Shown here one piece after another: positions 1 to 64,000 of a stretch of DNA of 64,000 nt. Under the pieces are notes generated by a model. The model was not told the DNA's origin. It saw only the letters and a program-made list of their open reading frames with translations, and made no database searches. The position numbers were made by a program, and so were the translations under genes. Positions within the stretch are counted from its first letter, which is position 1. Each line of letters opens with the position of its first letter. Origin of the DNA: Escherichia phage 04086; the sequence record OR842557. The stretch is one strand, 5' to 3'.

Positions 1-63
1 GATGATAACATGGACTGCAGGCTAATGAATGACGAATACGAAAAAGTTTAAGAGGTTATATGA

Positions 64-240
64 ATGACGAATTCGATGGATTTTGATAAGATTAAATCTG
101 ACAAAAATGAGATGATACTTCAATTTGAAGCCGCTCGTATTAAAGCAGAAAATGAAGGTACTATTACCTATAAGCCTATCAAGTTCAGGTCTAATCACGA
201 ACCTCTGTACGGTGTATTAGTTGGTAAAGGAGCTTAGGCT
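64..240 (+). CDS. hypothetical small protein (58 aa)
   Basis: ATG with AGAGG upstream; below ORF-track cutoff; stop lies in terminator hairpin. Confidence 0.3.
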
Positions 241-249
241 CCTTTTTTG
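228..249 (+). terminator. rho-independent terminator-like hairpin
   Basis: AGGAGC-TTAG-GCTCCT inverted repeat followed by TTTTTT. Confidence 0.55.
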
Positions 250-291
250 CTTTATATTTGGATGATAAAATGAACCAACTGAGGAGAACAT

Positions 292-435
292 ATGGAACTA
301 CTTTTAGGATATGTCGTGTTATTCATGGCATTCTACACATTCACACGAGCTTGTTGGATAGGATTCTTTTCCACTCCTGACGGGTTCATTTCAATAATTT
401 TATTTTGCATTGCAATAACGGCGCTTGGCTTATGA
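292..435 (+). CDS. small hydrophobic membrane peptide (47 aa)
   Basis: GAGGAG RBS 5 nt upstream of ATG; hydrophobic; stop overlaps gene 47 start (ATGA). Confidence 0.35.
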   Translation: MELLLGYVVLFMAFYTFTRACWIGFFSTPDGFISIILFCIAITALGL

Positions 436-1937
436 AAATATTAAACACAGGTGACTGGCACCTTGGAGTGAAGGCCGATGATGTGTGGGTACAAAATATC
501 CAACGTCAAGGTATCCAAGACGCTATTAATTATTCTAAAGCAAATGACATTACTGTATGGATTCAATACGGTGATATCTTTGACGTTCGTAAAGCAATTA
601 CCCATAAGTGTATGGAATTCGCTCGCGAAATCTCCGATTTGCTTAAAGCCAACGGCATTACCATGTATACGGTCGTTGGCAACCATGATATGCACTACAA
701 AAACACATTGACTCCGAACGCTGCTTCTGAAGTTCTGGGTAAATACGACCATATCAAGGTTATTGAGAAACCTACTACGGTTAATTTTGATGGTACAGAA
801 ATTGATTTGATTCCATGGATGTGTGAAGANNNNNTGTTAACTTTGATGGCACCGAAATTGATTTGATTCCATGGATGTGTGAAGAAAACACGACCGATAT
901 CATGGACCATATCAAAAATACTACAGCAGATTTCTGTATTGGCCACTGGGAATTAAATGGTTTCTATTTCTATAAAGGAATGAAATCTCATGGTTTAGAA
1001 CCTGATTTCCTTAAGAGGTATAAGCAAGTTTGGTCAGGCCACTTCCACACCATTTCTGATGCAGCAAACGTCAAGTATATTGGTACGCCATGGACCCTGA
1101 CTGCAGGTGATGAGAACGACCCTCGTGGCTTCTGGATTTTCGATACAGAAACCCATAAAATGGATTTCATCATCAATGNGCATATCAAAAATACCACGGC
1201 AGATTTTTGTATTGGCCACTGGGAATTAAATGGTTTCTATTTCTATAAAGGAATGAAATCTCATGGTTTAGAACCTGATTTCCTTAAGAAGTATAAGCAA
1301 GTATGGTCTGGCCACTTCCACACCATTTCTGATGCGGCAAACGTTAAGTATATTGGTACGCCATGGACCCTGACTGCAGGTGATGAGAACGACCCTCGAG
1401 GATTCTGGATTTTCGATACAGAAACTCATAAGATGGATTTCATCATCAATGAAACCTGTTGGCACCGTAAGATTCATTATCCAAACGCGACTATCGATTA
1501 CAAAGATTTTACAAATATCGCAGTTCGTGTTATAGTCGATAAAATCGATGANTGGCTTCTGGATTTTCGATACAGAAACCCATAAAATGGATTTCATCAT
1601 CAATGAAACCTGTTGGCACCGTAAGATTCATTATCCAAACGCGACTATCGATTACAAAGATTTTACAAATATCGCAGTTCGTGTTATAGTCGATAAAATC
1701 GATGATGGCCTTACCAAGTTCGAATCTGAACTTGAAAAGGTCGTCCATTCTTTACGTATCGTGTCTAAGGTAGATAACAGTGTTGATATCGATGATTCTG
1801 AAGAGGAAGATGAAGTTAAGTCCCTCTTGGATATGATGTATGATTATATCGATGCCCTCCCTGATGGCCACACTGAAGACGATGTTAAAGCCCTTAAGAC
1901 TATGGCCGCACAACTTTATAATGAGGTTACACGATGA
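432..1937 (+). CDS. 47: recombination endonuclease subunit gp47 (Mre11/SbcD-like)
   Basis: phosphoesterase motifs GDWHLG, GDIFD, GNHD; upstream of Rad50-like gp46; ORF track splits it in three only because of N-junction duplications at 830, 1179, 1552. Confidence 0.9.
780..884 (+). repeat. N-flanked near-identical duplication (N at 830-834), likely scaffold-join artefact
   Basis: ~50 bp before the N run repeats after it with a few mismatches. Confidence 0.7.
907..1451 (+). repeat. N-flanked near-identical duplication (N at 1179), likely artefact
   Basis: ~270 bp unit present twice with ~3-5% mismatches inside gene 47. Confidence 0.7.
1399..1703 (+). repeat. N-flanked near-identical duplication (N at 1552), likely artefact
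   Basis: ~150 bp unit repeated either side of single N. Confidence 0.7.
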
Positions 1938-2197
1938 CTTTAGATGAATTCAAAAAATCAGGACTTGAACTGGAGCATGACTGTACAGTTATTGATGACG
2001 ATAACCAAACGAATATCATTAAGTTCTGGTTTGAAGCCGTGAGCACTCGCGATACCAACGAGCTTATTAAAGTTTATGTTGCTACTGATTGGGCTGTGGA
2101 ATTTAGCTTTAATGTAATGGTAGATGATACTCCAGAAACATTAATTCATATGGCTGAATCATGCATCAAGGATGCTTATAACGATGAAGACTTTTAA
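1934..2197 (+). CDS. hypothetical acidic protein (87 aa) between genes 47 and 46
   Basis: ATGA start/stop overlap with gene 47; 3' end overlaps gene 46 start. Confidence 0.5.
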   Translation: MTLDEFKKSGLELEHDCTVIDDDNQTNIIKFWFEAVSTRDTNELIKVYVATDWAVEFSFNVMVDDTPETLIHMAESCIKDAYNDEDF

Positions 2198-3866
2198 GTT
2201 AAAGAAAGTAACGTATAAAAATATTATGTCGGTAGGCCAGCAACCTATTACAATCCAACTTGACAAGGTCCAAAAGACCTTAGTCACCGGTAAAAATGGT
2301 GCTGGGAAATCTACGTTCCTTGAAGCCGTTACATTTGCTCTGTTCGGTAAGCCTTTTCGTGATGTTAAGAAAGGGCAGTTGATTAACTCAAGTAATAAGA
2401 AAGACCTTTTGGTCGAACTGTGGATGGAATATGATGGCAAAGAATACTATATCAAGCGCGGGCAAAAACCCAATATTTTTGAAATCTCTTGTGGCGGTGA
2501 ACGTCTTGATGAATCTGCCAGCAGTAAAGACTTCCAAGCAGAATTTGAACAGCTTATCGGAATGTCATATACCAGTTTCAAACAGATTGTCGTACTTGGT
2601 ACAGCAGGGTATACCCCTTTCATGGGTTTGTCGACCCCTGCGCGCCGAAAGCTTGTGGAAGACCTCTTAGAGGTTTCTGTATTAGCGGATATGGACAAGT
2701 TGAACAAATCTTTGATTCGTGAGACTAATAGCCAAATCCAAGTAATCGACGTTAAACAGGATTCTATTATCCAGCAAATTAAAATTTATAATGACAACGA
2801 AGAACGTCAGCGTAAATTATCAGGTGAGAACGCAGCACGTCTACAAACAATGTACGATGAGCTCGTTAAAGAAGCCAGGACTGCGAAGGGCAATATAGAA
2901 AAACTGACTGATGAATTACTCAATGTCATCGTCGATGATGACCCTAGCAACTCTATGAGTGACCTGAGCAATAAAGGATTTGCAATCAAGAATGATATGG
3001 CAACCTTTACTAAGGTCGTGAAATTATACGAAACCGGTGGTAGTTGTCCTACATGTATGCAAGGACTGGAAGAGCATGGAAATATCCTTACTAAAATTAA
3101 GGATAAGAACTTTGAGCTTCAAAAATCTTTGGATAAGATTAATGAGCAGTACCAAGAACTCAAGCTCATTAAGGACCAAGTAACCGAACAACGTAATAAA
3201 GCGCTGGCTATTAAATCTCAGATAGCTACTCATAAGCAACAAGCCATTACTGCTGTAGAGAAAGCTAAAAAGGTTAAAGTATTAATCGACCAAGCCGCTG
3301 CTGAGTTCGTAAGTAATGCCGAAGAGATTGCCGCGCTTCAAGCAGAGCTTGATAAAATCGTCTCTACCAAATCGTCCTTGGTAATGGAAAAATACCATCG
3401 TGGAATTCTGACAGAAATGTTGAAGGATACTGGTATTAAAGGTTCCATTATTAAGAAATACATTCCTATCTTTAATAAGCAGATAAATTCTTATTTGAAG
3501 ATTATGGAAGCCGACTACGTCTTTACCCTAGACGAAGAATTCAATGAGACGATTAAATCACGTGGACGTGAAGACTTTAGTTATGCTTCATTTTCACAGG
3601 GTGAGAAAGCACGTATTGATATCGCACTACTTTTTACATGGCGCGATATTGCTGAAAAAGTCAGTGGGGTCCACATTAGTACATTAGTGTTGGATGAAGT
3701 TTTTGACGGAGCAGTTGACGCTGAGGCTGTTAAGGCGATTGCAAGTATTCTTAATAGTCTTGAAGACAGTAATGTTTTTATAATCAGCCACAGGGACCAT
3801 GACCCTCAAGCATATGGTCAGCATTTACAAATGAAAAAGGTAGGTCGATTTACAATTATGGAATAA
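2184..3866 (+). CDS. 46: recombination endonuclease ATPase subunit gp46 (Rad50/SbcC-like)
   Basis: Walker A GKNGAGKST, coiled-coil with CPTC hook, C-terminal LVLDEVFDG; ~560 aa class; start taken at MKTFKL. Confidence 0.92.
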   Translation: MKTFKLKKVTYKNIMSVGQQPITIQLDKVQKTLVTGKNGAGKSTFLEAVTFALFGKPFRDVKKGQLINSSNKKDLLVELWMEYDGKEYYIKRGQKPNIFEISCGGERLDESASSKDFQAEFEQLIGMSYTSFKQIVVLGTAGYTPFMGLSTPARRKLVEDLLEVSVLADMDKLNKSLIRETNSQIQVIDVKQDSIIQQIKIYNDNEERQRKLSGENAARLQTMYDELVKEARTAKGNIEKLTDELLNVIVDDDPSNSMSDLSNKGFAIKNDMATFTKVVKLYETGGSCPTCMQGLEEHGNILTKIKDKNFELQKSLDKINEQYQELKLIKDQVTEQRNKALAIKSQIATHKQQAITAVEKAKKVKVLIDQAAAEFVSNAEEIAALQAELDKIVSTKSSLVMEKYHRGILTEMLKDTGIKGSIIKKYIPIFNKQINSYLKIMEADYVFTLDEEFNETIKSRGREDFSYASFSQGEKARIDIALLFTWRDIAEKVSGVHISTLVLDEVFDGAVDAEAVKAIASILNSLEDSNVFIISHRDHDPQAYGQHLQMKKVGRFTIME

Positions 3867-3871
3867 GCCTC

Positions 3872-4588
3872 TTATTGAGGCTTCATTTTGCAGTTATCGA
3901 AATGCCAACGATTCATATTACCGGAATTCCCTTGTTTACCACAATGAGGGCATTCTACCTTCTTTTCTGTTTTTTTGCGCCCGTTAGGATTTTCCTTACA
4001 AAAAACTTTATGAGACGCAATAACACAGGATTTTCCTGAAAGGCCACAGAATTCACATTCCACAATTTTATAGACCATGTTTTCTAGGCCTTTCTTTATT
4101 TTTAATTTTCGCTCTTCAGATATAGAGCGGTCCACTTTATTAGGGCCTTTAGGGCAGTTATCGAAATGCCATCTGTTCATATTGCCTACCAATCCGGTTT
4201 TGCCGCAGTGTGGACATGTAACTCTAGGCTTTTTTAAAGCGGAAATTGACATTTTCTTTCTGGTTTCTTCCGAGAATTCTTTATCCTTTTGGACTTCTGA
4301 ATTCTTACGACGAAGCCATCCAAATAATTTATTTTTAGACCTATCAGCTTTTGGTGAGCTAACTGTCATCATTCTTGCTGCATAGACTAAGGATGCGTTA
4401 TCTGGATGGATTTTAACTAACAACTGATGAGCCAAGTAATGTTCTTCAGGTGTTAAGTCTACCAAGTTTAAAGCGTCATCCGTCCCACCCATGCATTGTG
4501 GTATAATGTGATGACGTTCTTTATAGGTAGTTAAATTTCTATTAACTGCTCGTTGAATAAGCTTTTCGTATATTGATTTATAATTCAT
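3872..4588 (-). CDS. freestanding HNH homing endonuclease with zinc-finger-like repeats
   Basis: HNH core ERHHIIPQCMGG..N..EEH; CPHCGK..GNMNRWHFDNC occurs twice with a degenerate CxxC copy between; antisense to flanking early genes; first ATG at 4588 preceded by AAGGAT. Confidence 0.8.
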   Translation of the reverse strand: MNYKSIYEKLIQRAVNRNLTTYKERHHIIPQCMGGTDDALNLVDLTPEEHYLAHQLLVKIHPDNASLVYAARMMTVSSPKADRSKNKLFGWLRRKNSEVQKDKEFSEETRKKMSISALKKPRVTCPHCGKTGLVGNMNRWHFDNCPKGPNKVDRSISEERKLKIKKGLENMVYKIVECEFCGLSGKSCVIASHKVFCKENPNGRKKTEKKVECPHCGKQGNSGNMNRWHFDNCKMKPQ

Positions 4589-4624
4589 TATCAAATCCTT
4601 ATTTGATACAGCGACCGATAAAGA

Positions 4625-4632
4625 TATTTATA
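4625..4632 (-). promoter_or_regulatory. T4-type late promoter TATAAATA upstream of HNH gene
   Basis: exact TATAAATA on minus strand ~37 nt upstream of HNH start. Confidence 0.5.
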
Positions 4633-4826
4633 TGGCTTCTAATTTTATAACAGGCCAGCATTTGTTGGCCGCTCCGGAAATAAAGAGATATGTTTTAGTT
4701 AACAACTTCTCCGGTGACGAACACCTTGTTACTGAAGATTATCTCCGAAATGCTTTTACGTCAGAGTATGATAAAATCATGTCGAACAGGAACCCTGCCT
4801 GGTTCGTTTATGAATACTTTGATTAA
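4632..4826 (+). CDS. hypothetical protein (64 aa), 45.2-like position
   Basis: ORF between 46 and rpbA/45 slot. Confidence 0.5.
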   Translation: MASNFITGQHLLAAPEIKRYVLVNNFSGDEHLVTEDYLRNAFTSEYDKIMSNRNPAWFVYEYFD

Positions 4827-4888
4827 ACGTTAAGTGCTTTAAAATATTGATTTATAATACATCTACCAACCAAATGAGAGAAAATATT

Positions 4889-5302
4889 ATGTTTGCTAAC
4901 GCTATTACTGTTAAAGATATCCAAGTTAAAACCATTCGTACCGATTCCAACCCGCACAATCAAAATCGTATTCGTAAATCATGGGTACTGAATATTGATA
5001 CCAACTCTGCACGTCGTCTGCAGTCTCTTCCACAAGAAACTAAGTTCATGCTCTACGGTATCATTGATAACGACGTATCCGATAAGTGGGTAGAAATTAT
5101 GCGTCGCCATTATAATGATTCACTGGCCGCAGGTGCTAAACTGGTTATCGACCGTGATGGTTCTGAACGTCTCGAAGATGATTATTGCGTAGATTTTGAC
5201 GAACAGTTGCTTGAAGCCGGTGCTATTGTTGCTTCCCAGATTCCAGAGTATATTGAATCTCTGCCTGAATCCATTCGTAAACAAATGATCGTTATTGCTT
5301 AA
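4889..5302 (+). CDS. rpbA: probable RNA polymerase-binding protein RpbA
   Basis: ~137-aa ORF immediately upstream of gene 45 (synteny with T4 rpbA); start taken at MFANAIT. Confidence 0.5.
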   Translation: MFANAITVKDIQVKTIRTDSNPHNQNRIRKSWVLNIDTNSARRLQSLPQETKFMLYGIIDNDVSDKWVEIMRRHYNDSLAAGAKLVIDRDGSERLEDDYCVDFDEQLLEAGAIVASQIPEYIESLPESIRKQMIVIA

Positions 5303-5326
5303 TTTTTGACTTGATAAGGAAACATT

Positions 5327-6239
5327 ATGAAATTCTCTAAAGAAACTCTGAACATTCTGAAAAACTTCTCCAGTATTAACCCAGGTATCATGCTTAAGCC
5401 TGGTAACACTATTCTAACTCGTTCAGTAACGGGTGCAAGTTATGGTGAAGCTACTGTAAGCGATACCTTTGATATCGAAGCCGCAATCTATGATTTGAAC
5501 GGCTTCTTAAGTATTCTGTCATTGGTATCTGATAGTGCTGAAGTTTCGGTAAGTGAAGACCAAACCACCTTAATTATTAAAGACCAACGTTCAACTATTA
5601 AATGGCCTATTGCCGACCCAAGTACAATCGCATTCCCAAGCAAAGCTATTCCATTCCCGGTGGCTGAAGTTATTTTTGACCTTAAAGCCGAAGATTACCA
5701 ACAGTTGATGCGTGTGTCCTCTGGATTGAGTATTGATACATTTGCTATCACTGTAGACAACGGTAAAATTGTAATCAATGGCTACAAACAAGTTGATGAT
5801 AAGGACCTGGCACGTCCATTGTATTCCTTAGTGGNGCACAATTGCATTCCCAAGCAAAGCTATTCCGTTCCCGGTGGCTGAAGTTATTTTTGACCTTAAA
5901 GCCGAAGATTACCAACAGTTGATGCGTGTGTCCTCTGGATTGAGTATTGATACATTTGCTATCACTGTAGACAACGGTAAAATTGTAATCAATGGCTACA
6001 AACAAGTTGATGATAAGGACCTGGCACGTCCATTGTATTCCTTAGTGGTTGCAGACCATGATGGTCCTGAATTCAAATTCATTATCAACAAAACCAATAT
6101 GAAAATGATGCCTGCTGATTACCATGTATTGCTATGGGCTCGTGGTGAAGGTCAGGACGCTCGTTTCGCAGCCAAGTTTGAAGGTTCACAAGCTTCTTAT
6201 GTATTGGCTATGGAAGCAGGCTCAAGCCACTCGTTCTAA
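5327..6239 (+). CDS. 45: sliding clamp gp45
   Basis: 228-aa class, conserved order 45-44-62-regA-43; contains N-junction duplication at 5835. Confidence 0.9.
5622..6048 (+). repeat. N-flanked near-identical duplication (N at 5835), likely artefact
   Basis: ~210 bp of gene 45 repeated with mismatches. Confidence 0.7.
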
Positions 6240-6245
6240 AGCATA

Positions 6246-6274
6246 GGGAGGAGATTCCTCCCTTGGAGTATAAT
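6246..6274 (+). promoter_or_regulatory. GC hairpin followed by TTGGAGTATAAT (promoter-like -10)
   Basis: GGGAGGA-gat-TCCTCCC stem then TTGGAGTATAAT; same 12-mer after the hairpin upstream of gene 43. Confidence 0.4.
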
Positions 6275-6300
6275 GTAAAAACAAACCTGAGGAAATTAAT

Positions 6301-7260
6301 ATGCTTACAGTAAACAATAATGAATTCATGTGGGAACAGAAATATCGTCCAGGTACTTTATCTGAGTGTATTCTGCCGGCGCATGATAAAGAAACCCTCC
6401 AAGCCATTGTTAATAAGGGCCTAATCCCTAACATTATCCTAGTCTCTGCTTCACCAGGCACAGGTAAAACTACCGTAGCTAAAGCATTGTGTGCTGATAC
6501 AAATTCAGATATGCTGTTTGTTAACGGTTCTGACTGCCGTATTGATTTCGTTCGTAATGAACTTACTCGTTTTGCATCTTCAAAATCTATCGAAGGTAAA
6601 CGTAAGGTAATTGTTATCGACGAATTCGACCGTGCCGGTGTTGCTGAAGCTCAACGTCACCTTCGTTCGTTCTTAGAAGCCTATTCCTCAAACTGTTCTG
6701 TAATTATTACAGCAAACAATATTGATGGTATTATCGGCCCACTTCAATCCCGTTGTCGCGTTATTAAATTTGGTGAAGCCACTCCAGCCGACCAAACATC
6801 CATGATGAAAGAAATGATTCATCGTGCTGTAGCAATCTGTAAAAACGAAAATATCGAAGTCGAAGACCTTAAAGTTATTGCTGCTTTAGTTAAACAAAAC
6901 TTTCCTGACTTCCGTAAAACAGTTAACCAACTGGACCGTTACTCATCCAGTGGTAAAATAGATACAGGCATTTTGAGTATTGTAATGAATACCAATTCGC
7001 CTATTGATGAAGTAGTGGCTGCCCTGAAAGATAAAAACTTTAAAGAACTCCGGGCATTAGCTCCACGTCACGTCAATGACTATTCCAACTTTATTATGTC
7101 ACTGGCTAACGAACTCTATGGTAAATTGCCTGGACCAAGCATTGTTAGAATGTACGAAATTGTCGGTGAAAATAACCAATACCACGGTATTGCGGCTAAC
7201 CCAGAAATTCACATGACTTATCTGTTCATCCAACTTGCTCTGGAGCTCCAATGGCTATAA
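6301..7260 (+). CDS. 44: clamp loader large subunit gp44 (AAA+)
   Basis: Walker A SPGTGKTT, Walker B VIVIDEFD; 319 aa. Confidence 0.92.
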   Translation: MLTVNNNEFMWEQKYRPGTLSECILPAHDKETLQAIVNKGLIPNIILVSASPGTGKTTVAKALCADTNSDMLFVNGSDCRIDFVRNELTRFASSKSIEGKRKVIVIDEFDRAGVAEAQRHLRSFLEAYSSNCSVIITANNIDGIIGPLQSRCRVIKFGEATPADQTSMMKEMIHRAVAICKNENIEVEDLKVIAALVKQNFPDFRKTVNQLDRYSSSGKIDTGILSIVMNTNSPIDEVVAALKDKNFKELRALAPRHVNDYSNFIMSLANELYGKLPGPSIVRMYEIVGENNQYHGIAANPEIHMTYLFIQLALELQWL

Positions 7261-7823
7261 GTCTTTTTGATGATGACGTTGAACTGAACGAACATGAAGT
7301 TGCTTGGAAACAACGTAACGATGCTGCTATTCAAGCCTTGGCCGATTCATTTAAAGAAAAGGCTGAAAACGAATTGTTTGCCATTATGAACGATATCACA
7401 TATGGTAAGAACCAACGTAACTTGGCTCAGTCGGAAAACTATAATCAATTTTGGCTCGATAATAGTTTGAGCCAACATGTGGATTGCATTATGCAAGCTG
7501 CAATGGTTAACTGTTTGAAACTTGATGACCAAAGTCATTTTAACTATCTTTTACACGCGGTTCCTAAGGGTAAGAGATTTGGTAAATGGGCTAAGGCCCA
7601 TGATGATGAAGTTAGTGTAGTTTTTATTACTCGTTTATTGATGAAATACCATTCAATTAATAATGATGACGCTTATCGTTATCTCGAGACTTATAAAATT
7701 AAAGGCCATCTTCCTGCAGTGCTTAAGAAGATGAAAGGGTTGGTTACGGACGAATTCCTTAAATCCGTAACCAAAAATGTTAAAGAACAAAAAGACTTGA
7801 AAAAGAAAGCATTGGAATGGTAA
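7251..7823 (+). CDS. 62: clamp loader small subunit gp62
   Basis: overlaps gene 44 end; ~190 aa; synteny. Confidence 0.85.
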   Translation: MAISLFDDDVELNEHEVAWKQRNDAAIQALADSFKEKAENELFAIMNDITYGKNQRNLAQSENYNQFWLDNSLSQHVDCIMQAAMVNCLKLDDQSHFNYLLHAVPKGKRFGKWAKAHDDEVSVVFITRLLMKYHSINNDDAYRYLETYKIKGHLPAVLKKMKGLVTDEFLKSVTKNVKEQKDLKKKALEW

Positions 7824-7829
7824 ATTAAA

Positions 7830-8192
7830 ATGATTGAAATTACTCTGAAACAACCTGAAGACTTCTTGAAAGTGAAAGAGACCCTAACTCGTATGGGTAT
7901 CGCTAATAATAAAGAAAAGAAACTATATCAATCCTGCCACATTCTGCAAAAGCAAGGGCTATATTATATCGTCCACTTTAAAGAGATGTTGCGTATGGAT
8001 GGCCGCCAAGTTGATATCGATGGTGAAGACTACCAACGTCGTGATTCGATTGCTCAGCTTCTTAAGGAGTGGGGACTGATTGATATTGTAGATGAATCTG
8101 AACTGTTCGAAATCACCAATAACTTCCGTGTCATTTCCTTTAAACAGAAAAATGACTGGGAATTGTTGTCTAAGTACACTATAGGTAATTAA
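7830..8192 (+). CDS. regA: translational repressor RegA
   Basis: 120 aa, strong similarity to T4 RegA as recalled (MIEITLK...TRMGIANNK). Confidence 0.92.
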   Translation: MIEITLKQPEDFLKVKETLTRMGIANNKEKKLYQSCHILQKQGLYYIVHFKEMLRMDGRQVDIDGEDYQRRDSIAQLLKEWGLIDIVDESELFEITNNFRVISFKQKNDWELLSKYTIGN

Positions 8193-8193
8193 T

Positions 8194-8400
8194 ATGAGTT
8201 CAATAACCCAACTTCAAGTATCCGATATGGGTGGGATTAAAATTCCTGCTCCTAGTTGGATTAATCTTCCAATTGACGAACAGATACAGCATCAAGTTAA
8301 ATTGGCTTTATCCGAAAGTCAAGAACCACGTGCTATTATGGTCTTCACATATGATAAAGACCGTCATCCTCAAATGCAACGTCAGGTTATTGAAATTTAA
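8194..8400 (+). CDS. hypothetical protein (68 aa) in regA-43 intergenic region
   Basis: ORF only; no recognisable motifs. Confidence 0.3.
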   Translation: MSSITQLQVSDMGGIKIPAPSWINLPIDEQIQHQVKLALSESQEPRAIMVFTYDKDRHPQMQRQVIEI

Positions 8401-8403
8401 GCA

Positions 8404-8434
8404 AAGGGACTTCGGTCCCTTTTTGGAGTATAAT
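8404..8434 (+). terminator. hairpin + T-run followed by TTGGAGTATAAT (terminator and/or gene 43 operator/promoter)
   Basis: AAGGGAC-TTCG-GTCCCTT then TTTT then TTGGAGTATAAT, ~50 nt upstream of gene 43 ATG. Confidence 0.5.
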
Positions 8435-8482
8435 AATTCATCAACAAACAAAAGACAATCACTCGTCTATAAAGGAAATGAA

Positions 8483-11194
8483 ATGCAAGAATTCTATTTG
8501 ACAGTCGAACAAATCGGTGATAATATTCTCGAACGTTACATCGATAAAAATGGTAACGAACGTAGTCGTGAAGTTCCATACAAGCCTACAATGTTTATGC
8601 ATGCTAATCCAGAGCAAGCCGTAAAATACATTGATATCTATGGTAAGGGTTGTGTTAAGAAAGAATTCGACTCTATGCGTGATGCATCCCAATGGATGAA
8701 ACGTATGGATGATATGGGCCTCGAAGCCCTGGGTATGGACGACTATAAATTAGCCTATTTGTCTGATACCTATCGTAAAGAAATCAAATATGATTCTTCT
8801 AAGATTCGTATTGCTAACTTCGACATCGAGGTAACATCTCCTGATGGATTCCCTGAACCAGCTCAGGCTAAACATCCTATCGATGCCATTACCCACTACG
8901 ACTCGATTGACGATAAATTCTATGTATTCGACCTTTTAGTTTCGCCTTATGGTACTGTTGAAGAGTGGTCGATTAAAATCGCTGAGAAACTCCAAGACGA
9001 AGGTGGTGACGAAGTTCCACAGGAAATCATTGACAAAATCGTTTATCTTCCGTTTAATTCTGAAGAAGAAATGATGCTTGAGTATCTGAATTTCTGGCAA
9101 CAGAAAACTCCTGTGATTTTGACTGGATGGAACGTTGAATCATTTGACGTGCCGTACGTTTATAACCGTCTGAAAAATCTGTTCGGTGAGAACACTGCTA
9201 AGCGATTAAGCCCACATCGTAAAACTCGTGTTAAAGTTATCGAGAACATGTACGGTGCTCGTGAAATCATTACTTTGTTCGGCATCTCTGTTCTGGATTA
9301 TATCGACCTCTATAAAAAATTCAGCTTCACCAACCAGCCTTCTTATTCTCTGGATTATGTTTCTGAATATGAATTGAAAGTAGGTAAGTTGAAATATGAT
9401 GGTCCAATCTCCAAGTTACGTGAGACGAACCACCAACGATATATTTCCTATAATATTATCGACGTATATCGTGTAGTGCAGATTGATATGAAACGCCAGT
9501 TCATTCTTCTGAGTTTGGACATGGGTTATTATGCTAAGATGCAGATTCAGTCGGTGTTTAGTCCAATTAAGACTTGGGACGCTATTATCTTTAATAGCCT
9601 TAAAGAGCAAGGCAAGGTAATTCCACAAGCTCGTTCACACGTGGTTCAACCTTATCCTGGTGCTTTCGTTAAGGAACCTATTCCTAACGCTTACAAATAT
9701 GTAATGAGTTTCGACCTTACATCTCTGTACCCGAGTATCATTCGACAAGTGAATATAAGCCCAGAGACCATCGCAGGGACATTCGCTAACGCACCGATAC
9801 ATGAATATATTGCCGGAACAGCTCCGCGTCCTAGCGACGTCTACAGTTGCTCTCCTAACGGCATGATGTACTATAAAGACCGCGATGGTGTGATTCCTAC
9901 AGAAATCACTAAGGTGTTCTTACAACGTAAAGAACATAAAGGTTATATGCTTGCAGCTCAACGTAATGGTGAGTTAATTAAAGAAGCATTAGAAAATCCT
10001 AATCTCTCGGCTGATAGTCCACTGGATATCGATTATCGTTTTGACTTCTCTGACGAAATCAAAGCCAAGATTAAAACGCTGTCAGCACCTTCTTTAAGAG
10101 AAATGTTGTTCAGAGCTGAACGTACCGAAGTTGCAGGTATGACTGCTCAGATTAACCGTAAGTTGCTTATCAACTCCCTTTATGGTGCACTTGGTAACGT
10201 ATGGTTCCGTTATTACGACCTCAGGAACGCAACTGCAATCACACTGTTTGGTCAAATGGCCCTCCAATGGATTGAACGTAAGGTTAACGAATATCTGAAT
10301 AGCGTGTGTAAGACTGAAAATCAGAAGTTCGTGCTCTATGGTGATACTGACTCCATTTATGTTAAGGCGGATGCAATCATCAATAAAGTAGGCGAAGACA
10401 AATTCCGTGATACTAACCACTGGGTTGACTTCTTAGATAAATTTGCACGTGAACGTATGGAACCGGCTATTGATGCAGGCTTCCGTGAGATGTGCGAGTA
10501 CATGAACAACAAACAGCACTTGATGTTCATGGACCGAGAAGCTATCGCAGGTCCTCCACTTGGTTCTAAAGGTCTTGGTGGATTCTGGACAGGTAAGAAA
10601 CGTTATGCACTGAACGTTTGGGACATGGAAGGTACTCGTTATGCCGAACCGCACTTGAAAATCATGGGCCTCGAAACTCAGAAATCAAGTACACCTAAAG
10701 CAGTTCAGAAAGCTCTGAAGGAATGTATCCGTCGTATGCTTCAGGAAGGTGAGGCATCTTTGCAAGAATATTTCAAACAGTTTAATAAGGAATTTAACGA
10801 ACTCAACTATGTAAGCATTGCAGCAGTATCCAGTGCTAACAACATCGAGAAATATAATGAAGGTGGATTCCCGGGTTCTAAATGTCCATACCACATCAAA
10901 GGTTGCTTAGCTTACATGCGTGCTTCTGCAGGTGATTTGACTATGCCTCGTATCGTTGATGGTGAAAAGGTATATGTACTGCCACTTAAAGAAGGCAACC
11001 CATTCGGTGAAGCATGTATGGCATGGCCGTCAGGTATTGAACTCCCGATTCAGATTCGTGACCAAGTCCTCCGTTGGATGGACTACAACGTACTGTTCCA
11101 AAAGACCTTTATCAAACCTCTGACCGGTTTTACCGAGTCTGCTAAAATCGACTACGAGAAAAAAGCAACATTATTTGACATGTTCGACTTTTAA
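8483..11194 (+). CDS. 43: DNA polymerase gp43 (family B)
   Basis: exo I FDIE, DLTSLYPS, KLLINSLYG, YGDTDS; 903 aa; start at MQEFYL with AAAGGA RBS (ORF-track 5' extension rejected). Confidence 0.95.
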   Translation: MQEFYLTVEQIGDNILERYIDKNGNERSREVPYKPTMFMHANPEQAVKYIDIYGKGCVKKEFDSMRDASQWMKRMDDMGLEALGMDDYKLAYLSDTYRKEIKYDSSKIRIANFDIEVTSPDGFPEPAQAKHPIDAITHYDSIDDKFYVFDLLVSPYGTVEEWSIKIAEKLQDEGGDEVPQEIIDKIVYLPFNSEEEMMLEYLNFWQQKTPVILTGWNVESFDVPYVYNRLKNLFGENTAKRLSPHRKTRVKVIENMYGAREIITLFGISVLDYIDLYKKFSFTNQPSYSLDYVSEYELKVGKLKYDGPISKLRETNHQRYISYNIIDVYRVVQIDMKRQFILLSLDMGYYAKMQIQSVFSPIKTWDAIIFNSLKEQGKVIPQARSHVVQPYPGAFVKEPIPNAYKYVMSFDLTSLYPSIIRQVNISPETIAGTFANAPIHEYIAGTAPRPSDVYSCSPNGMMYYKDRDGVIPTEITKVFLQRKEHKGYMLAAQRNGELIKEALENPNLSADSPLDIDYRFDFSDEIKAKIKTLSAPSLREMLFRAERTEVAGMTAQINRKLLINSLYGALGNVWFRYYDLRNATAITLFGQMALQWIERKVNEYLNSVCKTENQKFVLYGDTDSIYVKADAIINKVGEDKFRDTNHWVDFLDKFARERMEPAIDAGFREMCEYMNNKQHLMFMDREAIAGPPLGSKGLGGFWTGKKRYALNVWDMEGTRYAEPHLKIMGLETQKSSTPKAVQKALKECIRRMLQEGEASLQEYFKQFNKEFNELNYVSIAAVSSANNIEKYNEGGFPGSKCPYHIKGCLAYMRASAGDLTMPRIVDGEKVYVLPLKEGNPFGEACMAWPSGIELPIQIRDQVLRWMDYNVLFQKTFIKPLTGFTESAKIDYEKKATLFDMFDF

Positions 11195-11196
11195 GT

Positions 11197-11239
11197 GTTT
11201 ACATACCACAAGGAACGTGGTAGTATCCTTCCTATCAAC
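11197..11239 (+). promoter_or_regulatory. early promoter (GTTTAC -35, TAGTAT -10, downstream CCTATCAAC box)
   Basis: sigma70-like hexamers; member of repeated promoter family. Confidence 0.6.
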
Positions 11240-11256
11240 TACATGAGGAAATTACA

Positions 11257-11493
11257 ATGGAAGCTTTAATCGTTAGTGCTGGTGTTTTAGGATTCGGTTC
11301 TCTGGTTATTATGTTCATCGGTTACTTTTTACCATGGATTCTGGCTCTTCTGCGAGGCACTCGTAGTAATGTAGGAATTTTCTTCCTTAATCTCCTGTTA
11401 GGCTGGACGATGATTGGTTGGGTAGTGGCTTTAATCTGGGCTATCGTCGCTGAACGTAAATCAAACGCACAAATCATTATTGTTAAACAATGA
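11257..11493 (+). CDS. imm: probable superinfection immunity membrane protein Imm
   Basis: 78-aa two-TM protein with LLGWT..GW..AL.WA motif; adjacent to gene 43 as in T4. Confidence 0.55.
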   Translation: MEALIVSAGVLGFGSLVIMFIGYFLPWILALLRGTRSNVGIFFLNLLLGWTMIGWVVALIWAIVAERKSNAQIIIVKQ

Positions 11494-11627
11494 AAATAAT
11501 TGTTTTATTTCTTATAATGGCTGCCTTTACCGTTTATTGGGCAGTGGCAATTCCACCAATGATTCCGACACTAATCATCGGATGGATTATTCTTATAGCA
11601 CAAATTAAGTATAACTGTTTTAATTGA
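11490..11627 (+). CDS. small hydrophobic membrane peptide (45 aa)
   Basis: ATGA overlap with imm stop; entirely hydrophobic; below ORF-track cutoff. Confidence 0.35.
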   Translation: MKIIVLFLIMAAFTVYWAVAIPPMIPTLIIGWIILIAQIKYNCFN

Positions 11628-11634
11628 GGATATT

Positions 11635-12135
11635 ATGAAAAAGTTAATTATCGCAATGAGTATGCTCCTATCAGGTTGCGCGGTCCAATATGGTGATGCA
11701 GTTTCGGCTGATGAAGTTGGTAAAGCTCGTATCGCAGCTGAACAGAAACAATTCGATGGCGAAATGAAATTCCGTGCCGGTTCTGGACTTGTGTATACCC
11801 GAGCTAATAATCAATGCGGTAATAACTGTGCAAAATATGCTCAACGAGAAATTGAATTCCAACGTGAACAAGAGTCCAAGCGTGAAGCGGTACTAGCCAA
11901 ACACCAGGCAGAAATGAAGCGCCAAGATGATTTGTACAAAAAGCAGAAACTGTATGCGATGTGCGTAAACCATATCAATCTACAGATTTCCATCCATGAG
12001 GCTCGTTATTACGAAATGCTCGAAACTGAGAGCTTCGGTAAAGCTCGTGATTATAAGAAACAAATCGATAAGCTCAAGACCAAAGTACCAGCGGCAATAG
12101 AACAGTGTATTGAAATCGGTAAAGATAAGATTTAA
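11635..12135 (+). CDS. predicted lipoprotein (166 aa)
   Basis: signal peptide with lipobox LLSGC; charged coiled-coil-like mature region. Confidence 0.6.
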   Translation: MKKLIIAMSMLLSGCAVQYGDAVSADEVGKARIAAEQKQFDGEMKFRAGSGLVYTRANNQCGNNCAKYAQREIEFQREQESKREAVLAKHQAEMKRQDDLYKKQKLYAMCVNHINLQISIHEARYYEMLETESFGKARDYKKQIDKLKTKVPAAIEQCIEIGKDKI

Positions 12136-12195
12136 GCAATACCAATTTATTAAAAATAGTGTATAATGTACCTACATTCACTTGAGGAACAGATA

Positions 12196-13869
12196 ATGAA
12201 AAAGGTTGTTATTTTAGGCGCGGGTCTTGGCTCACGGTTGTATCCAATTACCAACGAAATCCCGAAGGTACTGGTTAACTACAAACAACATACCGTATTA
12301 AAACATTTGTACGATTTGTATAGTAACCAATCGGATGAAATTATTCTGGTTATTCACAGCAAATTTAACGACCTCGTTAAAGGCTATATTAAATCCATTA
12401 ACATGATTAATAGTGATAAGCCTAAATTCACTATTCGTAACGTAGACGTGGCCAATGGTTCAGCTCATGCTATCGATTGCATTGCTGAAGATATCATTGG
12501 GCACAATGTCCTGTTTAACTGGTGTGACATCATTCCTGAAGGTCATAAGGTTGAGTGGGATAACGACTATTGCTATACTTACGGGACTGACTGTCGTTTT
12601 ACATTTGAAGAACCGTACTTGCGTGAAATTGGTACTGGCGGTGGTGTGGTTGGTTTGTATCAGGTGGCTAATTGGACAGGTTTTAACGGTCTGTATTATG
12701 GCGAAGACCTGGCCGACAACCTGGATTCAATGGTCCATTTGACTGAACGTAAGCTGGACTTTGTGGTTGATGTCGGTGACAAATTGAAACTGGCCAAGGC
12801 CCATGAAGATTCTGAAATTAACCGTGAATTTAATAAATTAGAGTTCACTGAGAATCTGGCTATTAAAGTACCAACTAACGAATTGGGTAAAGAAATCCAA
12901 TCTAAAGAAATCAATTGGTATAATTCTATTGATTCTGAATTCGTTCCTAGCATTGTAGACTTTGCTCCAGGCGAATTCATTAAAATGGAACGTATCTTTG
13001 GTCGTACCATGGCAGATGCCTACCGGTTTATGTCTAAAGAAACCAAAGTCCTCATGGTTTATAAGGTCATTAGTGCATTGCGTTCATTCGGCGGAACTAT
13101 CGATAACCCATCCGATGAGCAATGGTATTCTGATGTTAAGAAAGAAGTATTGGACAAGGTCCTTATTCGTAATGCTTCTATTGCCGGATTGATTGAAGGC
13201 TTTGCTCCACAGGGCATTACCCATGTTAACGACTTCAAGGTAGGCGACCCTGAAAAGCTTCTCCGTCACGCACTAGAAATTCTGTCTGAACATAAAGAAC
13301 CGTACCAACTTATTCATGGTGACCCGCACTACAGTAATATTATGCTGTCGGACGAAGGTGATATTAAAATCATCGACCCGCGTGGTTATTTTGGTAATAG
13401 TTCTAAAGGCCCTGCGATTTATGACGAAGCTAAGGTGCTTTATTCTATCGATGGTTATGACAAATTTAACTCTGACCCTCTATGGGGTGGTTTAACTCGT
13501 AACGGGACCCGTGTATTCGTTGATATTGAAAAGGTTATGCCTTTAGATGATATTCCAATGTGTACATTTAAGCACAAGCTCTGGATTGCTGTTATCTGGA
13601 TGGCATTGGCAGGTTACTTTAAAAATAACCCTCTGAAAGCTCTGGGTGCTTATTACAACGGTCTATATCAACTGAGTGTGCTGCTTAAGCGGCATCCTCG
13701 TAAGCGTAAGCTTATTACAGGTGAATTTGTCGATGAAGTTCGTGACCCTATTACGGCTCAAATTATCACTCGTTGTCCTGATAAGTGGGTTTTGCTTGAC
13801 CAGGAAACTGGTGTAAAATATAAACCTACAGGTTCTACTGAACTCCACAAACAATGGAAGAAAATTTAA
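12196..13869 (+). CDS. bifunctional nucleotidyltransferase / APH-like (anomeric sugar or alcohol) kinase
   Basis: N-terminus VVILGAGLGSRLYPITNEIPKVLV (GxGxRL..PK nucleotidyltransferase signature); C-terminus HGDPHYSNIM + IIDPRGYFG (Brenner motif of APH/choline-kinase fold); start at MKKVVIL with GAGGAA RBS (track start 12166 sits inside TATAAT). Confidence 0.75.
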   Translation: MKKVVILGAGLGSRLYPITNEIPKVLVNYKQHTVLKHLYDLYSNQSDEIILVIHSKFNDLVKGYIKSINMINSDKPKFTIRNVDVANGSAHAIDCIAEDIIGHNVLFNWCDIIPEGHKVEWDNDYCYTYGTDCRFTFEEPYLREIGTGGGVVGLYQVANWTGFNGLYYGEDLADNLDSMVHLTERKLDFVVDVGDKLKLAKAHEDSEINREFNKLEFTENLAIKVPTNELGKEIQSKEINWYNSIDSEFVPSIVDFAPGEFIKMERIFGRTMADAYRFMSKETKVLMVYKVISALRSFGGTIDNPSDEQWYSDVKKEVLDKVLIRNASIAGLIEGFAPQGITHVNDFKVGDPEKLLRHALEILSEHKEPYQLIHGDPHYSNIMLSDEGDIKIIDPRGYFGNSSKGPAIYDEAKVLYSIDGYDKFNSDPLWGGLTRNGTRVFVDIEKVMPLDDIPMCTFKHKLWIAVIWMALAGYFKNNPLKALGAYYNGLYQLSVLLKRHPRKRKLITGEFVDEVRDPITAQIITRCPDKWVLLDQETGVKYKPTGSTELHKQWKKI

Positions 13870-14228
13870 TGCATCTGTGTTTTGATATCGATAATACCAT
13901 TACTCACTGGCAAGATGACCGTGATTACGAAAACTTTAAACCGGACACCGAAATGGTGTCCATGATTAATAAGCTTTATGACGAAGGTCACGAGATTACA
14001 TTGTTCACTGCTCGTGGTATGACTTCATGTGGCCCTGGTCGAATCTTGGTTGAAGTAGTTCCTGCATTGGTTAAGAACCTTGAAAAGATCGGATTGAAAT
14101 ATCATAATCTGCTTACACATAAGCCGAGTTATACTTTTATCATCGATGACCGAGCAATCCGTCCTGACCATTTTAAAGAAATGGTTCGTGAAGGAACTCT
14201 TGAAACCTATAAGGCATATCATCCGTGA
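13869..14228 (+). CDS. HAD-superfamily phosphatase (small)
   Basis: motif I FDIDNTIT near N-terminus, LFTAR, IIDDR; start overlaps upstream stop (TAATG). Confidence 0.7.
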   Translation: MHLCFDIDNTITHWQDDRDYENFKPDTEMVSMINKLYDEGHEITLFTARGMTSCGPGRILVEVVPALVKNLEKIGLKYHNLLTHKPSYTFIIDDRAIRPDHFKEMVREGTLETYKAYHP

Positions 14229-14761
14229 ACCCAAAAATCATTGTTATCGACGGCCCGGATAATTCCGGGAAGTCTACTTTAATTGAATCACTTTTATCTG
14301 ATAAGAAATATCGTCTTATTGATTTCCCTAAAAAGATTAATGGCAAATGCATTTCATTAGGGACTGATAATGACAAGGCTTTAGTCGAGACGTTGTATAA
14401 GTTTTTAGACCCTAATTTCGTTTACATCCTTGACCGTGGTTATCCAAGTAATATAGTTTACTCGGGATTCCTTCGTGGTGAAATGGACCCTTATGTAGAA
14501 CTAGCAGATTGGATTGATTTCAAAAAAGAATTCAATATCATTGAGATTATTTTAACCCGTAATCCACTGGATAAAGACTTCGAAGACGACCTTATTAAAT
14601 TAACCAAAGATGAGTTCAACTTAACTATCCAAAAATATGAAGACTGTTTTAAAAATGTTTTTAAAGTTTTAAACCATGACGGATATAATAACTTGCTTAA
14701 CGTCGATATGGTAGAATTAAAACGTCTGAATGAATATATTGAAAATAAGGTGAATAAATGA
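14225..14761 (+). CDS. thymidylate-kinase-like P-loop (d)NMP kinase
   Basis: P-loop IDGPDNSGKST and DRGYPSNIVY (TMK DRY-like); GTG start overlapping upstream stop. Confidence 0.65.
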   Translation: MNPKIIVIDGPDNSGKSTLIESLLSDKKYRLIDFPKKINGKCISLGTDNDKALVETLYKFLDPNFVYILDRGYPSNIVYSGFLRGEMDPYVELADWIDFKKEFNIIEIILTRNPLDKDFEDDLIKLTKDEFNLTIQKYEDCFKNVFKVLNHDGYNNLLNVDMVELKRLNEYIENKVNK

Positions 14762-15456
14762 AACACATTACCGCTGTTAGTTTTGAAAACGCGTTTAAGC
14801 AAATGAACGAAGAAATCCTGGAAGCTCCACAGTTTGCAGTTGATTCTCGTATCGGCCGTTGTTATGAAATCGGTTCTGCTTCGGTAGAAGTACTGGATGC
14901 AAGCACCTATAAATTCACCGACCCTCGTATTAATCGTATCAACTATGATTATGCCGAATCTTTCTGGAAGTTTATGATTTCCGGTGGTACTGATGCCGCC
15001 GAAGCATTTAAGGAATACCCTAATGTTGCTAAGTTCATTGATAAGCCGAAAAGTGACGTATTGCCTGCAAACTTCAACACTTTCTATGGACCTCGAATTG
15101 TGGCCCAACTCCCAGCCCTACTTAAAGAGCTTAAAGAAAAGCCTAACTCGAGACGAGTTGTGTTCCAAATTCTCCAAGAACAAGACCAAGCCCTCCTTGA
15201 TTCTGACGAATCCTTAGAATATCCGTGTACCGATTCGGTAACATATTATATTCGTGATGGACGTCTGTATGCACACACTCATATGCGTTCACAGAACTGT
15301 GCTATCGTTATGCAGCTGGATTTCTATCTGCAGGGTAAACTGATGGCCTTTATTGCTGAACAGTGTGGTGTTGGTCTGGGTACGTATTCCCATACTATGG
15401 TTAGTGCACATGTATTTGAACGTGATTTTAACTACGTTCGAGGATTCCTGAAATGA
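14758..15456 (+). CDS. 42: thymidylate-synthase-fold pyrimidine hydroxymethylase (gene 42-like, divergent)
   Basis: PNSRR, catalytic Cys in EYPCTD, HMRSQN...QLD with Asp at the cytosine-specifying position; syntenic with T4 gene 42. Confidence 0.6.
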   Translation: MKHITAVSFENAFKQMNEEILEAPQFAVDSRIGRCYEIGSASVEVLDASTYKFTDPRINRINYDYAESFWKFMISGGTDAAEAFKEYPNVAKFIDKPKSDVLPANFNTFYGPRIVAQLPALLKELKEKPNSRRVVFQILQEQDQALLDSDESLEYPCTDSVTYYIRDGRLYAHTHMRSQNCAIVMQLDFYLQGKLMAFIAEQCGVGLGTYSHTMVSAHVFERDFNYVRGFLK

Positions 15457-16346
15457 GTTTGTTTATCGTTCCTATTTTCAGTATGCGTAGTTACGAAACA
15501 GGTGAATATGCCGTCCTTAAGGACGGCAATTTTCAACTCCATTTAAACCGTGCTTGCCCAGGTGATTATCTGGCTTATCCTAGAAATTCGAGCGATATCA
15601 AAGAATGTATTGAATTATTTCCTGAACTGAATTTCGTGCCGCTTTGGTATAAAGAAAATGCTTATGAGACCCGTAAACATTTTTGGTCCGAAAATGAGTT
15701 TGTCGTTGATTCGTTAATCGAATACTATGACTGCTCGGGATTAGTAACCGATATCACTGGTTATGATGGTGCTCAGACTGTACAATTCAACTTTAACATT
15801 ACAATGGACCCTGAAGTTCCTCGTTATTACATCGATGAGTTTATTGATACCGACGTGTCTTCAGTTGAACGTTCGATTTATACTACAGTCTTGAACCAAT
15901 GTCAGAAAGACGTCCTGGTGTCACGAGGTGTGTCCTCTGATAAGATTTTTGTAGACCAAAAGGTAATTAATCCGGCAGTAATTGAGCGTTACTCTGAAGG
16001 TCTAGCGCCTATTAAAATTGATGGTATTTTCCACCCATTCCGTATTTCGGATAAGTGTTATCAATTCGAAAGAGTTGTAGACCAAGCTGCGGCTGAAGGT
16101 GCTCGTCTTTATATCACCGACCCGAATGATTCGTTTAAACGTGAAGACTATCGTCCTGATGTAGAGATTATTAAATTCAAACCGAGTAAGGTTGAATATT
16201 ATCAGATTCTGAAATCAAGACCCCATATCATTTATCATGAGAACCCTGGTTTAGTATTCCATCCTGGTCTAGCTGAATTCATTTATTTCGGTGCCCATAT
16301 CCATTCCGAGCACGAAATGCCAAGTTATGAGGACGTGGTCCTTTAA
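15453..16346 (+). CDS. unknown protein in beta-gt syntenic slot (candidate DNA-modifying transferase)
   Basis: 297-aa ORF between TS-like gene and uvsX; no similarity to T4 beta-gt that I can recognise; function is inference from position. Confidence 0.55.
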   Translation: MSLFIVPIFSMRSYETGEYAVLKDGNFQLHLNRACPGDYLAYPRNSSDIKECIELFPELNFVPLWYKENAYETRKHFWSENEFVVDSLIEYYDCSGLVTDITGYDGAQTVQFNFNITMDPEVPRYYIDEFIDTDVSSVERSIYTTVLNQCQKDVLVSRGVSSDKIFVDQKVINPAVIERYSEGLAPIKIDGIFHPFRISDKCYQFERVVDQAAAEGARLYITDPNDSFKREDYRPDVEIIKFKPSKVEYYQILKSRPHIIYHENPGLVFHPGLAEFIYFGAHIHSEHEMPSYEDVVL

Positions 16347-16377
16347 CGCTGTAAATGTGAAGTGATATAATTACCCT
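16342..16377 (+). promoter_or_regulatory. uvsX promoter-like element containing GTGATATAATTACCCT
   Basis: perfect TATAAT; same 16-mer recurs upstream of gene 32. Confidence 0.45.
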
Positions 16378-16423
16378 ATCTTAAAACGTGAGTAAAATAT
16401 AATGATGCCTATGGAAAAATATA

Positions 16424-17596
16424 ATGTCTGATTTAAAATCCCGTTTGATTAAAGCTTCTACTTCTAAAATGACTGCCGACCTGACCAAATCTAAATTGTT
16501 TAATGGTCGTGACGAAGTTCCTACTCGTATCCCTATGCTGAATATTGCATTAGGTGGTGCGTTGAATGCAGGCTTACAATCAGGTTTGACAATCTTTGCT
16601 GCTCCATCTAAACACTTTAAAACGTTGTTTGGACTTACCATGGTTGCGGCATATATGAAGAAATATCCAGACGCAATTTGTTTGTTCTATGACTCTGAGT
16701 TCGGTGCTTCAGAATCTTATTTCCGTTCGATGGGTGTTGATTTGGAACGTGTGGTTCATACACCAATCCAGTCAGTCGAACAGCTGAAGGTTGATATGAC
16801 CAACCAGTTAGAAGAAATTACTCGTGGCGAAAAGGTTATTATCTTTATCGACTCCATTGGTAACACTGCTTCTAAGAAAGAAACCGAAGATGCTTTGAAC
16901 GAGAAAGTTGTAGGTGATATGACTCGTGCTAAGTCACTGAAATCTCTGTTCCGTATCGTAACACCTTATCTGACCATCAAGGATATCCCTTGCGTAGCAA
17001 TTAACCACACTGCTATGGAAATTGGTGGAATGTACCCTAAAGAGATTATGGGTGGCGGTACTGGTATTCTGTACTCTGCTTCTACCGTGTTCTTTATCTC
17101 TAAACGCCAAGTTAAAGATGGTACCGAGCTCACAGGTTACGACTTCACACTGAAGGCAGAGAAATCTCGTACGGTTAAAGAGAAATCAACGTTCCCTATC
17201 ACCGTTAACTTCGAAGGCGGCATTGACCCATTCAGTGGATTGCTTGAAATGGCTACTGATATCGGTTTTGTTGTGAAACCTAAAGCTGGTTGGTATAATC
17301 GTGCATTCCTTGACGAAACCACAGGTGAAATGGTTCAAGAAGAAAAAGCATGGCGTGCTAAAGCTACCGATTGTGTTGAGTTCTGGGGACCGCTGTTTAA
17401 ACATGCTCCGTTCCGTGAAGCAATCGAGAATAAGTATAAGCTTGGTGCAATTAATTCTATTAAAGAAGTTGACGATGCGGTAAATGACCTTATTAACTCT
17501 CGTGTCTCTAAGAACGTTGCTGTTAAATTAAGCGGAAATACCCAAAGCGCCGCTGATATCGAAAACGATTTAGAAGAGATGGATTTAGATGACTGA
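16424..17596 (+). CDS. uvsX: recombinase UvsX (RecA-like)
   Basis: 390 aa; RecA-fold ATPase motifs; strong similarity to T4 UvsX as recalled. Confidence 0.95.
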   Translation: MSDLKSRLIKASTSKMTADLTKSKLFNGRDEVPTRIPMLNIALGGALNAGLQSGLTIFAAPSKHFKTLFGLTMVAAYMKKYPDAICLFYDSEFGASESYFRSMGVDLERVVHTPIQSVEQLKVDMTNQLEEITRGEKVIIFIDSIGNTASKKETEDALNEKVVGDMTRAKSLKSLFRIVTPYLTIKDIPCVAINHTAMEIGGMYPKEIMGGGTGILYSASTVFFISKRQVKDGTELTGYDFTLKAEKSRTVKEKSTFPITVNFEGGIDPFSGLLEMATDIGFVVKPKAGWYNRAFLDETTGEMVQEEKAWRAKATDCVEFWGPLFKHAPFREAIENKYKLGAINSIKEVDDAVNDLINSRVSKNVAVKLSGNTQSAADIENDLEEMDLDD

Positions 17597-17918
17597 TTTA
17601 TCTGATTTAGATAATTTTGTTAAAGATACCGAAGAGGGTCCTAGTGACCCTCGTTATTATGAGAAATCATTAGATATAATCCGTAAGTCAATGGGTTCTG
17701 TTAAGCAGGAAATTATGCTTACTTTACCTGATGGCACTGCTCACATCGTTTATGTGATGAATATTGTTATTGAGAAAGATGGAAAAGTGTCGGTTGATTT
17801 CGGAACACCTTCCGAAGACCGAAAAGAAGAGCTAGCGCTTCATGTAGAAAAATGTGTTACAATGCAAATACAAGAAGAACTGGATAAAATTAAATCTAAG
17901 AGGTGGTGGAAGTGGTAG
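17589..17918 (+). CDS. 40: probable gp40 head vertex assembly chaperone
   Basis: 109-aa ORF between uvsX and 41 (synteny only). Confidence 0.5.
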   Translation: MTDLSDLDNFVKDTEEGPSDPRYYEKSLDIIRKSMGSVKQEIMLTLPDGTAHIVYVMNIVIEKDGKVSVDFGTPSEDRKEELALHVEKCVTMQIQEELDKIKSKRWWKW

Positions 17919-19342
17919 AAACTATTTTGGCTCAACTGCTAGGCAATAGTGATTATTTCACTAAGGTCTGGCCTTATATGAATGATTCATATTTTGACCA
18001 GGGTCCTGCAAAGACCCTTTTCAAAGAAATTAAAAAACATGTCAATGAATATAATGCAGTGCCTTCTAAGAATGCATTGAGTATTGCGTTAGATAACAGT
18101 ACGCTTTCAGAAGTCGAGCATCAAGGTGCTAAAGAGCTTTTAAGTTCGCTGAATGCCGGACCTGAAGACCAAGAATGGTTGGTTAAAGAGACGGAGAAAT
18201 ACGTTCAGAAAGCAGCGATGTATAATGCAACTTCAAAAATCATTGAAATCCAAACTAATGCCGACCTTCCGGTTGAGCAACAAAATAGAAAACTTCCAGG
18301 TATTGGTGCTATTCCGGATATCATGCGTGATGCATTATCGATTTGTTTCGATTCTGAATTAGGTCATGACTGGATGGATGACTATGAAGAACGATTCAAA
18401 AGTTATTCCGATAAAGCACGTAAGGTTCCATTCCGTCTTAATATTCTGAATAAGATTACTAAAGGTGGTGCCGAGTTTGGTACTGAAAACGTATTGTTAG
18501 CAGGAACAAACGTAGGTAAGTCTCTTGGTCTGTGTTCATTGGCTGCTGATTATCTTCAATCGGGGTACGATGTTCTTTATATCTCCATGGAGATGGCAGA
18601 GGAAGTATGTGCTAAGCGTATCGATGCCAACCTTCTGGATGTATCACTAGACGATATTGACGATGGTCACGTCTCTTGGCCTGAATATAAAGCTAAGATG
18701 GATAAATGGCGTTCAACTGCCACTTTAGGTCGTTTAAAGATTAAACAGTATCCTACTGGCGGTGCTAATGCCGATACATTCCGTGCATTATTAAACGAAT
18801 ACAAGCTCAAACAAAACTTTGTCCCACAGGTCGTTATCGTCGACTACTTGGCCATCTGTGCATCGTCTCGTACGAAAGTTTTCTCTGAAAACAGTTACGG
18901 ATTGATTAAGATGGTTGCTGAAGAACTACGTGGACTTGCAGTAGAGAAGAAATTATTGTTGTGGACAGCAGCCCAGACTACTCGTGGCGCGAATGTTGCG
19001 GCTGAAATCGATATGGCTGATATTGCTGAATCCTTTGGTATTGCACATACTGCAGACTTCATGTTAGGTGTGGTCGAGACAGAAGAGTTCGCTCAGATGG
19101 GTATGCAGATGGTTAAGCAGCTTAAATCACGTTATGGCGATAAGAGCTACTACAACAAATTTAAGATTGGTGTTAAGAAAGGAAATCAACGTTGGTACGA
19201 AGTTGAAGACGATTCCAACCCAGGTCCGGTGAACACCGTTCGTGAGGCTACAGGTGAGATGAATCGTCAAGCCGAGGTCAATCGACAGACGCGTGTTAAT
19301 AGAAGTGATTTGGACGATTTAGCAGCATCTATCAAATTTTAA
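17903..19342 (+). CDS. 41: replicative DNA helicase gp41 (DnaB-like)
   Basis: Walker A GTNVGKS, 479 aa; GTG start overlapping gene 40. Confidence 0.95.
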   Translation: MVEVVETILAQLLGNSDYFTKVWPYMNDSYFDQGPAKTLFKEIKKHVNEYNAVPSKNALSIALDNSTLSEVEHQGAKELLSSLNAGPEDQEWLVKETEKYVQKAAMYNATSKIIEIQTNADLPVEQQNRKLPGIGAIPDIMRDALSICFDSELGHDWMDDYEERFKSYSDKARKVPFRLNILNKITKGGAEFGTENVLLAGTNVGKSLGLCSLAADYLQSGYDVLYISMEMAEEVCAKRIDANLLDVSLDDIDDGHVSWPEYKAKMDKWRSTATLGRLKIKQYPTGGANADTFRALLNEYKLKQNFVPQVVIVDYLAICASSRTKVFSENSYGLIKMVAEELRGLAVEKKLLLWTAAQTTRGANVAAEIDMADIAESFGIAHTADFMLGVVETEEFAQMGMQMVKQLKSRYGDKSYYNKFKIGVKKGNQRWYEVEDDSNPGPVNTVREATGEMNRQAEVNRQTRVNRSDLDDLAASIKF

Positions 19343-19362
19343 GGAGCTTCGGCTCCTTTTTT
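19343..19362 (+). terminator. rho-independent terminator
   Basis: GGAGC-TTCG-GCTCC + TTTTTT immediately after gene 41 stop. Confidence 0.65.
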
Positions 19363-19372
19363 GTTTTTAAGG

Positions 19373-19413
19373 GTTTACATCTCCTGTAGGCGTGATACTA
19401 TAGACCTATCAAC
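19373..19413 (+). promoter_or_regulatory. early promoter (GTTTAC-N17-TACTAT + AGACCTATCAAC box)
   Basis: hexamers with 17-bp spacer; conserved downstream box. Confidence 0.65.
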
Positions 19414-19425
19414 TTGGAGAACAAA

Positions 19426-19743
19426 ATGAAAACCATCGACTGTAAAGCAGAATATAAAGTGTATTACCATGGAAGTTGTAGTGTTGCTAATATTGGTAAT
19501 ATGCTTTGTCCTCCTGAGGAAACAGGAGTTTTGTCTGAAACCGGTCGTAAGAAAAACCTAAATCGTGTGTTCTTTACTGAAGATATCGGTTTGGCTAAGA
19601 TTTATGCTGGACGTGCAGCTCGTTCAGTGGGAGGAGAACCTCGTCTTTATCGTGTAATTGCTCCGGTGGATGTGGTTTGTTTAAATGATACTAAAGGCGC
19701 TACGGTTTATCATGCTGAATGGGCCTTCTGTGAGGAAATCTAA
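19426..19743 (+). CDS. hypothetical protein
   Basis: ATG with GGAGA RBS (track TTG start 19414 rejected). Confidence 0.5.
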   Translation: MKTIDCKAEYKVYYHGSCSVANIGNMLCPPEETGVLSETGRKKNLNRVFFTEDIGLAKIYAGRAARSVGGEPRLYRVIAPVDVVCLNDTKGATVYHAEWAFCEEI

Positions 19744-19938
19744 ATGTCCAAATTGACTACGGTAAAATTTGTATGCTGTTTTAATAATGCTGATACCGCT
19801 ACCAAAGAAGCTTCAATACCTGAAAATGATATTGTGTGGGTGGCCACTCAATTCGCTGAAATCAATGGCGTTCTAGTCAAGGCCTATGTCGACGACGTAG
19901 AAATTTATGAACATGATGCTCGCATTGAGGAAATCTAA
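19744..19938 (+). CDS. hypothetical protein (paralog of 19939-20142)
   Basis: TAAATG junction; C-terminal ...YEHDARIEEI shared with next ORF. Confidence 0.5.
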   Translation: MSKLTTVKFVCCFNNADTATKEASIPENDIVWVATQFAEINGVLVKAYVDDVEIYEHDARIEEI

Positions 19939-20142
19939 ATGCCTAAATTAGAGAAAGTAGTGTTTATTGGTTGGTTTGAAAATGGTAATATGTTTACCAA
20001 AGAAACCGTTCTGGATGTTAATGACCAAAATATGATTGAATGGGTTACAGTGCAGTATGCAGAAGTGAATAATGCGCTGGTGAAAGCCTTTGTTAATGAC
20101 AATAAAGTTTTTGAATATGATGCCCGCATTGAGGAAATCTAA
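19939..20142 (+). CDS. hypothetical protein (tandem paralog)
   Basis: C-terminal ...FEYDARIEEI; TAAATG junction. Confidence 0.5.
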   Translation: MPKLEKVVFIGWFENGNMFTKETVLDVNDQNMIEWVTVQYAEVNNALVKAFVNDNKVFEYDARIEEI

Positions 20143-20283
20143 ATGGAAGAGTTCGAATGTGTAGTATGTGGTTGTTCAGTTTGTGAAGACCAAGCGGTAT
20201 TTGATGCTTGGGACAATGCAACCTGTTTAGACTGTGACAGCGAATTCGAAGAAATTGCCCATAAACATGAAGGTGAGGAATAA
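20143..20283 (+). CDS. small zinc-ribbon protein (46 aa)
   Basis: CVVCGC...CLDC; TAAATG junctions both sides; below track cutoff. Confidence 0.4.
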   Translation: MEEFECVVCGCSVCEDQAVFDAWDNATCLDCDSEFEEIAHKHEGEE

Positions 20284-20523
20284 ATGAATATTACCTTAAT
20301 GAAACCAACTCCTAGTTCTTTTTGGAACAAATCTTTCGGTAAGCATAATATGTTTATCCAACGTACCGTAAACAACTGGGAACTGGTTCTTTCAGTTGGT
20401 CACAATGATTATGAACAAGAATACGTAGAGTTCTTCGAATTTCCTGTGAAGCCTACTAAGCGTCAGATTCGTCAGACAAAACGTAAATTCCGTAAGATTT
20501 ATTTGGAAGATTCGTTAAAATAA
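20284..20523 (+). CDS. hypothetical basic protein
   Basis: ORF, tight packing. Confidence 0.45.
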   Translation: MNITLMKPTPSSFWNKSFGKHNMFIQRTVNNWELVLSVGHNDYEQEYVEFFEFPVKPTKRQIRQTKRKFRKIYLEDSLK

Positions 20524-20524
20524 A

Positions 20525-20566
20525 GTTTACAACGGTCTATGGTAGTGATACTATAGACCTATCAAC
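20525..20566 (+). promoter_or_regulatory. early promoter (GTTTAC / TACTAT / AGACCTATCAAC)
   Basis: promoter family member, 18-bp spacer. Confidence 0.6.
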
Positions 20567-20582
20567 TAACGAGGAGTTAAAA

Positions 20583-20876
20583 ATGAAAAAGTTATTAATC
20601 GCAGCAATCCTTACAGTAGCATCATGTGGCACGGCTCCAGTTACGGCTGGATTGGATAAAGACCTTTGTGAATGGTCTATGACCGCAGACCAAGAATCGG
20701 TTGAACATCAGATTTATGCTGATATCATGAACATCACTAAACGTGACCGTCCTGACATGGTTAAAGAAGTGTCCGACCAATTAGCTTCAACCGGTGTTAT
20801 GCAGTACAACTATGTTTTGTATTGTGACGCTAATTTCGATAACAAAAACATTGTTAAAGAGGTTACAGGTGAGTAA
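20583..20876 (+). CDS. predicted lipoprotein (97 aa)
   Basis: signal peptide with lipobox TVASC. Confidence 0.55.
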   Translation: MKKLLIAAILTVASCGTAPVTAGLDKDLCEWSMTADQESVEHQIYADIMNITKRDRPDMVKEVSDQLASTGVMQYNYVLYCDANFDNKNIVKEVTGE

Positions 20877-20877
20877 A

Positions 20878-21735
20878 ATGATTAACAGAACTTTGGTTAT
20901 TAAAAAGCTTCGTTGTAAAAATCCAAACGCACAAGCATACAGGATGTTTTGGAGCGACGACCATCAGTACCTAGGTTATTTTATTGTTGATAGCGACGAT
21001 AGAATTGTATTCGCTCATAAACTTCTTAACAGAGAATTAAACCATTGGCAAGAACTTATTACTGTTAAGTCTAAATTATTTTCGCTCAATGTAATGCACC
21101 AATTGGTTTATTTTTTCGCTGACGGGTTTCCGGACAAGGTTGAATTTGAAGGATTCGAATTTAAAGATATCCACCCGGACAACGAATTGAATGACGGCGT
21201 TAATATGGATATCCCTAGCAAGTATATCAAAAACAGTCTGTTGAAAANCGCGGTGAGGTCTAAATTATTTTCGTGCAATACAATGCACCAATTGGTTTAT
21301 TTTTTCGCTGAAGGTATTCCTGACAAGGTTGAGTTTGATGGATTCGAATTTAAAGACATCCTCCCAGACAACGAATTGAACGACCGCGTTAATATGGACA
21401 TCCCTAGCAAGTATATCAAAAACAGTCTGTTGAAAATTCTGGAAGCTCCAGTTTATTCAATTGACGACCAGATTTTTAATGNTACTGTTAAGTCTAAATT
21501 ATTTTCGCTCAATGTAATGCACCAATTGGTTTATTTTTTCGCTGACGGGTTTCCGGACAAGGTTGAATTTGAAGGATTCGAATTTAAAGATATCCACCCG
21601 GACAACGAATTGAATGACGGCGTTAATATGGATATCCCTAGCAAGTATATCAAAAACAGTCTGTTGAAAATTCTGGAAGCTCCAGTTTATTCAATTGACG
21701 ACCAGATTTTTAATGCCTTTATGAATCGAGGTTGA
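20878..21735 (+). CDS. hypothetical protein; apparent triple repeat is N-junction duplication
   Basis: start MINRTL overlapping upstream stop; three ~230-bp near-identical units separated by N at 21248 and 21481. Confidence 0.45.
   Translation: MINRTLVIKKLRCKNPNAQAYRMFWSDDHQYLGYFIVDSDDRIVFAHKLLNRELNHWQELITVKSKLFSLNVMHQLVYFFADGFPDKVEFEGFEFKDIHPDNELNDGVNMDIPSKYIKNSLLKXAVRSKLFSCNTMHQLVYFFAEGIPDKVEFDGFEFKDILPDNELNDRVNMDIPSKYIKNSLLKILEAPVYSIDDQIFNXTVKSKLFSLNVMHQLVYFFADGFPDKVEFEGFEFKDIHPDNELNDGVNMDIPSKYIKNSLLKILEAPVYSIDDQIFNAFMNRG
21060..21720 (+). repeat. N-flanked triplicated unit (N at 21248, 21481-21482), likely artefact
   Basis: three near-identical copies with scattered mismatches. Confidence 0.65.
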
Positions 21736-21736
21736 T

Positions 21737-21958
21737 ATGTTTGTCTTAACTCAATTCTCTAAAGCCGTGTATAGTTACTCTTGTCAGTGGGAAGTCTTTA
21801 TCGATTCTCCTTCACCTAAGTATGGTGTTTTTGGACGAGTAACTACTCAAGCTTATGTTGCACGGCCGACTAAGCGCCAGCTTCGTAAACTTAAAAAGGC
21901 TCATCGCCAACTGATTAAAAGAAGGGAACAATATGACTGCAATGTGTACGGGCTCTAA
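21737..21958 (+). CDS. hypothetical basic protein
   Basis: ORF. Confidence 0.4.
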   Translation: MFVLTQFSKAVYSYSCQWEVFIDSPSPKYGVFGRVTTQAYVARPTKRQLRKLKKAHRQLIKRREQYDCNVYGL

Positions 21959-22124
21959 GATTTCTGTATTCGAATTGTTCGAAGAATATGAAATCGTATC
22001 AAAAGACCAAGAAGCTATCCATATTATTGCCGGTGATGGTGTGACTTGGATTATTCCACTTTACCACGAAGATACCTATGAAGTCACTGATGCAAATGGT
22101 GATAAAGCTATTTTCGTAATATAA
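21933..22124 (+). CDS. hypothetical protein
   Basis: ORF. Confidence 0.4.
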   Translation: MTAMCTGSKISVFELFEEYEIVSKDQEAIHIIAGDGVTWIIPLYHEDTYEVTDANGDKAIFVI

Positions 22125-22140
22125 ATAAGGCCAGGAGCCT

Positions 22141-22302
22141 ATGAAATCTTTTAAAGAAGTTATGAACGAAGATATGGTCGCAGGCGATGCAGGCGGAAAT
22201 CCTACTGCTATTGCCTCCGGAACTACCTCAGGCGCGGTCGTCAACAAAGGGCCTGAACAAATCCCATCTAAAAAGCGTAAAGAAAAATCCGAAAACGAAT
22301 GA
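22141..22302 (+). CDS. hypothetical small protein (53 aa)
   Basis: AGGAG RBS; Gly/Ala-rich then basic tail; below track cutoff. Confidence 0.35.
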   Translation: MKSFKEVMNEDMVAGDAGGNPTAIASGTTSGAVVNKGPEQIPSKKRKEKSENE

Positions 22303-22340
22303 TATAATGGCTCTATTAATTTAGAGCCCAAGGAAAAATA

Positions 22341-23585
22341 ATGTCATATGTCGATAGAGAATTTGCTGTACGTGCCTTGAATTACCAACCTAAATTCAGA
22401 CAAGTAACTGGTAGTGATTTTAAATTAAACTGTCGTTGCCGTGTATGTGGCGACTCCCTAAAAGATGAGAACAAAGCTCGTTTTTGGGCCTATCCAGCCA
22501 ATGACGGCTCCGTAATGCTGCACTGTTTTAACTGTGATTATTCAGCAGGAATTAAGAAGTACCTATACGAATACGAGCCTGATTTATATCGCGAATATAT
22601 TCTTGAGAAACATAAAGAGCAATCGTTCGGGAGACAAGCTGCACCTAAGGTGGAGATATCTGAAAAAATTAAAGCTAAGATGCCTGTCATCGAAAAGCTT
22701 AATTTCTGTGAACGATTAGATAGGATGCCGAAGGACCATCCTATTATCAAATATGTAACACTACGTTGCATTCCTGAAAACAAATGGAATCGGCTGTGGT
22801 TTACTAAAGAATGGCCTGCANNNAAACATAAAGAGCAATCGTTCGGGAGACAAGCTGCACCTAAGGTGGAGATATCTGAAAAAATTAAAGCTAAGATGCC
22901 TGTCATCGAAAAGCTTAATTTCTGTGAACGATTAGATAGGATGCCGAAGGACCATCCTATTATCAAATATGTAACACTACGTTGCATTCCTGAAAACAAA
23001 TGGAATCGGCTGTGGTTTACTAAAGAATGGCCTGCATTAGTTAACTCTGTGAATCCAGGGACCTATTCTAAAGAAATGCCTGAGCCTCGTTTGGTTATTC
23101 CAATTTTCAATAAGAATAAACAAATTGAAAGTTTTCAGGGTCGAGCCTTACGTAAAGATGCTCCACAAAAATATATTACAATAAAAGCTCATGACCAAGC
23201 TACAAAAATATATGGAATGGATACAGTTGACGAACGTCAATTGGTCTGGGTAATGGAAGGTCCTATCGATTCATTATTCGTACCGAATGCAATAGCAATT
23301 ACTGGTGGGTCATTGGACTTGGCTATAGTTCCATGTAAAGAAACTCGTGCCTGGGTAATGGACAATGAACCCCGCCATCCTGACACAATTAAGCGTATGC
23401 AACGATTAGTTGATGCTGGCGAAAGGGTTCTATTCTGGGACAAGGCTCCATGGCCTTCTAAAGATATAAATGATATGATTATGAAAGATAAAGCTGATAT
23501 AAATGATGTACTGGCATATATGAAAGCTAATATAGCCCAAGGTCTAATGGCTAAAATGAGACTTTCGAAATATTCCAAAATTTAG
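22341..23585 (+). CDS. 61: DNA primase gp61
   Basis: N-terminal zinc ribbon CRCRVCGD...CFNCDY, TOPRIM region, C-terminal ...AQGLMAKMRLSKY; N-junction duplication at 22821. Confidence 0.93.
   Translation: MSYVDREFAVRALNYQPKFRQVTGSDFKLNCRCRVCGDSLKDENKARFWAYPANDGSVMLHCFNCDYSAGIKKYLYEYEPDLYREYILEKHKEQSFGRQAAPKVEISEKIKAKMPVIEKLNFCERLDRMPKDHPIIKYVTLRCIPENKWNRLWFTKEWPAXKHKEQSFGRQAAPKVEISEKIKAKMPVIEKLNFCERLDRMPKDHPIIKYVTLRCIPENKWNRLWFTKEWPALVNSVNPGTYSKEMPEPRLVIPIFNKNKQIESFQGRALRKDAPQKYITIKAHDQATKIYGMDTVDERQLVWVMEGPIDSLFVPNAIAITGGSLDLAIVPCKETRAWVMDNEPRHPDTIKRMQRLVDAGERVLFWDKAPWPSKDINDMIMKDKADINDVLAYMKANIAQGLMAKMRLSKYSKI
22608..23033 (+). repeat. N-flanked near-identical duplication (N at 22821-22823), likely artefact
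   Basis: ~213-bp unit of gene 61 repeated. Confidence 0.7.
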
Positions 23586-23782
23586 GCAGGAATTCCGCTA
23601 AAGAATCCAATTATGCTTAACACGTGTTCCATTGTAACCGCTGGTAAAATTATCCCTTGGCTAGCGGCTACAGGGACTACTAAAAGATTCCAAAGGAATA
23701 CGTCTAGCGCAAGAAAACCTAACATCATTTTCTTGTCTTTCTTTTCGGCCAATTTCCAGATTTGGTAAAAAATACTGCCCAT
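23582..23782 (-). CDS. antisense small membrane protein (66 aa)
   Basis: AGGAGG RBS 5 nt upstream; two hydrophobic segments; AATAAATA late-like motif upstream. Confidence 0.4.
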   Translation of the reverse strand: MGSIFYQIWKLAEKKDKKMMLGFLALDVFLWNLLVVPVAASQGIILPAVTMEHVLSIIGFFSGIPA

Positions 23783-23874
23783 GTTATCCTCCTGTTAAAT
23801 TAATATTTATTCGCTTTAATCTGACAGTTTATAATTATCTAACTTACTAATGAATTGAAAAGGAAAAAAATATA

Positions 23875-24616
23875 ATGGCTCATTTTAATGAATGTTCTCA
23901 ACTGATTGCAGGTGTTGATAAAGCTGAGGAAGCTTATTTTAATGCTCTGATTCACGAAGATAAAGACCCTCTGCAGGTTATGCTTGATATGCAGAAATCT
24001 TTGCAGGTCCGTTTATCTAAAGATAAACCTGAATATAACCGTCATCCTGATGACTTGGCCACTGCAGGTGAAGTTGTTGATTGGTTGCGTAATCAGAAAG
24101 ATTATATTGATGACGAATTCCGCGAACTTCTGACTTCTCTTGGTGGCATGAGCAATGGCGAAAAAGATGCATCTGCAGTATGGAAGCCTTGGAAAGCTCA
24201 ACATGCTGAACGTCGTGAAACCTTGATTAACGATTTGTCTCCTGAAGACCAGCTCGAAATTAAATTNTGATGATTTGGCTACTGCAGGTGAAGTTGTTGA
24301 TTGGCTGCGTAATCAGAAAGATTATATTGATGATGAATTCCGTGAACTTCTGACTTCTCTTGGTGGTATGAGCAATGGTGAAAAAGATGCATCTGCAGTA
24401 TGGAAGCCTTGGAAAGCTCAACATGCTGAACGTCGTGAAACCTTGATTAACGATTTGTCTCCTGAAGACCAGCTCGAAATTAAATTCGAAATGATTGATA
24501 TTCTGCACTTTGTTCTGAATATGTTCCAGGGTCTTGGACTGACTGCTGAAGAAATCTTTAAACTGTATTATCTGAAAAATGCCGAGAACTTTGCTCGTCA
24601 AGACCGAGGTTATTAA
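23875..24616 (+). CDS. 56: dCTPase/dUTPase gp56 (MazG-like NTP pyrophosphatase)
   Basis: all-alpha NTP-PPase acidic motifs (DDEFRELL, EMIDILHF); ~172 aa once duplication at 24267 is removed. Confidence 0.75.
24048..24486 (+). repeat. N-flanked near-identical duplication (N at 24267), likely artefact
   Basis: ~218-bp unit repeated. Confidence 0.7.
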
Positions 24617-24831
24617 TGAAATTCAATTTCAAGAAATGGGACGATGATGGTCGTCCCGCCGTCAAAGCATTCGGCTCTAATGCAACAGAGCTCGGGCGGC
24701 ATTTTGAATTCCCAGAAGAAAACTATTTCCGGTTAGATAATTTTTACTGTCGGGATACAGATGATAGAAATCTATTCTGGGTCCTTATTAAAGGTGGCGG
24801 ACACTTTTATATTGATAAGAAATATGCGTAA
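24616..24831 (+). CDS. hypothetical protein
   Basis: ORF. Confidence 0.45.
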   Translation: MKFNFKKWDDDGRPAVKAFGSNATELGRHFEFPEENYFRLDNFYCRDTDDRNLFWVLIKGGGHFYIDKKYA

Positions 24832-24868
24832 TAAATACACCTGTAATTAAACAACAAAGGAGTTTATT

Positions 24869-25102
24869 ATGGGTGGTTTCGTTAATATCAAAACCTTTAC
24901 GCATCCAGCTGGTGAAGGTAAAGAAGTTAAAGGTACTGAGGTTTCGGTTCCGTTTGAGATTTATTCAAACGAGCATCGTATTGCAGACTCTCATTATCAG
25001 ACATTTCCTTCGGCCGTTGCAGCCTACACTACTGTAGTAACTGATGCAGCCGATTGGCGAACTAAGAACGCAGCAATGTTTACGCCTACCCCAGTAGTTT
25101 AA
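24869..25102 (+). CDS. soc: small outer capsid protein Soc
   Basis: 77 aa, VNIKTF...HYQTFPS resembles T4 Soc as recalled; late-like TAATAAATA ~30 nt upstream. Confidence 0.6.
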   Translation: MGGFVNIKTFTHPAGEGKEVKGTEVSVPFEIYSNEHRIADSHYQTFPSAVAAYTTVVTDAADWRTKNAAMFTPTPVV

Positions 25103-25108
25103 TTATAA

Positions 25109-25131
25109 GGAACCTTCGGGTTCCTTTTTTT
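25109..25131 (+). terminator. rho-independent terminator
   Basis: GGAACC-TTCG-GGTTCC + TTTTTTT after soc. Confidence 0.65.
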
Positions 25132-25141
25132 GGTTTTAAGG

Positions 25142-25171
25142 GTTTACTTTCTAGGAAGGTTGTGTTAAGAT
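25142..25171 (+). promoter_or_regulatory. possible early promoter (GTTTAC with weak -10)
   Basis: GTTTAC present; -10 poorly matched. Confidence 0.35.
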
Positions 25172-25197
25172 GGTCTTACCTTATAGAGGAGAACACT

Positions 25198-25407
25198 ATG
25201 TTAAATCGTTGGATTAAACCTAATAAAGGTCTAGATGAAATTATAGCTAACCATGTATTGAAAAAGTACTTCTATACGCCTTGGTATACCGAAGTTATTG
25301 TCCATTCATTTATGATGCATGAAGACGGTTCTATCGAATTTAATGCCGAAATCCGTCACGAGACTGATGATATTGATAAAGTTGAATTTAAACGAGGTTT
25401 CCTATGA
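25198..25407 (+). CDS. hypothetical protein
   Basis: ATG with GAGGAG RBS (track GTG start 25162 rejected). Confidence 0.45.
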   Translation: MLNRWIKPNKGLDEIIANHVLKKYFYTPWYTEVIVHSFMMHEDGSIEFNAEIRHETDDIDKVEFKRGFL

Positions 25408-25721
25408 TTCGTTGGCTTAAGAATTTTTTCAAGACCAAACCTGGCGAAGGGGTGGTTCCTATCTCAGGTCCGAAGGAATATGTTTACGTGGGTGGTGGTA
25501 TGATGGAAGAAGTTACCCGTCGACCTGAAAAAGCAGGTAATGTGGGGCTGGGCACTCTTCCTTTGAATTCTAAAAAGTTAAAAGAACATCTAGAAGCTCG
25601 TCGCACAAGCCATATTGATACTACTCCTATTATGGTTGCGGCTGCTGTTAGTTCGTGGACCGGTGATTCGTCTTATTCCGACTCAGGAAGCTGTGGCTCA
25701 TCGTCCAGCTCGTGTGATTAA
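25404..25721 (+). CDS. hypothetical protein
   Basis: ORF. Confidence 0.45.
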   Translation: MIRWLKNFFKTKPGEGVVPISGPKEYVYVGGGMMEEVTRRPEKAGNVGLGTLPLNSKKLKEHLEARRTSHIDTTPIMVAAAVSSWTGDSSYSDSGSCGSSSSSCD

Positions 25722-25921
25722 TGAAACCTTTATCGTGGCTTAAAGATTGGCTAGACCGTCCAGGCGATTATCTTGATGACGGATGGTTAGACCAAGCCAA
25801 TGCAGAAATGAAACGTGACTCCGAAGAATGGATTCTTAAAGGTATCCGTGAAGAACGCGAAAAGAAATTAGAACGCGAAGCCCTTAGGATTATGCGTGAC
25901 ATCTATGGGGATAAATCATGA
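25721..25921 (+). CDS. hypothetical protein
   Basis: ORF. Confidence 0.45.
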
Positions 25922-26085
25922 CTATTAAAGAGGCCGAAAAACAAGCTAAAGAGGCGTTAGATTTGCTTCTTAAAATTGGTAGTAAAATGATGGAAGAAAA
26001 TGAGAAATACATCCAAGAAAATAAAATTCCGGATGGCCCTTTAGTAGGTAAACTAAGAAGAGGAAAACATAATGAAAGTCTATGA
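25918..26085 (+). CDS. hypothetical small protein (55 aa)
   Basis: ATGA overlap with upstream stop; below track cutoff. Confidence 0.3.
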
Positions 26086-26756
26086 ACTTGAATTCCACGT
26101 ACGTGATTCTTCAGGTCAAACACGCCCTTATGATGCTACAGCGTGTCTTATCCTTGTCGATAATGGTATGAATTCTATAACCCAGTTAGAAACACGATTA
26201 AAAGATATTAAGCTGCCAGAAAATATTATGATGAAGGCATATCATAATAAAAATGTTGATGTTGCTGAAGGTTGTCCTTTTAGCCTGGCTGAAGCATTAC
26301 ATATCAAGGGCTATCGATATCCGGCAGACCCATATGCCGAAGGAACAATGGACATTTTCTATAAAGATACCGATAGAATGTCCAACGAACGTCTTAAAGG
26401 TCGTACTTATCTGATTTCAGCTACCGAAGACCTTACTGAAGTCGAACGTCAGATTTGGAAACACTTTGATATTGGATTGCGCTTTACCATGACTGAAGAC
26501 NNNCTATCGATATCCGGCAGACCCATATGCCGAAGGAACAATGGACATTTTCTATAAAGATACCGATAGAATGTCCAACGAACGTCTTAAAGGTCGTACT
26601 TATCTGATTTCAGCTACCGAAGACCTTACTGAAGTCGAACGTCAGATTTGGAAACACTTTGATATTGGATTGCGCTTTACCATGACTGAAGACGCTATTC
26701 GTGATGCTAAGGTGCGAGCTCGTATGTACGAGTACGGTCCTATCGGTGGTTACTAA
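26072..26756 (+). CDS. hypothetical protein (~163 aa after removing duplication)
   Basis: ORF with N-junction duplication at 26501. Confidence 0.5.
26311..26691 (+). repeat. N-flanked near-identical duplication (N at 26501-26503), likely artefact
   Basis: ~190-bp unit repeated. Confidence 0.7.
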
Positions 26757-27114
26757 TGGACTTATTTGATATGTTTGTCATTCCGGACCCTGAGCCTGAA
26801 ACAACTCAGGAGCCGCCTGTTGACTTTGTCAACGAACTTGATATGATTATACAGAAGCACGGTTTTANGACCTTATTGAAGTTGAACGTCAGATTTGGAA
26901 GCACTTTGATATTGGATTGCGCTTTACCATGACTGAAGACGCTATTCGTGATGCTAAGGTGCGAGCTCGTATGTACGAGTACGGTCCTATCGGTGGTTAC
27001 TAATGGACTTATTTGATATGTTTGTCATTCCGGACCCTGAGCCTGAAACAACTCAGGAGCCGCCTGTTGACTTTGTCAACGAACTTGATATGATTATACA
27101 GAAGCACGGTTTTA
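26617..27114 (+). repeat. N-flanked near-identical duplication (N at 26868), likely artefact
   Basis: ~250-bp unit spanning a gene junction repeated. Confidence 0.7.
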
Positions 27115-27191
27115 AGTTGCCTAAAGAGGTCCTTAGTGACCTTGCTTCTTATTACTTAGACCCTCCACCTTGGGCTCCTTGGGTAAAATAA
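27003..27191 (+). CDS. hypothetical acidic protein
   Basis: ORF; a near-identical copy begins at 26757 (artefact). Confidence 0.45.
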   Translation: MDLFDMFVIPDPEPETTQEPPVDFVNELDMIIQKHGFKLPKEVLSDLASYYLDPPPWAPWVK

Positions 27192-27424
27192 TGAATTGGC
27201 TGACTAATATACCTACATCGGCGTTGGATATCGACCGTAAACAGGCTCGTAAGGAAATCGAGCAAAAAAATATTCAGGCGAAAGCTCCTAAGATTACGGC
27301 CAAGGCGCCGGAAACAAAAAGCTCTTATGAATCAAAAAGCTCCTATACTTCATATACCCAATCCTCATTAGGCATGGCTGCTGACATTGCAGTGTTTGGC
27401 GTCCCACTTGGTGTGTTTAAGTAG
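27191..27424 (+). CDS. hypothetical protein
   Basis: TAATG overlap. Confidence 0.45.
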   Translation: MNWLTNIPTSALDIDRKQARKEIEQKNIQAKAPKITAKAPETKSSYESKSSYTSYTQSSLGMAADIAVFGVPLGVFK

Positions 27425-27452
27425 TTTACACCTCCTCCCTTCATGTTATAAT
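27424..27452 (+). promoter_or_regulatory. early promoter (GTTTAC-N17-TATAAT)
   Basis: CATGTTATAATG -10 context; followed by SD-sequestering hairpin 27451-27476. Confidence 0.6.
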
Positions 27453-27476
27453 GACCTCTAAATCACTGGAGGTCAT

Positions 27477-28046
27477 ATGAACATCGAACAAAAATGTCTT
27501 TATCAAGTCCGAATCAATTCCAAATTCTCAAAACACGAACAGAATCTTTTAGAAAAATGTCTGGATGCTAAAAAGGACCCTAACTTCCATTACGACCTCG
27601 ACAAACTGGTTCGTAAGCATGTTACTTCAGCGGTTCCAGTAGAGTTGTATCGTGGGATTACCACCAGAGAACTTGAGCAATTAGAGCTCCTTTCAGTAGG
27701 GTGTCAATGGTCTCCTGGTCGAGTTACTTCTTTTAGTACACAATACTCTCAGGCTCGTCAGTTTGCAGGGGCATGGGAATATGGAACCAAAACCATTTTA
27801 AGTCTCAGGAATGCTCCATTCATTTTTGACTACTATAACCATGCTATCGACCTTGTTCTTGCAGGGAATGTGGATGAGCTTGAAATAGATGAAACCCGTA
27901 TTGACCTCTATGATATGGTTGAAACTGAATGTGAGTTCATGGTCTCCAGCCAATCGCGATTTGAGATTGTTGCAATCGAAACCGTCAAAAGAGACCCGTA
28001 CGAAATCGAGTACAAAACAATTCATTTAAAAATGTTGGATTTTTAG
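27477..28046 (+). CDS. ADP-ribosyltransferase (Mod family, modB-like position)
   Basis: R-S-E signature LYRGI, TSFS, ECEF; paralog of next gene. Confidence 0.5.
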   Translation: MNIEQKCLYQVRINSKFSKHEQNLLEKCLDAKKDPNFHYDLDKLVRKHVTSAVPVELYRGITTRELEQLELLSVGCQWSPGRVTSFSTQYSQARQFAGAWEYGTKTILSLRNAPFIFDYYNHAIDLVLAGNVDELEIDETRIDLYDMVETECEFMVSSQSRFEIVAIETVKRDPYEIEYKTIHLKMLDF

Positions 28047-28087
28047 TTTACGAGCAAGGAAGCTTGTGGTACTATCTTTCTATCAAC
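28046..28087 (+). promoter_or_regulatory. early promoter
   Basis: GTTTAC / TACTAT / CTATCAAC. Confidence 0.6.
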
Positions 28088-28100
28088 TGAGGAGAATAAT

Positions 28101-28715
28101 ATGTTGTATCCGAGCCATAAATTAGCAGAATTTATCAACAATGTCAAATGCGATGATTTCCGTGAGAATACTCAGATAGAAATTGATGAGGTGTATTCTG
28201 ATTTAGAACAGAGTACCCTCTGGCAGTGCATGGAAAATAAACCAGATTGTATCCAGGAAACTCTGAACAAAATTATTCGTAAGAATCTGACTTCTGTAGT
28301 GCCTGATAAGCTCTATCGAGGCATATCTAAAAAGACTATGAAGTATCTAGAGTCCACAATGTGTGTAGGTGCGGTAATTGAATTCGACCGCGTGATGAGC
28401 TTCTCTAAAGACTTCAACGTGGCAAGGAATTTTGCATCTTATAACTTCTATGGAACATTTAATATCTTTTGTATTAATGATGCGCCATTTGTGTACAATT
28501 ATCAGGAAGAAATCTTTAAAATGTTATGTGCTGCTCCCCCTGAAGAGTTCCCAGGCGCATTTCCTGAATCTACCCGTATAGCAAACTTACAATTAATCAA
28601 TGATGAAGATGAGATGATGTTCCCTGCGGGAACTACGCTGCGCGTAGACTCTATTGAGAGAAATCCTAAATGGAATAATTACACCATTTGGAATCTTTCC
28701 GTTCTTTCTTACTGA
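28101..28715 (+). CDS. ADP-ribosyltransferase (Mod family, modA-like position)
   Basis: LYRGIS, MSFS, EDEM; paralog of 27477-28046. Confidence 0.5.
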   Translation: MLYPSHKLAEFINNVKCDDFRENTQIEIDEVYSDLEQSTLWQCMENKPDCIQETLNKIIRKNLTSVVPDKLYRGISKKTMKYLESTMCVGAVIEFDRVMSFSKDFNVARNFASYNFYGTFNIFCINDAPFVYNYQEEIFKMLCAAPPEEFPGAFPESTRIANLQLINDEDEMMFPAGTTLRVDSIERNPKWNNYTIWNLSVLSY

Positions 28716-28785
28716 ACCACCCGGTTTAATTGAAAGGCAAAGTCCTTGATTCATTATACCGTCGAAAATTTAAAGCAAAAAAGTT

Positions 28786-28826
28786 GTTTACTTTACCAAG
28801 CAACATGATACTATAGACCTATCAAC
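28786..28826 (+). promoter_or_regulatory. early promoter
   Basis: GTTTAC-N17-TACTAT + AGACCTATCAAC. Confidence 0.65.
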
Positions 28827-28840
28827 CAATCGTCCGTAAG

Positions 28841-29587
28841 ATGAGAAATATCATGACTACTGAATTTGAGTTAAAGGTTTACAACCGCCGCAAACATACC
28901 AAAGCTTCTGCTTATAAACGTGGTAAGGACTTCAATCTGTCTAGTAATTATGTTCGTAGACTTCTTGAACAAAAAGTGTGTGCTTATTCAGGCGAGCGCT
29001 TTGATGAGAATTCAGTTAGTGATAAGATTTCATTTGAACGTTTTAACAACGATATCGGCTATATTGAGGGTAATGTAATCCCAGTTAAAGTCAAGTATAA
29101 CAGCTTACGTGCCGATTTGTCTCTAGATGAATTGAAACGAGCCCAGACCCGTTTAGCGGTCCGTATTTCAGGTAGTTCTAAAATGCCTAATAGTTTTAAA
29201 GTTACTCCCGATAATTATTATAAAATTCGTAAAATCGTTAAAAACATTAAAGATACCCAAAGAGGTCTTAAAAAGCGTGAAAAACGTCTTAAGGACCTTA
29301 TTAAATCAGGAGCTACTGATAAGACCCCTTCTGTCATCGCGGTTAAAGCTCGTATCCATGGTTCTAACGCTTCAATCGGTACTATGGAAAAGGGTCTTAA
29401 ATCTTTAATTGGTGGGCCTGATTGGCGCGTCAAGTTTAAATTGTCTGAAGCAGAAACGCGTTACGATATGTATGATAAAATTATTCAAGGTCTGGAGCGT
29501 TTAGAACACCTTTCTTTTATTGACAAAATGAAGTTGAAAAAAGGTCTTCCGCTGAATGCTTCAATTTTTTCACTGATTAGAGGTTAA
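28841..29587 (+). CDS. hypothetical basic protein (srd-like position)
   Basis: 248 aa upstream of dda; assignment by synteny only. Confidence 0.4.
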   Translation: MRNIMTTEFELKVYNRRKHTKASAYKRGKDFNLSSNYVRRLLEQKVCAYSGERFDENSVSDKISFERFNNDIGYIEGNVIPVKVKYNSLRADLSLDELKRAQTRLAVRISGSSKMPNSFKVTPDNYYKIRKIVKNIKDTQRGLKKREKRLKDLIKSGATDKTPSVIAVKARIHGSNASIGTMEKGLKSLIGGPDWRVKFKLSEAETRYDMYDKIIQGLERLEHLSFIDKMKLKKGLPLNASIFSLIRG

Positions 29588-29588
29588 C

Positions 29589-29888
29589 GTGATGTACTAT
29601 GCATACGTATTAGTTCACAAGGACAAAGACGGGTATGAAATTCCATTAGAAGAGGCTGGTGAAGTGACTTTGTATTCGACAAAGATTGGAGCCGATACCG
29701 CTCTATCCATTTATGAAATGGCGACAAAAAGATATCTTCGGCTTGGACGCCTTGAAACGGTGTGCACACCTAGAAAATGGTGGTTTGATAAGTGGGAAAC
29801 TAAAACCGTGTATCCTACCGAAGAACGAGCCCGAGAACTTAAATTAGTTTTAGACACTTTATATGTTAAGCGAGTAAAATTGGCATGA
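29589..29888 (+). CDS. hypothetical protein
   Basis: ORF overlapping dda start. Confidence 0.45.
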   Translation: MMYYAYVLVHKDKDGYEIPLEEAGEVTLYSTKIGADTALSIYEMATKRYLRLGRLETVCTPRKWWFDKWETKTVYPTEERARELKLVLDTLYVKRVKLA

Positions 29889-31216
29889 TTACATTTGAAG
29901 ACTTGAACATCGGCCAGAGGACGGCCTTTAAAGAAATCATTGAAGCTATTAAACGACGTAAGGGCGAATGGATTACATTGAACGGCCCTGCTGGTACGGG
30001 CAAAACAACCCTTACCAAATTTATTCTTGACCATCTAGTCAAGAATGGTGAACTCGGAGTTATTTTGACTGCACCTACCCATGCGGCCAAAAAGGTGTTG
30101 TCGAAACTCGCAGGTCAAGAAGCATCAACAATCCACAGAATTCTAAAGATTAACCCTACTACATACGAAGACCAGGACATCTTTGAACAACGCGAAGCTC
30201 CTGACTTGAGCAAATGCAATGTGTTAGTTGTTGATGAAGGCTCGATGATTGACGGTAAGCTGTTTAAGATTATTGAATCTTCCGTGCCGCCGTGGTGTAC
30301 TGTATTAGGGATCGGTGACAGAGCTCAGCTACAGCCAGTGGAACCTGGAAGTGATGGAAGTCCGCAGTTGTCTCCGTTCTTTACTCATCCAAAAATCAAG
30401 CAATTGTATTTGACCGAAGTAATGCGTAGCAATGCTCCTATCATTGAGGTTGCTACTGAAATCCGTAATGGTGGGTGGTTTAGAGATTGTGTATTCGAAG
30501 GACATGGTGTCCATGGCTTTAAATCTCAAACTGCTTTAAAAGATTTTATGATGAATTATTTTTCCATTGTAAAAGACGCGGATGCCTTGTTTGAGAATAG
30601 GATGTTTGCTTATACAAATAAATCGGTTGAAAAGCTGAATAGCATTATTCGTAAAAAGCTTTATGAAACCGATGCACCTTATATCAAGGGCGAAATCCTG
30701 GTAATGCAAGAGCCTTTTATGAAGGAACTTGAATACGACGGTAAGAAATTCTCTGAAACCATTTTTAATAACGGACAAATGGTTCGTATTCTGGATGTGA
30801 ACCACACCTCATTGTTCTTGTCTGCTAAGGATGTAGGCACTCGACAAATGATTAATTACTGGGACCTGCAAGTAGAATCTATCGATGAAGATGATGAGTA
30901 TTATGTAGAGCATTTAAAGGTTATAGATGAGGCTTCGGTTGAGAAGTTCCATTATTTCTTGGCTAAGGTTGCTACTGAATACAAAGCCATGCGTGGTAGT
31001 GGTAAGAAACCTAAGTGGGCCGATTTTTGGAAAGCTAAGAGAATGTTTACTAAGGTTCGAGCTCTTCCTGTGAGCACTGTTCATAAATCACAAGGCCTCA
31101 CAGTCCAGAACAGTTTCATCTATACCCCGTGTATGCACATGGCTGATGTGAGTTTAGCTTCACAGCTAGCTTATGTTAGTATTACTCGTGCTCGTACTGA
31201 TGCTTATTATGTTTGA
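29885..31216 (+). CDS. dda: DNA helicase Dda (SF1)
   Basis: Walker A GPAGTGKTT, DEGSM; 443 aa. Confidence 0.93.
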   Translation: MITFEDLNIGQRTAFKEIIEAIKRRKGEWITLNGPAGTGKTTLTKFILDHLVKNGELGVILTAPTHAAKKVLSKLAGQEASTIHRILKINPTTYEDQDIFEQREAPDLSKCNVLVVDEGSMIDGKLFKIIESSVPPWCTVLGIGDRAQLQPVEPGSDGSPQLSPFFTHPKIKQLYLTEVMRSNAPIIEVATEIRNGGWFRDCVFEGHGVHGFKSQTALKDFMMNYFSIVKDADALFENRMFAYTNKSVEKLNSIIRKKLYETDAPYIKGEILVMQEPFMKELEYDGKKFSETIFNNGQMVRILDVNHTSLFLSAKDVGTRQMINYWDLQVESIDEDDEYYVEHLKVIDEASVEKFHYFLAKVATEYKAMRGSGKKPKWADFWKAKRMFTKVRALPVSTVHKSQGLTVQNSFIYTPCMHMADVSLASQLAYVSITRARTDAYYV

Positions 31217-31223
31217 GGAAAAT

Positions 31224-31463
31224 ATGATTAAAATAACTAAAGACCAATTTTATAAGTTGAAATTTGAAACTGAATATATTATTAAGGTCAACCAAGACGA
31301 TACCAATATCCGTGGCAAGGCTCATAAGGTCTTGCACTCACTTAAAGAGATTGAATACGATTTTATTGCAGTACAGCGTCTAATGGACGACAATATCTCT
31401 TCGGTTTATATTGAAGACTACACCGTCGGCCAAATCCGAGACCTTATGAGGTACGTTAAATGA
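31224..31463 (+). CDS. hypothetical protein
   Basis: GAGGAAAA RBS. Confidence 0.45.
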   Translation: MIKITKDQFYKLKFETEYIIKVNQDDTNIRGKAHKVLHSLKEIEYDFIAVQRLMDDNISSVYIEDYTVGQIRDLMRYVK

Positions 31464-32134
31464 AAGATATAATTATTGACTTTGAAACCTTTGCCACAAC
31501 CCAAAATGCAGCGGTTATCGACCTCGCTGTAATTGCTTACGACCCTAATCCAGAGGTTGTAGAAACGTTTGAAGAGCTTACTCAACGAGGCCTTCGTATT
31601 AAATTTGACCTCGCTTCTCAACGTGATAAACGACTGTTTTCTAAAAGCACGTTGCAGTGGTGGAAAGAGCAAGGGCCTGAAGCACGTAAAAACCTGGCTC
31701 CATCTGAAATTGATGTGTCCACTTCTATCGGCCTTGGTAATTTCCTGGAATACTGCCGTAAAAACGAAGTAGACCAATGGAAATCTCAGATGTGGTGCCG
31801 TGGAATGTCATTTGACTTTCCTATCTTAGTCGACCTAATTCGTGATGCTTATCGTTCTGAAGGTGTTCCTGAGAATGAAATTGATACCAGTAAATTAGAA
31901 CCGGTTAAATTCTGGAACCAACGTGACATCCGTACGGCTATTGAAGCATATTCACTAACTCGTGGATTGAGCATGTGTCCTCTGCCTAACGGAACATTGG
32001 ATGGCTTTGTTGCTCATGACTCCATCCATGACTGTGCTAAGGATATCTTGATGCTGAAATATGCCCAACGTTATGCCTTAGGCCTGGAAGATGTCCCTGA
32101 GAATCCCGACCCATTAAGTATAAAAAATCGATAA
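31460..32134 (+). CDS. dexA: exonuclease A DexA (DEDDh)
   Basis: IIDFETFA exo motif; 224 aa. Confidence 0.8.
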   Translation: MKDIIIDFETFATTQNAAVIDLAVIAYDPNPEVVETFEELTQRGLRIKFDLASQRDKRLFSKSTLQWWKEQGPEARKNLAPSEIDVSTSIGLGNFLEYCRKNEVDQWKSQMWCRGMSFDFPILVDLIRDAYRSEGVPENEIDTSKLEPVKFWNQRDIRTAIEAYSLTRGLSMCPLPNGTLDGFVAHDSIHDCAKDILMLKYAQRYALGLEDVPENPDPLSIKNR

Positions 32135-32138
32135 AAGT

Positions 32139-32180
32139 GTTTACTTCTCCTCATGACATGATATTATCTACCCTATCAAC
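32139..32180 (+). promoter_or_regulatory. early promoter
   Basis: GTTTAC-N17-TATTAT + CCCTATCAAC. Confidence 0.6.
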
Positions 32181-32194
32181 ATGAGGAGAACAAA

Positions 32195-32704
32195 ATGAAA
32201 ATTTATCGAGTGGAGTCATCGTTCAGTATCTTAGACAACAGCGATGTTATCACAATCACTCGTCAACAATGTCGCCAATTAACCCCGTATAGAGGCTCAT
32301 TTGACGAATGGAGTGAAGGTTGGTTATTGGAAGTAGGTTTCGACAGACCTAATTTTAGACACCATCATACCAATAATAAAAATATTCCACTACCAAGTCA
32401 AGACGAATTGTTGGTTAGAAATTCTAATACGGTAATTAAAACCAAATTCGAACATGAAGATTATAAAGATGTAGATAACTACATTCCAGGTTGGTTTGTT
32501 AACCTCTACCATTTTGCTTTTGCCAGCGAGTATGATATGATGCGCTGGTTTACTCGTGAAGAGCGTGCTGAATTATCTTCTAAAGGATTCTATCTTGCTG
32601 TTTACGAAATACCAGAAGATGAGGTTGTCATTGGTGGCCGCCAAGTAATGTTCCGCAAATCCCATGCCGAACTCGTAGATTTTATTGAATTGAGAACAAT
32701 ATGA
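32195..32704 (+). CDS. hypothetical protein
   Basis: ORF. Confidence 0.5.
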   Translation: MKIYRVESSFSILDNSDVITITRQQCRQLTPYRGSFDEWSEGWLLEVGFDRPNFRHHHTNNKNIPLPSQDELLVRNSNTVIKTKFEHEDYKDVDNYIPGWFVNLYHFAFASEYDMMRWFTREERAELSSKGFYLAVYEIPEDEVVIGGRQVMFRKSHAELVDFIELRTI

Positions 32705-33249
32705 AATTTAATTACAACCCTAAATACACTCCAAATCCGGCAGCTAAACTGATTGATTTTGATGTTTTAAGCACTTATGTATGCCCTGTTAAACCACTGG
32801 AAATTAAGGAACCTACTATGACTACTCAGACTATCGAAATCGGCAAAACCTACAAACTGGTTGAACCTGAAATTAAAACTAAGGCCTTGATTTCCGGCCA
32901 TAAAACTCTGACTGATGTTTTTGGCGAAGGCGAATTTATTGTTGAAGAATTTGCCAAAAGTGACTGGTTTGCCAAATCTTACGTCATCCACGGCCGCCGG
33001 TTAGATAATAACAAAATAGAGAAAACCCTGGTTTATGAAGCAGAGTTAATCCTGTTCCAAGAAGTTGAAGAACAAGACCCTACTGACCTTCTGTGTGCTG
33101 CTGTGTCTATCCGTCGTCCTTTTGATAATCCTATCTGTGGTTGGGTAACAGACCAGTGGGTTGAAGATGGTGTTGAGCTGCTGAACGTTGTCCATGCAGG
33201 TGATTTTAGTGTAGTACCTCGCAGTGCAGTGGTTAATGTATTGAATTAG
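32701..33249 (+). CDS. hypothetical protein (paralog of 33323-33889)
   Basis: C-terminal ...WVEDGVELLNVV...VVP shared with next gene. Confidence 0.5.
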   Translation: MKFNYNPKYTPNPAAKLIDFDVLSTYVCPVKPLEIKEPTMTTQTIEIGKTYKLVEPEIKTKALISGHKTLTDVFGEGEFIVEEFAKSDWFAKSYVIHGRRLDNNKIEKTLVYEAELILFQEVEEQDPTDLLCAAVSIRRPFDNPICGWVTDQWVEDGVELLNVVHAGDFSVVPRSAVVNVLN

Positions 33250-33251
33250 TA

Positions 33252-33286
33252 GTTTACTTTATCGAGAGCCATGTTATAATGGCTCT
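33252..33286 (+). promoter_or_regulatory. early promoter with -10 inside 8-bp inverted repeat
   Basis: GTTTAC-N17-TATAAT; AGAGCCAT/ATGGCTCT arms flank the -10. Confidence 0.6.
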
Positions 33287-33322
33287 TATGGATTATAAAC
33301 CTTTAACCAAGAGAGAAAAATT

Positions 33323-33889
33323 ATGATTACTATTTCCGATATCGGTGGTATTGTTCGTGTATCCAAAAAGTCTCGTTCAAAAGCTGCAGGCCATTTAGTT
33401 GAAGTTGATAGCATCCAACTTAAAGAAGGTGTCAGTGTAGAAAATTCTGAAGTAAAAGTGCGTATCATTCCTAAAAACGGCCAGACTGAAACTCAATTCG
33501 CTTATGTGCGTGCTAAATTCTTGGAATCGACTGAATTTACCGGATACATCGCTCCTGTGGTTGAAGAAGTTGAATCCCATGATGGATATGTATGTGAAAG
33601 CAATGATATCCGTGGCATAGTAGCTCAAGACGTTGAAACTATCGACCAATCTCATGTTGGCGTTGATTTCAAATGGAAATTAGGTAAAGGTGTCTTTTTC
33701 GTTTCACCTAAACCGTTTGAATACAATTGCAAGTACGGACCGACTTATGAAACCACCAGCATGTCCGGTTACATCACCGACCGGTGGGTTGAAGAAGGAG
33801 TTAAGCTCTATAACATCGTGTTCCTTGGAACTTTTAAGGTGGTTCCTGAGAGCTTTATCGTTGAGTATGCTGATATTCATTTTGCATAA
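33323..33889 (+). CDS. hypothetical protein (paralog)
   Basis: C-terminal ...WVEEGVKLYNIV...VVP. Confidence 0.5.
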   Translation: MITISDIGGIVRVSKKSRSKAAGHLVEVDSIQLKEGVSVENSEVKVRIIPKNGQTETQFAYVRAKFLESTEFTGYIAPVVEEVESHDGYVCESNDIRGIVAQDVETIDQSHVGVDFKWKLGKGVFFVSPKPFEYNCKYGPTYETTSMSGYITDRWVEEGVKLYNIVFLGTFKVVPESFIVEYADIHFA

Positions 33890-33903
33890 AGTTTTAAAAA
33901 ACA

Positions 33904-33945
33904 GTATACAATATGGTAGGGTAGTGATAAGATTACCCTATCAAC
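33904..33945 (+). promoter_or_regulatory. early promoter variant (GTATAC -35)
   Basis: GTATAC..TAAGAT + CCCTATCAAC. Confidence 0.5.
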
Positions 33946-33963
33946 AAATGAGAGGAAAATAAA

Positions 33964-34188
33964 ATGGCTAAAGTTACTGTGAATTCGACTCGTGAAGAAT
34001 TTGAAGATGTTCTGTTCAACCCTGATTTAATCGTGGTTCAAAAGGAACATTCTGATACGTTTTCTCATTTATCGTCGGTTTATGTATACGAAAATCAAGG
34101 TGATAAAACCCCTATCTATGCAGTGTTCCGTGAAATCACTGCTGAAGGCACCGACTTCTGGAAGGAAACTTACAATGCCACTTTATGA
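33964..34188 (+). CDS. hypothetical protein
   Basis: ORF. Confidence 0.45.
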   Translation: MAKVTVNSTREEFEDVLFNPDLIVVQKEHSDTFSHLSSVYVYENQGDKTPIYAVFREITAEGTDFWKETYNATL

Positions 34189-34351
34189 TTATAAATGCCA
34201 ATCTGAAGACTGCGCGAAAGAATACGAAAAAATCAAGAAAATCTCTGAAAGAGATAATGACGTTTGCCCTGATTGCCATCGGCTGGCTGTTCGGTTAGTC
34301 TCGGCTCCTAAACATGTTAATGGCGGTTTTTACGACCTGCTGACTAAGTGA
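34175..34351 (+). CDS. FmdB-type zinc-ribbon protein (58 aa)
   Basis: MPLYDYKC...C...CPDC; below track cutoff as independent ORF. Confidence 0.45.
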   Translation: MPLYDYKCQSEDCAKEYEKIKKISERDNDVCPDCHRLAVRLVSAPKHVNGGFYDLLTK

Positions 34352-34357
34352 GAAATT

Positions 34358-34618
34358 ATGAAATATATTAATCGTTCTATTGCAGCTCTTGTACTAGCCG
34401 TTTCGTTGGTTGGTTGTACTGATGCTGATAATGCTACCCGTGTATTGGATGCAAATGGCTACGAACAAATCCAAATCACAGGATACAACCTATTTGGCTG
34501 CTCTGAAGATGATTTCCAACGTACAGGCTTTATTGCTGTAGGTCCGACAGGTAAAAGGGTTGAAGGAACAGTTTGTTCCGGGTTATTCTTTAAAAAGTCT
34601 ACCATTCGATTTGATTAA
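34358..34618 (+). CDS. predicted lipoprotein (86 aa)
   Basis: signal peptide with lipobox SLVGC. Confidence 0.55.
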   Translation: MKYINRSIAALVLAVSLVGCTDADNATRVLDANGYEQIQITGYNLFGCSEDDFQRTGFIAVGPTGKRVEGTVCSGLFFKKSTIRFD

Positions 34619-34806
34619 GGGCTTCGGCCCTTTTATGCTTTAAGTGAAATGGGATAATATTCTCCTACTACATGAGGAAATAACATGATTAAGAATGAAA
34701 TTAAAGTACTGTCCGACATTGAACATNCGGTCCGACGGGTAAAAGGGTTGAAGGAACAGTTTGTTCTGGGTTATTCTTTAAAAAGTCGACCATTCGATTT
34801 GATTAA

Positions 34807-34822
34807 GGGCTTCGGCCCTTTT
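34807..34822 (+). terminator. rho-independent terminator (copy adjacent to gene 39)
   Basis: GGGC-TTCG-GCCC + TTTT; duplicate copy at 34619-34636. Confidence 0.55.
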
Positions 34823-34823
34823 A

Positions 34824-34848
34824 TGCTTTAAGTGAAATGGGATAATAT
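34824..34848 (+). promoter_or_regulatory. MotA-type middle promoter for gene 39
   Basis: MotA box TGCTTTA then 12 bp then -10 TAATAT. Confidence 0.5.
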
Positions 34849-34872
34849 TCTCCTACTACATGAGGAAATAAC

Positions 34873-36690
34873 ATGATTAAGAATGAAATTAAAGTACTGT
34901 CCGACATTGAACATATCAAAAAACGTAGTGGGATGTATATTGGCTCCAGTGCTAATGAAGCTCACGGTCGATTCCTGTTTGGTAATTTTACACAGGTAAA
35001 CTATGTTCCTGGACTAGTTAAATTAATTGACGAAATCATTGATAACTCTGTCGATGAAGCTATTCGTACCAATTTTAAATTCGCAAATAAAATTGATGTT
35101 CAAATTAAGAATAACCAGGTTTCAGTTTCTGATAATGGTCGTGGTATTCCACAAGCAATGGTCACCGACCAAAATGGTGAACAGATTCCAGGTCCTGTAG
35201 CAGCATGGACTATTCCAAAGGCGGGTGGTAACTTTGGAGATGACGCTGAGCGTAAGACAGGCGGCATGAATGGTGTCGGTAGTAGTTTAACTAATATCTT
35301 CTCCGTTTTGTTCACAGGCATCACCTCTGATGGCGAGAATGAAATTACAGTTAACTGTTCCAATGGAATGGAAAACAAAGGTTGGTCTACTAAGAAATCT
35401 AAAGGTAAGGGTACTTCGGTTATATTCACTCCAGACTTTAATCATTTTGAAGAGAACTCTCTATCACAAATTTATCTGGATATTACTCTAGATCGTCTTA
35501 AAACTCTAGCTGTAATTTATCCTAGTATCCAATTTACTTTTAATGGTAAAAAAGTAGATGGTAACTTTAAAAAGTATGCTAATCAATTTGGTAAAGATGT
35601 AGTAATTCAAGAAACCGATAATGTCTCAATGGCATTTACCACATCTCCGGATGGATTCCGTCACCTAACTTATGTGAACAATATTCATACTAAGAATGGT
35701 GGTCATCATGTTGAATGTGTGTTTGATGATATCTGCGAACATCTCTTGCCAGGCATCAAGAAGAAATATAAAGGCATCGAAGTAAGTAAGGCCCGAGTTA
35801 AAGAATGCTTAACTATGCTGATGTTCATTCGCGATATGAGTAATATGCGTTTTGATTCCCAGACTAAAGAACGTTTGACGTCACCATTCGGTGAAATTCG
35901 TAACCATATTCAAATTGATGCAAAGAAAATCTCACAGTATATTCTTAAAGACGAAGGGTTGATTATGCCTATCGTTGAAGCTGCTTTAGCACGTAAATTA
36001 GCAGCTGAAAAGGCTGCCGAAACTAAAGCCGCTAAGAAAGCTTCTAAAGCCAAGGTCCATAAGCATATTAAAGCTAACTTATACGGCAAAGATGCTGATA
36101 CAACCCTGTTCCTAACCGAAGGTGATTCCGCTATGGGTCCTTTCATTGAAGTCCGTAATAAAGACCTTCAAGGTGGTTATCCGTTACGTGGTAAGGTTAT
36201 GAATACCTGGGGAATGACAGCAACAGATATCATGAAGAACAAGGAACTATTTGATATCTGTGCAATCACTGGACTGGTTATTGGTGAACCTGCAGAGAAA
36301 ACCAACTATCGTAATATCGCTATCATGACCGATGCTGATGTGGATGGTACTGGTTCGATTTATCCATCATTGCTAGCCTTCTTTAGTCAATGGCCTGAAT
36401 TGTTCGAACAAGGTCGAGTGCGGTTCTGTAAAACTCCGGTAATTATTGCTCAGGTGGGTAAAGAACAGGAATGGTTCTATGATGTCCCTAGTTATACCAA
36501 AGCTAAGGACTCTCTACCAAAACATTCTATTCGTTATATCAAAGGACTAGGTTCTCTTGAGAAGGCCGAATACCGTCGAATGATTCAAGACCCTAAATTT
36601 GATGTGGTTCAATTGCCTGAAGATTGGAAAGAACAGTTCGAAATGCTCCTCGGAAACGACCCTCAACTCCGTAAGGCCTGGATGTCGTAA
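34873..36690 (+). CDS. 39: DNA topoisomerase II large subunit gp39 (GyrB-like), unsplit
   Basis: GHKL ATPase N-terminus, TOPRIM region; 605 aa, i.e. gp39 plus gp60-equivalent in one ORF. Confidence 0.93.
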   Translation: MIKNEIKVLSDIEHIKKRSGMYIGSSANEAHGRFLFGNFTQVNYVPGLVKLIDEIIDNSVDEAIRTNFKFANKIDVQIKNNQVSVSDNGRGIPQAMVTDQNGEQIPGPVAAWTIPKAGGNFGDDAERKTGGMNGVGSSLTNIFSVLFTGITSDGENEITVNCSNGMENKGWSTKKSKGKGTSVIFTPDFNHFEENSLSQIYLDITLDRLKTLAVIYPSIQFTFNGKKVDGNFKKYANQFGKDVVIQETDNVSMAFTTSPDGFRHLTYVNNIHTKNGGHHVECVFDDICEHLLPGIKKKYKGIEVSKARVKECLTMLMFIRDMSNMRFDSQTKERLTSPFGEIRNHIQIDAKKISQYILKDEGLIMPIVEAALARKLAAEKAAETKAAKKASKAKVHKHIKANLYGKDADTTLFLTEGDSAMGPFIEVRNKDLQGGYPLRGKVMNTWGMTATDIMKNKELFDICAITGLVIGEPAEKTNYRNIAIMTDADVDGTGSIYPSLLAFFSQWPELFEQGRVRFCKTPVIIAQVGKEQEWFYDVPSYTKAKDSLPKHSIRYIKGLGSLEKAEYRRMIQDPKFDVVQLPEDWKEQFEMLLGNDPQLRKAWMS

Positions 36691-36733
36691 TAAATATGTA
36701 TGGTACATGAGTGCCATACAATTAGGAGACTTT

Positions 36734-36886
36734 ATGAGAAAGTACTGGATAACGCTAGCCACCGGTGAATTTGGATATCTCTGGGCTGAGAAGAGACCTT
36801 TGTTCGCAGAGTACGTGACCATTATGGTAGAAACCTGGGAAGGCGAATTTTATCAAGTTCGAGGACAAGTCTACAAAATTGAATAA
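36734..36886 (+). CDS. hypothetical small protein (50 aa)
   Basis: AGGAG RBS 6 nt upstream; alternative start 36707. Confidence 0.4.
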   Translation: MRKYWITLATGEFGYLWAEKRPLFAEYVTIMVETWEGEFYQVRGQVYKIE

Positions 36887-36890
36887 TTAA

Positions 36891-36909
36891 GGGCCGCAAG
36901 GCCCTTTTC
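36891..36909 (+). terminator. rho-independent terminator
   Basis: GGGCC-GCAA-GGCCC + TTTTC. Confidence 0.55.
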
Positions 36910-36959
36910 GGGGTTTACAACATAACAAAACTGTGATAGGATTATCTAGAGGTGAGAAT

Positions 36960-37283
36960 ATGATTATGCAAGATAACAGTATAGTGAACACTGATAACCT
37001 GGCTTTATCTTTTATGGAAACGGCTATTCGTAACTGTAAAGATGAAGGAGTAGTGACTACAAGCGGTAAGGGACTTGAATACCTTAAGGCTGTAAAATCT
37101 ATTGCCTTAAAGATTAAAGATAACCAGGCGCTCTCTCCTGTTGTCCAGGAAAAGGTTTTAGAGATAATGTATCGCCACAGAGAGCACAAAAGTACAATGG
37201 GTTCTATGAGAAGAATTCTGGCTGAACTTGGTTCTACCAGAGAATATGTTCAACATGAGGTAGTTAAAAATGACAAACTTTAA
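36960..37283 (+). CDS. hypothetical protein
   Basis: GGTGAG RBS; track GTG start 36933 rejected. Confidence 0.45.
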   Translation: MIMQDNSIVNTDNLALSFMETAIRNCKDEGVVTTSGKGLEYLKAVKSIALKIKDNQALSPVVQEKVLEIMYRHREHKSTMGSMRRILAELGSTREYVQHEVVKNDKL

Positions 37284-37473
37284 AGTGAATATTGATTTGT
37301 TCGATAAAGCCGTCCATAAAGAATTCCGGCTAATCCAGCGATTTTTTGATATCAATGCGGCTGAGGATTTTAAAGAACGCTTTAAAGAAATCAGATATAA
37401 AATACTCAACGACATCGCTACTAAGGACGAGCTCCTTGAAGTGGCAGACCTTTTTAAACGTAACCTGAATTGA
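37270..37473 (+). CDS. hypothetical protein (rIIA.1-like position)
   Basis: ORF immediately upstream of rIIA. Confidence 0.45.
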   Translation: MTNFKVNIDLFDKAVHKEFRLIQRFFDINAAEDFKERFKEIRYKILNDIATKDELLEVADLFKRNLN

Positions 37474-37480
37474 GAAAAAT

Positions 37481-39691
37481 ATGATTATCGAAACCGAAAA
37501 AGAACAAATCATTGGTAATGGTGCTAAGTCCACAGGCTTTACTATCCAGGCATCGCCTAAGGTCTTTAAAATTCTGTCGTCAGACCTTTATAGTAATAAG
37601 GTACGTGCTGTAGTACGTGAACTAATTACCAACATGATTGATGCTCATATTCTGAATGGTAATAAAGAACGTTGGAAAGTACAGGTTCCTGGTAAACTGG
37701 ACCCTCGTTTCGTGTGCCGTGACTTCGGGCCGGGTATGAGCGATTTCCAAATTCGCGGTGATGAAAATGAAACAGGTTTGTACAACTCTTATTTCGCATC
37801 ATCCAAAACGGCTTCTAATGATTTCATCGGCGGCTTTGGCCTTGGTTCAAAATCTCCGTTCAGTTATACCGAAACGTTTAATATCACCTCATGGCATAAC
37901 GGTGAAGTTCGTGGTTATGTAGCTTATATGGACGGCGATGGCCCGCAGATTAAACCCACTTTCGTCGAACCTATGCAGCCAGGCGATAAAACAGGTATCG
38001 AAATCACGGTTCCTGTTGATGAAGAAGATTTCCGTAAGTTTGAAACTGAAGTTCGTTATATCATGCGGCCTTTCATTGGCCTTGGTGATGTCGATGGTGT
38101 TGAAGTTGATTATTTCCCTGAATTTGACGATTACTATCCTGTAACCACTACAAATTATGGCAACTTCGAACGTTCAGGTCTTTATGCTGTTTATGGTGGT
38201 ATTGTCTATCCATTAGATTCAGCTTATAATAAAGGCACATGGATGCGTACTCGCCATGATGTAGTTTATATTAAGTTCCCTATGGGTTCACTGGATATTG
38301 CTCCGTCTCGTGAAGTGCTGTCTCTTGATAAACGTACGATGGAAAATATTGCAACCCGTATCGAAGCACTGGATGCCTTGGTCTTTAAAAACGATACACA
38401 GGAATGGGTTGAATCTGATAATCCACGCCATGTTTATCGTGACCTTTCTAACCTTGGTTACAGTGCTCGTGACTATCTTACCAAAAAAGGTGGAACTAGC
38501 CTGTTTACTACAGAAAAATTGACCTTTGAAAAACTGTATCAAAAATATACACTTCAAAACGACCTTCTTAATTTAGGCGTTGTTTACGAAATCGTTTCAG
38601 ACCCACGTTTGAAACGAATTAAGCCGAGTGGTAATACTTCTTCGGTGGCAGGACTTAGTAGTTTATTAGGCATTAATAAGAAAGAAATCCATGTTGTTTA
38701 TGATGATGAAAAGGGTCGTGTGCCACTAGTTCGAGGACTTTGGGCCTTGGCAATGGACAACAGTGCTTCGGCTAAGAAAATTGTTAAAGAGAACAATATT
38801 CCTAAATACGGAACCGACCTTATTTTTGTCGACCCAAATTCAATGCTGCAAATGCAACAACTTGAAAAGGTTAAAGAACTTTTTAAAGGTGACACCATTC
38901 ATTTTTATAAAGTCTCAGAGCTGAATAAAATTGTTAAGCCATGGATTCCGGTTACTGTGCGTTCATCAGAACCTCGTCCTAAAACACCGAGTGCTTATCG
39001 TTGGTTCATTAAAGACGGGCGTTGGCAAACAGAGACCATGTATTTGACCGCCGCAGAAGCAGAAGAAATTACAGGTTATGTGCTGTTTGGCAGTCGTTCT
39101 GATATCATGGGAATGGACGAAGCTTATGGTATCTTTGACATCAATACCACTACCATGTGTCGTATGGCTAATTTGATTGGTGTAACAGAATTCCATATCA
39201 TTCGCCCTCAGATTGCCAAAAAGATTAAAAAGTTAGGTCAATGTGAATGCTTGATGGAAGCTACATTAGAAGCCTATGCCGAAGCCCTAGACGCGGTAGA
39301 TGTTGATGACTACCTTGGTAGTAATACCCGTGCTCGGTATTACCTTGAAATCATTGCCAAGTTCCCTGAGCTCGGTTTCATGACTAAGTATTTTAGTGAT
39401 AAGCCTGTGACTGAAGCATATACTCGTCTGAGTAATTTCTATGATATATTCCGTTATATGAATTTCCATGGTTATATCACTGATGACAAGCTTTCCGTTA
39501 TCAAGAAAATTTGTAACACCACGTTTAATACGTTAACCAATAATGCTTCAAGCAACAATGATAAAATGACTTTACAGTTTGAATCTGATTACCATTTAGT
39601 TTCGGACTACATGTATCGTCGTGGAACATCCATTACCGAGGCTTCTGTAGCTCAAATCGTTAAATTCATGAAAGCCGTGGAAGCGGCTTAA
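37481..39691 (+). CDS. rIIA: rIIA membrane-associated protein (GHKL ATPase-like N-terminus)
   Basis: 736 aa; N-terminus MIIETEKEQIIGNG...VRELITNMIDAH matches T4 rIIA as recalled. Confidence 0.93.
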   Translation: MIIETEKEQIIGNGAKSTGFTIQASPKVFKILSSDLYSNKVRAVVRELITNMIDAHILNGNKERWKVQVPGKLDPRFVCRDFGPGMSDFQIRGDENETGLYNSYFASSKTASNDFIGGFGLGSKSPFSYTETFNITSWHNGEVRGYVAYMDGDGPQIKPTFVEPMQPGDKTGIEITVPVDEEDFRKFETEVRYIMRPFIGLGDVDGVEVDYFPEFDDYYPVTTTNYGNFERSGLYAVYGGIVYPLDSAYNKGTWMRTRHDVVYIKFPMGSLDIAPSREVLSLDKRTMENIATRIEALDALVFKNDTQEWVESDNPRHVYRDLSNLGYSARDYLTKKGGTSLFTTEKLTFEKLYQKYTLQNDLLNLGVVYEIVSDPRLKRIKPSGNTSSVAGLSSLLGINKKEIHVVYDDEKGRVPLVRGLWALAMDNSASAKKIVKENNIPKYGTDLIFVDPNSMLQMQQLEKVKELFKGDTIHFYKVSELNKIVKPWIPVTVRSSEPRPKTPSAYRWFIKDGRWQTETMYLTAAEAEEITGYVLFGSRSDIMGMDEAYGIFDINTTTMCRMANLIGVTEFHIIRPQIAKKIKKLGQCECLMEATLEAYAEALDAVDVDDYLGSNTRARYYLEIIAKFPELGFMTKYFSDKPVTEAYTRLSNFYDIFRYMNFHGYITDDKLSVIKKICNTTFNTLTNNASSNNDKMTLQFESDYHLVSDYMYRRGTSITEASVAQIVKFMKAVEAA

Positions 39692-39705
39692 TCTAAGGAA
39701 ATATT

Positions 39706-40872
39706 ATGTACAATATTAAGTGTCTGGCTAAATCTGAACAAGAGAAAGTAGTTTCCCTCTATAAATCCGGTAATTATACTCAGCAAGAATTAGCTGACTG
39801 GTATAGTGTTTCGGTTGATACCATTCGTAAAGTCCTGAAAAATGCTGAAGAAGCTAAACGTTCTCAAGTGGCTAAAGAATTAGCCGAATCTCTTAAAAAA
39901 GCACCTACTGTACCTCTTAACGCCCCAACAGAAGTGGTTATTACTGGAAATATCAAAGTAACGGTTCCTAACGAGCCTCGTGTAGTTCCGGTTGATATTA
40001 CTATTGGTGGTTCTCGTCCAGAAATTATCTGGAATGCTAGTTCTAAATTCGTGTCCATCACCGAAGGCCGTACAGTATGGAACACCACTAATAAGAACAA
40101 ACATTTTGATGCCATCGTACAGGCTCTTAAAGAATCTCGTTTTGACGACGCGATTAAACTGATTTCCATTAAAGAAGCTGTTAAGGCCTTCGTCAAAGGT
40201 AACGTTCGTATTGAAGGCGGACGTCTGGTTTATCAAGGTATCGAATTGCGTTCCGGTTTGATTGACCGTATTATCACCTCAATGGAAAATGGCGAAGACT
40301 TCGAATTCTACCTGCCGTTCCTTGAGAACCTGTTAGAAAACCCAAGTGAAAAAGCTGTACAGCGTCTGTTCGACTTCTTGGTCGCGAACGATATCAAAAT
40401 CACTGAAGACGGCCACTTTATCACATGGAAGGTGGTTAACTCCGATTACACCGACTGCCGTACTGGTACGTTTGATAANNNTGAAAAAGCTGTACAGCGT
40501 CTGTTCGACTTCTTGGTCGCGAACGATATCAAAATCACTGAAGACGGCCACTTTATCACATGGAAGGTGGTTAACTCCGATTACACCGACTGCCGTACTG
40601 GTACGTTTGATAACTCACCAGGCAAACCGGTTAAAATGCCTCGTTCACGTGTAAACAATGACGACACAGTAACTTGTTCAAGCGGTCTACACGTTTGCTC
40701 TCGTAGCTATATCGGCGCATTTGGTAATTCAAACAACCGTGTAGTTTCATGTAAAGTTAACCCACGTGATGTTGTTAGTATTCCTGTTGATTATGGCGAT
40801 GCTAAAATGCGCGTATGTTATTATGAAGTTCTGGAAGACGTTACCGATCAGTTTAAATCAGATTTACGTTAA
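39706..40872 (+). CDS. rIIB: rIIB protein
   Basis: N-terminal MYNIKCL...GNYTQQELADW; N-junction duplication at 40479. Confidence 0.9.
   Translation: MYNIKCLAKSEQEKVVSLYKSGNYTQQELADWYSVSVDTIRKVLKNAEEAKRSQVAKELAESLKKAPTVPLNAPTEVVITGNIKVTVPNEPRVVPVDITIGGSRPEIIWNASSKFVSITEGRTVWNTTNKNKHFDAIVQALKESRFDDAIKLISIKEAVKAFVKGNVRIEGGRLVYQGIELRSGLIDRIITSMENGEDFEFYLPFLENLLENPSEKAVQRLFDFLVANDIKITEDGHFITWKVVNSDYTDCRTGTFDXXEKAVQRLFDFLVANDIKITEDGHFITWKVVNSDYTDCRTGTFDNSPGKPVKMPRSRVNNDDTVTCSSGLHVCSRSYIGAFGNSNNRVVSCKVNPRDVVSIPVDYGDAKMRVCYYEVLEDVTDQFKSDLR
40347..40613 (+). repeat. N-flanked near-identical duplication (N at 40479-40481), likely artefact
   Basis: ~130-bp unit repeated in rIIB. Confidence 0.7.
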
Positions 40873-40908
40873 AACTAAACGGAGGCTTCGGCCTCCTAAG
40901 AGGAAATT

Positions 40909-41106
40909 ATGTTAGGTTACCAAGCACGTGTAGTTGAAGAATACGACCAGTTAGTTCTTAAAATTAATGCACTAGAAACCTTTATTAAAGGCGGTGTTTT
41001 TGAAACTCTTGATATCCGTCAACAAGGGTTACTGATTGCCCAACTGGATGCGATGGGTGCATATGCTCATTGTTTAGAGGTTCGTATTTCTTATTTCGGT
41101 GAGTAA
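40909..41106 (+). CDS. hypothetical protein
   Basis: ORF after stem-loop GGAGGC-TTCG-GCCTCC. Confidence 0.45.
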   Translation: MLGYQARVVEEYDQLVLKINALETFIKGGVFETLDIRQQGLLIAQLDAMGAYAHCLEVRISYFGE

Positions 41107-41107
41107 A

Positions 41108-41407
41108 ATGATTAATTACCTGAATGTCAGTGAACGTGATATCAAGATTTCTAATTTGCGTGGGTTCCATAAAGCAGGTACTGTTTATTGTGCTAAGCTT
41201 GTTAAACACCCTGGTGATGTTCATTACGCTTTTTTAGAATGCGATGAGGTGGTCGAAGGTGAATTTCCTTTAATTGATTCTGATACTTTAGAACCCGACG
41301 ACCGAATTTATTACGGCGAACTTCATATTCGAGGCATTTATGGTGAAGACGAACCCGGGACTACTCCGATTGGCAGCGATGCCGACATTTACCCTGAAGA
41401 CATCTGA
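41108..41407 (+). CDS. hypothetical protein
   Basis: ATG after upstream stop; overlaps next ORF N-terminus. Confidence 0.4.
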   Translation: MINYLNVSERDIKISNLRGFHKAGTVYCAKLVKHPGDVHYAFLECDEVVEGEFPLIDSDTLEPDDRIYYGELHIRGIYGEDEPGTTPIGSDADIYPEDI

Positions 41408-41897
41408 TTTAACAGGTGAAATGAAGGTTAAGATTAAGGATACCGTATTGTATTCCTTAAGCCAAGACCCATCCCAAGATAAGAAAGAAGTATTGACTCG
41501 GTGTGTTATTGCAACATACGCTGAGTACATGGTGGCTGATTGGTTGAAAGGATACGTTAACAGTGGTCTAGAAGACCATGACGACCCTTATACCTATGCA
41601 TGGGATGTTTTAGCTCATCCTATGTACTGTGGACTACGTGTAGAGGTCAAGACCCATCAATCAGATTCTAAGTGGATTTCCTGCACTACAGGATACTCTG
41701 GTGACTTCCCTTATGGAACAGGGATTAACCTAGGACCGCTCTTGAATCATAAAGTTGCAGACTGTATAATCATATTCGACACTTCAGTAAATGAGGCAGG
41801 CGACGTCCTGTTCACTCCTAAGTTCTCTGGTGACAGAGAATCCATCACAAAGCTAGTCCGTAAGAGCAATTACAACGGCTGGTATCTCGCATTATAA
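41340..41897 (+). CDS. hypothetical protein in denB (endonuclease IV) syntenic position
   Basis: 185-aa ORF from ATG; alternative start 41421 (MKVKIKD, GGTGA RBS) would remove the overlap; synteny only. Confidence 0.4.
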   Translation: MVKTNPGLLRLAAMPTFTLKTSDLTGEMKVKIKDTVLYSLSQDPSQDKKEVLTRCVIATYAEYMVADWLKGYVNSGLEDHDDPYTYAWDVLAHPMYCGLRVEVKTHQSDSKWISCTTGYSGDFPYGTGINLGPLLNHKVADCIIIFDTSVNEAGDVLFTPKFSGDRESITKLVRKSNYNGWYLAL

Positions 41898-41910
41898 TTT
41901 TAATAAAGTA

Positions 41911-41952
41911 GTTTACATACGCCATGGATGGTGTTACTATCTTCCTATCAAC
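41911..41952 (+). promoter_or_regulatory. early promoter
   Basis: GTTTAC..TACTAT + CCTATCAAC. Confidence 0.6.
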
Positions 41953-41968
41953 TAATGAGGAGAACAAA

Positions 41969-42235
41969 ATGGATATCAAATTATATTACGCTAAACACAA
42001 AGTTACAGGTACGGTTGTTGCTGCTATGTATGACGCGTCAGGTGATGGTGACGATATTACTACAGAGTTATCTCTTTCTGAATGTAAATTTCTCCGTCCT
42101 TTAATCGCATCAAAGGAAGATTTACAAAAACTTATCGACGGTAAACTGGATAATGTCGACGGCATAGTTATTCTTTATGACCTCCGCACTGCATTGTACA
42201 GGGGATTGATTGAGATAAAAGAGGTAGTGTTTTGA
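41969..42235 (+). CDS. hypothetical protein
   Basis: GAGGAGAA RBS. Confidence 0.5.
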   Translation: MDIKLYYAKHKVTGTVVAAMYDASGDGDDITTELSLSECKFLRPLIASKEDLQKLIDGKLDNVDGIVILYDLRTALYRGLIEIKEVVF

Positions 42236-42325
42236 GTAGCAAAATGTGGTGTCTTATTTGGATGGCCTGTATCCCAGTGATTTGTGTATGTTTTAGTTTA
42301 TTGTTGTGGAAATTGGCATAAAACA

Positions 42326-42366
42326 GTATACATCTCCATTAATCATGATATTATAGACATATCAAC
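42326..42366 (+). promoter_or_regulatory. early promoter variant (GTATAC -35)
   Basis: GTATAC-N17-TATTAT + ATATCAAC. Confidence 0.55.
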
Positions 42367-42380
42367 TAATGGAGATGATT

Positions 42381-42491
42381 ATGAAAAACTTACTTAAAGC
42401 AATTTGGAACATGTTTGTGTTATTTTTGGTATTGAGCATTTTCCCAATCGTTTTTATGATTGACCATGTACGTGTATTCTTTAACTTCTGA
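42381..42491 (+). CDS. small hydrophobic membrane peptide (36 aa)
   Basis: GGAGATG RBS after promoter; hydrophobic; below track cutoff. Confidence 0.35.
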   Translation: MKNLLKAIWNMFVLFLVLSIFPIVFMIDHVRVFFNF

Positions 42492-42501
42492 GGAAAATAT
42501 T

Positions 42502-42714
42502 ATGAAACTTTTTAAAGATGTTGCAGTTGGTGAGAGCTTTGTATTACATAATGGTCAACAACTGATTCGCATTTCTCCTTTGCAAGTTGGGACCGAATTA
42601 CAACCTGTTAACGCTACAGACCTTTATGATTCAACTAAGCGGTTTTGTGTAGGCCCTAGTGTACAGTGCCTTACCGTTGATGAACTGATGGCTATTTCTG
42701 TTGACGCTGAATAA
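42502..42714 (+). CDS. hypothetical protein
   Basis: GAGGAAAA RBS; track TTG start 42460 rejected. Confidence 0.45.
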   Translation: MKLFKDVAVGESFVLHNGQQLIRISPLQVGTELQPVNATDLYDSTKRFCVGPSVQCLTVDELMAISVDAE

Positions 42715-42724
42715 GGAAATTATC

Positions 42725-43069
42725 ATGTCTAAAATCTTTTTTGGTAATGCTAAGGTAATGTTCTTTAAACAACTCAGCCTTCAGGATGCATCGGTAGCAT
42801 TCAATCAAAGTATGATTCCCGGCGTAGATTCAAAAATTATGACGAGTGCCGATTTCGTTTTCGTTCAAGACCCAGAAACAGGCTTTTATCGGTTCATTAA
42901 ATTTCGTATAAGTATGGACCCGTATTATCATAGTGGTTATTATGTAAGCTATGAAAATGTTATCAAAGAACTATGTGATACTTACGGACAGGCTTTGAAC
43001 CCGCTGAACAAGATTTATAATGCAACCTTTTATACGAGCGGATTTATTTTAGAACAGCTACAAAAATAG
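42725..43069 (+). CDS. hypothetical protein
   Basis: AAGGAAA RBS. Confidence 0.45.
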   Translation: MSKIFFGNAKVMFFKQLSLQDASVAFNQSMIPGVDSKIMTSADFVFVQDPETGFYRFIKFRISMDPYYHSGYYVSYENVIKELCDTYGQALNPLNKIYNATFYTSGFILEQLQK

Positions 43070-43097
43070 TTTACAACCTCGAGAATCATGTTATAAT
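43069..43097 (+). promoter_or_regulatory. early promoter (GTTTAC-N17-TATAAT)
   Basis: CATGTTATAATGG context with flanking imperfect inverted repeat. Confidence 0.6.
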
Positions 43098-43146
43098 GGT
43101 TCTCGTTGACTGGATAACAAAACATTAATCTACTGAGGAAATTGAT

Positions 43147-43596
43147 ATGAATACTTATATGACTCGCCGTAACGTTCTGTCTGCTGGTGCTACTACTGTT
43201 GCTTATGTTAAGAATGGTGAATACCAAAATGGTAAACCTTCTAAAGAAATCTCTGCTCAGCCAGGCTTTTACTTCTTTGTTAAAGGTGGAGCTGATTCTC
43301 GTGTCGTAGCGGCTCGTTTTTATGTCGGTAATCAACGTTCGGCTCAAGGTCTTGATGGTATCGTGGCTAATATTCGTAAGAAACGTTCTCAATCAGCTCG
43401 CACTATGGCAGTGAATGGTGTTGTGTATGAAGTTCTTTATGTGCCGGCTTCTAAGATGAAACCTCTGACTACTGGTTTTGGTAAGGGTCAAATTGCAATG
43501 GCTTTCACTCGCAATCATAGTTCCGACCTCCAGACACTGGAAGAAATGAACCGCATGTTGGCTGATAACTTTAAATTCATTCTGCAGGCGTACTAA
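43147..43596 (+). CDS. ndd: probable nucleoid disruption protein Ndd
   Basis: 149 aa; position downstream of rIIB/denB slot; C-terminal [14 protein letters not shown]. Confidence 0.5.
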
Positions 43597-43683
43597 TGAG
43601 CAATTTCCATAACGAACATGTGATGCAATTCTATCGTAACAATCTTAAAACTAAAGGCGTCTTCGGACGCTAATGAGGAAAAT

Positions 43684-43845
43684 ATGGTTATTCTAGTTTT
43701 TATTGAGCTTATTATGGCTATTGTCTGTTCGGTTTGCTTCTTTTTAGGTGTGTGGACCCCTGGTCCGATATTCTTAAGTTTTCTGCTTATTGGCTGGGTT
43801 CTTTCTGCTTTTGTCGGTTTACTTAAGATGATTAAAAATGATTAA
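43684..43845 (+). CDS. small hydrophobic membrane peptide (53 aa)
   Basis: hydrophobic ORF below track cutoff. Confidence 0.3.
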   Translation: MVILVFIELIMAIVCSVCFFLGVWTPGPIFLSFLLIGWVLSAFVGLLKMIKND

Positions 43846-43978
43846 TAAAATCCTGGGCTACTCTGTAGCCCTTGCTGCTTTATTAGTAGCACTGTATTAC
43901 GGAGTAATGTTCGGACTTATCCAAGTTGTGCTTTTTATTTCCGATGTTATTATGGCTATTCATTCACTAGTATGGTAA
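43838..43978 (+). CDS. small hydrophobic membrane peptide (46 aa)
   Basis: overlaps previous stop; hydrophobic. Confidence 0.3.
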   Translation: MINKILGYSVALAALLVALYYGVMFGLIQVVLFISDVIMAIHSLVW

Positions 43979-43982
43979 AATT

Positions 43983-45678
43983 ATGGAATTAACATCTCGT
44001 GGTTTAAAAAGTATTATCGACAACGAAGCATTGGCTTATGCAATGTATACTGTCGAAAACCGAGCCATTCCGAATATGATTGATGGCTTTAAACCTGTAC
44101 AACGTTTTGTAGTGGCTCGTTGTCTTGATATGGCTCGTGGTAATAAAGAAAAATTCCACAAACTCGCTTCTATTGCTGGCGGCGTAGCCGACCTTGGATA
44201 TCACCACGGTGAAGGTTCTGCTCAGGAAGCAGGGGCTTTGATGGCTAACACATGGAATAACAACTATCCATTGTTAGATGGTCAGGGTAACTTTGGTTCC
44301 CGATTGGTTCAAAAAGCTGCGGCCTCTCGTTATATCTTTGCACGTATTGGAAGTAACTTTNGGCTTCTATCGCTGGTGGTGTAGCCGACCTCGGATATCA
44401 CCACGGTGAAGGTTCTGCTCAGGAAGCAGGGGCTTTGATGGCTAACACATGGAATAACAACTATCCATTGTTAGATGGTCAGGGTAACTTTGGTTCCCGA
44501 TTGGTTCAAAAAGCTGCGGCCTCTCGTTATATCTTTGCACGTATTGGAAGTAACTTTGCAAAAGTTTATAAGGACACAGAATATGCTCCGGTTCATGCGG
44601 ATGTCGAACATAAGCCACCGGCTTTTTATCTGCCTATTATTCCTACTGTTCTTCTTAATGGCGTTTCCGGTATTGCAACTGGTTATGCAACTAATATTCT
44701 TCCTCATAGTTTTGATTCTGTTAAGAAAGCTGTATTGCAAGTTCTTCAGGAAAAACGAGTAACAAAACCTAAAGTGGCTTATCCTGAATTCCGTGGTGAA
44801 GTTGTTGAAATTGAACCAGGTAGTTATGAGATTCGTGGAACGTATAAGTTCACATCCCGAACCCAAATGCATATCACGGAAATCCCGTACAAATATGACC
44901 GTGAAACATATGTGGCCAAGATATTAGACCCTCTGGAAGACAAAGGGTATATCACATACGATGACGATTGTGATGAGAATGGTTTCGGCTTCAAGGTTAA
45001 GATTCGTAAAGAATACGAATTGCCTACTGATGAAGATAAGAAACACGAAAAAATCATGAAGGACTTCGGGTTAATCGAACGTCGTTCACAAAACCTGACC
45101 GTCATTAATGAAAAAGGTAAACTTAAGGTTTACGAAGATGCAGTTGAACTGATTCGTGATTTCGTTGAGGTCCGTAAGACCTTTGTACAAAAACGTATTG
45201 ATGGTAAAATCATCGAAACCGAANCATGAAGGACTTCGGGTTAATAGAACGTCGTTCACAAAACCTGACTGTCATTAATGAGAAAGGTAAACTTAAGGTT
45301 TACGAAGATGCAGTTGAACTGATTCGTGATTTCGTTGAGGTCCGTAAGACCTTTGTACAAAAACGTATTGATGGTAAAATCATCGAAACCGAAGAAGCTT
45401 TCAAACTAGCATTGGCTAAAGCCACATTTATCAAAGATGTTATTGATGGTGTAGTGGTTATCCAAGGTAAGACTCGTAAGGTTTTAACCGAAGAATTGGC
45501 CGGTAATAAAGTCTATGGCGAATATGCCGATAAACTAGTGGCCATGAACATTTTCCATATCACTTCTGATGAAGCTAAGAAACTGGCTTTGGAAGCCAAG
45601 GCTAAGAAAGAAGAGCATCAATATTGGAAAACCACTGATGTGGTAACTGAGTATGTTAAAGATTTGGAGGCTCTATGA
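43983..45678 (+). CDS. 52: DNA topoisomerase II medium subunit gp52 (GyrA-like)
   Basis: N-terminus with VENRAIPN...DGFKPVQRF; N-junction duplications at 44361 and 45224. Confidence 0.9.
44165..44559 (+). repeat. N-flanked near-identical duplication (N at 44361), likely artefact
   Basis: ~195-bp unit repeated. Confidence 0.7.
45054..45399 (+). repeat. N-flanked near-identical duplication (N at 45224), likely artefact
   Basis: ~170-bp unit repeated. Confidence 0.7.
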
Positions 45679-45779
45679 GCCTTGGAGTCGAGTTCTTGTT
45701 ACTCTGTATCTTTGCTGTTATCCTAGGCCTGGCGACAGGCTTAGCTATAGGTTTAATAGCAGCTCACTTTAAAAAGTAA
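45675..45779 (+). CDS. small hydrophobic membrane peptide (34 aa)
   Basis: ATGA overlap with gene 52 stop; hydrophobic; followed directly by terminator. Confidence 0.3.
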   Translation: MSLGVEFLLLCIFAVILGLATGLAIGLIAAHFKK

Positions 45780-45801
45780 GGAACCTTCGGGTTCCTTTTT
45801 T
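45780..45801 (+). terminator. rho-independent terminator
   Basis: GGAACC-TTCG-GGTTCC + TTTTTT. Confidence 0.65.
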
Positions 45802-45820
45802 GGGTTTAGTGCAAAAAAGT

Positions 45821-45860
45821 GTTTACTTCTGCTTTAAACATGATACTATAGACCTATCAA
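45821..45860 (+). promoter_or_regulatory. early promoter
   Basis: GTTTAC-N17-TACTAT + AGACCTATCAA. Confidence 0.65.
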
Positions 45861-45887
45861 AACAACAGAGTGAAATGGAGATACAAA

Positions 45888-46109
45888 ATGAAAACCTTAA
45901 ATATTAATTCTTTTTTCTACAACGCTAATACCGATCATGCAATGTTCTTTGATTGTGATTTAGATACTTATATCCATGTATGGGGTGTTAAGTCAGATAA
46001 AGTGGTTGTTAAGAAAAATTTAAAAACCGGTAATGGTCGTGGTCAAGCTAAAATTTCTTCTAAGAAAGTTGTTGAAGCTTATGTTGATTATGTTAAAAGC
46101 GCAATTTAA
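45888..46109 (+). CDS. hypothetical basic protein
   Basis: GGAGA RBS; track GTG start 45870 rejected. Confidence 0.45.
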   Translation: MKTLNINSFFYNANTDHAMFFDCDLDTYIHVWGVKSDKVVVKKNLKTGNGRGQAKISSKKVVEAYVDYVKSAI

Positions 46110-46118
46110 TTAAAAATT

Positions 46119-46160
46119 ATATACAAAGGTCTATGATAATGTTATTATAGACCTATCAAA
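46119..46160 (+). promoter_or_regulatory. possible early promoter upstream of motA
   Basis: TATTAT -10 + ACCTATCAAA box; weak -35. Confidence 0.4.
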
Positions 46161-46182
46161 TAAATGGTTATCGGAGATTAAA

Positions 46183-46818
46183 ATGTCTAAAATTACTTAT
46201 ATCATCAAAGCTTCTGAAGACGTCCTGAATGAAAAAACTGCTTCGATCTTAGTACATATCATCAAGCATAACTTCATCACTTCAGGCGAAGTCCGTGAAG
46301 CCCTGAGTGAGCAATTTAGTGCTGCGGTAGTTAACTCTAACATTGGTGTGTTGATTAAGAAAGGATTCATCGAAAAATCTGGTGATGGTTTAGTGGCTAC
46401 GGGTGAAGCAATGGACCTAGTTCAAAAAGCTGCCGACTTGTTCGCTTCTGAAAATGCTCCAGAGATGTTGGAAAAACGTAAAACACGTAGTTCACGTGGT
46501 GTTACTCCTGAAATGGTAACTCTGGCTGATGAAGTTAAAGCTTTATTAGAAGACCGTATCGAGATTCGTGAAATTGCTGAAAACCGTAGCAACCTTGAAG
46601 TTCGATTCGCCAAACGTACCAATGGTATTCGTCAAATTGAAGTCCGTCGTGACGGAATGATGCGTATCTTCGGTTATAATATGACTGATAAAGAAAAACA
46701 AGTGTTTACTTCCTTGAATCTTGATGTTAAGATTAAGACTGGTGGTAAGAATACTTATATCGACTTCCAAAACGTATCATCTGAAGTTATCAAAACCGTA
46801 ACCAACGCAATTATCTGA
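46183..46818 (+). CDS. motA: middle-transcription activator MotA
   Basis: 211 aa; N-terminal MSKITYIIKAS..NSNIGVLIKKG matches T4 MotA as recalled. Confidence 0.8.
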   Translation: MSKITYIIKASEDVLNEKTASILVHIIKHNFITSGEVREALSEQFSAAVVNSNIGVLIKKGFIEKSGDGLVATGEAMDLVQKAADLFASENAPEMLEKRKTRSSRGVTPEMVTLADEVKALLEDRIEIREIAENRSNLEVRFAKRTNGIRQIEVRRDGMMRIFGYNMTDKEKQVFTSLNLDVKIKTGGKNTYIDFQNVSSEVIKTVTNAII

Positions 46819-46832
46819 CTGAGGAAATTATT

Positions 46833-47162
46833 ATGAACAAGCTGAATATTGTTAATGAACTTCGTCGTTGTGCAGAACCTACTCAAGAAGGTTGGGACAT
46901 TTGGTACCACGGTGCTTATCTCGGCACTATTGTTAAGATTAAAGCAGGTAAATACTTAATCATCCGTGGTGGTTCTGAAGCTTCTATGGGAATTCGCAAG
47001 AACTTCATGGCCGCAATCAGCACCTTTGTTCCAGCCGCTTATGAAGTCTATAAAGCAGACTACAAAGAATACCAGGAATCACAACCGGTTATTCGTTCAA
47101 TTGGTGTTAATAAAGCTCAACAGAAAAGTCTGTGGAAACGTGTTAAAGGATGGTTCAAATGA
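46833..47162 (+). CDS. hypothetical protein
   Basis: GAGGAAA RBS. Confidence 0.45.
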
Positions 47163-47647
47163 ATCCATTAAAAGGTAAAGAATTATCCTTTAAAGACCGT
47201 ATGGCCTTGTTGGATAAAGCTCTTTCTCGTGAGACGCCTGAAAGCTTAGCAGCTAAATTACAGGCCTATGGCGATTACACCGAATATACCGAAGAGGATG
47301 TTTTAGAAGAGGTTCCTGAAATCTGTTGGCAAGTGGCCCATTGGTGTGAAGACCAAAAATTCCAGCGTCGAATTGTGTGTGCTGCAAACCGTTTTAAGTT
47401 AAAAGATGGTGGAACTCTGGTTATTCCTGCGACACGTCATTACTCTAAAGATATGGGTGCGGTTGTCAAGGCAGTTGAAGATAAATTGGTAACACGATTT
47501 GTCTGTGATGATGACCAAGGCTTTGTCGACCAATATGGTAATTATTGGACTCGTGAAGAAGCAATGATAATTGCAACATATGCTAATCAGGTTCGTATTG
47601 AACGTGGTGGTAGTGAAAAAGAACTTTACTCTGAGGACCTTTACTAA
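47159..47647 (+). CDS. hypothetical protein
   Basis: ATGA overlap. Confidence 0.45.
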
Positions 47648-47928
47648 TGAATCTTAAACAACTTCAAATCGATGCAATCGAAACCCATATTAATCATGTT
47701 AAACGACTGAATGTCATGCTGGAAGACAACTGGGGAACTTATGTCAACCAACCGGCTTGGGATGCCTTAGACCACGAATATATAAAGAATATTAGTTCTA
47801 AGACAATCCATGGGAATATGGAAGGTTTGAAGCCATTCCTACGTGATATGTATATTGCAACTAATAAAGAAATTATCAGCTCTCTTGAATATCAATTAAG
47901 GAAATTACGTGAACAATCTGGTAGCTAA
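47647..47928 (+). CDS. hypothetical protein (arn-like position)
   Basis: 93 aa between motA region and asiA; synteny only. Confidence 0.35.
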   Translation: MNLKQLQIDAIETHINHVKRLNVMLEDNWGTYVNQPAWDALDHEYIKNISSKTIHGNMEGLKPFLRDMYIATNKEIISSLEYQLRKLREQSGS

Positions 47929-48017
47929 GCACGATTTCAATAAGGCGTCTGTCCATAAGGATAAGAAGAAAAATCTTAAAGAGTCTAAACGTAAACAGAA
48001 ACATAAGGGTAAAGGCT

Positions 48018-48176
48018 ATGAGTCATAACTTAGAGAATACCGTAACAGGCATGCGTACGCGTGAGCAGGAGTGCTTTGAGGAATTCCTGGGAGCTGATTT
48101 TAAGTTCCAGGAACCAATAGAAGAGATGTATCAGGAATATGTTAAAAAGAACGAAGGACATGTTTACAATCCCTAA
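48018..48176 (+). CDS. hypothetical small protein (52 aa)
   Basis: AAGGGTAAAGG RBS; below track cutoff. Confidence 0.3.
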   Translation: MSHNLENTVTGMRTREQECFEEFLGADFKFQEPIEEMYQEYVKKNEGHVYNP

Positions 48177-48231
48177 GGATATGTTAGTATAGCCTTATCA
48201 GATAATGACGTACTGAATTGAAGAGAATATT

Positions 48232-48507
48232 ATGACTAAAATTGAAATCGTTTCCGAAATTGCCACTATTGTTTCCATTTTGATTAAAACGGATTGTGAA
48301 GACATCATGCAACGTCGTGATGAGTTTATTGCCTTTTTGAATGAGTTAGGTATTCGTAATGAACATGGAAAGGAACTTAATGGGCTGTCTTATAACAAAT
48401 TATTTAAGTCATTAACTGAAGATGAACGTGAAACTCTTATTGAGCAATTTAATGAAGGGTATGAAGATATACACCGTTATTTAATGATGTATACCTCCAA
48501 TTTCTAA
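48232..48507 (+). CDS. asiA: anti-sigma70 factor AsiA
   Basis: 91 aa; IVSILIK...IAFLNELG...LIEQFNEGYEDIHRYL matches T4 AsiA as recalled. Confidence 0.8.
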   Translation: MTKIEIVSEIATIVSILIKTDCEDIMQRRDEFIAFLNELGIRNEHGKELNGLSYNKLFKSLTEDERETLIEQFNEGYEDIHRYLMMYTSNF

Positions 48508-49157
48508 CGTGTTCGACCTAATGTCCTTCCGGCTTGACCACACATAGACGAAAGTCTAGGAAATCCCAAATCCGGTTTGATATCATACCAGTACAACGAT
48601 ATCGAGCCGGCGTAGACGTTATCCAAATTAAAAAACGGGCATGAAAACATATACGTGAATTGTGTTTTCTTCTTTGTAGGAAGGAATACAGTTTCGGTAC
48701 TTGATTCAAAATAGTTCCCGTTAACTCCCGCCATATATTCTACTGACGTTTTGTCAATTGGAAACCCTCCCGTATTTTTTGCGTCTACCGTTTCCGGTAA
48801 TTTACCCTCATAAGCCACCATATCCACAAAATAATTCATGTTGGTTGGTCTAAAAGAATATATTGCTGTAAAGTCTGCACCTGAAGAAGAATGCACTATT
48901 CGGAGCTGCTCGATAGCCGCAATTTTAAATCTATTGTCCTGGTCTTGTCTAATCATTTCAGTATAAGAGGCATAAGTAGTCTCTTTATAAAAGTTTAGAA
49001 TATACTCGCCTTTATACCAAACCAGTGCCATAAAGAACAATAATATCACGACTAGGACCCGGGAAAAAACTACTTTCCCGGAAGAAGTATCTTTAAAAAT
49101 TCTATCAAGAAGTCCAAAAAGTAGGTCTGATAATGATATTCCTACTTTTGGTTCCAT
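48504..49157 (-). CDS. t: holin T
   Basis: 217 aa, single N-terminal TMD and large periplasmic domain; LLDRIFKD, FLPTKK motifs. Confidence 0.88.
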   Translation of the reverse strand: MEPKVGISLSDLLFGLLDRIFKDTSSGKVVFSRVLVVILLFFMALVWYKGEYILNFYKETTYASYTEMIRQDQDNRFKIAAIEQLRIVHSSSGADFTAIYSFRPTNMNYFVDMVAYEGKLPETVDAKNTGGFPIDKTSVEYMAGVNGNYFESSTETVFLPTKKKTQFTYMFSCPFFNLDNVYAGSISLYWYDIKPDLGFPRLSSMCGQAGRTLGRTR

Positions 49158-49175
49158 ACTTTTCTCCTTTAAAGA

Positions 49176-49183
49176 TATTTATA
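49176..49183 (-). promoter_or_regulatory. late promoter TATAAATA for t
   Basis: exact TATAAATA on minus strand ~18 nt upstream of t start. Confidence 0.6.
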
Positions 49184-49194
49184 ATACAGAAGTA

Positions 49195-49737
49195 TTATTT
49201 GAAAAATCTCTTATACCAAGGCTTCCGTTCTTTTTCAGGCCACGCAGGGAATTCACCACCTAAATGCTCATGCTTTTCTAAAAGAGCAAAGAACCGTTTA
49301 AGGTTTTGATGATAGAATTTTTCCTTTTTATCAGCGACTGAAGCTTCAACCATATTACTTAATACCTGGAATTCTTTGTACAATTCTTCAATTTTTCTAT
49401 TACGAATTAAAACACGTTTATAGGTTTCGTCTTCTTTCCAACCATCGTCAGTCCATATGTCAAATTCGCCAGGCTCATCAAAAGCTATACCAACCGGGCT
49501 TCCTATGTCATTTATTAAGATTTCTTCTTTATTAAAAGTCCAGGCACGTTTGCCTCGATGGTCTTCTTCATAAATCCAATCTTGAATGCGTTCGTCAAAT
49601 ACAATCGCATATCCTTCTTTAGGTTCTAAAGGTTTTTTAGCTGTTGAATGGGCAGGAAGGCCAAGACCTTTAACAGGTTTGTAATTTTCTTCTTTGTAAA
49701 ATTCTTTTGTGTCAAAATAAAAATGATAAATTTTCAT
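49195..49737 (-). CDS. 38: gp38 tail-fibre assembly chaperone (T4-type)
   Basis: 180 aa; near-identical to T4 gp38 as recalled (MKIYHFYFDTKEFYKEENYKP...). Confidence 0.9.
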   Translation of the reverse strand: MKIYHFYFDTKEFYKEENYKPVKGLGLPAHSTAKKPLEPKEGYAIVFDERIQDWIYEEDHRGKRAWTFNKEEILINDIGSPVGIAFDEPGEFDIWTDDGWKEDETYKRVLIRNRKIEELYKEFQVLSNMVEASVADKKEKFYHQNLKRFFALLEKHEHLGGEFPAWPEKERKPWYKRFFK

Positions 49738-49744
49738 ATTCAGA

Positions 49745-49760
49745 AGGGGCCGAAGCCCCT
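49745..49760 (-). other. intercistronic stem-loop between genes 37 and 38
   Basis: AGGGGC-TTCG-GCCCCT in transcript; no T-run. Confidence 0.4.
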
Positions 49761-49764
49761 CTCC

Positions 49765-52700
49765 TTATGCTAAACGAACAATATAGTTAAAAGCAATGTT
49801 TTTAACCGTGTTTTCTGTATTACCTGTACTATTTATGGTAATGGTATGCCCATGTGAACCAATTGCTACTGAATGGGTGTGAGCACCAATACCTACTGAA
49901 TGGGTGTGAGCACCAATACCTACAGTATGCGCGTGGTTACCCGTAGCGCTAGTAGTTCCTGACCAACTATGAGTATGGGCACCGTCTGAAGAAGTTTTGG
50001 CCATATTCGATGCTGCAGTAGCACCGCTCACGGTTCCAGTGATTTTAGCGTTGGCGTTTGCACCTACACTATTATATCCGTCATAGAATATGTTATTGGG
50101 TACGCCGGCTTGCATCTGAGGGCCTGAACGCGCGTGTTGGTGTGCTCCGGCTGAACTGGTAGTACCACTCACTGTATGGTTATGGTTACCGGTGGTATTA
50201 CTGGTCTTAGTACCATAATCAAAGCTTGAAGATGTTTTAGTGCCATAATCAAAGCTTGATGTGGTTTTAGTACCCAAGTCAGTACTCGAAGCAGATGCGC
50301 CATGGTTATGAGACTTAATACCATCAGCTTCTGCACTCAACACTGCGCGGCCACTTGGTTTACCCTTGATAGTTTGTCCACGCATATCAGGAATAGTACC
50401 AGAAGGATATGCAACAGCAAGCTTAGGATAAGCACCTGTATCAAAGGTCTGACCTTCCATCAAAGCATAACCATTAGGAGGAGTATCCGTTGGCCATGGA
50501 ATTGGGGCTCCAATAGGATAACTTGAAACAATATCAGTTTTAAGTGATTCAATTGTACTGTTTAAGTTAGCAAAGTTACCAGAGCCACCGGTGATATTAC
50601 CATCAGTTCCTAAAGTTGCGGCACCTGCAATAATTTTACCAGGTACGCGGAAGTCACCGGTACGACGGAATTCCCAACTTATATCAGTTCCGGTAGTACT
50701 ATTGCCCTGGTGATAATGGACGCGGAAGTCTCCTTGAGAAATTAAGGTACCAATAGAATAAGTACTATCACCTTGTACGTAACGTTGTTTGACAATAGGA
50801 ATATATTCAGAAGGAGCAGTACGCTCTATATTCATATAAATCGGAGCTCTTACGTTTGCGTCATTCTGGGATGCAAATGAACCAGCTCCTGCTGGGCGTA
50901 CCGTATCAGTACATTCGGCCTCAATATATGTCGACTGCCCCAATTTCATTCTAAAATTGGCATTAATGCGAGAGTTACTGTTTATCGTAGTTAAAGCATT
51001 ATTTTGATCTACTATAAAAGAATCTCTTCCTAATCCAACCATACCATCGTTTAATCCTATTCTCACAGGTCTCAAAGAGCTGTGAATGTCTCCACTTTCG
51101 CCTTCATTTTGATTGGTTGGAAGAATATAAAAGTTACTTTCTGAACGACGGAAAATAGCGCCATATTCAGCATTCCAAATTCTTAATGCATCTGCTGTTC
51201 CACCAATTTTTACTTGTCCGGTAATAGAAGAACCACCTTGGACAAACAAACCGTTAGACATAGTAACATTGCCACCAAAAGAACCTGTACCGGAGGCACT
51301 TATATTTCCAAGGCCTATGATATGGTCTGTTTCAACAGCTCCGTTAAATTTAAAGTTAACTGGACCTACTGTTTGACCTGACGCAGGATTAGTACGTTGA
51401 GCGTAGAAATAATAACCTTGTGAATCTGAAACTTCGAATACAGTTTCTCTATTACCGCCACCTGTATTAAATGAATTACCCCACGCTTTAATAGATATAT
51501 AGTTTTTATTCTGTCCTGCGCGAGTACCAGCGCCCCACAGTATAGTTTTAGTGCCATCTAATGATGTAGGTGCATCAAGTTGAATACCGTCAGCTCTAGC
51601 CCCGGTAAGAAGTACCCCGTTATCAAATTTAATTCTTTGAATAGAAGAAATAGTGCCGTCAGCATAAAGCTGTACATTATTAGCGGCGGTTACCAGTTTA
51701 AGAATACCTGGGTTAAGTTCCATGCCTTCTTGGGTGTTAATATTGGTTTGACCTCTACCGCGGAAATAGTGCGACATTTTTCCGCCAGAGTTATAACCAA
51801 TATGCGTCTGACCATCGCCAGCTGTATTCCCGTCAGCCTGAGTTTGAGCTGATAAAAATGCAGCATTGGTTCCAGGCATAATCCATGTGGTGCCTTGGTC
51901 TTCTGAACGACCAAATAAACCTTTACGAGTACTACGGAAACTATCTGGAGTAATAGAAGCAACTGAATTCCCTGAACCAACTAAATCATAAACACCGGTT
52001 TTTTTGTATGACAGCCCCGTCCCGTTATCGCCTAGAGCTAAATAAACACCGAATCCTAAAGCGGCACCATTACCATAGTCGCTTGACGGGTATCCTTCAG
52101 TCACAGTACCAATGGCCAAGCTATTGCGAACAATCATTCTGCCGTCATTACGAATACCATATAGTTTATATGTTGGTGTATTACCAGACCACCAAGAAAC
52201 CTCATCAGCTTGGCCTAATTGGGCCGTACAAATTTCATGATACATTGTACCACCAGACTTGGCGCGAACTTTACGAAGATAGTTTACACCATTCGTTTCG
52301 CCTGTGCCTGGGTATGTATATTTAACTAATGAATCAGTGTCATATACACCAAATGCTTTGGCATCGTGAATAACTGTATCAGCTGCAATGCGTTTTGTTA
52401 ATAACGCATCCGAAGCTAAAATACGGTTAGCCTGAAATTCACCGCCGTTTATAGAACGGAAATAGAATTCACTATTAGCAGTGCCTTCTGTCCCCTGTTT
52501 AAGCCTAATGCGTAATTCACCAGCATTTGTAGTTTGAGGGCGAGTATATATAACACCACGTTCAGTGCCATCGGCATTTTCAAACCAAAGGTGGGCATTT
52601 GACGTATCGTTTGTTGCTCTTGAATAAAACGAACCCTGTAATGCTCTAAAAGTTTGAGCCGAAATACTCGTGCCTGCTGTAATCGACCCGCTTGTGGAAA

Positions 52701-52938
52701 AGTTTCCAAAATTGTTTAATGGGCCATTAATGCGTAAAGTTCCAGTAATAGTTACATCGCCATCAACTTGTCCACCTTTTGCAAAGCCCAAATCAATAAT
52801 CTGTCCCTGGTCGGACTTGGTAAAAATAGTGCGGTCACGCAAGTTAATAGCCAGTTCGCCTTCATCTAACTGAGCTGCAGTAGGCTTGGCTCCTGGTGTT
52901 TTACTTCTTTTAAATTGTATCGATTTTAAAGTAGCCAT
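49765..52938 (-). CDS. 37: long tail fibre distal subunit gp37
   Basis: 1057 aa; [13 protein letters not shown] start; C-terminal tandem GAHTHSVGI His boxes and ...[18 protein letters not shown]. Confidence 0.93.
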
Positions 52939-52946
52939 AATGCCTC

Positions 52947-53606
52947 TTAATAATATCCAAAATCTTCAGATGTACCTCTAAGAACAACCTGGTCAATACG
53001 AGGAACGTGTTCGTTCAATGTTCCTGGGTTCCTAGATATGAAATTCGGGGCTGAAAGAACACCAGCCATAGATTGTATGTTACTATTATTTATTTGGACC
53101 TGTTTTGCGTTATCCACATCACTTAACCCAACTTGGGCTTTTGTCGGAGCATTCCCTGGAGAAAATACGCGACCTGATTCGTCTTTAATTTGACGACCAA
53201 GGATATCACCCATTACTGTAAGACGGTTAGCTCCTACTGTAGTGGTAGGGTCAAAGATTATAAATGGTGTCCCATCTGCCGTTTCAAGTCCCATACCTTT
53301 ACTCATTCTAAATGAGAAAGAATACGTAGATGACATTGGGGTTGTATTGGTTTTTCTACCTAATTTAACCCAGTATCCATCAGAATCTTTAAATTGTAGG
53401 TCTTTATCAAAGTTTACTGTACCTAAATAATTCCCACCATTAGCTTTAGAAACAAAGTCATTATCTGTAGCTTGAGGCTTATTAAATTCGGTATAGATTT
53501 TGTAGGTCTTATATAAAATATCATTTGATACCGGCGTCAGCGGAAAGTTACCTTGGTGCCATATAACGGAACCTCCGGTTGTTGAGCCTAATTTTAAATC
53601 AGCCAT
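52947..53606 (-). CDS. 36: long tail fibre distal connector gp36
   Basis: 219 aa; [23 protein letters not shown]; ends ...DFGYY. Confidence 0.9.
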
Positions 53607-53631
53607 AGTTATTCCTCTTTATTAGATAACG

Positions 53632-53639
53632 TATTTATA
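53632..53639 (-). promoter_or_regulatory. late promoter TATAAATA for gene 36
   Basis: exact TATAAATA ~25 nt upstream of gene 36 start. Confidence 0.6.
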
Positions 53640-53641
53640 GC

Positions 53642-53662
53642 AAAAAGGGACCTTAAGGTCCC
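53642..53662 (-). terminator. rho-independent terminator after gene 35
   Basis: GGGACC-TTAA-GGTCCC + TTTTT on minus strand. Confidence 0.6.
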
Positions 53663-54787
53663 TTAATATTTTTCTTTAAATTCTTGAACAAATACCTTAC
53701 CTGCGTTACCAGATGATTTGTCATTCAATTGTGCAATAACATTACCCATTGAACGGGTTTCGGTACCATAGCTCATACGAATACCATTAACACCAATTTC
53801 AGCGGATTTAGGAGTATCTTCAGGTCTAGCTATTTCACCAAACATAACATTCCTAACACCTCCTACTCCGCCTGAGACAGTTTTTCTACAATATAATGTA
53901 AAACCATTGGCATTCGGCGGAACTTCTATTACTCGCTCAAAAGACATCCATGCACCCGCCGGTGGAGAGCCAGCTCCTACAGGAATATTGATATCAGTGG
54001 ATTGAAGCATTTCCTGGCCATTAAAAAATCGTATGGACATCTGGGTTGTCCCTAAATCTTTTAAAGCCTGGTCGTAGGTCATTTGGAATTTAAGATAAAA
54101 GAAATCTCCAGGGACCATATTGTAATCAGCACAAGGAGTTATGGTGGATTCGGTAGGAAACCTTTTAATTTCTTGAGTAGCTCCGCTATAATAAGTGTTT
54201 TCATCTTCAACAATACGAACAGGGAATCCGGTTCCTCCTACATCATTAAAGTTATCATAAACGACTTCTAATGGGGTGGAAACGTCTTCTACCAAAACGC
54301 CGTCATTATAAAGAACGTGTTCCATTACAATGGCATTTCTTCCTGAAACATAAAAAGCTGAATAAGAAGTATCCACTTTATCAATGAGCCACTTATCCGG
54401 GAACGCTGTAGAACCTGAAGCTCTAAACCAATCAATTAATATCTGTGAGGCGTTTAATTTACCAGAAGAAATAAAACAAACAATTCTCCCAGCAGGTATA
54501 GAAGAAATATAAGTTATAAACGCTTGGGAAATAACATCATGGTCTTTGGTAAAGGCATATGATTTTGTAGACACTATTGTGTTATTGGTTGGGTCTATTT
54601 CAACCAAATTTAGGCCAGATTGGAAATTCTGAGGACCGAAGTCCTCATCTTGAAATTTGATATAAGCCTTTTTAGTGGACTTAGTACAGCTCCCTGCTAT
54701 ACTAAGTTTATAACTAACGGCATTATTTTCAGATAGTACAGGAATTTGAACGTAATCTTGTCCAAATTCAGCCATAAATCTTTCCAT
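53663..54787 (-). CDS. 35: long tail fibre hinge gp35
   Basis: 374 aa; MERFMAEFGQDYVQIP start. Confidence 0.9.
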   Translation of the reverse strand: MERFMAEFGQDYVQIPVLSENNAVSYKLSIAGSCTKSTKKAYIKFQDEDFGPQNFQSGLNLVEIDPTNNTIVSTKSYAFTKDHDVISQAFITYISSIPAGRIVCFISSGKLNASQILIDWFRASGSTAFPDKWLIDKVDTSYSAFYVSGRNAIVMEHVLYNDGVLVEDVSTPLEVVYDNFNDVGGTGFPVRIVEDENTYYSGATQEIKRFPTESTITPCADYNMVPGDFFYLKFQMTYDQALKDLGTTQMSIRFFNGQEMLQSTDINIPVGAGSPPAGAWMSFERVIEVPPNANGFTLYCRKTVSGGVGGVRNVMFGEIARPEDTPKSAEIGVNGIRMSYGTETRSMGNVIAQLNDKSSGNAGKVFVQEFKEKY

Positions 54788-54795
54788 ATTACCTC

Positions 54796-57700
54796 TTATG
54801 GTGTATCAATCCATTCGAATTTAACAGAACGAGTTACCGGGTCCGGAACTATACGAACGTTACCAATACGTAACCAATCACGAATGGTCAAGTTACTCAT
54901 TGAAGCGTTGTCTGAAGGCAAAGCACCGATATCAGACGGCTGCGGTGGGTTACCACCATCAAATACCTGAACAAATCCAGACCAAGCATTTTTATTTTGC
55001 TGCCAAGTACGAGTCCAACGAGTGGTGCTTCCGTCTGCAGTATTTGGATAGGTAATCCAATCTTGGTAAAGTGAATTCAGGGTGTTACCAAACTGAGTTA
55101 ACGTACCGGGCGATTTAACTTCTTCACCGCGGACCAGATACGGCAGTCCAGTTACTTCGTTGGTCTTTTCAACCATTTTAAAATAACCTGGGAACTGGTT
55201 ATATGTGGCTGAATCATTAACGTCAACAGACCAAAACCCGGTGTTATCGGCATTTGGTTTTCTCGAATAAAGGTCAGCGGGTTTAGTACCTTGCGAACGA
55301 ATTCTCGAGTTAACTGTTAAACCACCCAAATTTATAGTAGCACCTTTGGCAATGATTAAGCTTTCACCAATCGTTACTTGGCCAGATGTATTACTAATAG
55401 CTAATGGTCTTAATCCGTTAAAGCCACCAGTCTGGTCATTTGCATTTGTAAGCATGAAATAGATGTTCGAGTTATCATTACGAATAAAGAACCCGTACTG
55501 TCCACTAATAGCTCTAAATGCGTTTGCACTATAGGTTATAAATTCACCCTGTGCAGTCACTGAACGTCCAAATGTTGCCACCCCATTAGCATTCAATGTT
55601 CCGGATGCATTAACGTTAATCGGTTGAACTGTGCCGTTGATACTAAAAGTAATATTACCAAGATTATTCCGTTGAGAATAAAAATGGTTGGATGTTTCAT
55701 CGCCAACTTCAAATATCGTAGAACGACTTGTATCAGAACCACCAGCGAATTGGTTACCCCATACTCGGATATTCATGGTTTGAAACGGGTTATTTCCAGT
55801 TTGTGGTCCTTTTTCAAATATCAAACGAGTTGAAGCACCTGTATTACGAATAGTAAATGTAGAATTAGCAGCTAAAGAACCACCAAACTCACCTGTACCA
55901 CCTGTAGCCAATTGGCCATCCACTCTGATGTTTTTACGAAGGGTTAATGTTCCTTCAACTATTTGGTCGATATCTCTCCTGACAAACTGAGAGCTATCCA
56001 GATTGTCCAATTTATCGGAGTCAAAAGCCTTACCTTTAATCGGAAGATAGTGAGTTAATGCGGTGTTCATCTGAAATGGTGAAATAGCAAAACCATCGTC
56101 TTCAAATTTAGCCAGGTTGGCAACCGAACCATTAGTATCGTCACCTTCCCAAGTGGCCGTACCTGTGGTTAATTTAACATATCCTCTACGAGCAGAAGTA
56201 GCTTCCCAGGATTTTTCCTGTTGGACGATATATTTGTAATGCTTGGGACTAAACGCTTTATTACTTACCGTACCAACAATAACTTCGGCCTGAGTAGCGA
56301 GTTGGATAATACCTTCAGCGTTTTCGGTAGCCTTTTTAGCTTGAAGCTTAAGTGGAGTGATGATTGTTTTGTCATCAATACCGGTATTAACTTCAGTTTG
56401 GGTAGCCAAACGAGCCGTACCACGTTGAGTATTACTTGCTTCACGGATATCTAGTGTATAATGGTTCCATAAGGTTCCTGTTTCAATCAAACCACTGGCT
56501 GCTGAGACAGAAGTTCTAGCAGTATCATTAAATCTTGTTTTAACTTTCAACGGAGTTGAAATAACATTATCTAATACACCTGCATCAAATTCTACTTGAG
56601 TACCAATACGAGCAATACCAGTAAGTGTTTGAGTAGCATTCCTGTCATTTAACGTCTTAGGCGTTACCGCACGAGTATAATCAGTTCCAGCATCAGTCTC
56701 TGTTTGCGTAGCAATTTCAATTAAACCGTGATTAGTATCAGTAGCACGACGAGCACCTAATGTTTCAGGTGTAACAACTGAGTTACTAAAACCTAGGTTA
56801 GTAGCACCGGCGTTAACTTCGGCTTGCGTAGCAAGATATACAGCACCTTGGTTCTCATAGTTAGCTTTATATTGGTCCAAAGCTTTAGGAGAAATAACTA
56901 AAGTAGTTGTGTTCTTATTATAAACGTTAGTACCTACAGTTGCTCTAGAAGTCGCAGGAGTGGTTCCAGTGGTGGATACGTATTTTACTATACCTGACAG
57001 GCTTTCAGTTCCCTGGCGCGTCTGTAGCTTCTTAGGAGTGATAATGGTTGTATCATCAACACCTGCATCAGTTTCCTGTTGCGTAGCAATTTCAGCGACA
57101 CCACGACGGGTTTCGGTAGCAGTACGTTCGTTTAATTTCTTAGGAGAAATAATCAAATCGTCCTGGAATGCAAATCCAGTATTCTGGTTTACCTGAGCAG
57201 TTGTAGCAATACGGGCAATACCACGACGTGATTCAGTCGCTACACGATTGGCTAAAGTCTGCGGAGTAATTGCAAGTTCTTTTTCAGGATTATTTTCGTG
57301 GTCGACGTTTGCTTGGGTCTGTGACGCCAGAGCAATAACACCTAGACGAGCACGGGTTAAATCATCCTTAGAATCCACACGTTCTACAGTAGGAACGTTC
57401 TGAGCAACAACCCAATATTTGCCACCTGTAGTGATGTCTTCGATATAACTCAGTTCAATAACCGGAGTATAACTTAAGTTACCATTGAAGGTCAATACAT
57501 CATTCAACACCCATTCGGTATCCGGCGGATATTCAGAACGTTTAGGGAACTGGAGCAATTGAACCGAAGAAGCTATTTTATCTCCTACAGAAGCCTTAAT
57601 ATTTACCGTCTGAGCTTTACGGAGATAGTTCAGAGCAATCTTAACGACATCACCCTGGGCTACGCTTGTGGGTAACGTGATATTAATGGTTTGTGGAGTT

Positions 57701-58695
57701 GTATTATTAGGGCCAAAAACAATAACACTTTCGTTAGCCAAGAGCTCAACATCGTCACGAATTACACGTAAACGAGTTTGACGGTCGCCGTCCCAAACAT
57801 ACCATAATTTTTCGGTAGAGTTATAAACAAAGAATCCATCACCGGAGGTACGGAATTCCATGCTATGCTGACCAAGCTTACCTAATGAAGATGAAGCATC
57901 AAACGTTTCAACGATTAAGTGGAATTTACTTCCTAAACCATCGATATCAACGGTTTTAATCATATCACCTTGGTTTGCATACTTAGGAAGAGTAAACTTA
58001 ATTACTGCACCTGAAGTATAACGACGAAGAACGTTATCACCTGCTTGAGACTGGAATTGTGCGGTGTTAGGTTCTACACGGATACCACGTTCTTCGTTAC
58101 CCGATTCCCAGAAATGCCAAAGACGGTTAGCAAAGATAAGCATGTTATAAGAAAAAGGCTTAGTTATCAGGGTTTCAGAGAACTGATTACCAAAACGAAC
58201 AATTTTCTGATTGCCACCACCAGGAGCAGAACTAGATTGGACCTTGATTTCGTTATAACCTACGCGACCACCAATATCCTTGATTACGATGGTATCACCA
58301 TCAGTAGGGTTAGGAGGCAGGGTAAATGTAGTAAAGCTAGCAGCAGAATCCACCGCAATATATTCACCGGAAGCCAGCTGGCGTGTAGGAGACGCTACAG
58401 TAATCCATTTAGGGTCAGTACGGGTAGCGGTCCAATAACCCGGTACAAAGGTTCCTGCAGGAGCATCGATATCACGTTGAGCAACCCAGATACGTTGGTC
58501 ATGGATTACTGCAAACCCATTCTTATATCCTCGCGTCTCGTCGTACGCCTGGATGGTGTTCTCATCTATAAAGAATTCAACGTTGACGCCATCATCTAAT
58601 ACATTGTAATCGGCTTTGGCAACATTGATAACTTTCTCGCCCGCAGCATCGAGTCCGGATGTAGCACGGAATGCAGGTTTTAAAATATCAGCCAT
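54796..58695 (-). CDS. 34: long tail fibre proximal subunit gp34
   Basis: 1299 aa; conserved KIASSVQLLQFPKRSEYPP and repeated ATQ..V..G units. Confidence 0.95.
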   Translation of the reverse strand: MADILKPAFRATSGLDAAGEKVINVAKADYNVLDDGVNVEFFIDENTIQAYDETRGYKNGFAVIHDQRIWVAQRDIDAPAGTFVPGYWTATRTDPKWITVASPTRQLASGEYIAVDSAASFTTFTLPPNPTDGDTIVIKDIGGRVGYNEIKVQSSSAPGGGNQKIVRFGNQFSETLITKPFSYNMLIFANRLWHFWESGNEERGIRVEPNTAQFQSQAGDNVLRRYTSGAVIKFTLPKYANQGDMIKTVDIDGLGSKFHLIVETFDASSSLGKLGQHSMEFRTSGDGFFVYNSTEKLWYVWDGDRQTRLRVIRDDVELLANESVIVFGPNNTTPQTINITLPTSVAQGDVVKIALNYLRKAQTVNIKASVGDKIASSVQLLQFPKRSEYPPDTEWVLNDVLTFNGNLSYTPVIELSYIEDITTGGKYWVVAQNVPTVERVDSKDDLTRARLGVIALASQTQANVDHENNPEKELAITPQTLANRVATESRRGIARIATTAQVNQNTGFAFQDDLIISPKKLNERTATETRRGVAEIATQQETDAGVDDTTIITPKKLQTRQGTESLSGIVKYVSTTGTTPATSRATVGTNVYNKNTTTLVISPKALDQYKANYENQGAVYLATQAEVNAGATNLGFSNSVVTPETLGARRATDTNHGLIEIATQTETDAGTDYTRAVTPKTLNDRNATQTLTGIARIGTQVEFDAGVLDNVISTPLKVKTRFNDTARTSVSAASGLIETGTLWNHYTLDIREASNTQRGTARLATQTEVNTGIDDKTIITPLKLQAKKATENAEGIIQLATQAEVIVGTVSNKAFSPKHYKYIVQQEKSWEATSARRGYVKLTTGTATWEGDDTNGSVANLAKFEDDGFAISPFQMNTALTHYLPIKGKAFDSDKLDNLDSSQFVRRDIDQIVEGTLTLRKNIRVDGQLATGGTGEFGGSLAANSTFTIRNTGASTRLIFEKGPQTGNNPFQTMNIRVWGNQFAGGSDTSRSTIFEVGDETSNHFYSQRNNLGNITFSINGTVQPINVNASGTLNANGVATFGRSVTAQGEFITYSANAFRAISGQYGFFIRNDNSNIYFMLTNANDQTGGFNGLRPLAISNTSGQVTIGESLIIAKGATINLGGLTVNSRIRSQGTKPADLYSRKPNADNTGFWSVDVNDSATYNQFPGYFKMVEKTNEVTGLPYLVRGEEVKSPGTLTQFGNTLNSLYQDWITYPNTADGSTTRWTRTWQQNKNAWSGFVQVFDGGNPPQPSDIGALPSDNASMSNLTIRDWLRIGNVRIVPDPVTRSVKFEWIDTP

Positions 58696-58727
58696 TTTAT
58701 TTCCTTTTCGTTTTCAGGGTATAGAAC

Positions 58728-58735
58728 TATTTATA
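58728..58735 (-). promoter_or_regulatory. late promoter TATAAATA for gene 34
   Basis: exact TATAAATA ~33 nt upstream of gene 34 start; back-to-back with rnh early promoter. Confidence 0.6.
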
Positions 58736-58742
58736 GCAAAGT

Positions 58743-58771
58743 GTTTACTTCTTCTAGGGTCATGATATAAT
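58743..58771 (+). promoter_or_regulatory. early promoter for rnh (GTTTAC-N17-TATAAT)
   Basis: hexamers; followed by SD-sequestering hairpin 58771-58801. Confidence 0.6.
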
Positions 58772-58802
58772 GAACCTCTACACTAATTGGACAGAGGTTC
58801 AT

Positions 58803-59750
58803 ATGAACGATTTAGATTTTTTACTTCCTGAAGAAGACCAACAAAAAGATGGATTCTTGTTGTTAGACTTTAGCCAAATCATTATGGCTGCAGCTTTCCA
58901 AGAGTTTGGTGAGAATGCTGGATTTCCTAAAGTAACTACAGCAATGCTTCGACATCTCGTGTTGAATTCAATTAAGAAAAACATTAAAGACTTTAAAAAA
59001 CAAGGTTACAACCAATTAATCATTTGTGTTGATAACTCCAAATCAGGTTATTGGCGTCGTCGTTATTCTTCTTATTATAAGAAAAACCGTGCTAAGGCTC
59101 GTGATGAATCACCATTTGACTGGGAAGGCTTATTCACAGCAATGCACATTATTGTTGATGAACTGGAACAAAACATGCCTTATATTGTTATGAATATCGA
59201 TACAATCGAGGCTGATGACCATATTGCTGTATTGACTCGCATCCTCACGGCTTTAGGCCATCCTGTTATGATCGGTTCTTCGGATGGTGACTTTACCCAA
59301 CTTCATAAATTCCCTGGGGTAAAACAATGGTCTCCAATGCAGAAAAAATTCGTCAAAACGAAATCTGGCGATGCCTTGCTTGATTGTGTAACTAAAGTAG
59401 TTAAAGGCGACCGCAAGGATAACGTTGCAAGTATTAAAGTTCGTGGTGATTATTGGTTGACAATGGTTGAAGGCGAACGTACTCCTAGCACTCGTGCCAA
59501 GGAACTTGAAGCAATTGCTCTTAATTATTATGACCATGATATAATTAAAACACTTCTTACTGAAGAACAATATGAACGTTTCTGTGAAAACCAAATCTTA
59601 ATTGATATGGACTTTATTCCAGATGATATTGTTGCTTTAATTACTGAAAGATATAATACGTATAACAAACCTTCGAAATCTAAAGTTTATCCTTATTTCG
59701 TTAAATCTGGTTTGTCTAAACTAACCGCTACAGTAGCTGATTTTTATTAA
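58803..59750 (+). CDS. rnh: RNase H / 5'-3' flap exonuclease
   Basis: FEN-family motifs (CVDNSKSGYWRR, SSDGDFTQL); start at MNDLDF with GAGGT RBS (track start 58770 lies inside the -10). Confidence 0.9.
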   Translation: MNDLDFLLPEEDQQKDGFLLLDFSQIIMAAAFQEFGENAGFPKVTTAMLRHLVLNSIKKNIKDFKKQGYNQLIICVDNSKSGYWRRRYSSYYKKNRAKARDESPFDWEGLFTAMHIIVDELEQNMPYIVMNIDTIEADDHIAVLTRILTALGHPVMIGSSDGDFTQLHKFPGVKQWSPMQKKFVKTKSGDALLDCVTKVVKGDRKDNVASIKVRGDYWLTMVEGERTPSTRAKELEAIALNYYDHDIIKTLLTEEQYERFCENQILIDMDFIPDDIVALITERYNTYNKPSKSKVYPYFVKSGLSKLTATVADFY

Positions 59751-59760
59751 GGTGAATATA

Positions 59761-60030
59761 ATGGCTAAAGAAAAAGTGAAAGTTGAATTCAATCAAGAAG
59801 AACATGGTAACACATTGGCACAACTGATTAAGTCTGCTTCCGATACTAAATTAAAAATGGAAGCCTACGGTGACGAAATTAAAGATATCAAAGACCGCGC
59901 TAAGACTGAACTTGGTGTAGACGGTAAAATGTTTAACCAACTGTTCTCACTGTATCATAAAGGCACTCGTGAACGTTTCGAAGATGAAAAAACTGAAGTG
60001 GTAGAACTGTATGACACAATCTTTGAATGA
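59761..60030 (+). CDS. hypothetical basic protein (dsbA-like position)
   Basis: 89 aa between rnh and gp59; synteny only. Confidence 0.4.
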   Translation: MAKEKVKVEFNQEEHGNTLAQLIKSASDTKLKMEAYGDEIKDIKDRAKTELGVDGKMFNQLFSLYHKGTRERFEDEKTEVVELYDTIFE

Positions 60031-60313
60031 TTTTGATGGAGCGGTTAATACCGCTTCCGAACCTGTCCATGTATTGGTAAATAAACAACAGAATGGCCTT
60101 GATATTGAGGCCTTTGTTGAGGCTGAAGGTTGTAGTTACCTCGAAGCGGCTACCGCATGGTTGGAAGAGAACAGCATCCCTGAAGGTAACTTTGCTCGTT
60201 ATTTGCCTGCAGGAATTATTGATAAAATTATGAACGAAGCCATTGATGATAACTTGCTTCGACCTTCAATGGCCCGAACGCAAAAGACTAATACCCTGGA
60301 TTTCTTGTTATGA
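60011..60313 (+). CDS. hypothetical acidic protein (gene 33-like position)
   Basis: 100 aa acidic ORF; synteny only. Confidence 0.4.
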   Translation: MTQSLNDFDGAVNTASEPVHVLVNKQQNGLDIEAFVEAEGCSYLEAATAWLEENSIPEGNFARYLPAGIIDKIMNEAIDDNLLRPSMARTQKTNTLDFLL

Positions 60314-60963
60314 TTAAGATTCGCATGCCACCAAACAATAACCGTATGGTGAACGGCAAAAGTGTATATTCCCTATACTTAATGCTCAAACATCACTTCA
60401 ATGCCAAATACGACGTTATCAAATATAACTGGGTCATGCGAATCTCTGATACGGCTTATCAAAAACGTCGTGACAAATATTTCTTTGAGAAATTGAGTGA
60501 TAAATACACTTTGAAAGAGCTTGCTCTTATCTTCATGAGTAACTTGGTGGCTAACCAGGATGCATGGATTGGCGACATCAGTGATGCTGACGCCTTAGTC
60601 TTTTACCGAGAATATATCGGTAGACTTAAAAGAATAAAACAAGTTTTTGAGGATGATATCAAAAACATTTATTATTTTAGTAAGAAAGTGGAAGTTAAAG
60701 CGCTTTCTGAAATTTTTGATTATAATAAAAAAGTTAACTCGAGCTATATTTTTAAGCTCCTTCAATCGAATGTTATTTCATTCGAAACGTTTATTTTGCT
60801 TGACAGTTTTCTCAATATAATTGATAAGCATGATGAACAGACCAACGATTTAGTGTGGTCTAAATACTCCACCAAGTTAAATGCTTATAAGAAAATTCTT
60901 ATAATAGATGCTGTAGAGGCAAGAAAATTATTCATTGAGACTATTAAGAGTTGTCAATTTTGA
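60310..60963 (+). CDS. 59: helicase loader gp59
   Basis: 217 aa; MIKIRMP...LVANQDAWIGDISDADALVFYREYIGRLK. Confidence 0.9.
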   Translation: MIKIRMPPNNNRMVNGKSVYSLYLMLKHHFNAKYDVIKYNWVMRISDTAYQKRRDKYFFEKLSDKYTLKELALIFMSNLVANQDAWIGDISDADALVFYREYIGRLKRIKQVFEDDIKNIYYFSKKVEVKALSEIFDYNKKVNSSYIFKLLQSNVISFETFILLDSFLNIIDKHDEQTNDLVWSKYSTKLNAYKKILIIDAVEARKLFIETIKSCQF

Positions 60964-61580
60964 ATATAGTCTATTGGCTAGAATTTAGTCAACGTATCAA
61001 AGCCAAAACACCTCCCTATTATTACATTGGGTCTAAGCATGATTGCTTAATTAAAAATGGTGTTATAATTGATTCACGTAACAAAGAATATTGGTCTTCG
61101 TGTAAACAACCACGATTTATCTCTGCTTTGTCTGAGCGTCCTAAAGTTAAAGTTCTTCATGTATGCGAAGATGTTTTAACTGAAGAAGAATTTTACCATA
61201 ATCATTATGATGTGGTTAAATCACCCTTATTCTTTAATAAGGCAATGGCTAAAGGGACTTTCAAATCCTGTTTGAAAGGTAAATCCAAATCTGAAAGCCA
61301 TAAACAAAAGATGAAAGAAAGTTCTCATCTTAAAGGTAAAGAGCCATGGGAACATCCTAATGCTATAGCAAAAGGTACCCATTTAGTGTGGAAAAATGCT
61401 AAAGTCTTTTATGACTGGTATATAGGCCCACATGAAACTACTAGATTAGGTCCGAAGATAATGTCTCGTGAAACCGGTTTAGCCTGTTCTACAATGACAG
61501 GGCATTCAATGATAAATAAATTTAAATCAGGATGGAATCCTCATCTCGATATTAAATTTAATGAATTTGCTTCAAACTGA
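60951..61580 (+). CDS. GIY-YIG homing endonuclease (Seg-like) between genes 59 and 32
   Basis: N-terminal IVYWLEF...(12)...YYIGSKHD (GIY..YIG spacing); SESHKQKMKESSHLKGK linker; TTG start overlapping gp59 end. Confidence 0.5.
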   Translation: MSILNIVYWLEFSQRIKAKTPPYYYIGSKHDCLIKNGVIIDSRNKEYWSSCKQPRFISALSERPKVKVLHVCEDVLTEEEFYHNHYDVVKSPLFFNKAMAKGTFKSCLKGKSKSESHKQKMKESSHLKGKEPWEHPNAIAKGTHLVWKNAKVFYDWYIGPHETTRLGPKIMSRETGLACSTMTGHSMINKFKSGWNPHLDIKFNEFASN

Positions 61581-61592
61581 GGGTGATATAAT
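61568..61592 (+). promoter_or_regulatory. MotA-type middle promoter for gene 32
   Basis: MotA box TGCTTCA then 12 bp then -10 TATAAT; lies within 3' end of the GIY-YIG ORF. Confidence 0.55.
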
Positions 61593-61682
61593 TACCCTCT
61601 GGAACAAACCTAGTTATCAAGGTAAACGTGATAACAACAACTGTTAATAAATTTATTAAATATATCAAATAAGGTAAATAAT

Positions 61683-62594
61683 ATGTCTATGTTTAAACGC
61701 CGTAATCCTGCTGAACTTGCTGCTCAACTGTCTGCAATGAAAGGTGGTTCTTCTTTCTCTTCCGATGATAAAGCTGAATGGAAATTGAAAGATGACAACG
61801 GTGTTGGTACTGCGGTAATTCGTTTCCTACCTTCGAAAAACGAAGAAAATCCATCTCCATTCATTAAGCTCGTTAACCACGGCTTTAAGAAAAATGGTCA
61901 ATGGTATATTGAAAACTGTACGTCTACTCACGGTGATTTCGATTCTTGTCCTGTATGTAAATACATGAACCAGAACGATACCTTTAATACTAATAATGCC
62001 GAATACAAACTGATGAAACGTAAAACTTCCTTCTGGGCTAACATCCTTGTTATTAAGGATAGTGCAGTGCCTGCTAACGAAGGTAAAGTGTTTAAATTCC
62101 GTTTCGGTCAGAAAATTATGGATAAAATCAACCAGATGGTTGAAGTTGATACTGATATTGGTGAAGTGCCGGTTGACGTAACATGTCCGTTTGATGGTGC
62201 GAACTTCGTACTGAAATCTAAGAAAGTTGGCGACTTCAAAAACTACGACGATTCCAAATTCATGGGTCAGTCTGAAATTCCTAACATCAATGATGAAGCT
62301 TACCAAGCTAAATTGATGGAAGAAATGCACGACCTTTCTAAACTGCTCGATTTCAAATCATTCGAAACTAACGAAGCCAAGTTTAAGAAAGTTGTTGGTA
62401 CAGCTGCTCTTGGTGGTGCTGCCGCTAAAGCTTCTGCTGCCGCTGATAAGATTGGTGATGACCTGGACGCATTCAGTGCAGACCTTGATGCATATGATTC
62501 CAAACCGTCTACACCCGCTCGTTCCACCACTCCTGAGCCGTCAGTAAGTCCTTCTGATGACGATGGTCTGGACGACCTGTTAGCTGGTCTATAA
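61683..62594 (+). CDS. 32: ssDNA-binding protein gp32
   Basis: 303 aa; FLPSKN, CxxHxxxxxCPVC zinc site, acidic C-terminus [12 protein letters not shown]. Confidence 0.93.
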
Positions 62595-62610
62595 GTTATT
62601 GATTTATAAA

Positions 62611-62635
62611 GGGAAGACTTCGGTCTTCCCTTTTT
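62611..62635 (+). terminator. rho-independent terminator after gene 32
   Basis: GGGAAGAC-TTCG-GTCTTCCC + TTTTT. Confidence 0.7.
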
Positions 62636-62646
62636 GGCATTTAACG

Positions 62647-62687
62647 GTTTACAATGCCTTTAAACATGATACTATAGACTTATCAAC
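62647..62687 (+). promoter_or_regulatory. early promoter
   Basis: GTTTAC-N17-TACTAT + AGACTTATCAAC. Confidence 0.65.
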
Positions 62688-62703
62688 TACATGAGGAAAT
62701 AAA

Positions 62704-63090
62704 ATGGAAATCGGTAAAACTTATGAACTTCGTCCTGAGCGTATCAAAGCTTTTATTAATATCAGCCCTATCAATAATAACGATATGGTAGATATTATCC
62801 AAGACAATGGTGGTTGGTTTGAAGTAAAGGATACGATGACCTCGGATGAGGATAAATTTGTAACTAAAATCAAATGTGCGAATGGTAAGATTTTTAGTGC
62901 AGACGGGACACTAGAGGAATATTTTGAATTGCATGAAGATGAGTTCTATTGCTTCCGTGAATATGGTGAACAAGCTGATGGACTTGACACCCCTGTTACT
63001 AAGGCAGGTGTGACTCAAATCCATTGCATTGTTACCGAACAAAACGTTGACCAAATCATTGAACTTTTGCAAAAAACTTTTAAGGCCTAA
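62704..63090 (+). CDS. hypothetical protein (paralog of 63703-)
   Basis: ME.GKTY.L...EYFEL shared with last ORF. Confidence 0.5.
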   Translation: MEIGKTYELRPERIKAFINISPINNNDMVDIIQDNGGWFEVKDTMTSDEDKFVTKIKCANGKIFSADGTLEEYFELHEDEFYCFREYGEQADGLDTPVTKAGVTQIHCIVTEQNVDQIIELLQKTFKA

Positions 63091-63091
63091 T

Positions 63092-63352
63092 ATGACTAAA
63101 GATGATTTCCTGGATGCAGTAGAAAAAGCCAGTGAGAAATTTGAAGTGATGGGTGTGCGAGTTCATAAAGACCGAAATTACGGGCTCGATATCCAAACGT
63201 ATTCGTTATGGCTTGTAGGTGAACATAGTCTTGTAACCACTTTAGTTATGGGTGTTGATGCCCAACCTTTACTGGTTAAATTCAGAAGTATGGAAAAAGC
63301 TACCAAAGAAATGATTAAACTTGGTAAATGGCTCGATAAAATTCAAAAATAA
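63092..63352 (+). CDS. hypothetical protein
   Basis: ATG after upstream stop. Confidence 0.45.
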   Translation: MTKDDFLDAVEKASEKFEVMGVRVHKDRNYGLDIQTYSLWLVGEHSLVTTLVMGVDAQPLLVKFRSMEKATKEMIKLGKWLDKIQK

Positions 63353-63354
63353 AT

Positions 63355-63395
63355 GTTTACACCTGCTTTAAACATGATACTATAGACCCATCAAC
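63355..63395 (+). promoter_or_regulatory. early promoter
   Basis: GTTTAC-N17-TACTAT + AGACCCATCAAC. Confidence 0.65.
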
Positions 63396-63415
63396 TAATG
63401 AGTGAGGAAAATAAA

Positions 63416-63643
63416 ATGGCTAAGGTTAATATTGATATCGTTGATTTTGAATACACTTACGAAGTTATCCGTAATCGTTATCCTTCTTTAGTTATGACCC
63501 ATATTAAAGATACCCAATTCTGTAGTATGCAAATTGAAGTCCAAGGTCCTCTTGAAGACCTTACCCGCTTTATGGCTGACGAGTATTGTGACGGTATGCA
63601 CCCGGAAGACGCTAAATTTTATATGAATTTGATTAAAGCCTAG
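63416..63643 (+). CDS. hypothetical protein
   Basis: GAGGAAAA RBS; track start 63398 less likely. Confidence 0.45.
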
Positions 63644-63677
63644 TATACAAACCGACGGGAACATGATAATATGTTCC
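63643..63677 (+). promoter_or_regulatory. early promoter variant with -10 inside 7-bp inverted repeat
   Basis: GTATAC-N16-GATAAT; GGAACAT/ATGTTCC arms flank the -10. Confidence 0.5.
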
Positions 63678-63702
63678 TTAAATTGAATATGAGGAAATAA
63701 AA

Positions 63703-64000
63703 ATGGAAACTGGTAAAACTTACGCATTAGACCCCGCTGCTAAAAAACAATTCATCGCTGGTGGTGATGCGGGCATGGTCAAGTTGATGGAACAACACGG
63801 CAATTCCTTCAAAGTCCTGGATATGTGTTATATCGATGGCGATTATTTTGTTGAAAAAGTTGAAATGAAAGACGGTACTATCCTGAATAGTATGGGTGGG
63901 CCTGATGAGTACTTTGAACTCGGTGAATGGGAATTCAAACACTTCCTGGAAGTTGATGGCGATGCCCCTGATATTGATACCCAAACCATTCATGTACAAG
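63703..64000 (+). CDS. hypothetical protein, 3' partial (paralog of 62704-63090)
   Basis: GAGGAAA RBS; runs off window end. Confidence 0.45.
   Translation, partial: METGKTYALDPAAKKQFIAGGDAGMVKLMEQHGNSFKVLDMCYIDGDYFVEKVEMKDGTILNSMGGPDEYFELGEWEFKHFLEVDGDAPDIDTQTIHVQ

Follow-up and report, generated by a model that had tools for sequence, protein, structure and literature searches.

A 119-amino acid open reading frame of a T4-like coliphage is very probably, judging from sequence comparison, the Dhakavirus ortholog of AfhF from phage HY126, and it is predicted to encode a D-arabinofuranose-1,5-bisphosphate 5-phosphatase. The gene was found in a stretch of 64,000 nucleotides of phage DNA, analysed in full and referred to here as the window, which belongs to a Dhakavirus and is ~96-97% identical to the phages KIT01, Bp7 and QL01. 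The AfhF family, the structure 9iqw, the reaction and the role in DNA arabinosylation are already known (published 2025-2026). The homology, motifs, fold, synteny and co-occurrence described below were computed here, and the chemistry that we propose for the Dhakavirus is carried over from the literature on its orthologs.

A minimal HAD phosphatase gene and its relatives

The gene lies on the plus strand at positions 13869 to 14228 and spans 360 nt, from ATG 13869-13871 to TGA 14226-14228. It encodes the protein MHLCFDIDNTITHW... (119 aa), and its translation from the window begins MHLCFDIDNTIT. The sequence across the junction with the preceding AfhE-like gene is AAAATTTAATGCATCTGTGTTTTGATATCGATAATACC. 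At this TTTAATG junction (13865 to 13871, plus strand) a single base is common to the stop codon TAA 13867-13869 and the start codon ATG 13869-13871. An earlier note on this DNA had described both the 119-aa frame and its TAATG overlap with the upstream stop, and both were confirmed in the window sequence. Such a one-base overlap of stop and start suggests that translation of the two genes may be coupled. Among the junctions compared, TAATG is also found in Bp7, HY126 and DLP3; in PM2 the overlap reads ATGA, and in Marfa a 63-nt spacer separates the two genes. An alternative in-frame ATG at 13854, which is the RefSeq choice for Bp7, would give a protein of 124 aa. It has no Shine-Dalgarno-like sequence, whereas ATG 13869 is preceded at 7 nt by GGAAGA, and the position of 13869 is the start in many homologs.

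The Pfam match to the HAD superfamily was weak (Hydrolase_3, E = 0.0077, under the gathering score), and we therefore based the assignment as an AfhF-type minimal, capless HAD phosphatase on motifs, the structure model and homology to solved structures. The HAD motifs are readily placed, with D6 and D8 in motif I, T47 in motif II, K85 in motif III, and D93 and D94 in motif IV. In an alignment of 45 sequences the residues D6, D8, T47, R49, G50, K85, D93 and D94 were invariant, and full-length homologs are present in 390 phage records. The AlphaFold2 model has a pLDDT of 92.9 and the fold of a capless HAD enzyme, so that the proposal of a HAD phosphatase, made originally from the aspartate pair of motif I, is borne out by conservation of that pair in the 45 homologs and by the predicted fold.

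The top Foldseek match of the model was 9iqw (TM 0.87), a structure whose PDB title names the phage HY126 encoded 'D-arabinose 1,5-diphosphate phosphatase' AfhF. The phosphatase is 63% identical to HY126 AfhF across 119/119 residues (BLASTP 3e-63), with the same identity to the 9iqw sequence in phmmer (2.1e-52). The two proteins were reciprocal best matches and the sole significant ones in a comparison covering the window, the whole Bp7 genome and the HY126 locus. HY126 AfhF, whose homologs include RB69 gp51 and Acinetobacter phage DLP3 gp81, agrees with the Dhakavirus protein in all four HAD motifs and in the other family-invariant residues, and its gene likewise follows AfhE directly with a TAATG overlap. 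The N terminus of the Dhakavirus phosphatase is 7-9 residues shorter than those of the HY126, RB69 and DLP3 proteins. Together, the homologs, the invariant residues, the AlphaFold2 model and the recurrent junction establish that the ORF is a real gene and not a chance reading frame.

The nearest curated family is TIGR01689 (EcbF/BcbF 'capsule biosynthesis phosphatase'), whose members resemble the phosphatase in their minimal size of about 120-126 aa and in motif layout. The TIGR01689 model scored 52.1 bits (E = 5.8e-14), below its 162-bit cutoff; by sequence score the phosphatase is a sister group of this family, outside the subfamily, and the name 'capsule biosynthesis protein' on phage homologs is a transferred label. 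The nearest non-phage solved structure, 1xpj from Vibrio cholerae, is a protein of this TIGR01689 subfamily (phmmer 1.3e-11, Foldseek TM 0.70-0.74, 28-30% identity). The designation 'phosphoheptose isomerase' given by RefSeq and PHROG 1238 was rejected: the phosphatase has no SIS match, and both its fold and its motifs are those of a HAD enzyme. This label is a misannotation, possibly originating in HAD-SIS fusions such as P0090. Also discarded was a candidate second HAD gene at 23968-24409 of the window, where weak AfhF tblastn matches fell in a region that is a gp56-type dCTPase.

The five-gene cassette between DNA polymerase and uvsX

The phosphatase gene is part of a cassette of five genes with overlapping junctions, situated between DNA polymerase and uvsX in the order AfhE-like enzyme, AfhF-like phosphatase, Tmk-like kinase, 5-hydroxy-dCMP synthase and DNA arabinosyltransferase. 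This gp43-uvsX location is common to RB69, HY126, DLP3, CHI14, Marfa and PM2. Further overlaps within the cassette are GTGA 14225-14228, ATGA 14758-14761 and ATGA 15453-15456. A scan for promoters and terminators across 11000-16600 returned no more sites than shuffled controls.

The first gene (12196 to 13869, plus strand) encodes a bifunctional AfhE-like enzyme of 557 aa, identified by Pfam, PHROG and HY126 homology. Its mechanical ORF begins at 12166 and comprises 567 aa. The start is probably 12196, as indicated by a GAGGA Shine-Dalgarno sequence 7 nt upstream and by the alignments to PHROG 4098 (6e-269, from residue 11) and to HY126 AfhE (43% identity full-length, from Met11). The N-terminal domain is a sugar-1-phosphate nucleotidyltransferase with the motif GAGLGSRLYPIT, and the C-terminal domain is an APH-type sugar kinase with the motifs HGDPHYSN and IIDPRGYFG in a six-way alignment. 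A PDB sequence search with the AfhE-like protein gave nothing useful. The Pfam domains (NTP_transferase 2.5e-8, APH 1.3e-5), together with the identity to HY126 AfhE, substantiate the kinase/nucleotidyltransferase that had been proposed upstream of the phosphatase. The two genes travel together: per-genus counts of AfhE-like and HAD genes in phage records are equal (e.g. Escherichia 176/176, Acinetobacter 57/57, Klebsiella 25/25), and the phosphatase gene lies directly 3' of the AfhE-like gene in six genera.

Downstream, at 14225 to 14761 on the plus strand, lies a thymidylate-kinase-like P-loop kinase of 178 aa (PHROG 761 'thymidylate kinase', 3e-39), whose GTG start overlaps the phosphatase stop within GTGA. 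It is 37% identical to its homolog in the HY126 cassette; its Pfam and NCBIfam kinase matches are weak, and a PDB sequence search gave nothing useful. The RB69 and DLP3 homologs are listed only as 'nucleotide kinase' (PMC13326640 Table 1). The fourth gene (14758 to 15456, plus strand) encodes a thymidylate-synthase-fold enzyme of 232 aa that by HY126 and PDB homology is predicted to be a flavin-dependent 5-hydroxy-dCMP synthase. It is about 79% identical to the HY126 protein and matches 9iqu and 9iqc with a phmmer E of 7e-125; the function has been shown experimentally for the RB69, DLP3 and HY126 homologs (PMC13326640). The fifth gene (15453 to 16346, plus strand) encodes a 297-aa homolog of the first cassette DNA arabinosyltransferase (RB69 gp46:47, DLP3 gp79). 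This protein is 66% identical to the syntenic HY126 protein and matches PHROG 3891 (7e-158), with zero matches in Pfam, NCBIfam and PDB sequence searches; its role as an arabinosyltransferase is predicted from synteny and from the structural comparisons in PMC13326640. The window also contains a gp56-type dCTPase fragment.

The HY126 cassette shares with that of the Dhakavirus the 5-hydroxy-dCMP synthase, the DNA arabinosyltransferase and the gp43-uvsX interval, and the two differ in several respects. The Dhakavirus cassette has neither an arabinose-5-phosphate isomerase nor a U32-like protein, and its genome has no second arabinosyltransferase. The Tmk-like gene comes right after the phosphatase in the Dhakavirus, but after the glycosyltransferase in the HY126-type cassette. 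The Dhakavirus AfhE-like enzyme belongs to a separate clade from HY126 AfhE, at about 45% identity. Among the six phages compared, the pathway is smallest in this cassette, which has one glycosyltransferase and no isomerase.

Predicted pathway and the order of its steps

Work on HY126, RB69 and DLP3 has established that the pathway yields arabinosyl-5-hydroxycytosine in DNA (PMC13326640). According to the passages of that article that cite He et al. (2026, Nat Chem Biol), AfhE adds a C1 phosphate to arabinose-5-phosphate, AfhF takes the 5-phosphate off arabinose-1,5-bisphosphate in a Mg2+-dependent reaction, and AfhE then converts arabinose-1-phosphate to UDP-arabinofuranose. Dhakaviruses are among the lineages listed as carrying the arabinosylation cluster (PMC13326640); a literature search for chemical analyses of Dhakavirus DNA returned genomic inferences only.

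By analogy, the kinase domain of the Dhakavirus AfhE-like enzyme would add a phosphate to C1 of arabinose-5-phosphate, the resulting 1,5-bisphosphate would be hydrolysed by the phosphatase to arabinose-1-phosphate, and the nucleotidyltransferase domain would convert this product to UDP-arabinofuranose. The downstream glycosyltransferase would then transfer the sugar onto 5-hydroxycytosine of the phage DNA, which is expected to arise as 5-hydroxy-dCMP through the thymidylate-synthase homolog of the cassette. The arabinose-5-phosphate is probably supplied by the host isomerases KdsD and GutQ, since a phage isomerase is absent here. This scheme assumes that substrate specificity is the same as for the HY126 pair, whose AfhE is ~45% identical and in a separate clade, and it would lead to mono-arabinosylation only. 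We take the purpose of the cassette to be decoration of phage DNA with arabinosyl-5-hydroxycytosine, which shields it from host nucleases, and not synthesis of a cell-envelope sugar.

The predicted sequence of reactions has the logic of the ADP-heptose pathway, where GmhB works with HldE: an anomeric kinase forms a sugar bisphosphate, GmhB as a small capless HAD enzyme cleaves off the distal phosphate, and the sugar-1-phosphate left behind is activated by a nucleotidyltransferase. GmhB is the D-glycero-D-manno-heptose 1,7-bisphosphate 7-phosphatase; it is about 60 residues longer, has a Zn-binding loop, and acts on a heptose whose product goes to LPS, not DNA. The GmhB structures 3l8h and 4pnh are among the Foldseek matches of our model (E about 2e-3 to 7e-3, TM about 0.5, 12-15% identity), and TIGR01662 (HAD-SF-IIIA) scored 21.3 bits, below its 44.6 cutoff. 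The phosphatase would thus work like GmhB without being a member of the GmhB/HAD-IIIA group. Distant relatives of the phosphatase have PfkB kinases and cytidylyltransferase-like genes as neighbours or form fusions with sugar-nucleotide enzymes, which fits a general logic of kinase, phosphatase and nucleotidyltransferase.

The earlier note had proposed a phosphate-position swap on a sugar, and this idea agrees with the title of the orthologous structure 9iqw and with the AfhE/AfhF chemistry as cited in PMC13326640. Of the analogies it offered to KdsC, GmhB and MupP, the GmhB logic holds; the logic of KdsC or MupP does not match the cited route, which runs via the 1,5-bisphosphate. Its example of removing a 5-phosphate before adding a 1-phosphate inverts the order given in the cited account, namely kinase first and phosphatase second. 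If the example were nevertheless correct, the HAD enzyme would convert arabinose-5-phosphate to free arabinose, which the kinase domain would then phosphorylate at C1. Sequence alone cannot tell the two orders apart, and in Table 1 of PMC13326640 the HAD homologs of RB69 and DLP3 carry the label 'dephosphorylates Araf5p to Ara', with 'phosphorylates Ara to Araf1p' for the kinase. In its running text, where it cites the HY126 reconstitution, that article has the kinase act before AfhF, with AfhF acting on the 1,5-bisphosphate. Given also that the PDB title of the ortholog names a 1,5-diphosphate phosphatase and that the PfkB-kinase and cytidylyltransferase contexts of distant relatives mirror the bisphosphate route of HldE and GmhB, we consider the phosphatase-first order very improbable.

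A function outside sugar metabolism is less probable still. The phosphatase might be a 5'(3')-deoxyribonucleotidase acting on the dCMP/5-hydroxy-dCMP pool, or a polynucleotide 3'-phosphatase like T4 PseT, whose phosphatase domain is likewise a phage-encoded capless HAD core of similar size. Its gene adjoins those of a Tmk-like kinase and a dCMP-modifying enzyme, it has a weak match to PHROG 415 'polynucleotide kinase' (3e-5), the AFDB neighbours of RB69 gp51 include one with a deoxyribonucleotidase annotation, and Foldseek relates the model to the phosphatase domain of T4 Pnkp. The similarity to PseT is however low (11-19% identity, TM about 0.5), and PseT, which is joined to a P-loop kinase in one protein, has the 3' ends of nucleic acids as its substrate. 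The phage already has its own PseT (Bp7 gp054), the characterised 63%-identical ortholog is a sugar-bisphosphate phosphatase, relatives are located within sugar-nucleotide clusters, and the gene co-occurs strictly with AfhE and not with nucleotide enzymes.

An isomerase-less lineage and its implications

In all hosts concerned, arabinose-5-phosphate for Kdo synthesis is made by KdsD/GutQ. No homolog of the phage arabinose-5-phosphate isomerase was found at E <= 1 in the window or the complete Bp7 genome, and neither the U32-like protein nor an RB69 gp3-type second arabinosyltransferase was found in the window or the whole Bp7 genome. The isomerase is present in HY126, RB69, DLP3 and CHI14, whereas the Marfa and PM2 loci also lack it. 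Phage records with the isomerase number 276, compared with 390 for the HAD phosphatase; the isomerase list has no Klebsiella or Proteus phages and about 39 fewer Escherichia records. The isomerase is accessory to the pathway and is not a trait of the AfhF enzyme. Dhaka-, Marfa- and Bragaviruses have no phage isomerase, and in every domain their AfhE shares only 44-49% identity with its counterparts in isomerase-encoding phages, whereas the DNA polymerases of the window and of HY126 are 84% identical. By these identities, the divergence of AfhE in the three groups does not track that of the phage backbone.

It is conceivable, though unlikely, that this divergence reflects a change of substrate; these phages would then differ from HY126 and RB69 either in relying entirely on the small arabinose-5-phosphate pool of the host Kdo pathway or in activating a different pentose phosphate. 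If the latter were true, 5-hydroxycytosine would carry a different sugar, and the phosphatase would remove the 5-phosphate from some other pentose 1,5-bisphosphate. The corresponding alternative, that the isomerase-less AfhE/AfhF pair activates another pentose phosphate that is abundant in the host, e.g. ribose-5-phosphate via ribose-1,5-bisphosphate, and that the DNA sugar is not arabinose, draws on the missing isomerase, on its smaller number of records and on the contrast between AfhE and DNA polymerase. Yet the split is not seen elsewhere in the cassette: the glycosyltransferase, which recognises the donor, is about equally similar to its HY126 (66%) and Marfa (68%) counterparts, and neither AfhF (63-69%) nor the 5-hydroxy-dCMP synthase (78%) divides by clade. 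With arabinose-5-phosphate produced through KdsD/GutQ in every host concerned, and with Dhakaviruses placed alongside arabinosylating clusters in PMC13326640, we regard another pentose as quite unlikely and retain arabinose-1,5-bisphosphate as the predicted substrate.

The assignment is of direct value for annotation. Hundreds of phage genomes name the phosphatase gene 'phosphoheptose isomerase', 'capsule biosynthesis protein' or 'polynucleotide kinase', and neighbouring genes in the same phages are named 'thymidylate synthase', 'GlmU' or 'hypothetical'. The isomerase-less cassette with its single glycosyltransferase could be a minimal set for reconstitution. If the phosphatase is AfhF as proposed, these coliphages, which are therapeutic candidates, are predicted to carry arabinosyl-5-hydroxycytosine DNA, a modification that affects restriction, sensitivity to CRISPR and type IV defence, and nanopore sequencing.

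The phosphatase gene and its cassette

Judged by the taxonomy of its nearest relatives, the window comes from a Dhakavirus, one of the T4-like coliphages. Over the 5.2 kb from 11200 to 16400 its identity is 97.3% to KIT01 and about 96% to each of Bp7, QL01 and WG01. The phosphatase ORF occupies 13869..14228 on the plus strand (360 nt, 119 aa, beginning MHLCFDIDNTITHW). Its ATG overlaps the preceding gene's TAA stop by one base (TTTAATG), the overlap that the earlier note had read as TAATG. An alternative in-frame ATG at 13854, the start chosen by RefSeq for the fully sequenced Dhakavirus Bp7, would give 124 aa and has no Shine-Dalgarno-like sequence upstream. GGAAGA lies 7 nt upstream of 13869, and the alignment places the start of many homologs at the equivalent position. 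Full-length homologs were found by tblastn in 390 phage records, and 2,297 relatives at E <= 1e-10 came from a profile search against 1.84 billion representative proteins. The phosphatase is a genuine, conserved gene.

It is the second of five closely packed genes between gp43, encoding DNA polymerase, and uvsX (16424). The upstream neighbor (12196-13869) encodes an N-terminal NTP_transferase domain and a C-terminal APH kinase domain, confirming the proposed kinase/nucleotidyltransferase. From Met11 on it is 43% identical to AfhE of HY126, which with RB69 and DLP3 has a published pathway for arabinosyl-5-hydroxycytosine DNA, and its motifs GAGLGSRLYPIT, HGDPHYSN and IIDPRGYFG are intact. This AfhE-like gene probably starts at ATG 12196: a Shine-Dalgarno sequence, GAGGA, lies upstream, and this start fits the alignments to HY126 and PHROG 4098; the mechanical ORF start at 12166 falls within a TATAAT hexamer (12161-12166). 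For gp43, the mechanical ORF (8231-11194) starts at GTG 8231, and the true start is ATG 8483 (MQEFYLTVEQ...), where other gp43 alignments begin, giving 903 aa.

Downstream lie a Tmk-like P-loop kinase (14225-14761), joined to the phosphatase stop by a GTGA overlap, and two genes that each begin with an ATGA overlap. These are a thymidylate-synthase homolog (14758-15456), 79% identical to the HY126 enzyme (PDB 9iqu/9iqc, E = 7e-125), and a 297-aa protein (15453-16346), which shares 66% identity with the HY126 protein that is syntenic with the first arabinosyltransferase. These gene overlaps suggest that translation of the cassette is coupled. The TAATG junction is the same in Bp7, HY126 and DLP3, while Proteus phage PM2 (Bragavirus) has ATGA. 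In Klebsiella phage Marfa (Marfavirus) the AfhE and HAD genes do not overlap and are separated instead by a 63-nt spacer (about 6938-7000 of the locus sequence); it holds a perfect 8-bp hairpin, GAGGAGGC-TTTA-GCCTCCTC, with a Shine-Dalgarno-like GAGGAGG within. The AfhE-like gene occurs in 368 records of the phage collection, and its counts equal those of the HAD gene for phages of Escherichia (176), Acinetobacter (57), Klebsiella (25), Shigella (15), Serratia (9), Enterobacter (9), Proteus (7) and Yersinia (6).

Elsewhere in the window, 24275-24616 encodes the C-terminal portion of a gp56-type dCTPase (dUTPase_2 match), its ORF call broken by an N at 24267; the enzyme is a member of the cytosine-replacement pathway, from which the 5-hydroxy-dCMP synthase receives its dCMP. 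Single Ns or short N runs at fourteen scattered sites break up several ORF calls (830-834, 1179, 1552, 5835, 21248, 21482, 22821-22823, 24267, 26501-26503, 26868, 34727, 40479-40481, 44361 and 45224). Two of them, 21248 and 21482, fall in ORF 20794-21735, in which a 189-234-nt unit is repeated in tandem about three times (repeat 21069-21715; 91-92% matches).

Correspondence to AfhF

The description of the protein as a minimal HAD enzyme held up. In a 45-sequence alignment of homologs, D6 and D8 of motif I (DxDxT), T47 (motif II), K85 (motif III) and D93/D94 (motif IV) were invariant, as were Y20, N34, L36, G40, R49, G50 and K77. The Pfam match, Hydrolase_3 at E = 0.0077, was under threshold and weak by itself. 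The AlphaFold2 model was confident (pLDDT 92.9, pTM 0.87), and DSSP assigned alternating strands and helices without a long insert. The top PDB sequence match (E = 2.1e-52, residues 2-119) and the top Foldseek match (63% identity, TM 0.87) were both 9iqw, titled 'phage HY126 encoded D-arabinose 1,5-diphosphate phosphatase AfhF'. Its sequence is that of the HY126 gene at 6980-7366 of the locus sequence, and its ungapped alignment with the window protein shows 63% identity. AfhF matched only the phosphatase ORF in searches of the window and the complete Bp7 genome, and in the reverse search the window protein matched only AfhF in the HY126 locus.

The next relative, the V. cholerae structural-genomics protein 1xpj, is 28-30% identical. 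The window protein scored 52 bits against TIGR01689 ('EcbF-BcbF capsule biosynthesis phosphatase'), the curated family of 1xpj, whose cutoff is 162. The T4 Pnkp phosphatase domain, GmhB and HisB-N were more remote fold matches (TM about 0.5, Foldseek). The window phosphatase belongs with an enzyme family for which a crystal structure and assays have already been published; homology, motifs, fold and synteny are demonstrated at this locus, and the chemistry is taken from the ortholog.

Proposed pathway and wider family

RB69 was initially believed to carry arabosyl-hydroxymethylcytosine, and the gp43-uvsX module was proposed as a UDP-arabinose producer (PMC6024577); a 2021 survey listed RB69p051 with 'phosphatase domain of polynucleotide kinase' (PMC8056088). 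Lee et al. (NAR 2026, PMC13326640) showed that the modified base is arabinosylated 5-hydroxycytosine, that the thymidylate-synthase homolog is a flavin-dependent 5-hydroxy-dCMP synthase, and that the sugar is transferred on DNA from UDP-Araf; they name Dhakaviruses as one of the lineages that have the syntenic cluster. In their summary of He et al., AfhE phosphorylates arabinose-5-P at C1, AfhF acts as a Mg2+-dependent phosphatase that turns Araf-1,5-P2 into Araf-1-P, and AfhE then makes UDP-arabinose. Table 1 of the same paper retains the older label 'dephosphorylates Araf5p to Ara', and therefore the step order rests on the HY126 reconstitution and the PDB title.

By analogy, the AfhE kinase domain would convert arabinose-5-P to arabinose-1,5-P2, and the window phosphatase would yield arabinose-1-P. 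Following standard HAD chemistry, D6 would act as nucleophile and D8 as acid/base, while T47 and K85 would bind phosphate and D93/D94 would bind Mg2+. The AfhE nucleotidyltransferase domain would then form UDP-Araf, and the 297-aa transferase would place the sugar onto 5-hydroxycytosine in DNA. The earlier note's interpretation was essentially right. It had proposed a GmhB-like phosphate-position swap on a sugar, which agrees with this pathway, but its example removed a phosphate before adding the 1-phosphate, opposite to the published order, and KdsC and MupP are looser parallels than GmhB. Nor do the observations it named as contrary apply, since both catalytic Asp residues are there and a sugar bisphosphate is the preferred substrate of the ortholog.

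The kinase/phosphatase/nucleotidyltransferase logic of HldE/GmhB recurs in the wider HAD family. More remote relatives, at 31-46% identity, were seen in cyanophages and metagenomic contigs beside PfkB sugar kinases, cytidylyltransferase-like nucleotidyltransferases, epimerases, transketolase-like genes and carbamoyltransferases, and some members carry a fused CTP_transf_like, CTP_transf_3, NeuB or SIS domain. At cyanophage P-SSM2 (locus sequence 3874-6472) and metagenomic loci, PfkB kinase and cytidylyltransferase-like genes flank the HAD relative, with cupins nearby; these clusters look like an uncharacterised sugar-nucleotide pathway of HldE/GmhB-like logic. Database names for the HAD protein are misleading ('phosphoheptose isomerase', 'capsule biosynthesis protein', 'polynucleotide kinase', 'haloacid dehydrogenase'), and the family's sugar contexts and fusions probably explain the spread of the first. 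Likewise AfhE appears as 'GlmU' or 'hypothetical', and the 5-hydroxy-dCMP synthase as 'thymidylate synthase' or 'dCMP hydroxymethylase'.

Phages lacking the isomerase

Neither the window nor the whole 168-kb Bp7 genome contained a homolog of the arabinose-5-P isomerase or of the U32-like protein (RB69 gp50 type). The isomerase was also absent from the Marfa and PM2 loci. It occurs in 276 phage records versus 390 for the HAD gene; Klebsiella and Proteus phages are absent from its records, and Escherichia phages number about 39 fewer. The second arabinosyltransferase (RB69 gp3; query RB69 locus sequence 2520-3620) likewise had no homolog in the 64-kb window or the Bp7 genome, which predicts mono- rather than poly-arabinosylated 5-hydroxycytosine. 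The Bp7 gp39-rIIA interval holds small ORFs only. The Tmk-like kinase is kept in every cassette compared, at just 37-45% identity between clades; its gene lies directly 3' of the phosphatase in the isomerase-less clade and after the glycosyltransferase in HY126, CHI14 and DLP3.

AfhE of Dhaka-, Marfa- and Bragavirus forms its own clade, 71-81% identical internally and 44-49% identical to HY126, CHI14 and DLP3, with the divergence even over all domains. In contrast, the DNA polymerases of the window and HY126 share 84% identity, and AfhE shows 59% identity between HY126 and DLP3, a phage of another subfamily. No comparable split was seen for AfhF (57-85%), the 5-hydroxy-dCMP synthase (70-85%) or the first transferase (43-69%). 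A change of sugar in the isomerase-less clade is possible but unlikely, as the conserved transferase speaks against it. The host Kdo pathway (KdsD/GutQ) is a source of arabinose-5-P. The simplest reading is that the isomerase-less phages would draw arabinose-5-P from this host pathway and attach a single arabinose.

Follow-up and report, generated by a model that had tools for sequence, protein, structure and literature searches.

The five-gene cassette

The DNA analysed here, a stretch of 64,000 nucleotides from Escherichia phage 04086 (sequence record OR842557; "the window"), is the draft genome of a T-even phage of the Dhakavirus type. Between 12 and 17 kb, where the sequence contains no N bases (24 lie in other parts of the window), five genes overlap in series and encode a UDP-arabinose enzyme, a phosphatase, a kinase, a synthase and an arabinosyltransferase (Table 1). 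They are orthologs of RB69 gp52:53, gp51, gp45, gp48 and gp46:47 and form an arabinosyl-5-hydroxycytosine cluster, with the arabinosyltransferase and both UDP-arabinose enzymes located together. Dhakaviruses have been named among the carriers of this cluster (PMC13326640). A preliminary description of the same DNA had treated the kinase and the thymidylate synthase (TS)-fold gene as a stand-alone pair, a view that has to be given up because both belong to the larger cassette. Both open reading frames were found where it had placed them.

Table 1. Features of the cassette and of the dCTPase gene, in window coordinates
Feature	Coordinates	Strand	Support
Bifunctional sugar kinase/nucleotidyltransferase, AfhE-like (= RB69 gp52:53)	12166..13869	+	Pfam, PHROG, RB69 match
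HAD-family phosphatase, AfhF-like (= RB69 gp51)	13854..14228	+	Hydrolase_3, TIGR01689, RB69 gp51
TMK-fold P-loop nucleotide kinase, ortholog of RB69p045/DLP3_078	14225..14761	+	RB69p045, phrog_761
Walker A/P-loop GPDNSGKST of the kinase	14252..14278	+	Conserved in family
DRGYPSNIVY, counterpart of the thymidylate-kinase DR(Y/H)..S..AYQ NMP-binding motif	14432..14461 (DRGY 14432–14443)	+	Alignment
TS-fold putative 5-hydroxy-dCMP synthase, ortholog of RB69 gp48/DLP3 gp80	14758..15456	+	PF00303, PDB, RB69
EYPCTD: E154 (ThyA L143 position), catalytic Cys157 (ThyA C146)	15217..15234	+	Alignment
RSQNCAIVMQLD: R177/S178 (ThyA R166/S167), N180, V184, D188	15286..15321	+	Alignment
DNA arabinosyltransferase 1, ortholog of RB69 gp46:47	15453..16346	+	RB69p047/RB69p046, phrog_3891
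gp56-type dCTPase (removes dCTP, supplies dCMP)	23875..24613	+	tblastn with RB69p028

The AfhE-like protein combines Pfam NTP_transferase (residues 13–110) and APH (356–427) domains and is matched by phrog_4098 (E=6e-269, with the alignment beginning at residue 11) and by RB69 52:53 (41% identity, E=3e-110). The true start of its gene is probably the ATG at 12196, which is preceded by a GAGGA Shine–Dalgarno sequence. By analogy with HY126 AfhE, whose function is known in the summary form given in PMC13326640, the enzyme is predicted to carry out two steps, the conversion of arabinose-5-P into arabinose-1,5-bisP and that of arabinose-1-P into UDP-arabinose. The intervening step from arabinose-1,5-bisP to arabinose-1-P is predicted for the AfhF-like phosphatase, whose gene overlaps its neighbours on both sides and whose product matches Pfam Hydrolase_3 weakly, the NCBIfam capsule biosynthesis phosphatase model TIGR01689 with E=5e-14 and RB69 gp51 with 63% identity. 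Databases mis-annotate this HAD protein as "phosphoheptose isomerase".

At the other end of the cassette, the arabinosyltransferase is 69% identical to RB69p047 over its N-terminal 179 aa and 63% identical to RB69p046 over its C-terminal 114 aa, and matches phrog_3891 with E=7e-158. RB69 gp46:47 is split in the RB69 record owing to a sequencing error. The function of DNA arabinosyltransferase 1 is assigned in Table 1 of PMC13326640. The gp56-type dCTPase gene lies outside the cassette and was recovered with RB69p028 as two overlapping pieces of 88% and 86% identity; it is disrupted by an assembly duplication around the N at 24267, and this N is flanked by a 219-nt direct repeat. Homologs of the RB69 arabinose-5-P isomerase (gp55), of gp50 and of the second arabinosyltransferase (gp3) were not found within the window.

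The two central genes are tightly joined to their surroundings. The kinase gene (178 aa) starts on a GTG that shares bases with the stop codon of the HAD gene before it (GTGA), and this start is confirmed by the orthologs of related phages: L006, L008–L011 and L013 have an ATG at exactly the same position, and L005 and L007 likewise begin with GTG. The ATG of the TS-fold gene (232 aa) in turn overlaps the kinase stop (ATGA), in agreement with the translational coupling described before, and at its end its stop codon shares bases with the ATG of the following gene at 15453. No terminator-like sites were found on the + strand within the cassette, a MotA-box search of 11–16.5 kb gave no match, and a promoter scan was uninformative (19 sites observed versus 16.6 expected).

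The TS-fold enzyme and its active site

The TS fold of the synthase is evident from its match to Pfam Thymidylat_synt (PF00303, E=8e-14; score 51.8 bits, cutoff 24.3), and the column of the catalytic Cys157 is invariant in the family alignment. Its best matches in the PDB are 9iqu, 9iqc and 9ir2 (E=7e-125, 78.8% identity, full-length). These entries probably represent the HY126 enzyme; the 9IQU chain is identical to RB69 gp48 at 228 of 231 positions. Identity to RB69 gp48 itself is 78% over 231 aa and ranges from 78 to 79% for RB69 gp48, DLP3 gp80 and the HY126 synthase (length class 232 versus 238 aa). The RB69 record begins six residues earlier, and no functional difference from RB69 gp48 is visible. 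Identity to T4 gp42, in contrast, is 25% over 159 aa, in line with the divergence noted earlier.

The alignment with gp42 and ThyA that had been proposed as a check was run. In ThyA numbering, Cys146 and Asp177 are kept, D169 is replaced by Asn and G173 by Val. Thus, E154 of the window protein represents L143E, N180 the diagnostic D169N and V184 G173V, and D188 (nt 15319–15321) represents N177D, at the position of ThyA N177 and T4 gp42 D179 that gives dCMP specificity. The cytosine-specifying Asp is therefore where it had been described. All 26 Straboviridae orthologs and RL38J1 share the signature E143/C146/N169/V173/D177 without change; together with T147 it is also identical in the 5-hydroxy-dCMP synthases RB69 gp48, DLP3 gp80 and that of HY126, which have the arabinosyltransferase 1, AfhE-like and AfhF-like neighbours in common with the window. 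T4 gp42 reads D143/D169/G173/D177 at the signature positions, and its RSNDVVFG corresponds to RSQNCAIV in the window, which lacks the gp42-type Asp169 and Gly173 of RSxDxxxG. At the position of the catalytic Glu (ThyA E58, gp42 E60) a Phe is aligned, with a Glu two residues off (AESFW), in an N-terminal region that aligns poorly.

The D169N exchange is informative: RB69 gp48 and DLP3 gp80 bind FMN and make 5hodCMP from dCMP with incorporation of 18O supplied as O2, the exchange was predictive of activity for nine more homologs, and all tested D169N homologs gave 5hodC and not 5hmdC (PMC13326640). Judged by this signature and by its close orthologs, the TS-fold enzyme is very probably a flavin- and O2-dependent 5-hydroxy-dCMP synthase. 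The expectation that the nucleotide would be something other than ordinary hm-dCMP was borne out; the assignment as a dCMP hydroxymethylase was not, given the D169N signature and the 78% identity to a 5-hydroxy-dCMP-making enzyme.

The hydroxymethylase reading, in which a divergent gp42 analog uses methylene-THF and the kinase serves hm-dCMP or a further-modified nucleotide, draws on real likenesses to T4 gp42 (PDB 1B5E). The two share the TS fold, the catalytic Cys, the Asp at 177/179 and a hydroxymethylase-like acidic residue at 143. Like T4 gene 42, with which it is syntenic, the TS-fold gene is placed between gene 43 and uvsX, and certain GenBank records name its product dCMP hydroxymethylase. 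However, gp42 and ThyA both carry Asp at position 169, the exchanges at 169 and 173 fall in the folate-contacting segment, the 25% identity to gp42 compares with 78% to a proven 5hodCMP maker, and the "arabinosyl-hmC" of RB69 has since been corrected to arabinosyl-5-hydroxy-C. In addition, no beta-glucosyltransferase homolog was found within the window. The exchanges and the identities largely refute this reading, which we consider extremely improbable. According to the literature on orthologs, the chemistry differs accordingly: T4 gp42 uses methylene-THF and leaves 5-CH2OH, whereas 5-hydroxy-dCMP synthases use flavin and O2 and leave 5-OH. Among relatives of known structure, the CMP 5-hydroxymethylase MilA (PDB 5B6D/5JNH; E=2e-14 over a nearly full-length alignment) ranks directly behind the phage enzymes; it differs in its ribonucleotide substrate, its folate chemistry and its length (about 100 aa longer).

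Databases list the TS-fold gene under either "thymidylate synthase" or "dCMP hydroxymethylase". The RefSeq and PHROG names would fit an ordinary thymidylate synthase that supplies dTTP together with an ordinary dTMP kinase. For the synthase, Asp instead of Asn at 177 excludes a dUMP preference, and none of the NCBIfam TS equivalog models comes close to its cutoff (62 versus 174 bits; 41 versus 108).

The TMK-fold kinase and its candidate substrate

The kinase matches phrog_761 (E=3e-39) and RB69p045 (37% identity, E=9e-36). A homolog search with the single sequence returned 9 close matches only, and a profile was required for more. Both motifs that had been reported for it are present: across 14 diverse family members G10, P11, D12, N13, G15 and K16 of the P-loop are invariant, as are D70, R71, V78 and Y79 of the second motif, with S75 nearly so, and DRGYPSNIVY aligns to DRHDLSTQAY of E. 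coli Tmk. The protein combines the P-loop and the DR(Y/H) motif in a TMK fold. Homology to T4 gp1 was looked for and not found. Its closest structural neighbours (YorR 3KB2 and TMKs) match those in Table 1 of PMC13326640, and it shares the TMK-like fold with RB69p045, DLP3_078 and RL38J1_214, all of which lie inside 5hoC clusters and are described there solely as "Nucleotide kinase". No enzymology for the kinase or for any ortholog was found in the accessible literature.

That TMKs are the best structural matches also speaks for the dTMP kinase half of the dTTP-supply explanation, as does a distant relative, P0096, which sits beside ThyX, dUTPase and dCMP deaminase in a dTMP context. However, the kinase scores under the curated Tmk thresholds (PF02223, 15.2 bits versus 27; TIGR00041, 19 bits versus 83), and against the Cmk model it reaches 21 bits with a cutoff of 135. 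Its NMP-binding lobe is about 30 aa shorter than in Tmk, and neither the thymine-stacking Phe nor the O4-binding Arg can be aligned. In hhalign, the thymine-binding helix of E. coli Tmk (F74/R78) faces a gap and a low-confidence hairpin (kinase residues 37–50, pLDDT 53–64), so that the base specificity of the kinase cannot be read from its sequence. Moreover, dTMP is the business of gp1 in T4, and gp1 is already present in this phage lineage; the kinase family, in addition, keeps company with dCMP-type TS homologs, as set out below. Taken as a pair of ordinary enzymes for dTTP supply, the two genes are very unlikely to be described correctly.

The genomic company of the kinase points to modified dCMP. 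It lies within the cluster in all 26 IMG/VR loci that have an N169 synthase (26/26), and in GenBank phages the kinase and synthase counts are near-identical by genus (Escherichia 176/176, Shigella 15/15, Serratia 9/9, Proteus 7/7). Distant kinase relatives are directly upstream of, and translationally coupled to, Asp177 TS homologs in 12 of 12 neighbours (7/7 IMG/VR loci and 5/5 metagenome loci with DNA), none of which has Asn177. In most of these distant loci a MazG/PRA-PH NTP pyrophosphatase is found just 5′ of the kinase, and P0061 shows a fusion of the two. The position within the cassette varies, the window kinase being upstream of the synthase and the RB69 kinase after the glycosyltransferase. 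The RB69 order (TS–GT–TMK-like kinase) recurs in RL38J1, an unrelated 5hoC phage with hexoses instead of arabinose. Since RL38J1 keeps a TMK-like kinase with a different sugar, the kinase appears to track the base modification and not the sugar. The similarity of RL38J1_214 to the window kinase is marginal (E=0.05), and its membership of the same family is unproven.

This association supports the idea of a putative kinase dedicated to modified dCMP. The accompanying argument, that the phage needs its own kinase since gp1 is encoded elsewhere, is weakened: Dhakavirus QL01 keeps its gp1 ortholog, T4 gp1 (PDB 1DEK) performs the very job inferred here (modified dCMP to dCDP), and RB69 gp159, the gp1 ortholog, converts 5hodCMP to 5hodCDP in vitro (PMC13326640). 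In the same study, 5hodC entered E. coli DNA on co-expression of the synthase and a gp1-type dNMP kinase (PMC13326640), so a gp1-type kinase suffices in the published assay and the TMK-fold kinase is not strictly required. On balance, phosphorylation of C5-modified dCMP (5hodCMP) is the likeliest role of the TMK-fold kinase, at about even odds.

If the TS assignment is kept, the kinase could have a role other than dNMP phosphorylation. It might act in UTP/UDP-sugar supply, on DNA-borne 5-hydroxycytosine or on a sugar, or be a non-essential passenger or a scaffold in a dNTP-synthesis complex. Enzymes of the NMP-kinase fold elsewhere phosphorylate gluconate, shikimate and chloramphenicol. Against a sugar role, the association holds with other sugars (RL38J1) and without sugar genes nearby (the MazG–kinase–TS triads), and the strong conservation of Walker A, DR, S and Y of the dNMP site argues against a passenger or scaffold. 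Morganella phage MP1 has an intact kinase adjoining uvsX, and in the first 150 of its 163 kb we found no N169 synthase, GT, AfhE or HAD gene. However, MP1 has a gp56-type dCTPase, and the TS homolog at its td position is unexpectedly Asp177, so it may still make modified dCMP; given this homolog and the 150 of 163 kb searched, MP1 does not cleanly separate the hypotheses on the kinase. We regard such other roles as unlikely.

More broadly, and tentatively, kinases with the pattern GPDNxGK(S/T)T ... DRxxxS(N/D/E)xVY could be a distinct family for C5-modified dCMP that moves as one module with TS homologs specific for cytosine through phages of unrelated lineages, a proposal to which we give slightly less than an even chance. 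The base served may be 5-hydroxy-C in Straboviridae, and perhaps in Pootjesviridae as well; in podovirus-like phages that encode PolA it is predicted to be hydroxymethyl-C, and there the MazG–kinase–TS triad is sometimes fused. In T-even-like phages the kinase may have arrived with the hydroxylase and glycosyltransferase that replaced gp42 and beta-gt. If true, this would add a second, modification-specific route to the diphosphate beside gp1.

Proposed pathway and implications

Orthology, active-site signature and gene order are established in the window, and experiments on orthologs reported in the literature cover the TS reaction, the flavin, O2 as oxygen source, the AfhE and AfhF reactions and DNA arabinosylation. 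On this basis the two genes are probably adjacent parts of a Dhakavirus-type arabinosyl-5-hydroxycytosine DNA hypermodification cassette that would work as follows. The gp56 dCTPase would provide dCMP, whose C5 would be activated by the conserved Cys of the TS-fold enzyme and hydroxylated to give 5-hydroxy-dCMP. O2 and a flavin (FMN) that the enzyme binds loosely would take the place of methylene-tetrahydrofolate; Cys attack plus flavin hydroperoxide chemistry is what we infer for this step. The TMK-fold kinase, probably alongside a gp1-type dNMP kinase encoded elsewhere, would convert 5hodCMP to 5hodCDP, host NDP kinase would produce 5hodCTP, and the phage polymerase would incorporate it. In parallel, the upstream AfhE-like and AfhF-like enzymes would turn host arabinose-5-phosphate into UDP-arabinose, and the downstream glycosyltransferase would arabinosylate 5-hydroxycytosine in the DNA.

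The majority of this finding is already known, as earlier publications report the cluster and the synthase for the genus. Annotation is clearly misleading for the TS-fold gene, and it belongs to a recently discovered TS branch in which folate has been swapped for flavin and cytosine is hydroxylated. Recognising it predicts that arabinosyl-5-hydroxycytosine takes the place of cytosine in the phage DNA, with a single arabinose expected from the one transferase in the window; a literature search found no direct chemical analysis of Dhakavirus DNA. The prediction bears on the sensitivity of the phage to restriction, CRISPR and type IV systems, and also on the sequencing and engineering of therapeutic coliphages. 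If the kinase is dedicated to modified dCMP, it would be a useful enzyme for the production of modified dNTPs, the nucleotide-level half of the pathway would be complete, and there would be an explanation for the three-gene module that is conserved among many uncultured phages.

The five-gene cassette and its surroundings

The kinase and TS-fold genes form the middle of a cassette of five plus-strand genes whose stop and start codons overlap or abut (see table). The cassette is flanked by the genes for DNA polymerase (8231-11194) and UvsX (16424-17596) and holds the position that gene 42 and beta-gt occupy in T4. Both reading frames of the pair lie where the preliminary description had placed them, including the GTG start and the GPDNSGKST, DRGY and EYPCTD motifs. 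The GTG, which overlaps the stop codon of the preceding gene (GTGA), is taken as the genuine kinase start because orthologs in related genomes start at exactly the same site (ATG in six genomes, GTG in two). The translational coupling of the pair is likewise borne out by the overlap of the kinase stop with the synthase ATG (ATGA), and the 3′ end of the synthase gene in turn overlaps the ATG at 15453. The gene of the AfhE-like bifunctional sugar kinase/nucleotidyltransferase has its longest reading frame from 12166, but probably starts at 12196, given that a GAGGA ribosome-binding site precedes this ATG and that the PHROG profile match begins at residue 11. No plus-strand terminator-like sites were found within the cassette, and a promoter scan remained at background level.

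Features of the cassette and related kinase-TS modules
Feature	Position	Strand	Remarks
Nucleotidyltransferase + APH-type kinase (AfhE-like)	12166/12196-13869	+	41% identity to RB69 gp52:53
HAD phosphatase	13854-14228	+	63% identity to RB69 gp51
Kinase	14225-14761	+	178 aa; GTG start
GPDNSGKST of kinase	14252-14278	+	
DRGY of kinase	14432-14443	+	
TS-fold gene	14758-15456	+	232 aa; ATG start
EYPCTD of TS-fold enzyme	15217-15234	+	
Arabinosyltransferase-type gene	15453-16346	+	63-69% identity to two halves of RB69 gp46:47
MazG/PRA-PH pyrophosphatase, TMK-like kinase, gp42-signature TS homolog	L033 5549-7346; L083 3540-5406; L085 3224-5349; L086 3393-5225		
Same module, pyrophosphatase and kinase fused (P0061)	L084 4001-5741		

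Between polymerase and cassette, the window encodes a predicted lipoprotein-like protein of 166 aa (11635-12135; phrog_1754, function unknown) that is also present in Morganella phage MP1, and a 36-codon stretch (11517-11624) with 56% identity to RB69p054, annotated in RB69 as “similar to T4 42-imm intercistronic region”. The G+C content is 32% in the kinase gene, 42% in the adjacent synthase gene and 39% in the window.

T-even coliphages of the Dhakavirus type (KIT01, IME341, WG01, QL01, Bp7, JS98) share 96-97.5% identity with the 5 kb around the gene pair. The window contains 24 N, none of them in 12-17 kb, and at least two are flanked by tandem direct repeats of 211-219 nt: those at 5624-6048 (N at 5835) and 24048-24486 (N at 24267) duplicate parts of genes 45 (sliding clamp) and 56 (dCTPase), respectively, and break these genes. 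The repeats look like unmerged contig overlaps, so the window is a draft assembly.

The TS-fold enzyme as a probable 5-hydroxy-dCMP synthase

RB69 gp48 and Acinetobacter phage DLP3 gp80 bind FMN and convert dCMP to 5-hydroxy-dCMP (5hodCMP), the hydroxyl oxygen deriving from O2; in RB69 DNA, arabinose is joined to C5 by an ether and not via a hydroxymethyl group (Lee et al., NAR 2026, PMC13326640). In the same study, Asn at ThyA position 169 served as diagnostic residue, and nine further homologs formed 5hodC as this residue had predicted; Dhakaviruses are listed there as one of the genera sharing the syntenic cluster. The window enzyme is 78% identical to RB69 gp48, and among PDB entries it best matches 9IQU/9IQC/9IR2 (E=7e-125, 78.8% identity), whose chain shares 228 of 231 residues with RB69 gp48 and is therefore presumably the HY126 structure cited in PMC13326640. 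In alignments, E143, C146, T147, N169, V173 and D177 are common to the window enzyme, 26 Straboviridae orthologs and gp216 of Rhizobium phage RL38J1, whereas T4 gp42 has D143, C146, D169, G173 and D177, and ThyA has L143, D169, G173 and N177. Together with NCBIfam thymidylate-synthase equivalog models scoring far below threshold, these data identify the enzyme, at the level of sequence, as a 5-hydroxy-dCMP synthase. By TS and flavin-monooxygenase chemistry, Cys157 would add to C6 of dCMP, and the C5 nucleophile so formed would attack the flavin C4a-hydroperoxide.

Thymidylate synthase was rejected on the basis of D177, N169 and the equivalog models, and dCMP hydroxymethylase because of N169/V173 in place of the D169/G173 of gp42 and the identity to RB69 gp48. 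The Asp singled out in the preliminary description, D188 of the window enzyme, occupies the alignment column of N177 in E. coli ThyA and D179 in T4 gp42, and the distance from gp42 noted there amounts to only 25% identity over 159 residues. Its expectation of a modified nucleotide other than hmC holds, and that of a dedicated kinase may hold, while the chemistry has to be corrected from hydroxymethylation to 5-hydroxylation and the five-gene cassette had been missed.

The Dhakavirus cassette is a reduced form of that of RB69. No homologs of RB69 gp55 (arabinose-5-P isomerase), gp50 (U32-peptidase-like) or gp3 (second arabinosyltransferase) were found in the 64 kb window; a gp56 homolog is present. 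As gp55 and gp3 are missing from the window, arabinose-5-P is expected to come from host KdsD/GutQ and the base to be mostly mono-arabinosylated.

Association of the kinase with cytosine-specific TS homologs

The kinase is an ortholog of RB69p045 (37% identity, E=9e-36). Table 1 of PMC13326640 gives RB69p045, DLP3_078 and RL38J1_214 no name other than “Nucleotide kinase” and reports TMK-like structural hits for them, and an earlier comparative paper guessed that the kinase “presumably” takes part in modification; no enzymatic assay of the kinase or its orthologs was found in the accessible literature. A profile of 14 sequences matched SPbeta YorR first (E=2e-11), followed by vaccinia and bacterial TMKs, and the kinase scores far below threshold in curated Tmk and Cmk models. 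G10, P11, D12, N13, G15, K16, D70, R71, V78, Y79 and D121 are invariant in the family and S75 is nearly so, a pattern corresponding to the predicted catalytic core and DR..S..Y dNMP motif. Base specificity is not readable from sequence because the NMP lobe lacks about 30 residues relative to that of Tmk, whose thymine-binding helix does not align. Between genera, the kinase is far more divergent than the synthase (37% versus 78% identity), and the AfhE-like gene is divergent to a similar degree (41%).

Among 50,697 phage records, tblastn detected the synthase in 420 and the kinase in 343, with nearly identical genus counts, and the kinase lies within the cluster in 26/26 IMG/VR loci with an N169 synthase. 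Two layouts occur: AfhE-HAD-kinase-(insert)-TS-GT-uvsX in the window and in Klebsiella and Proteus types, and AfhE-HAD-...-TS-GT-kinase-uvsX in RB69 and Acinetobacter phages (GT, glycosyltransferase). A 1.4-2 kb insertion separates kinase and synthase in Klebsiella-/Proteus-type IMG/VR phages (L011-L013, L019, L021), so the tight overlap is specific to the Dhakavirus layout. RL38J1, which is unrelated to T4 and carries hexosylated 5-hydroxy-C, has TS, GT and TMK-like kinase in the same order as RB69, plus a separate dNMP kinase.

Distant kinase relatives are encoded directly upstream of a TS homolog, translationally coupled in most cases, in PolA-encoding podovirus-like contigs of 40-66 kb from uncultured phages. 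A MazG/PRA-PH pyrophosphatase just precedes them and is fused to the kinase in P0061 (321 aa); the module looks like a minimal kit for swapping dC for C5-modified dC. All 12 TS neighbours with readable sequence have D143, D169, G173 and D177, the gp42-type, dCMP-specific signature. A still more distant relative adjoins ThyX, dUTPase and dCMP deaminase; the family thus merges gradually with ordinary kinases of the dTMP pathway. Thus, the kinase appears to track cytosine-specific TS homologs whatever the sugar, and because of this association we predict that it phosphorylates modified dCMP to dCDP, possibly as a dedicated enzyme.

Is the kinase needed?

Against this assignment, the kinase might not be needed for 5hodCMP phosphorylation. 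The RB69 gp1 ortholog phosphorylates 5hodCMP in vitro and, together with the synthase, is sufficient for 5hodC incorporation in E. coli (PMC13326640), and Dhakavirus QL01 keeps an ortholog of gp1 at the position syntenic with T4. Moreover, MP1 (Gualtarvirus, NC_031020) has an intact cluster-type kinase (20500-21030) between polymerase and uvsX, and a search of the first 150 of its 163 kb revealed neither an N169 synthase nor a glycosyltransferase, AfhE or HAD. However, MP1 has a gp56-type dCTPase and, at the td position, the TS homolog gp154 (142020-142859; YQRSADVPLGLNFD) with L143, D169, G173 and D177. The combination of Leu143 with Asp177 suggests a dCMP methylase, in which case MP1 DNA may carry 5-methylcytosine and a kinase for modified dCMP may still be required in this phage.

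The system as such is already described in the literature, this genus included. The predicted phosphorylation of modified dCMP by the kinase is the sole element beyond the published system, and for this substrate the evidence presented here is associative and yields a testable prediction.
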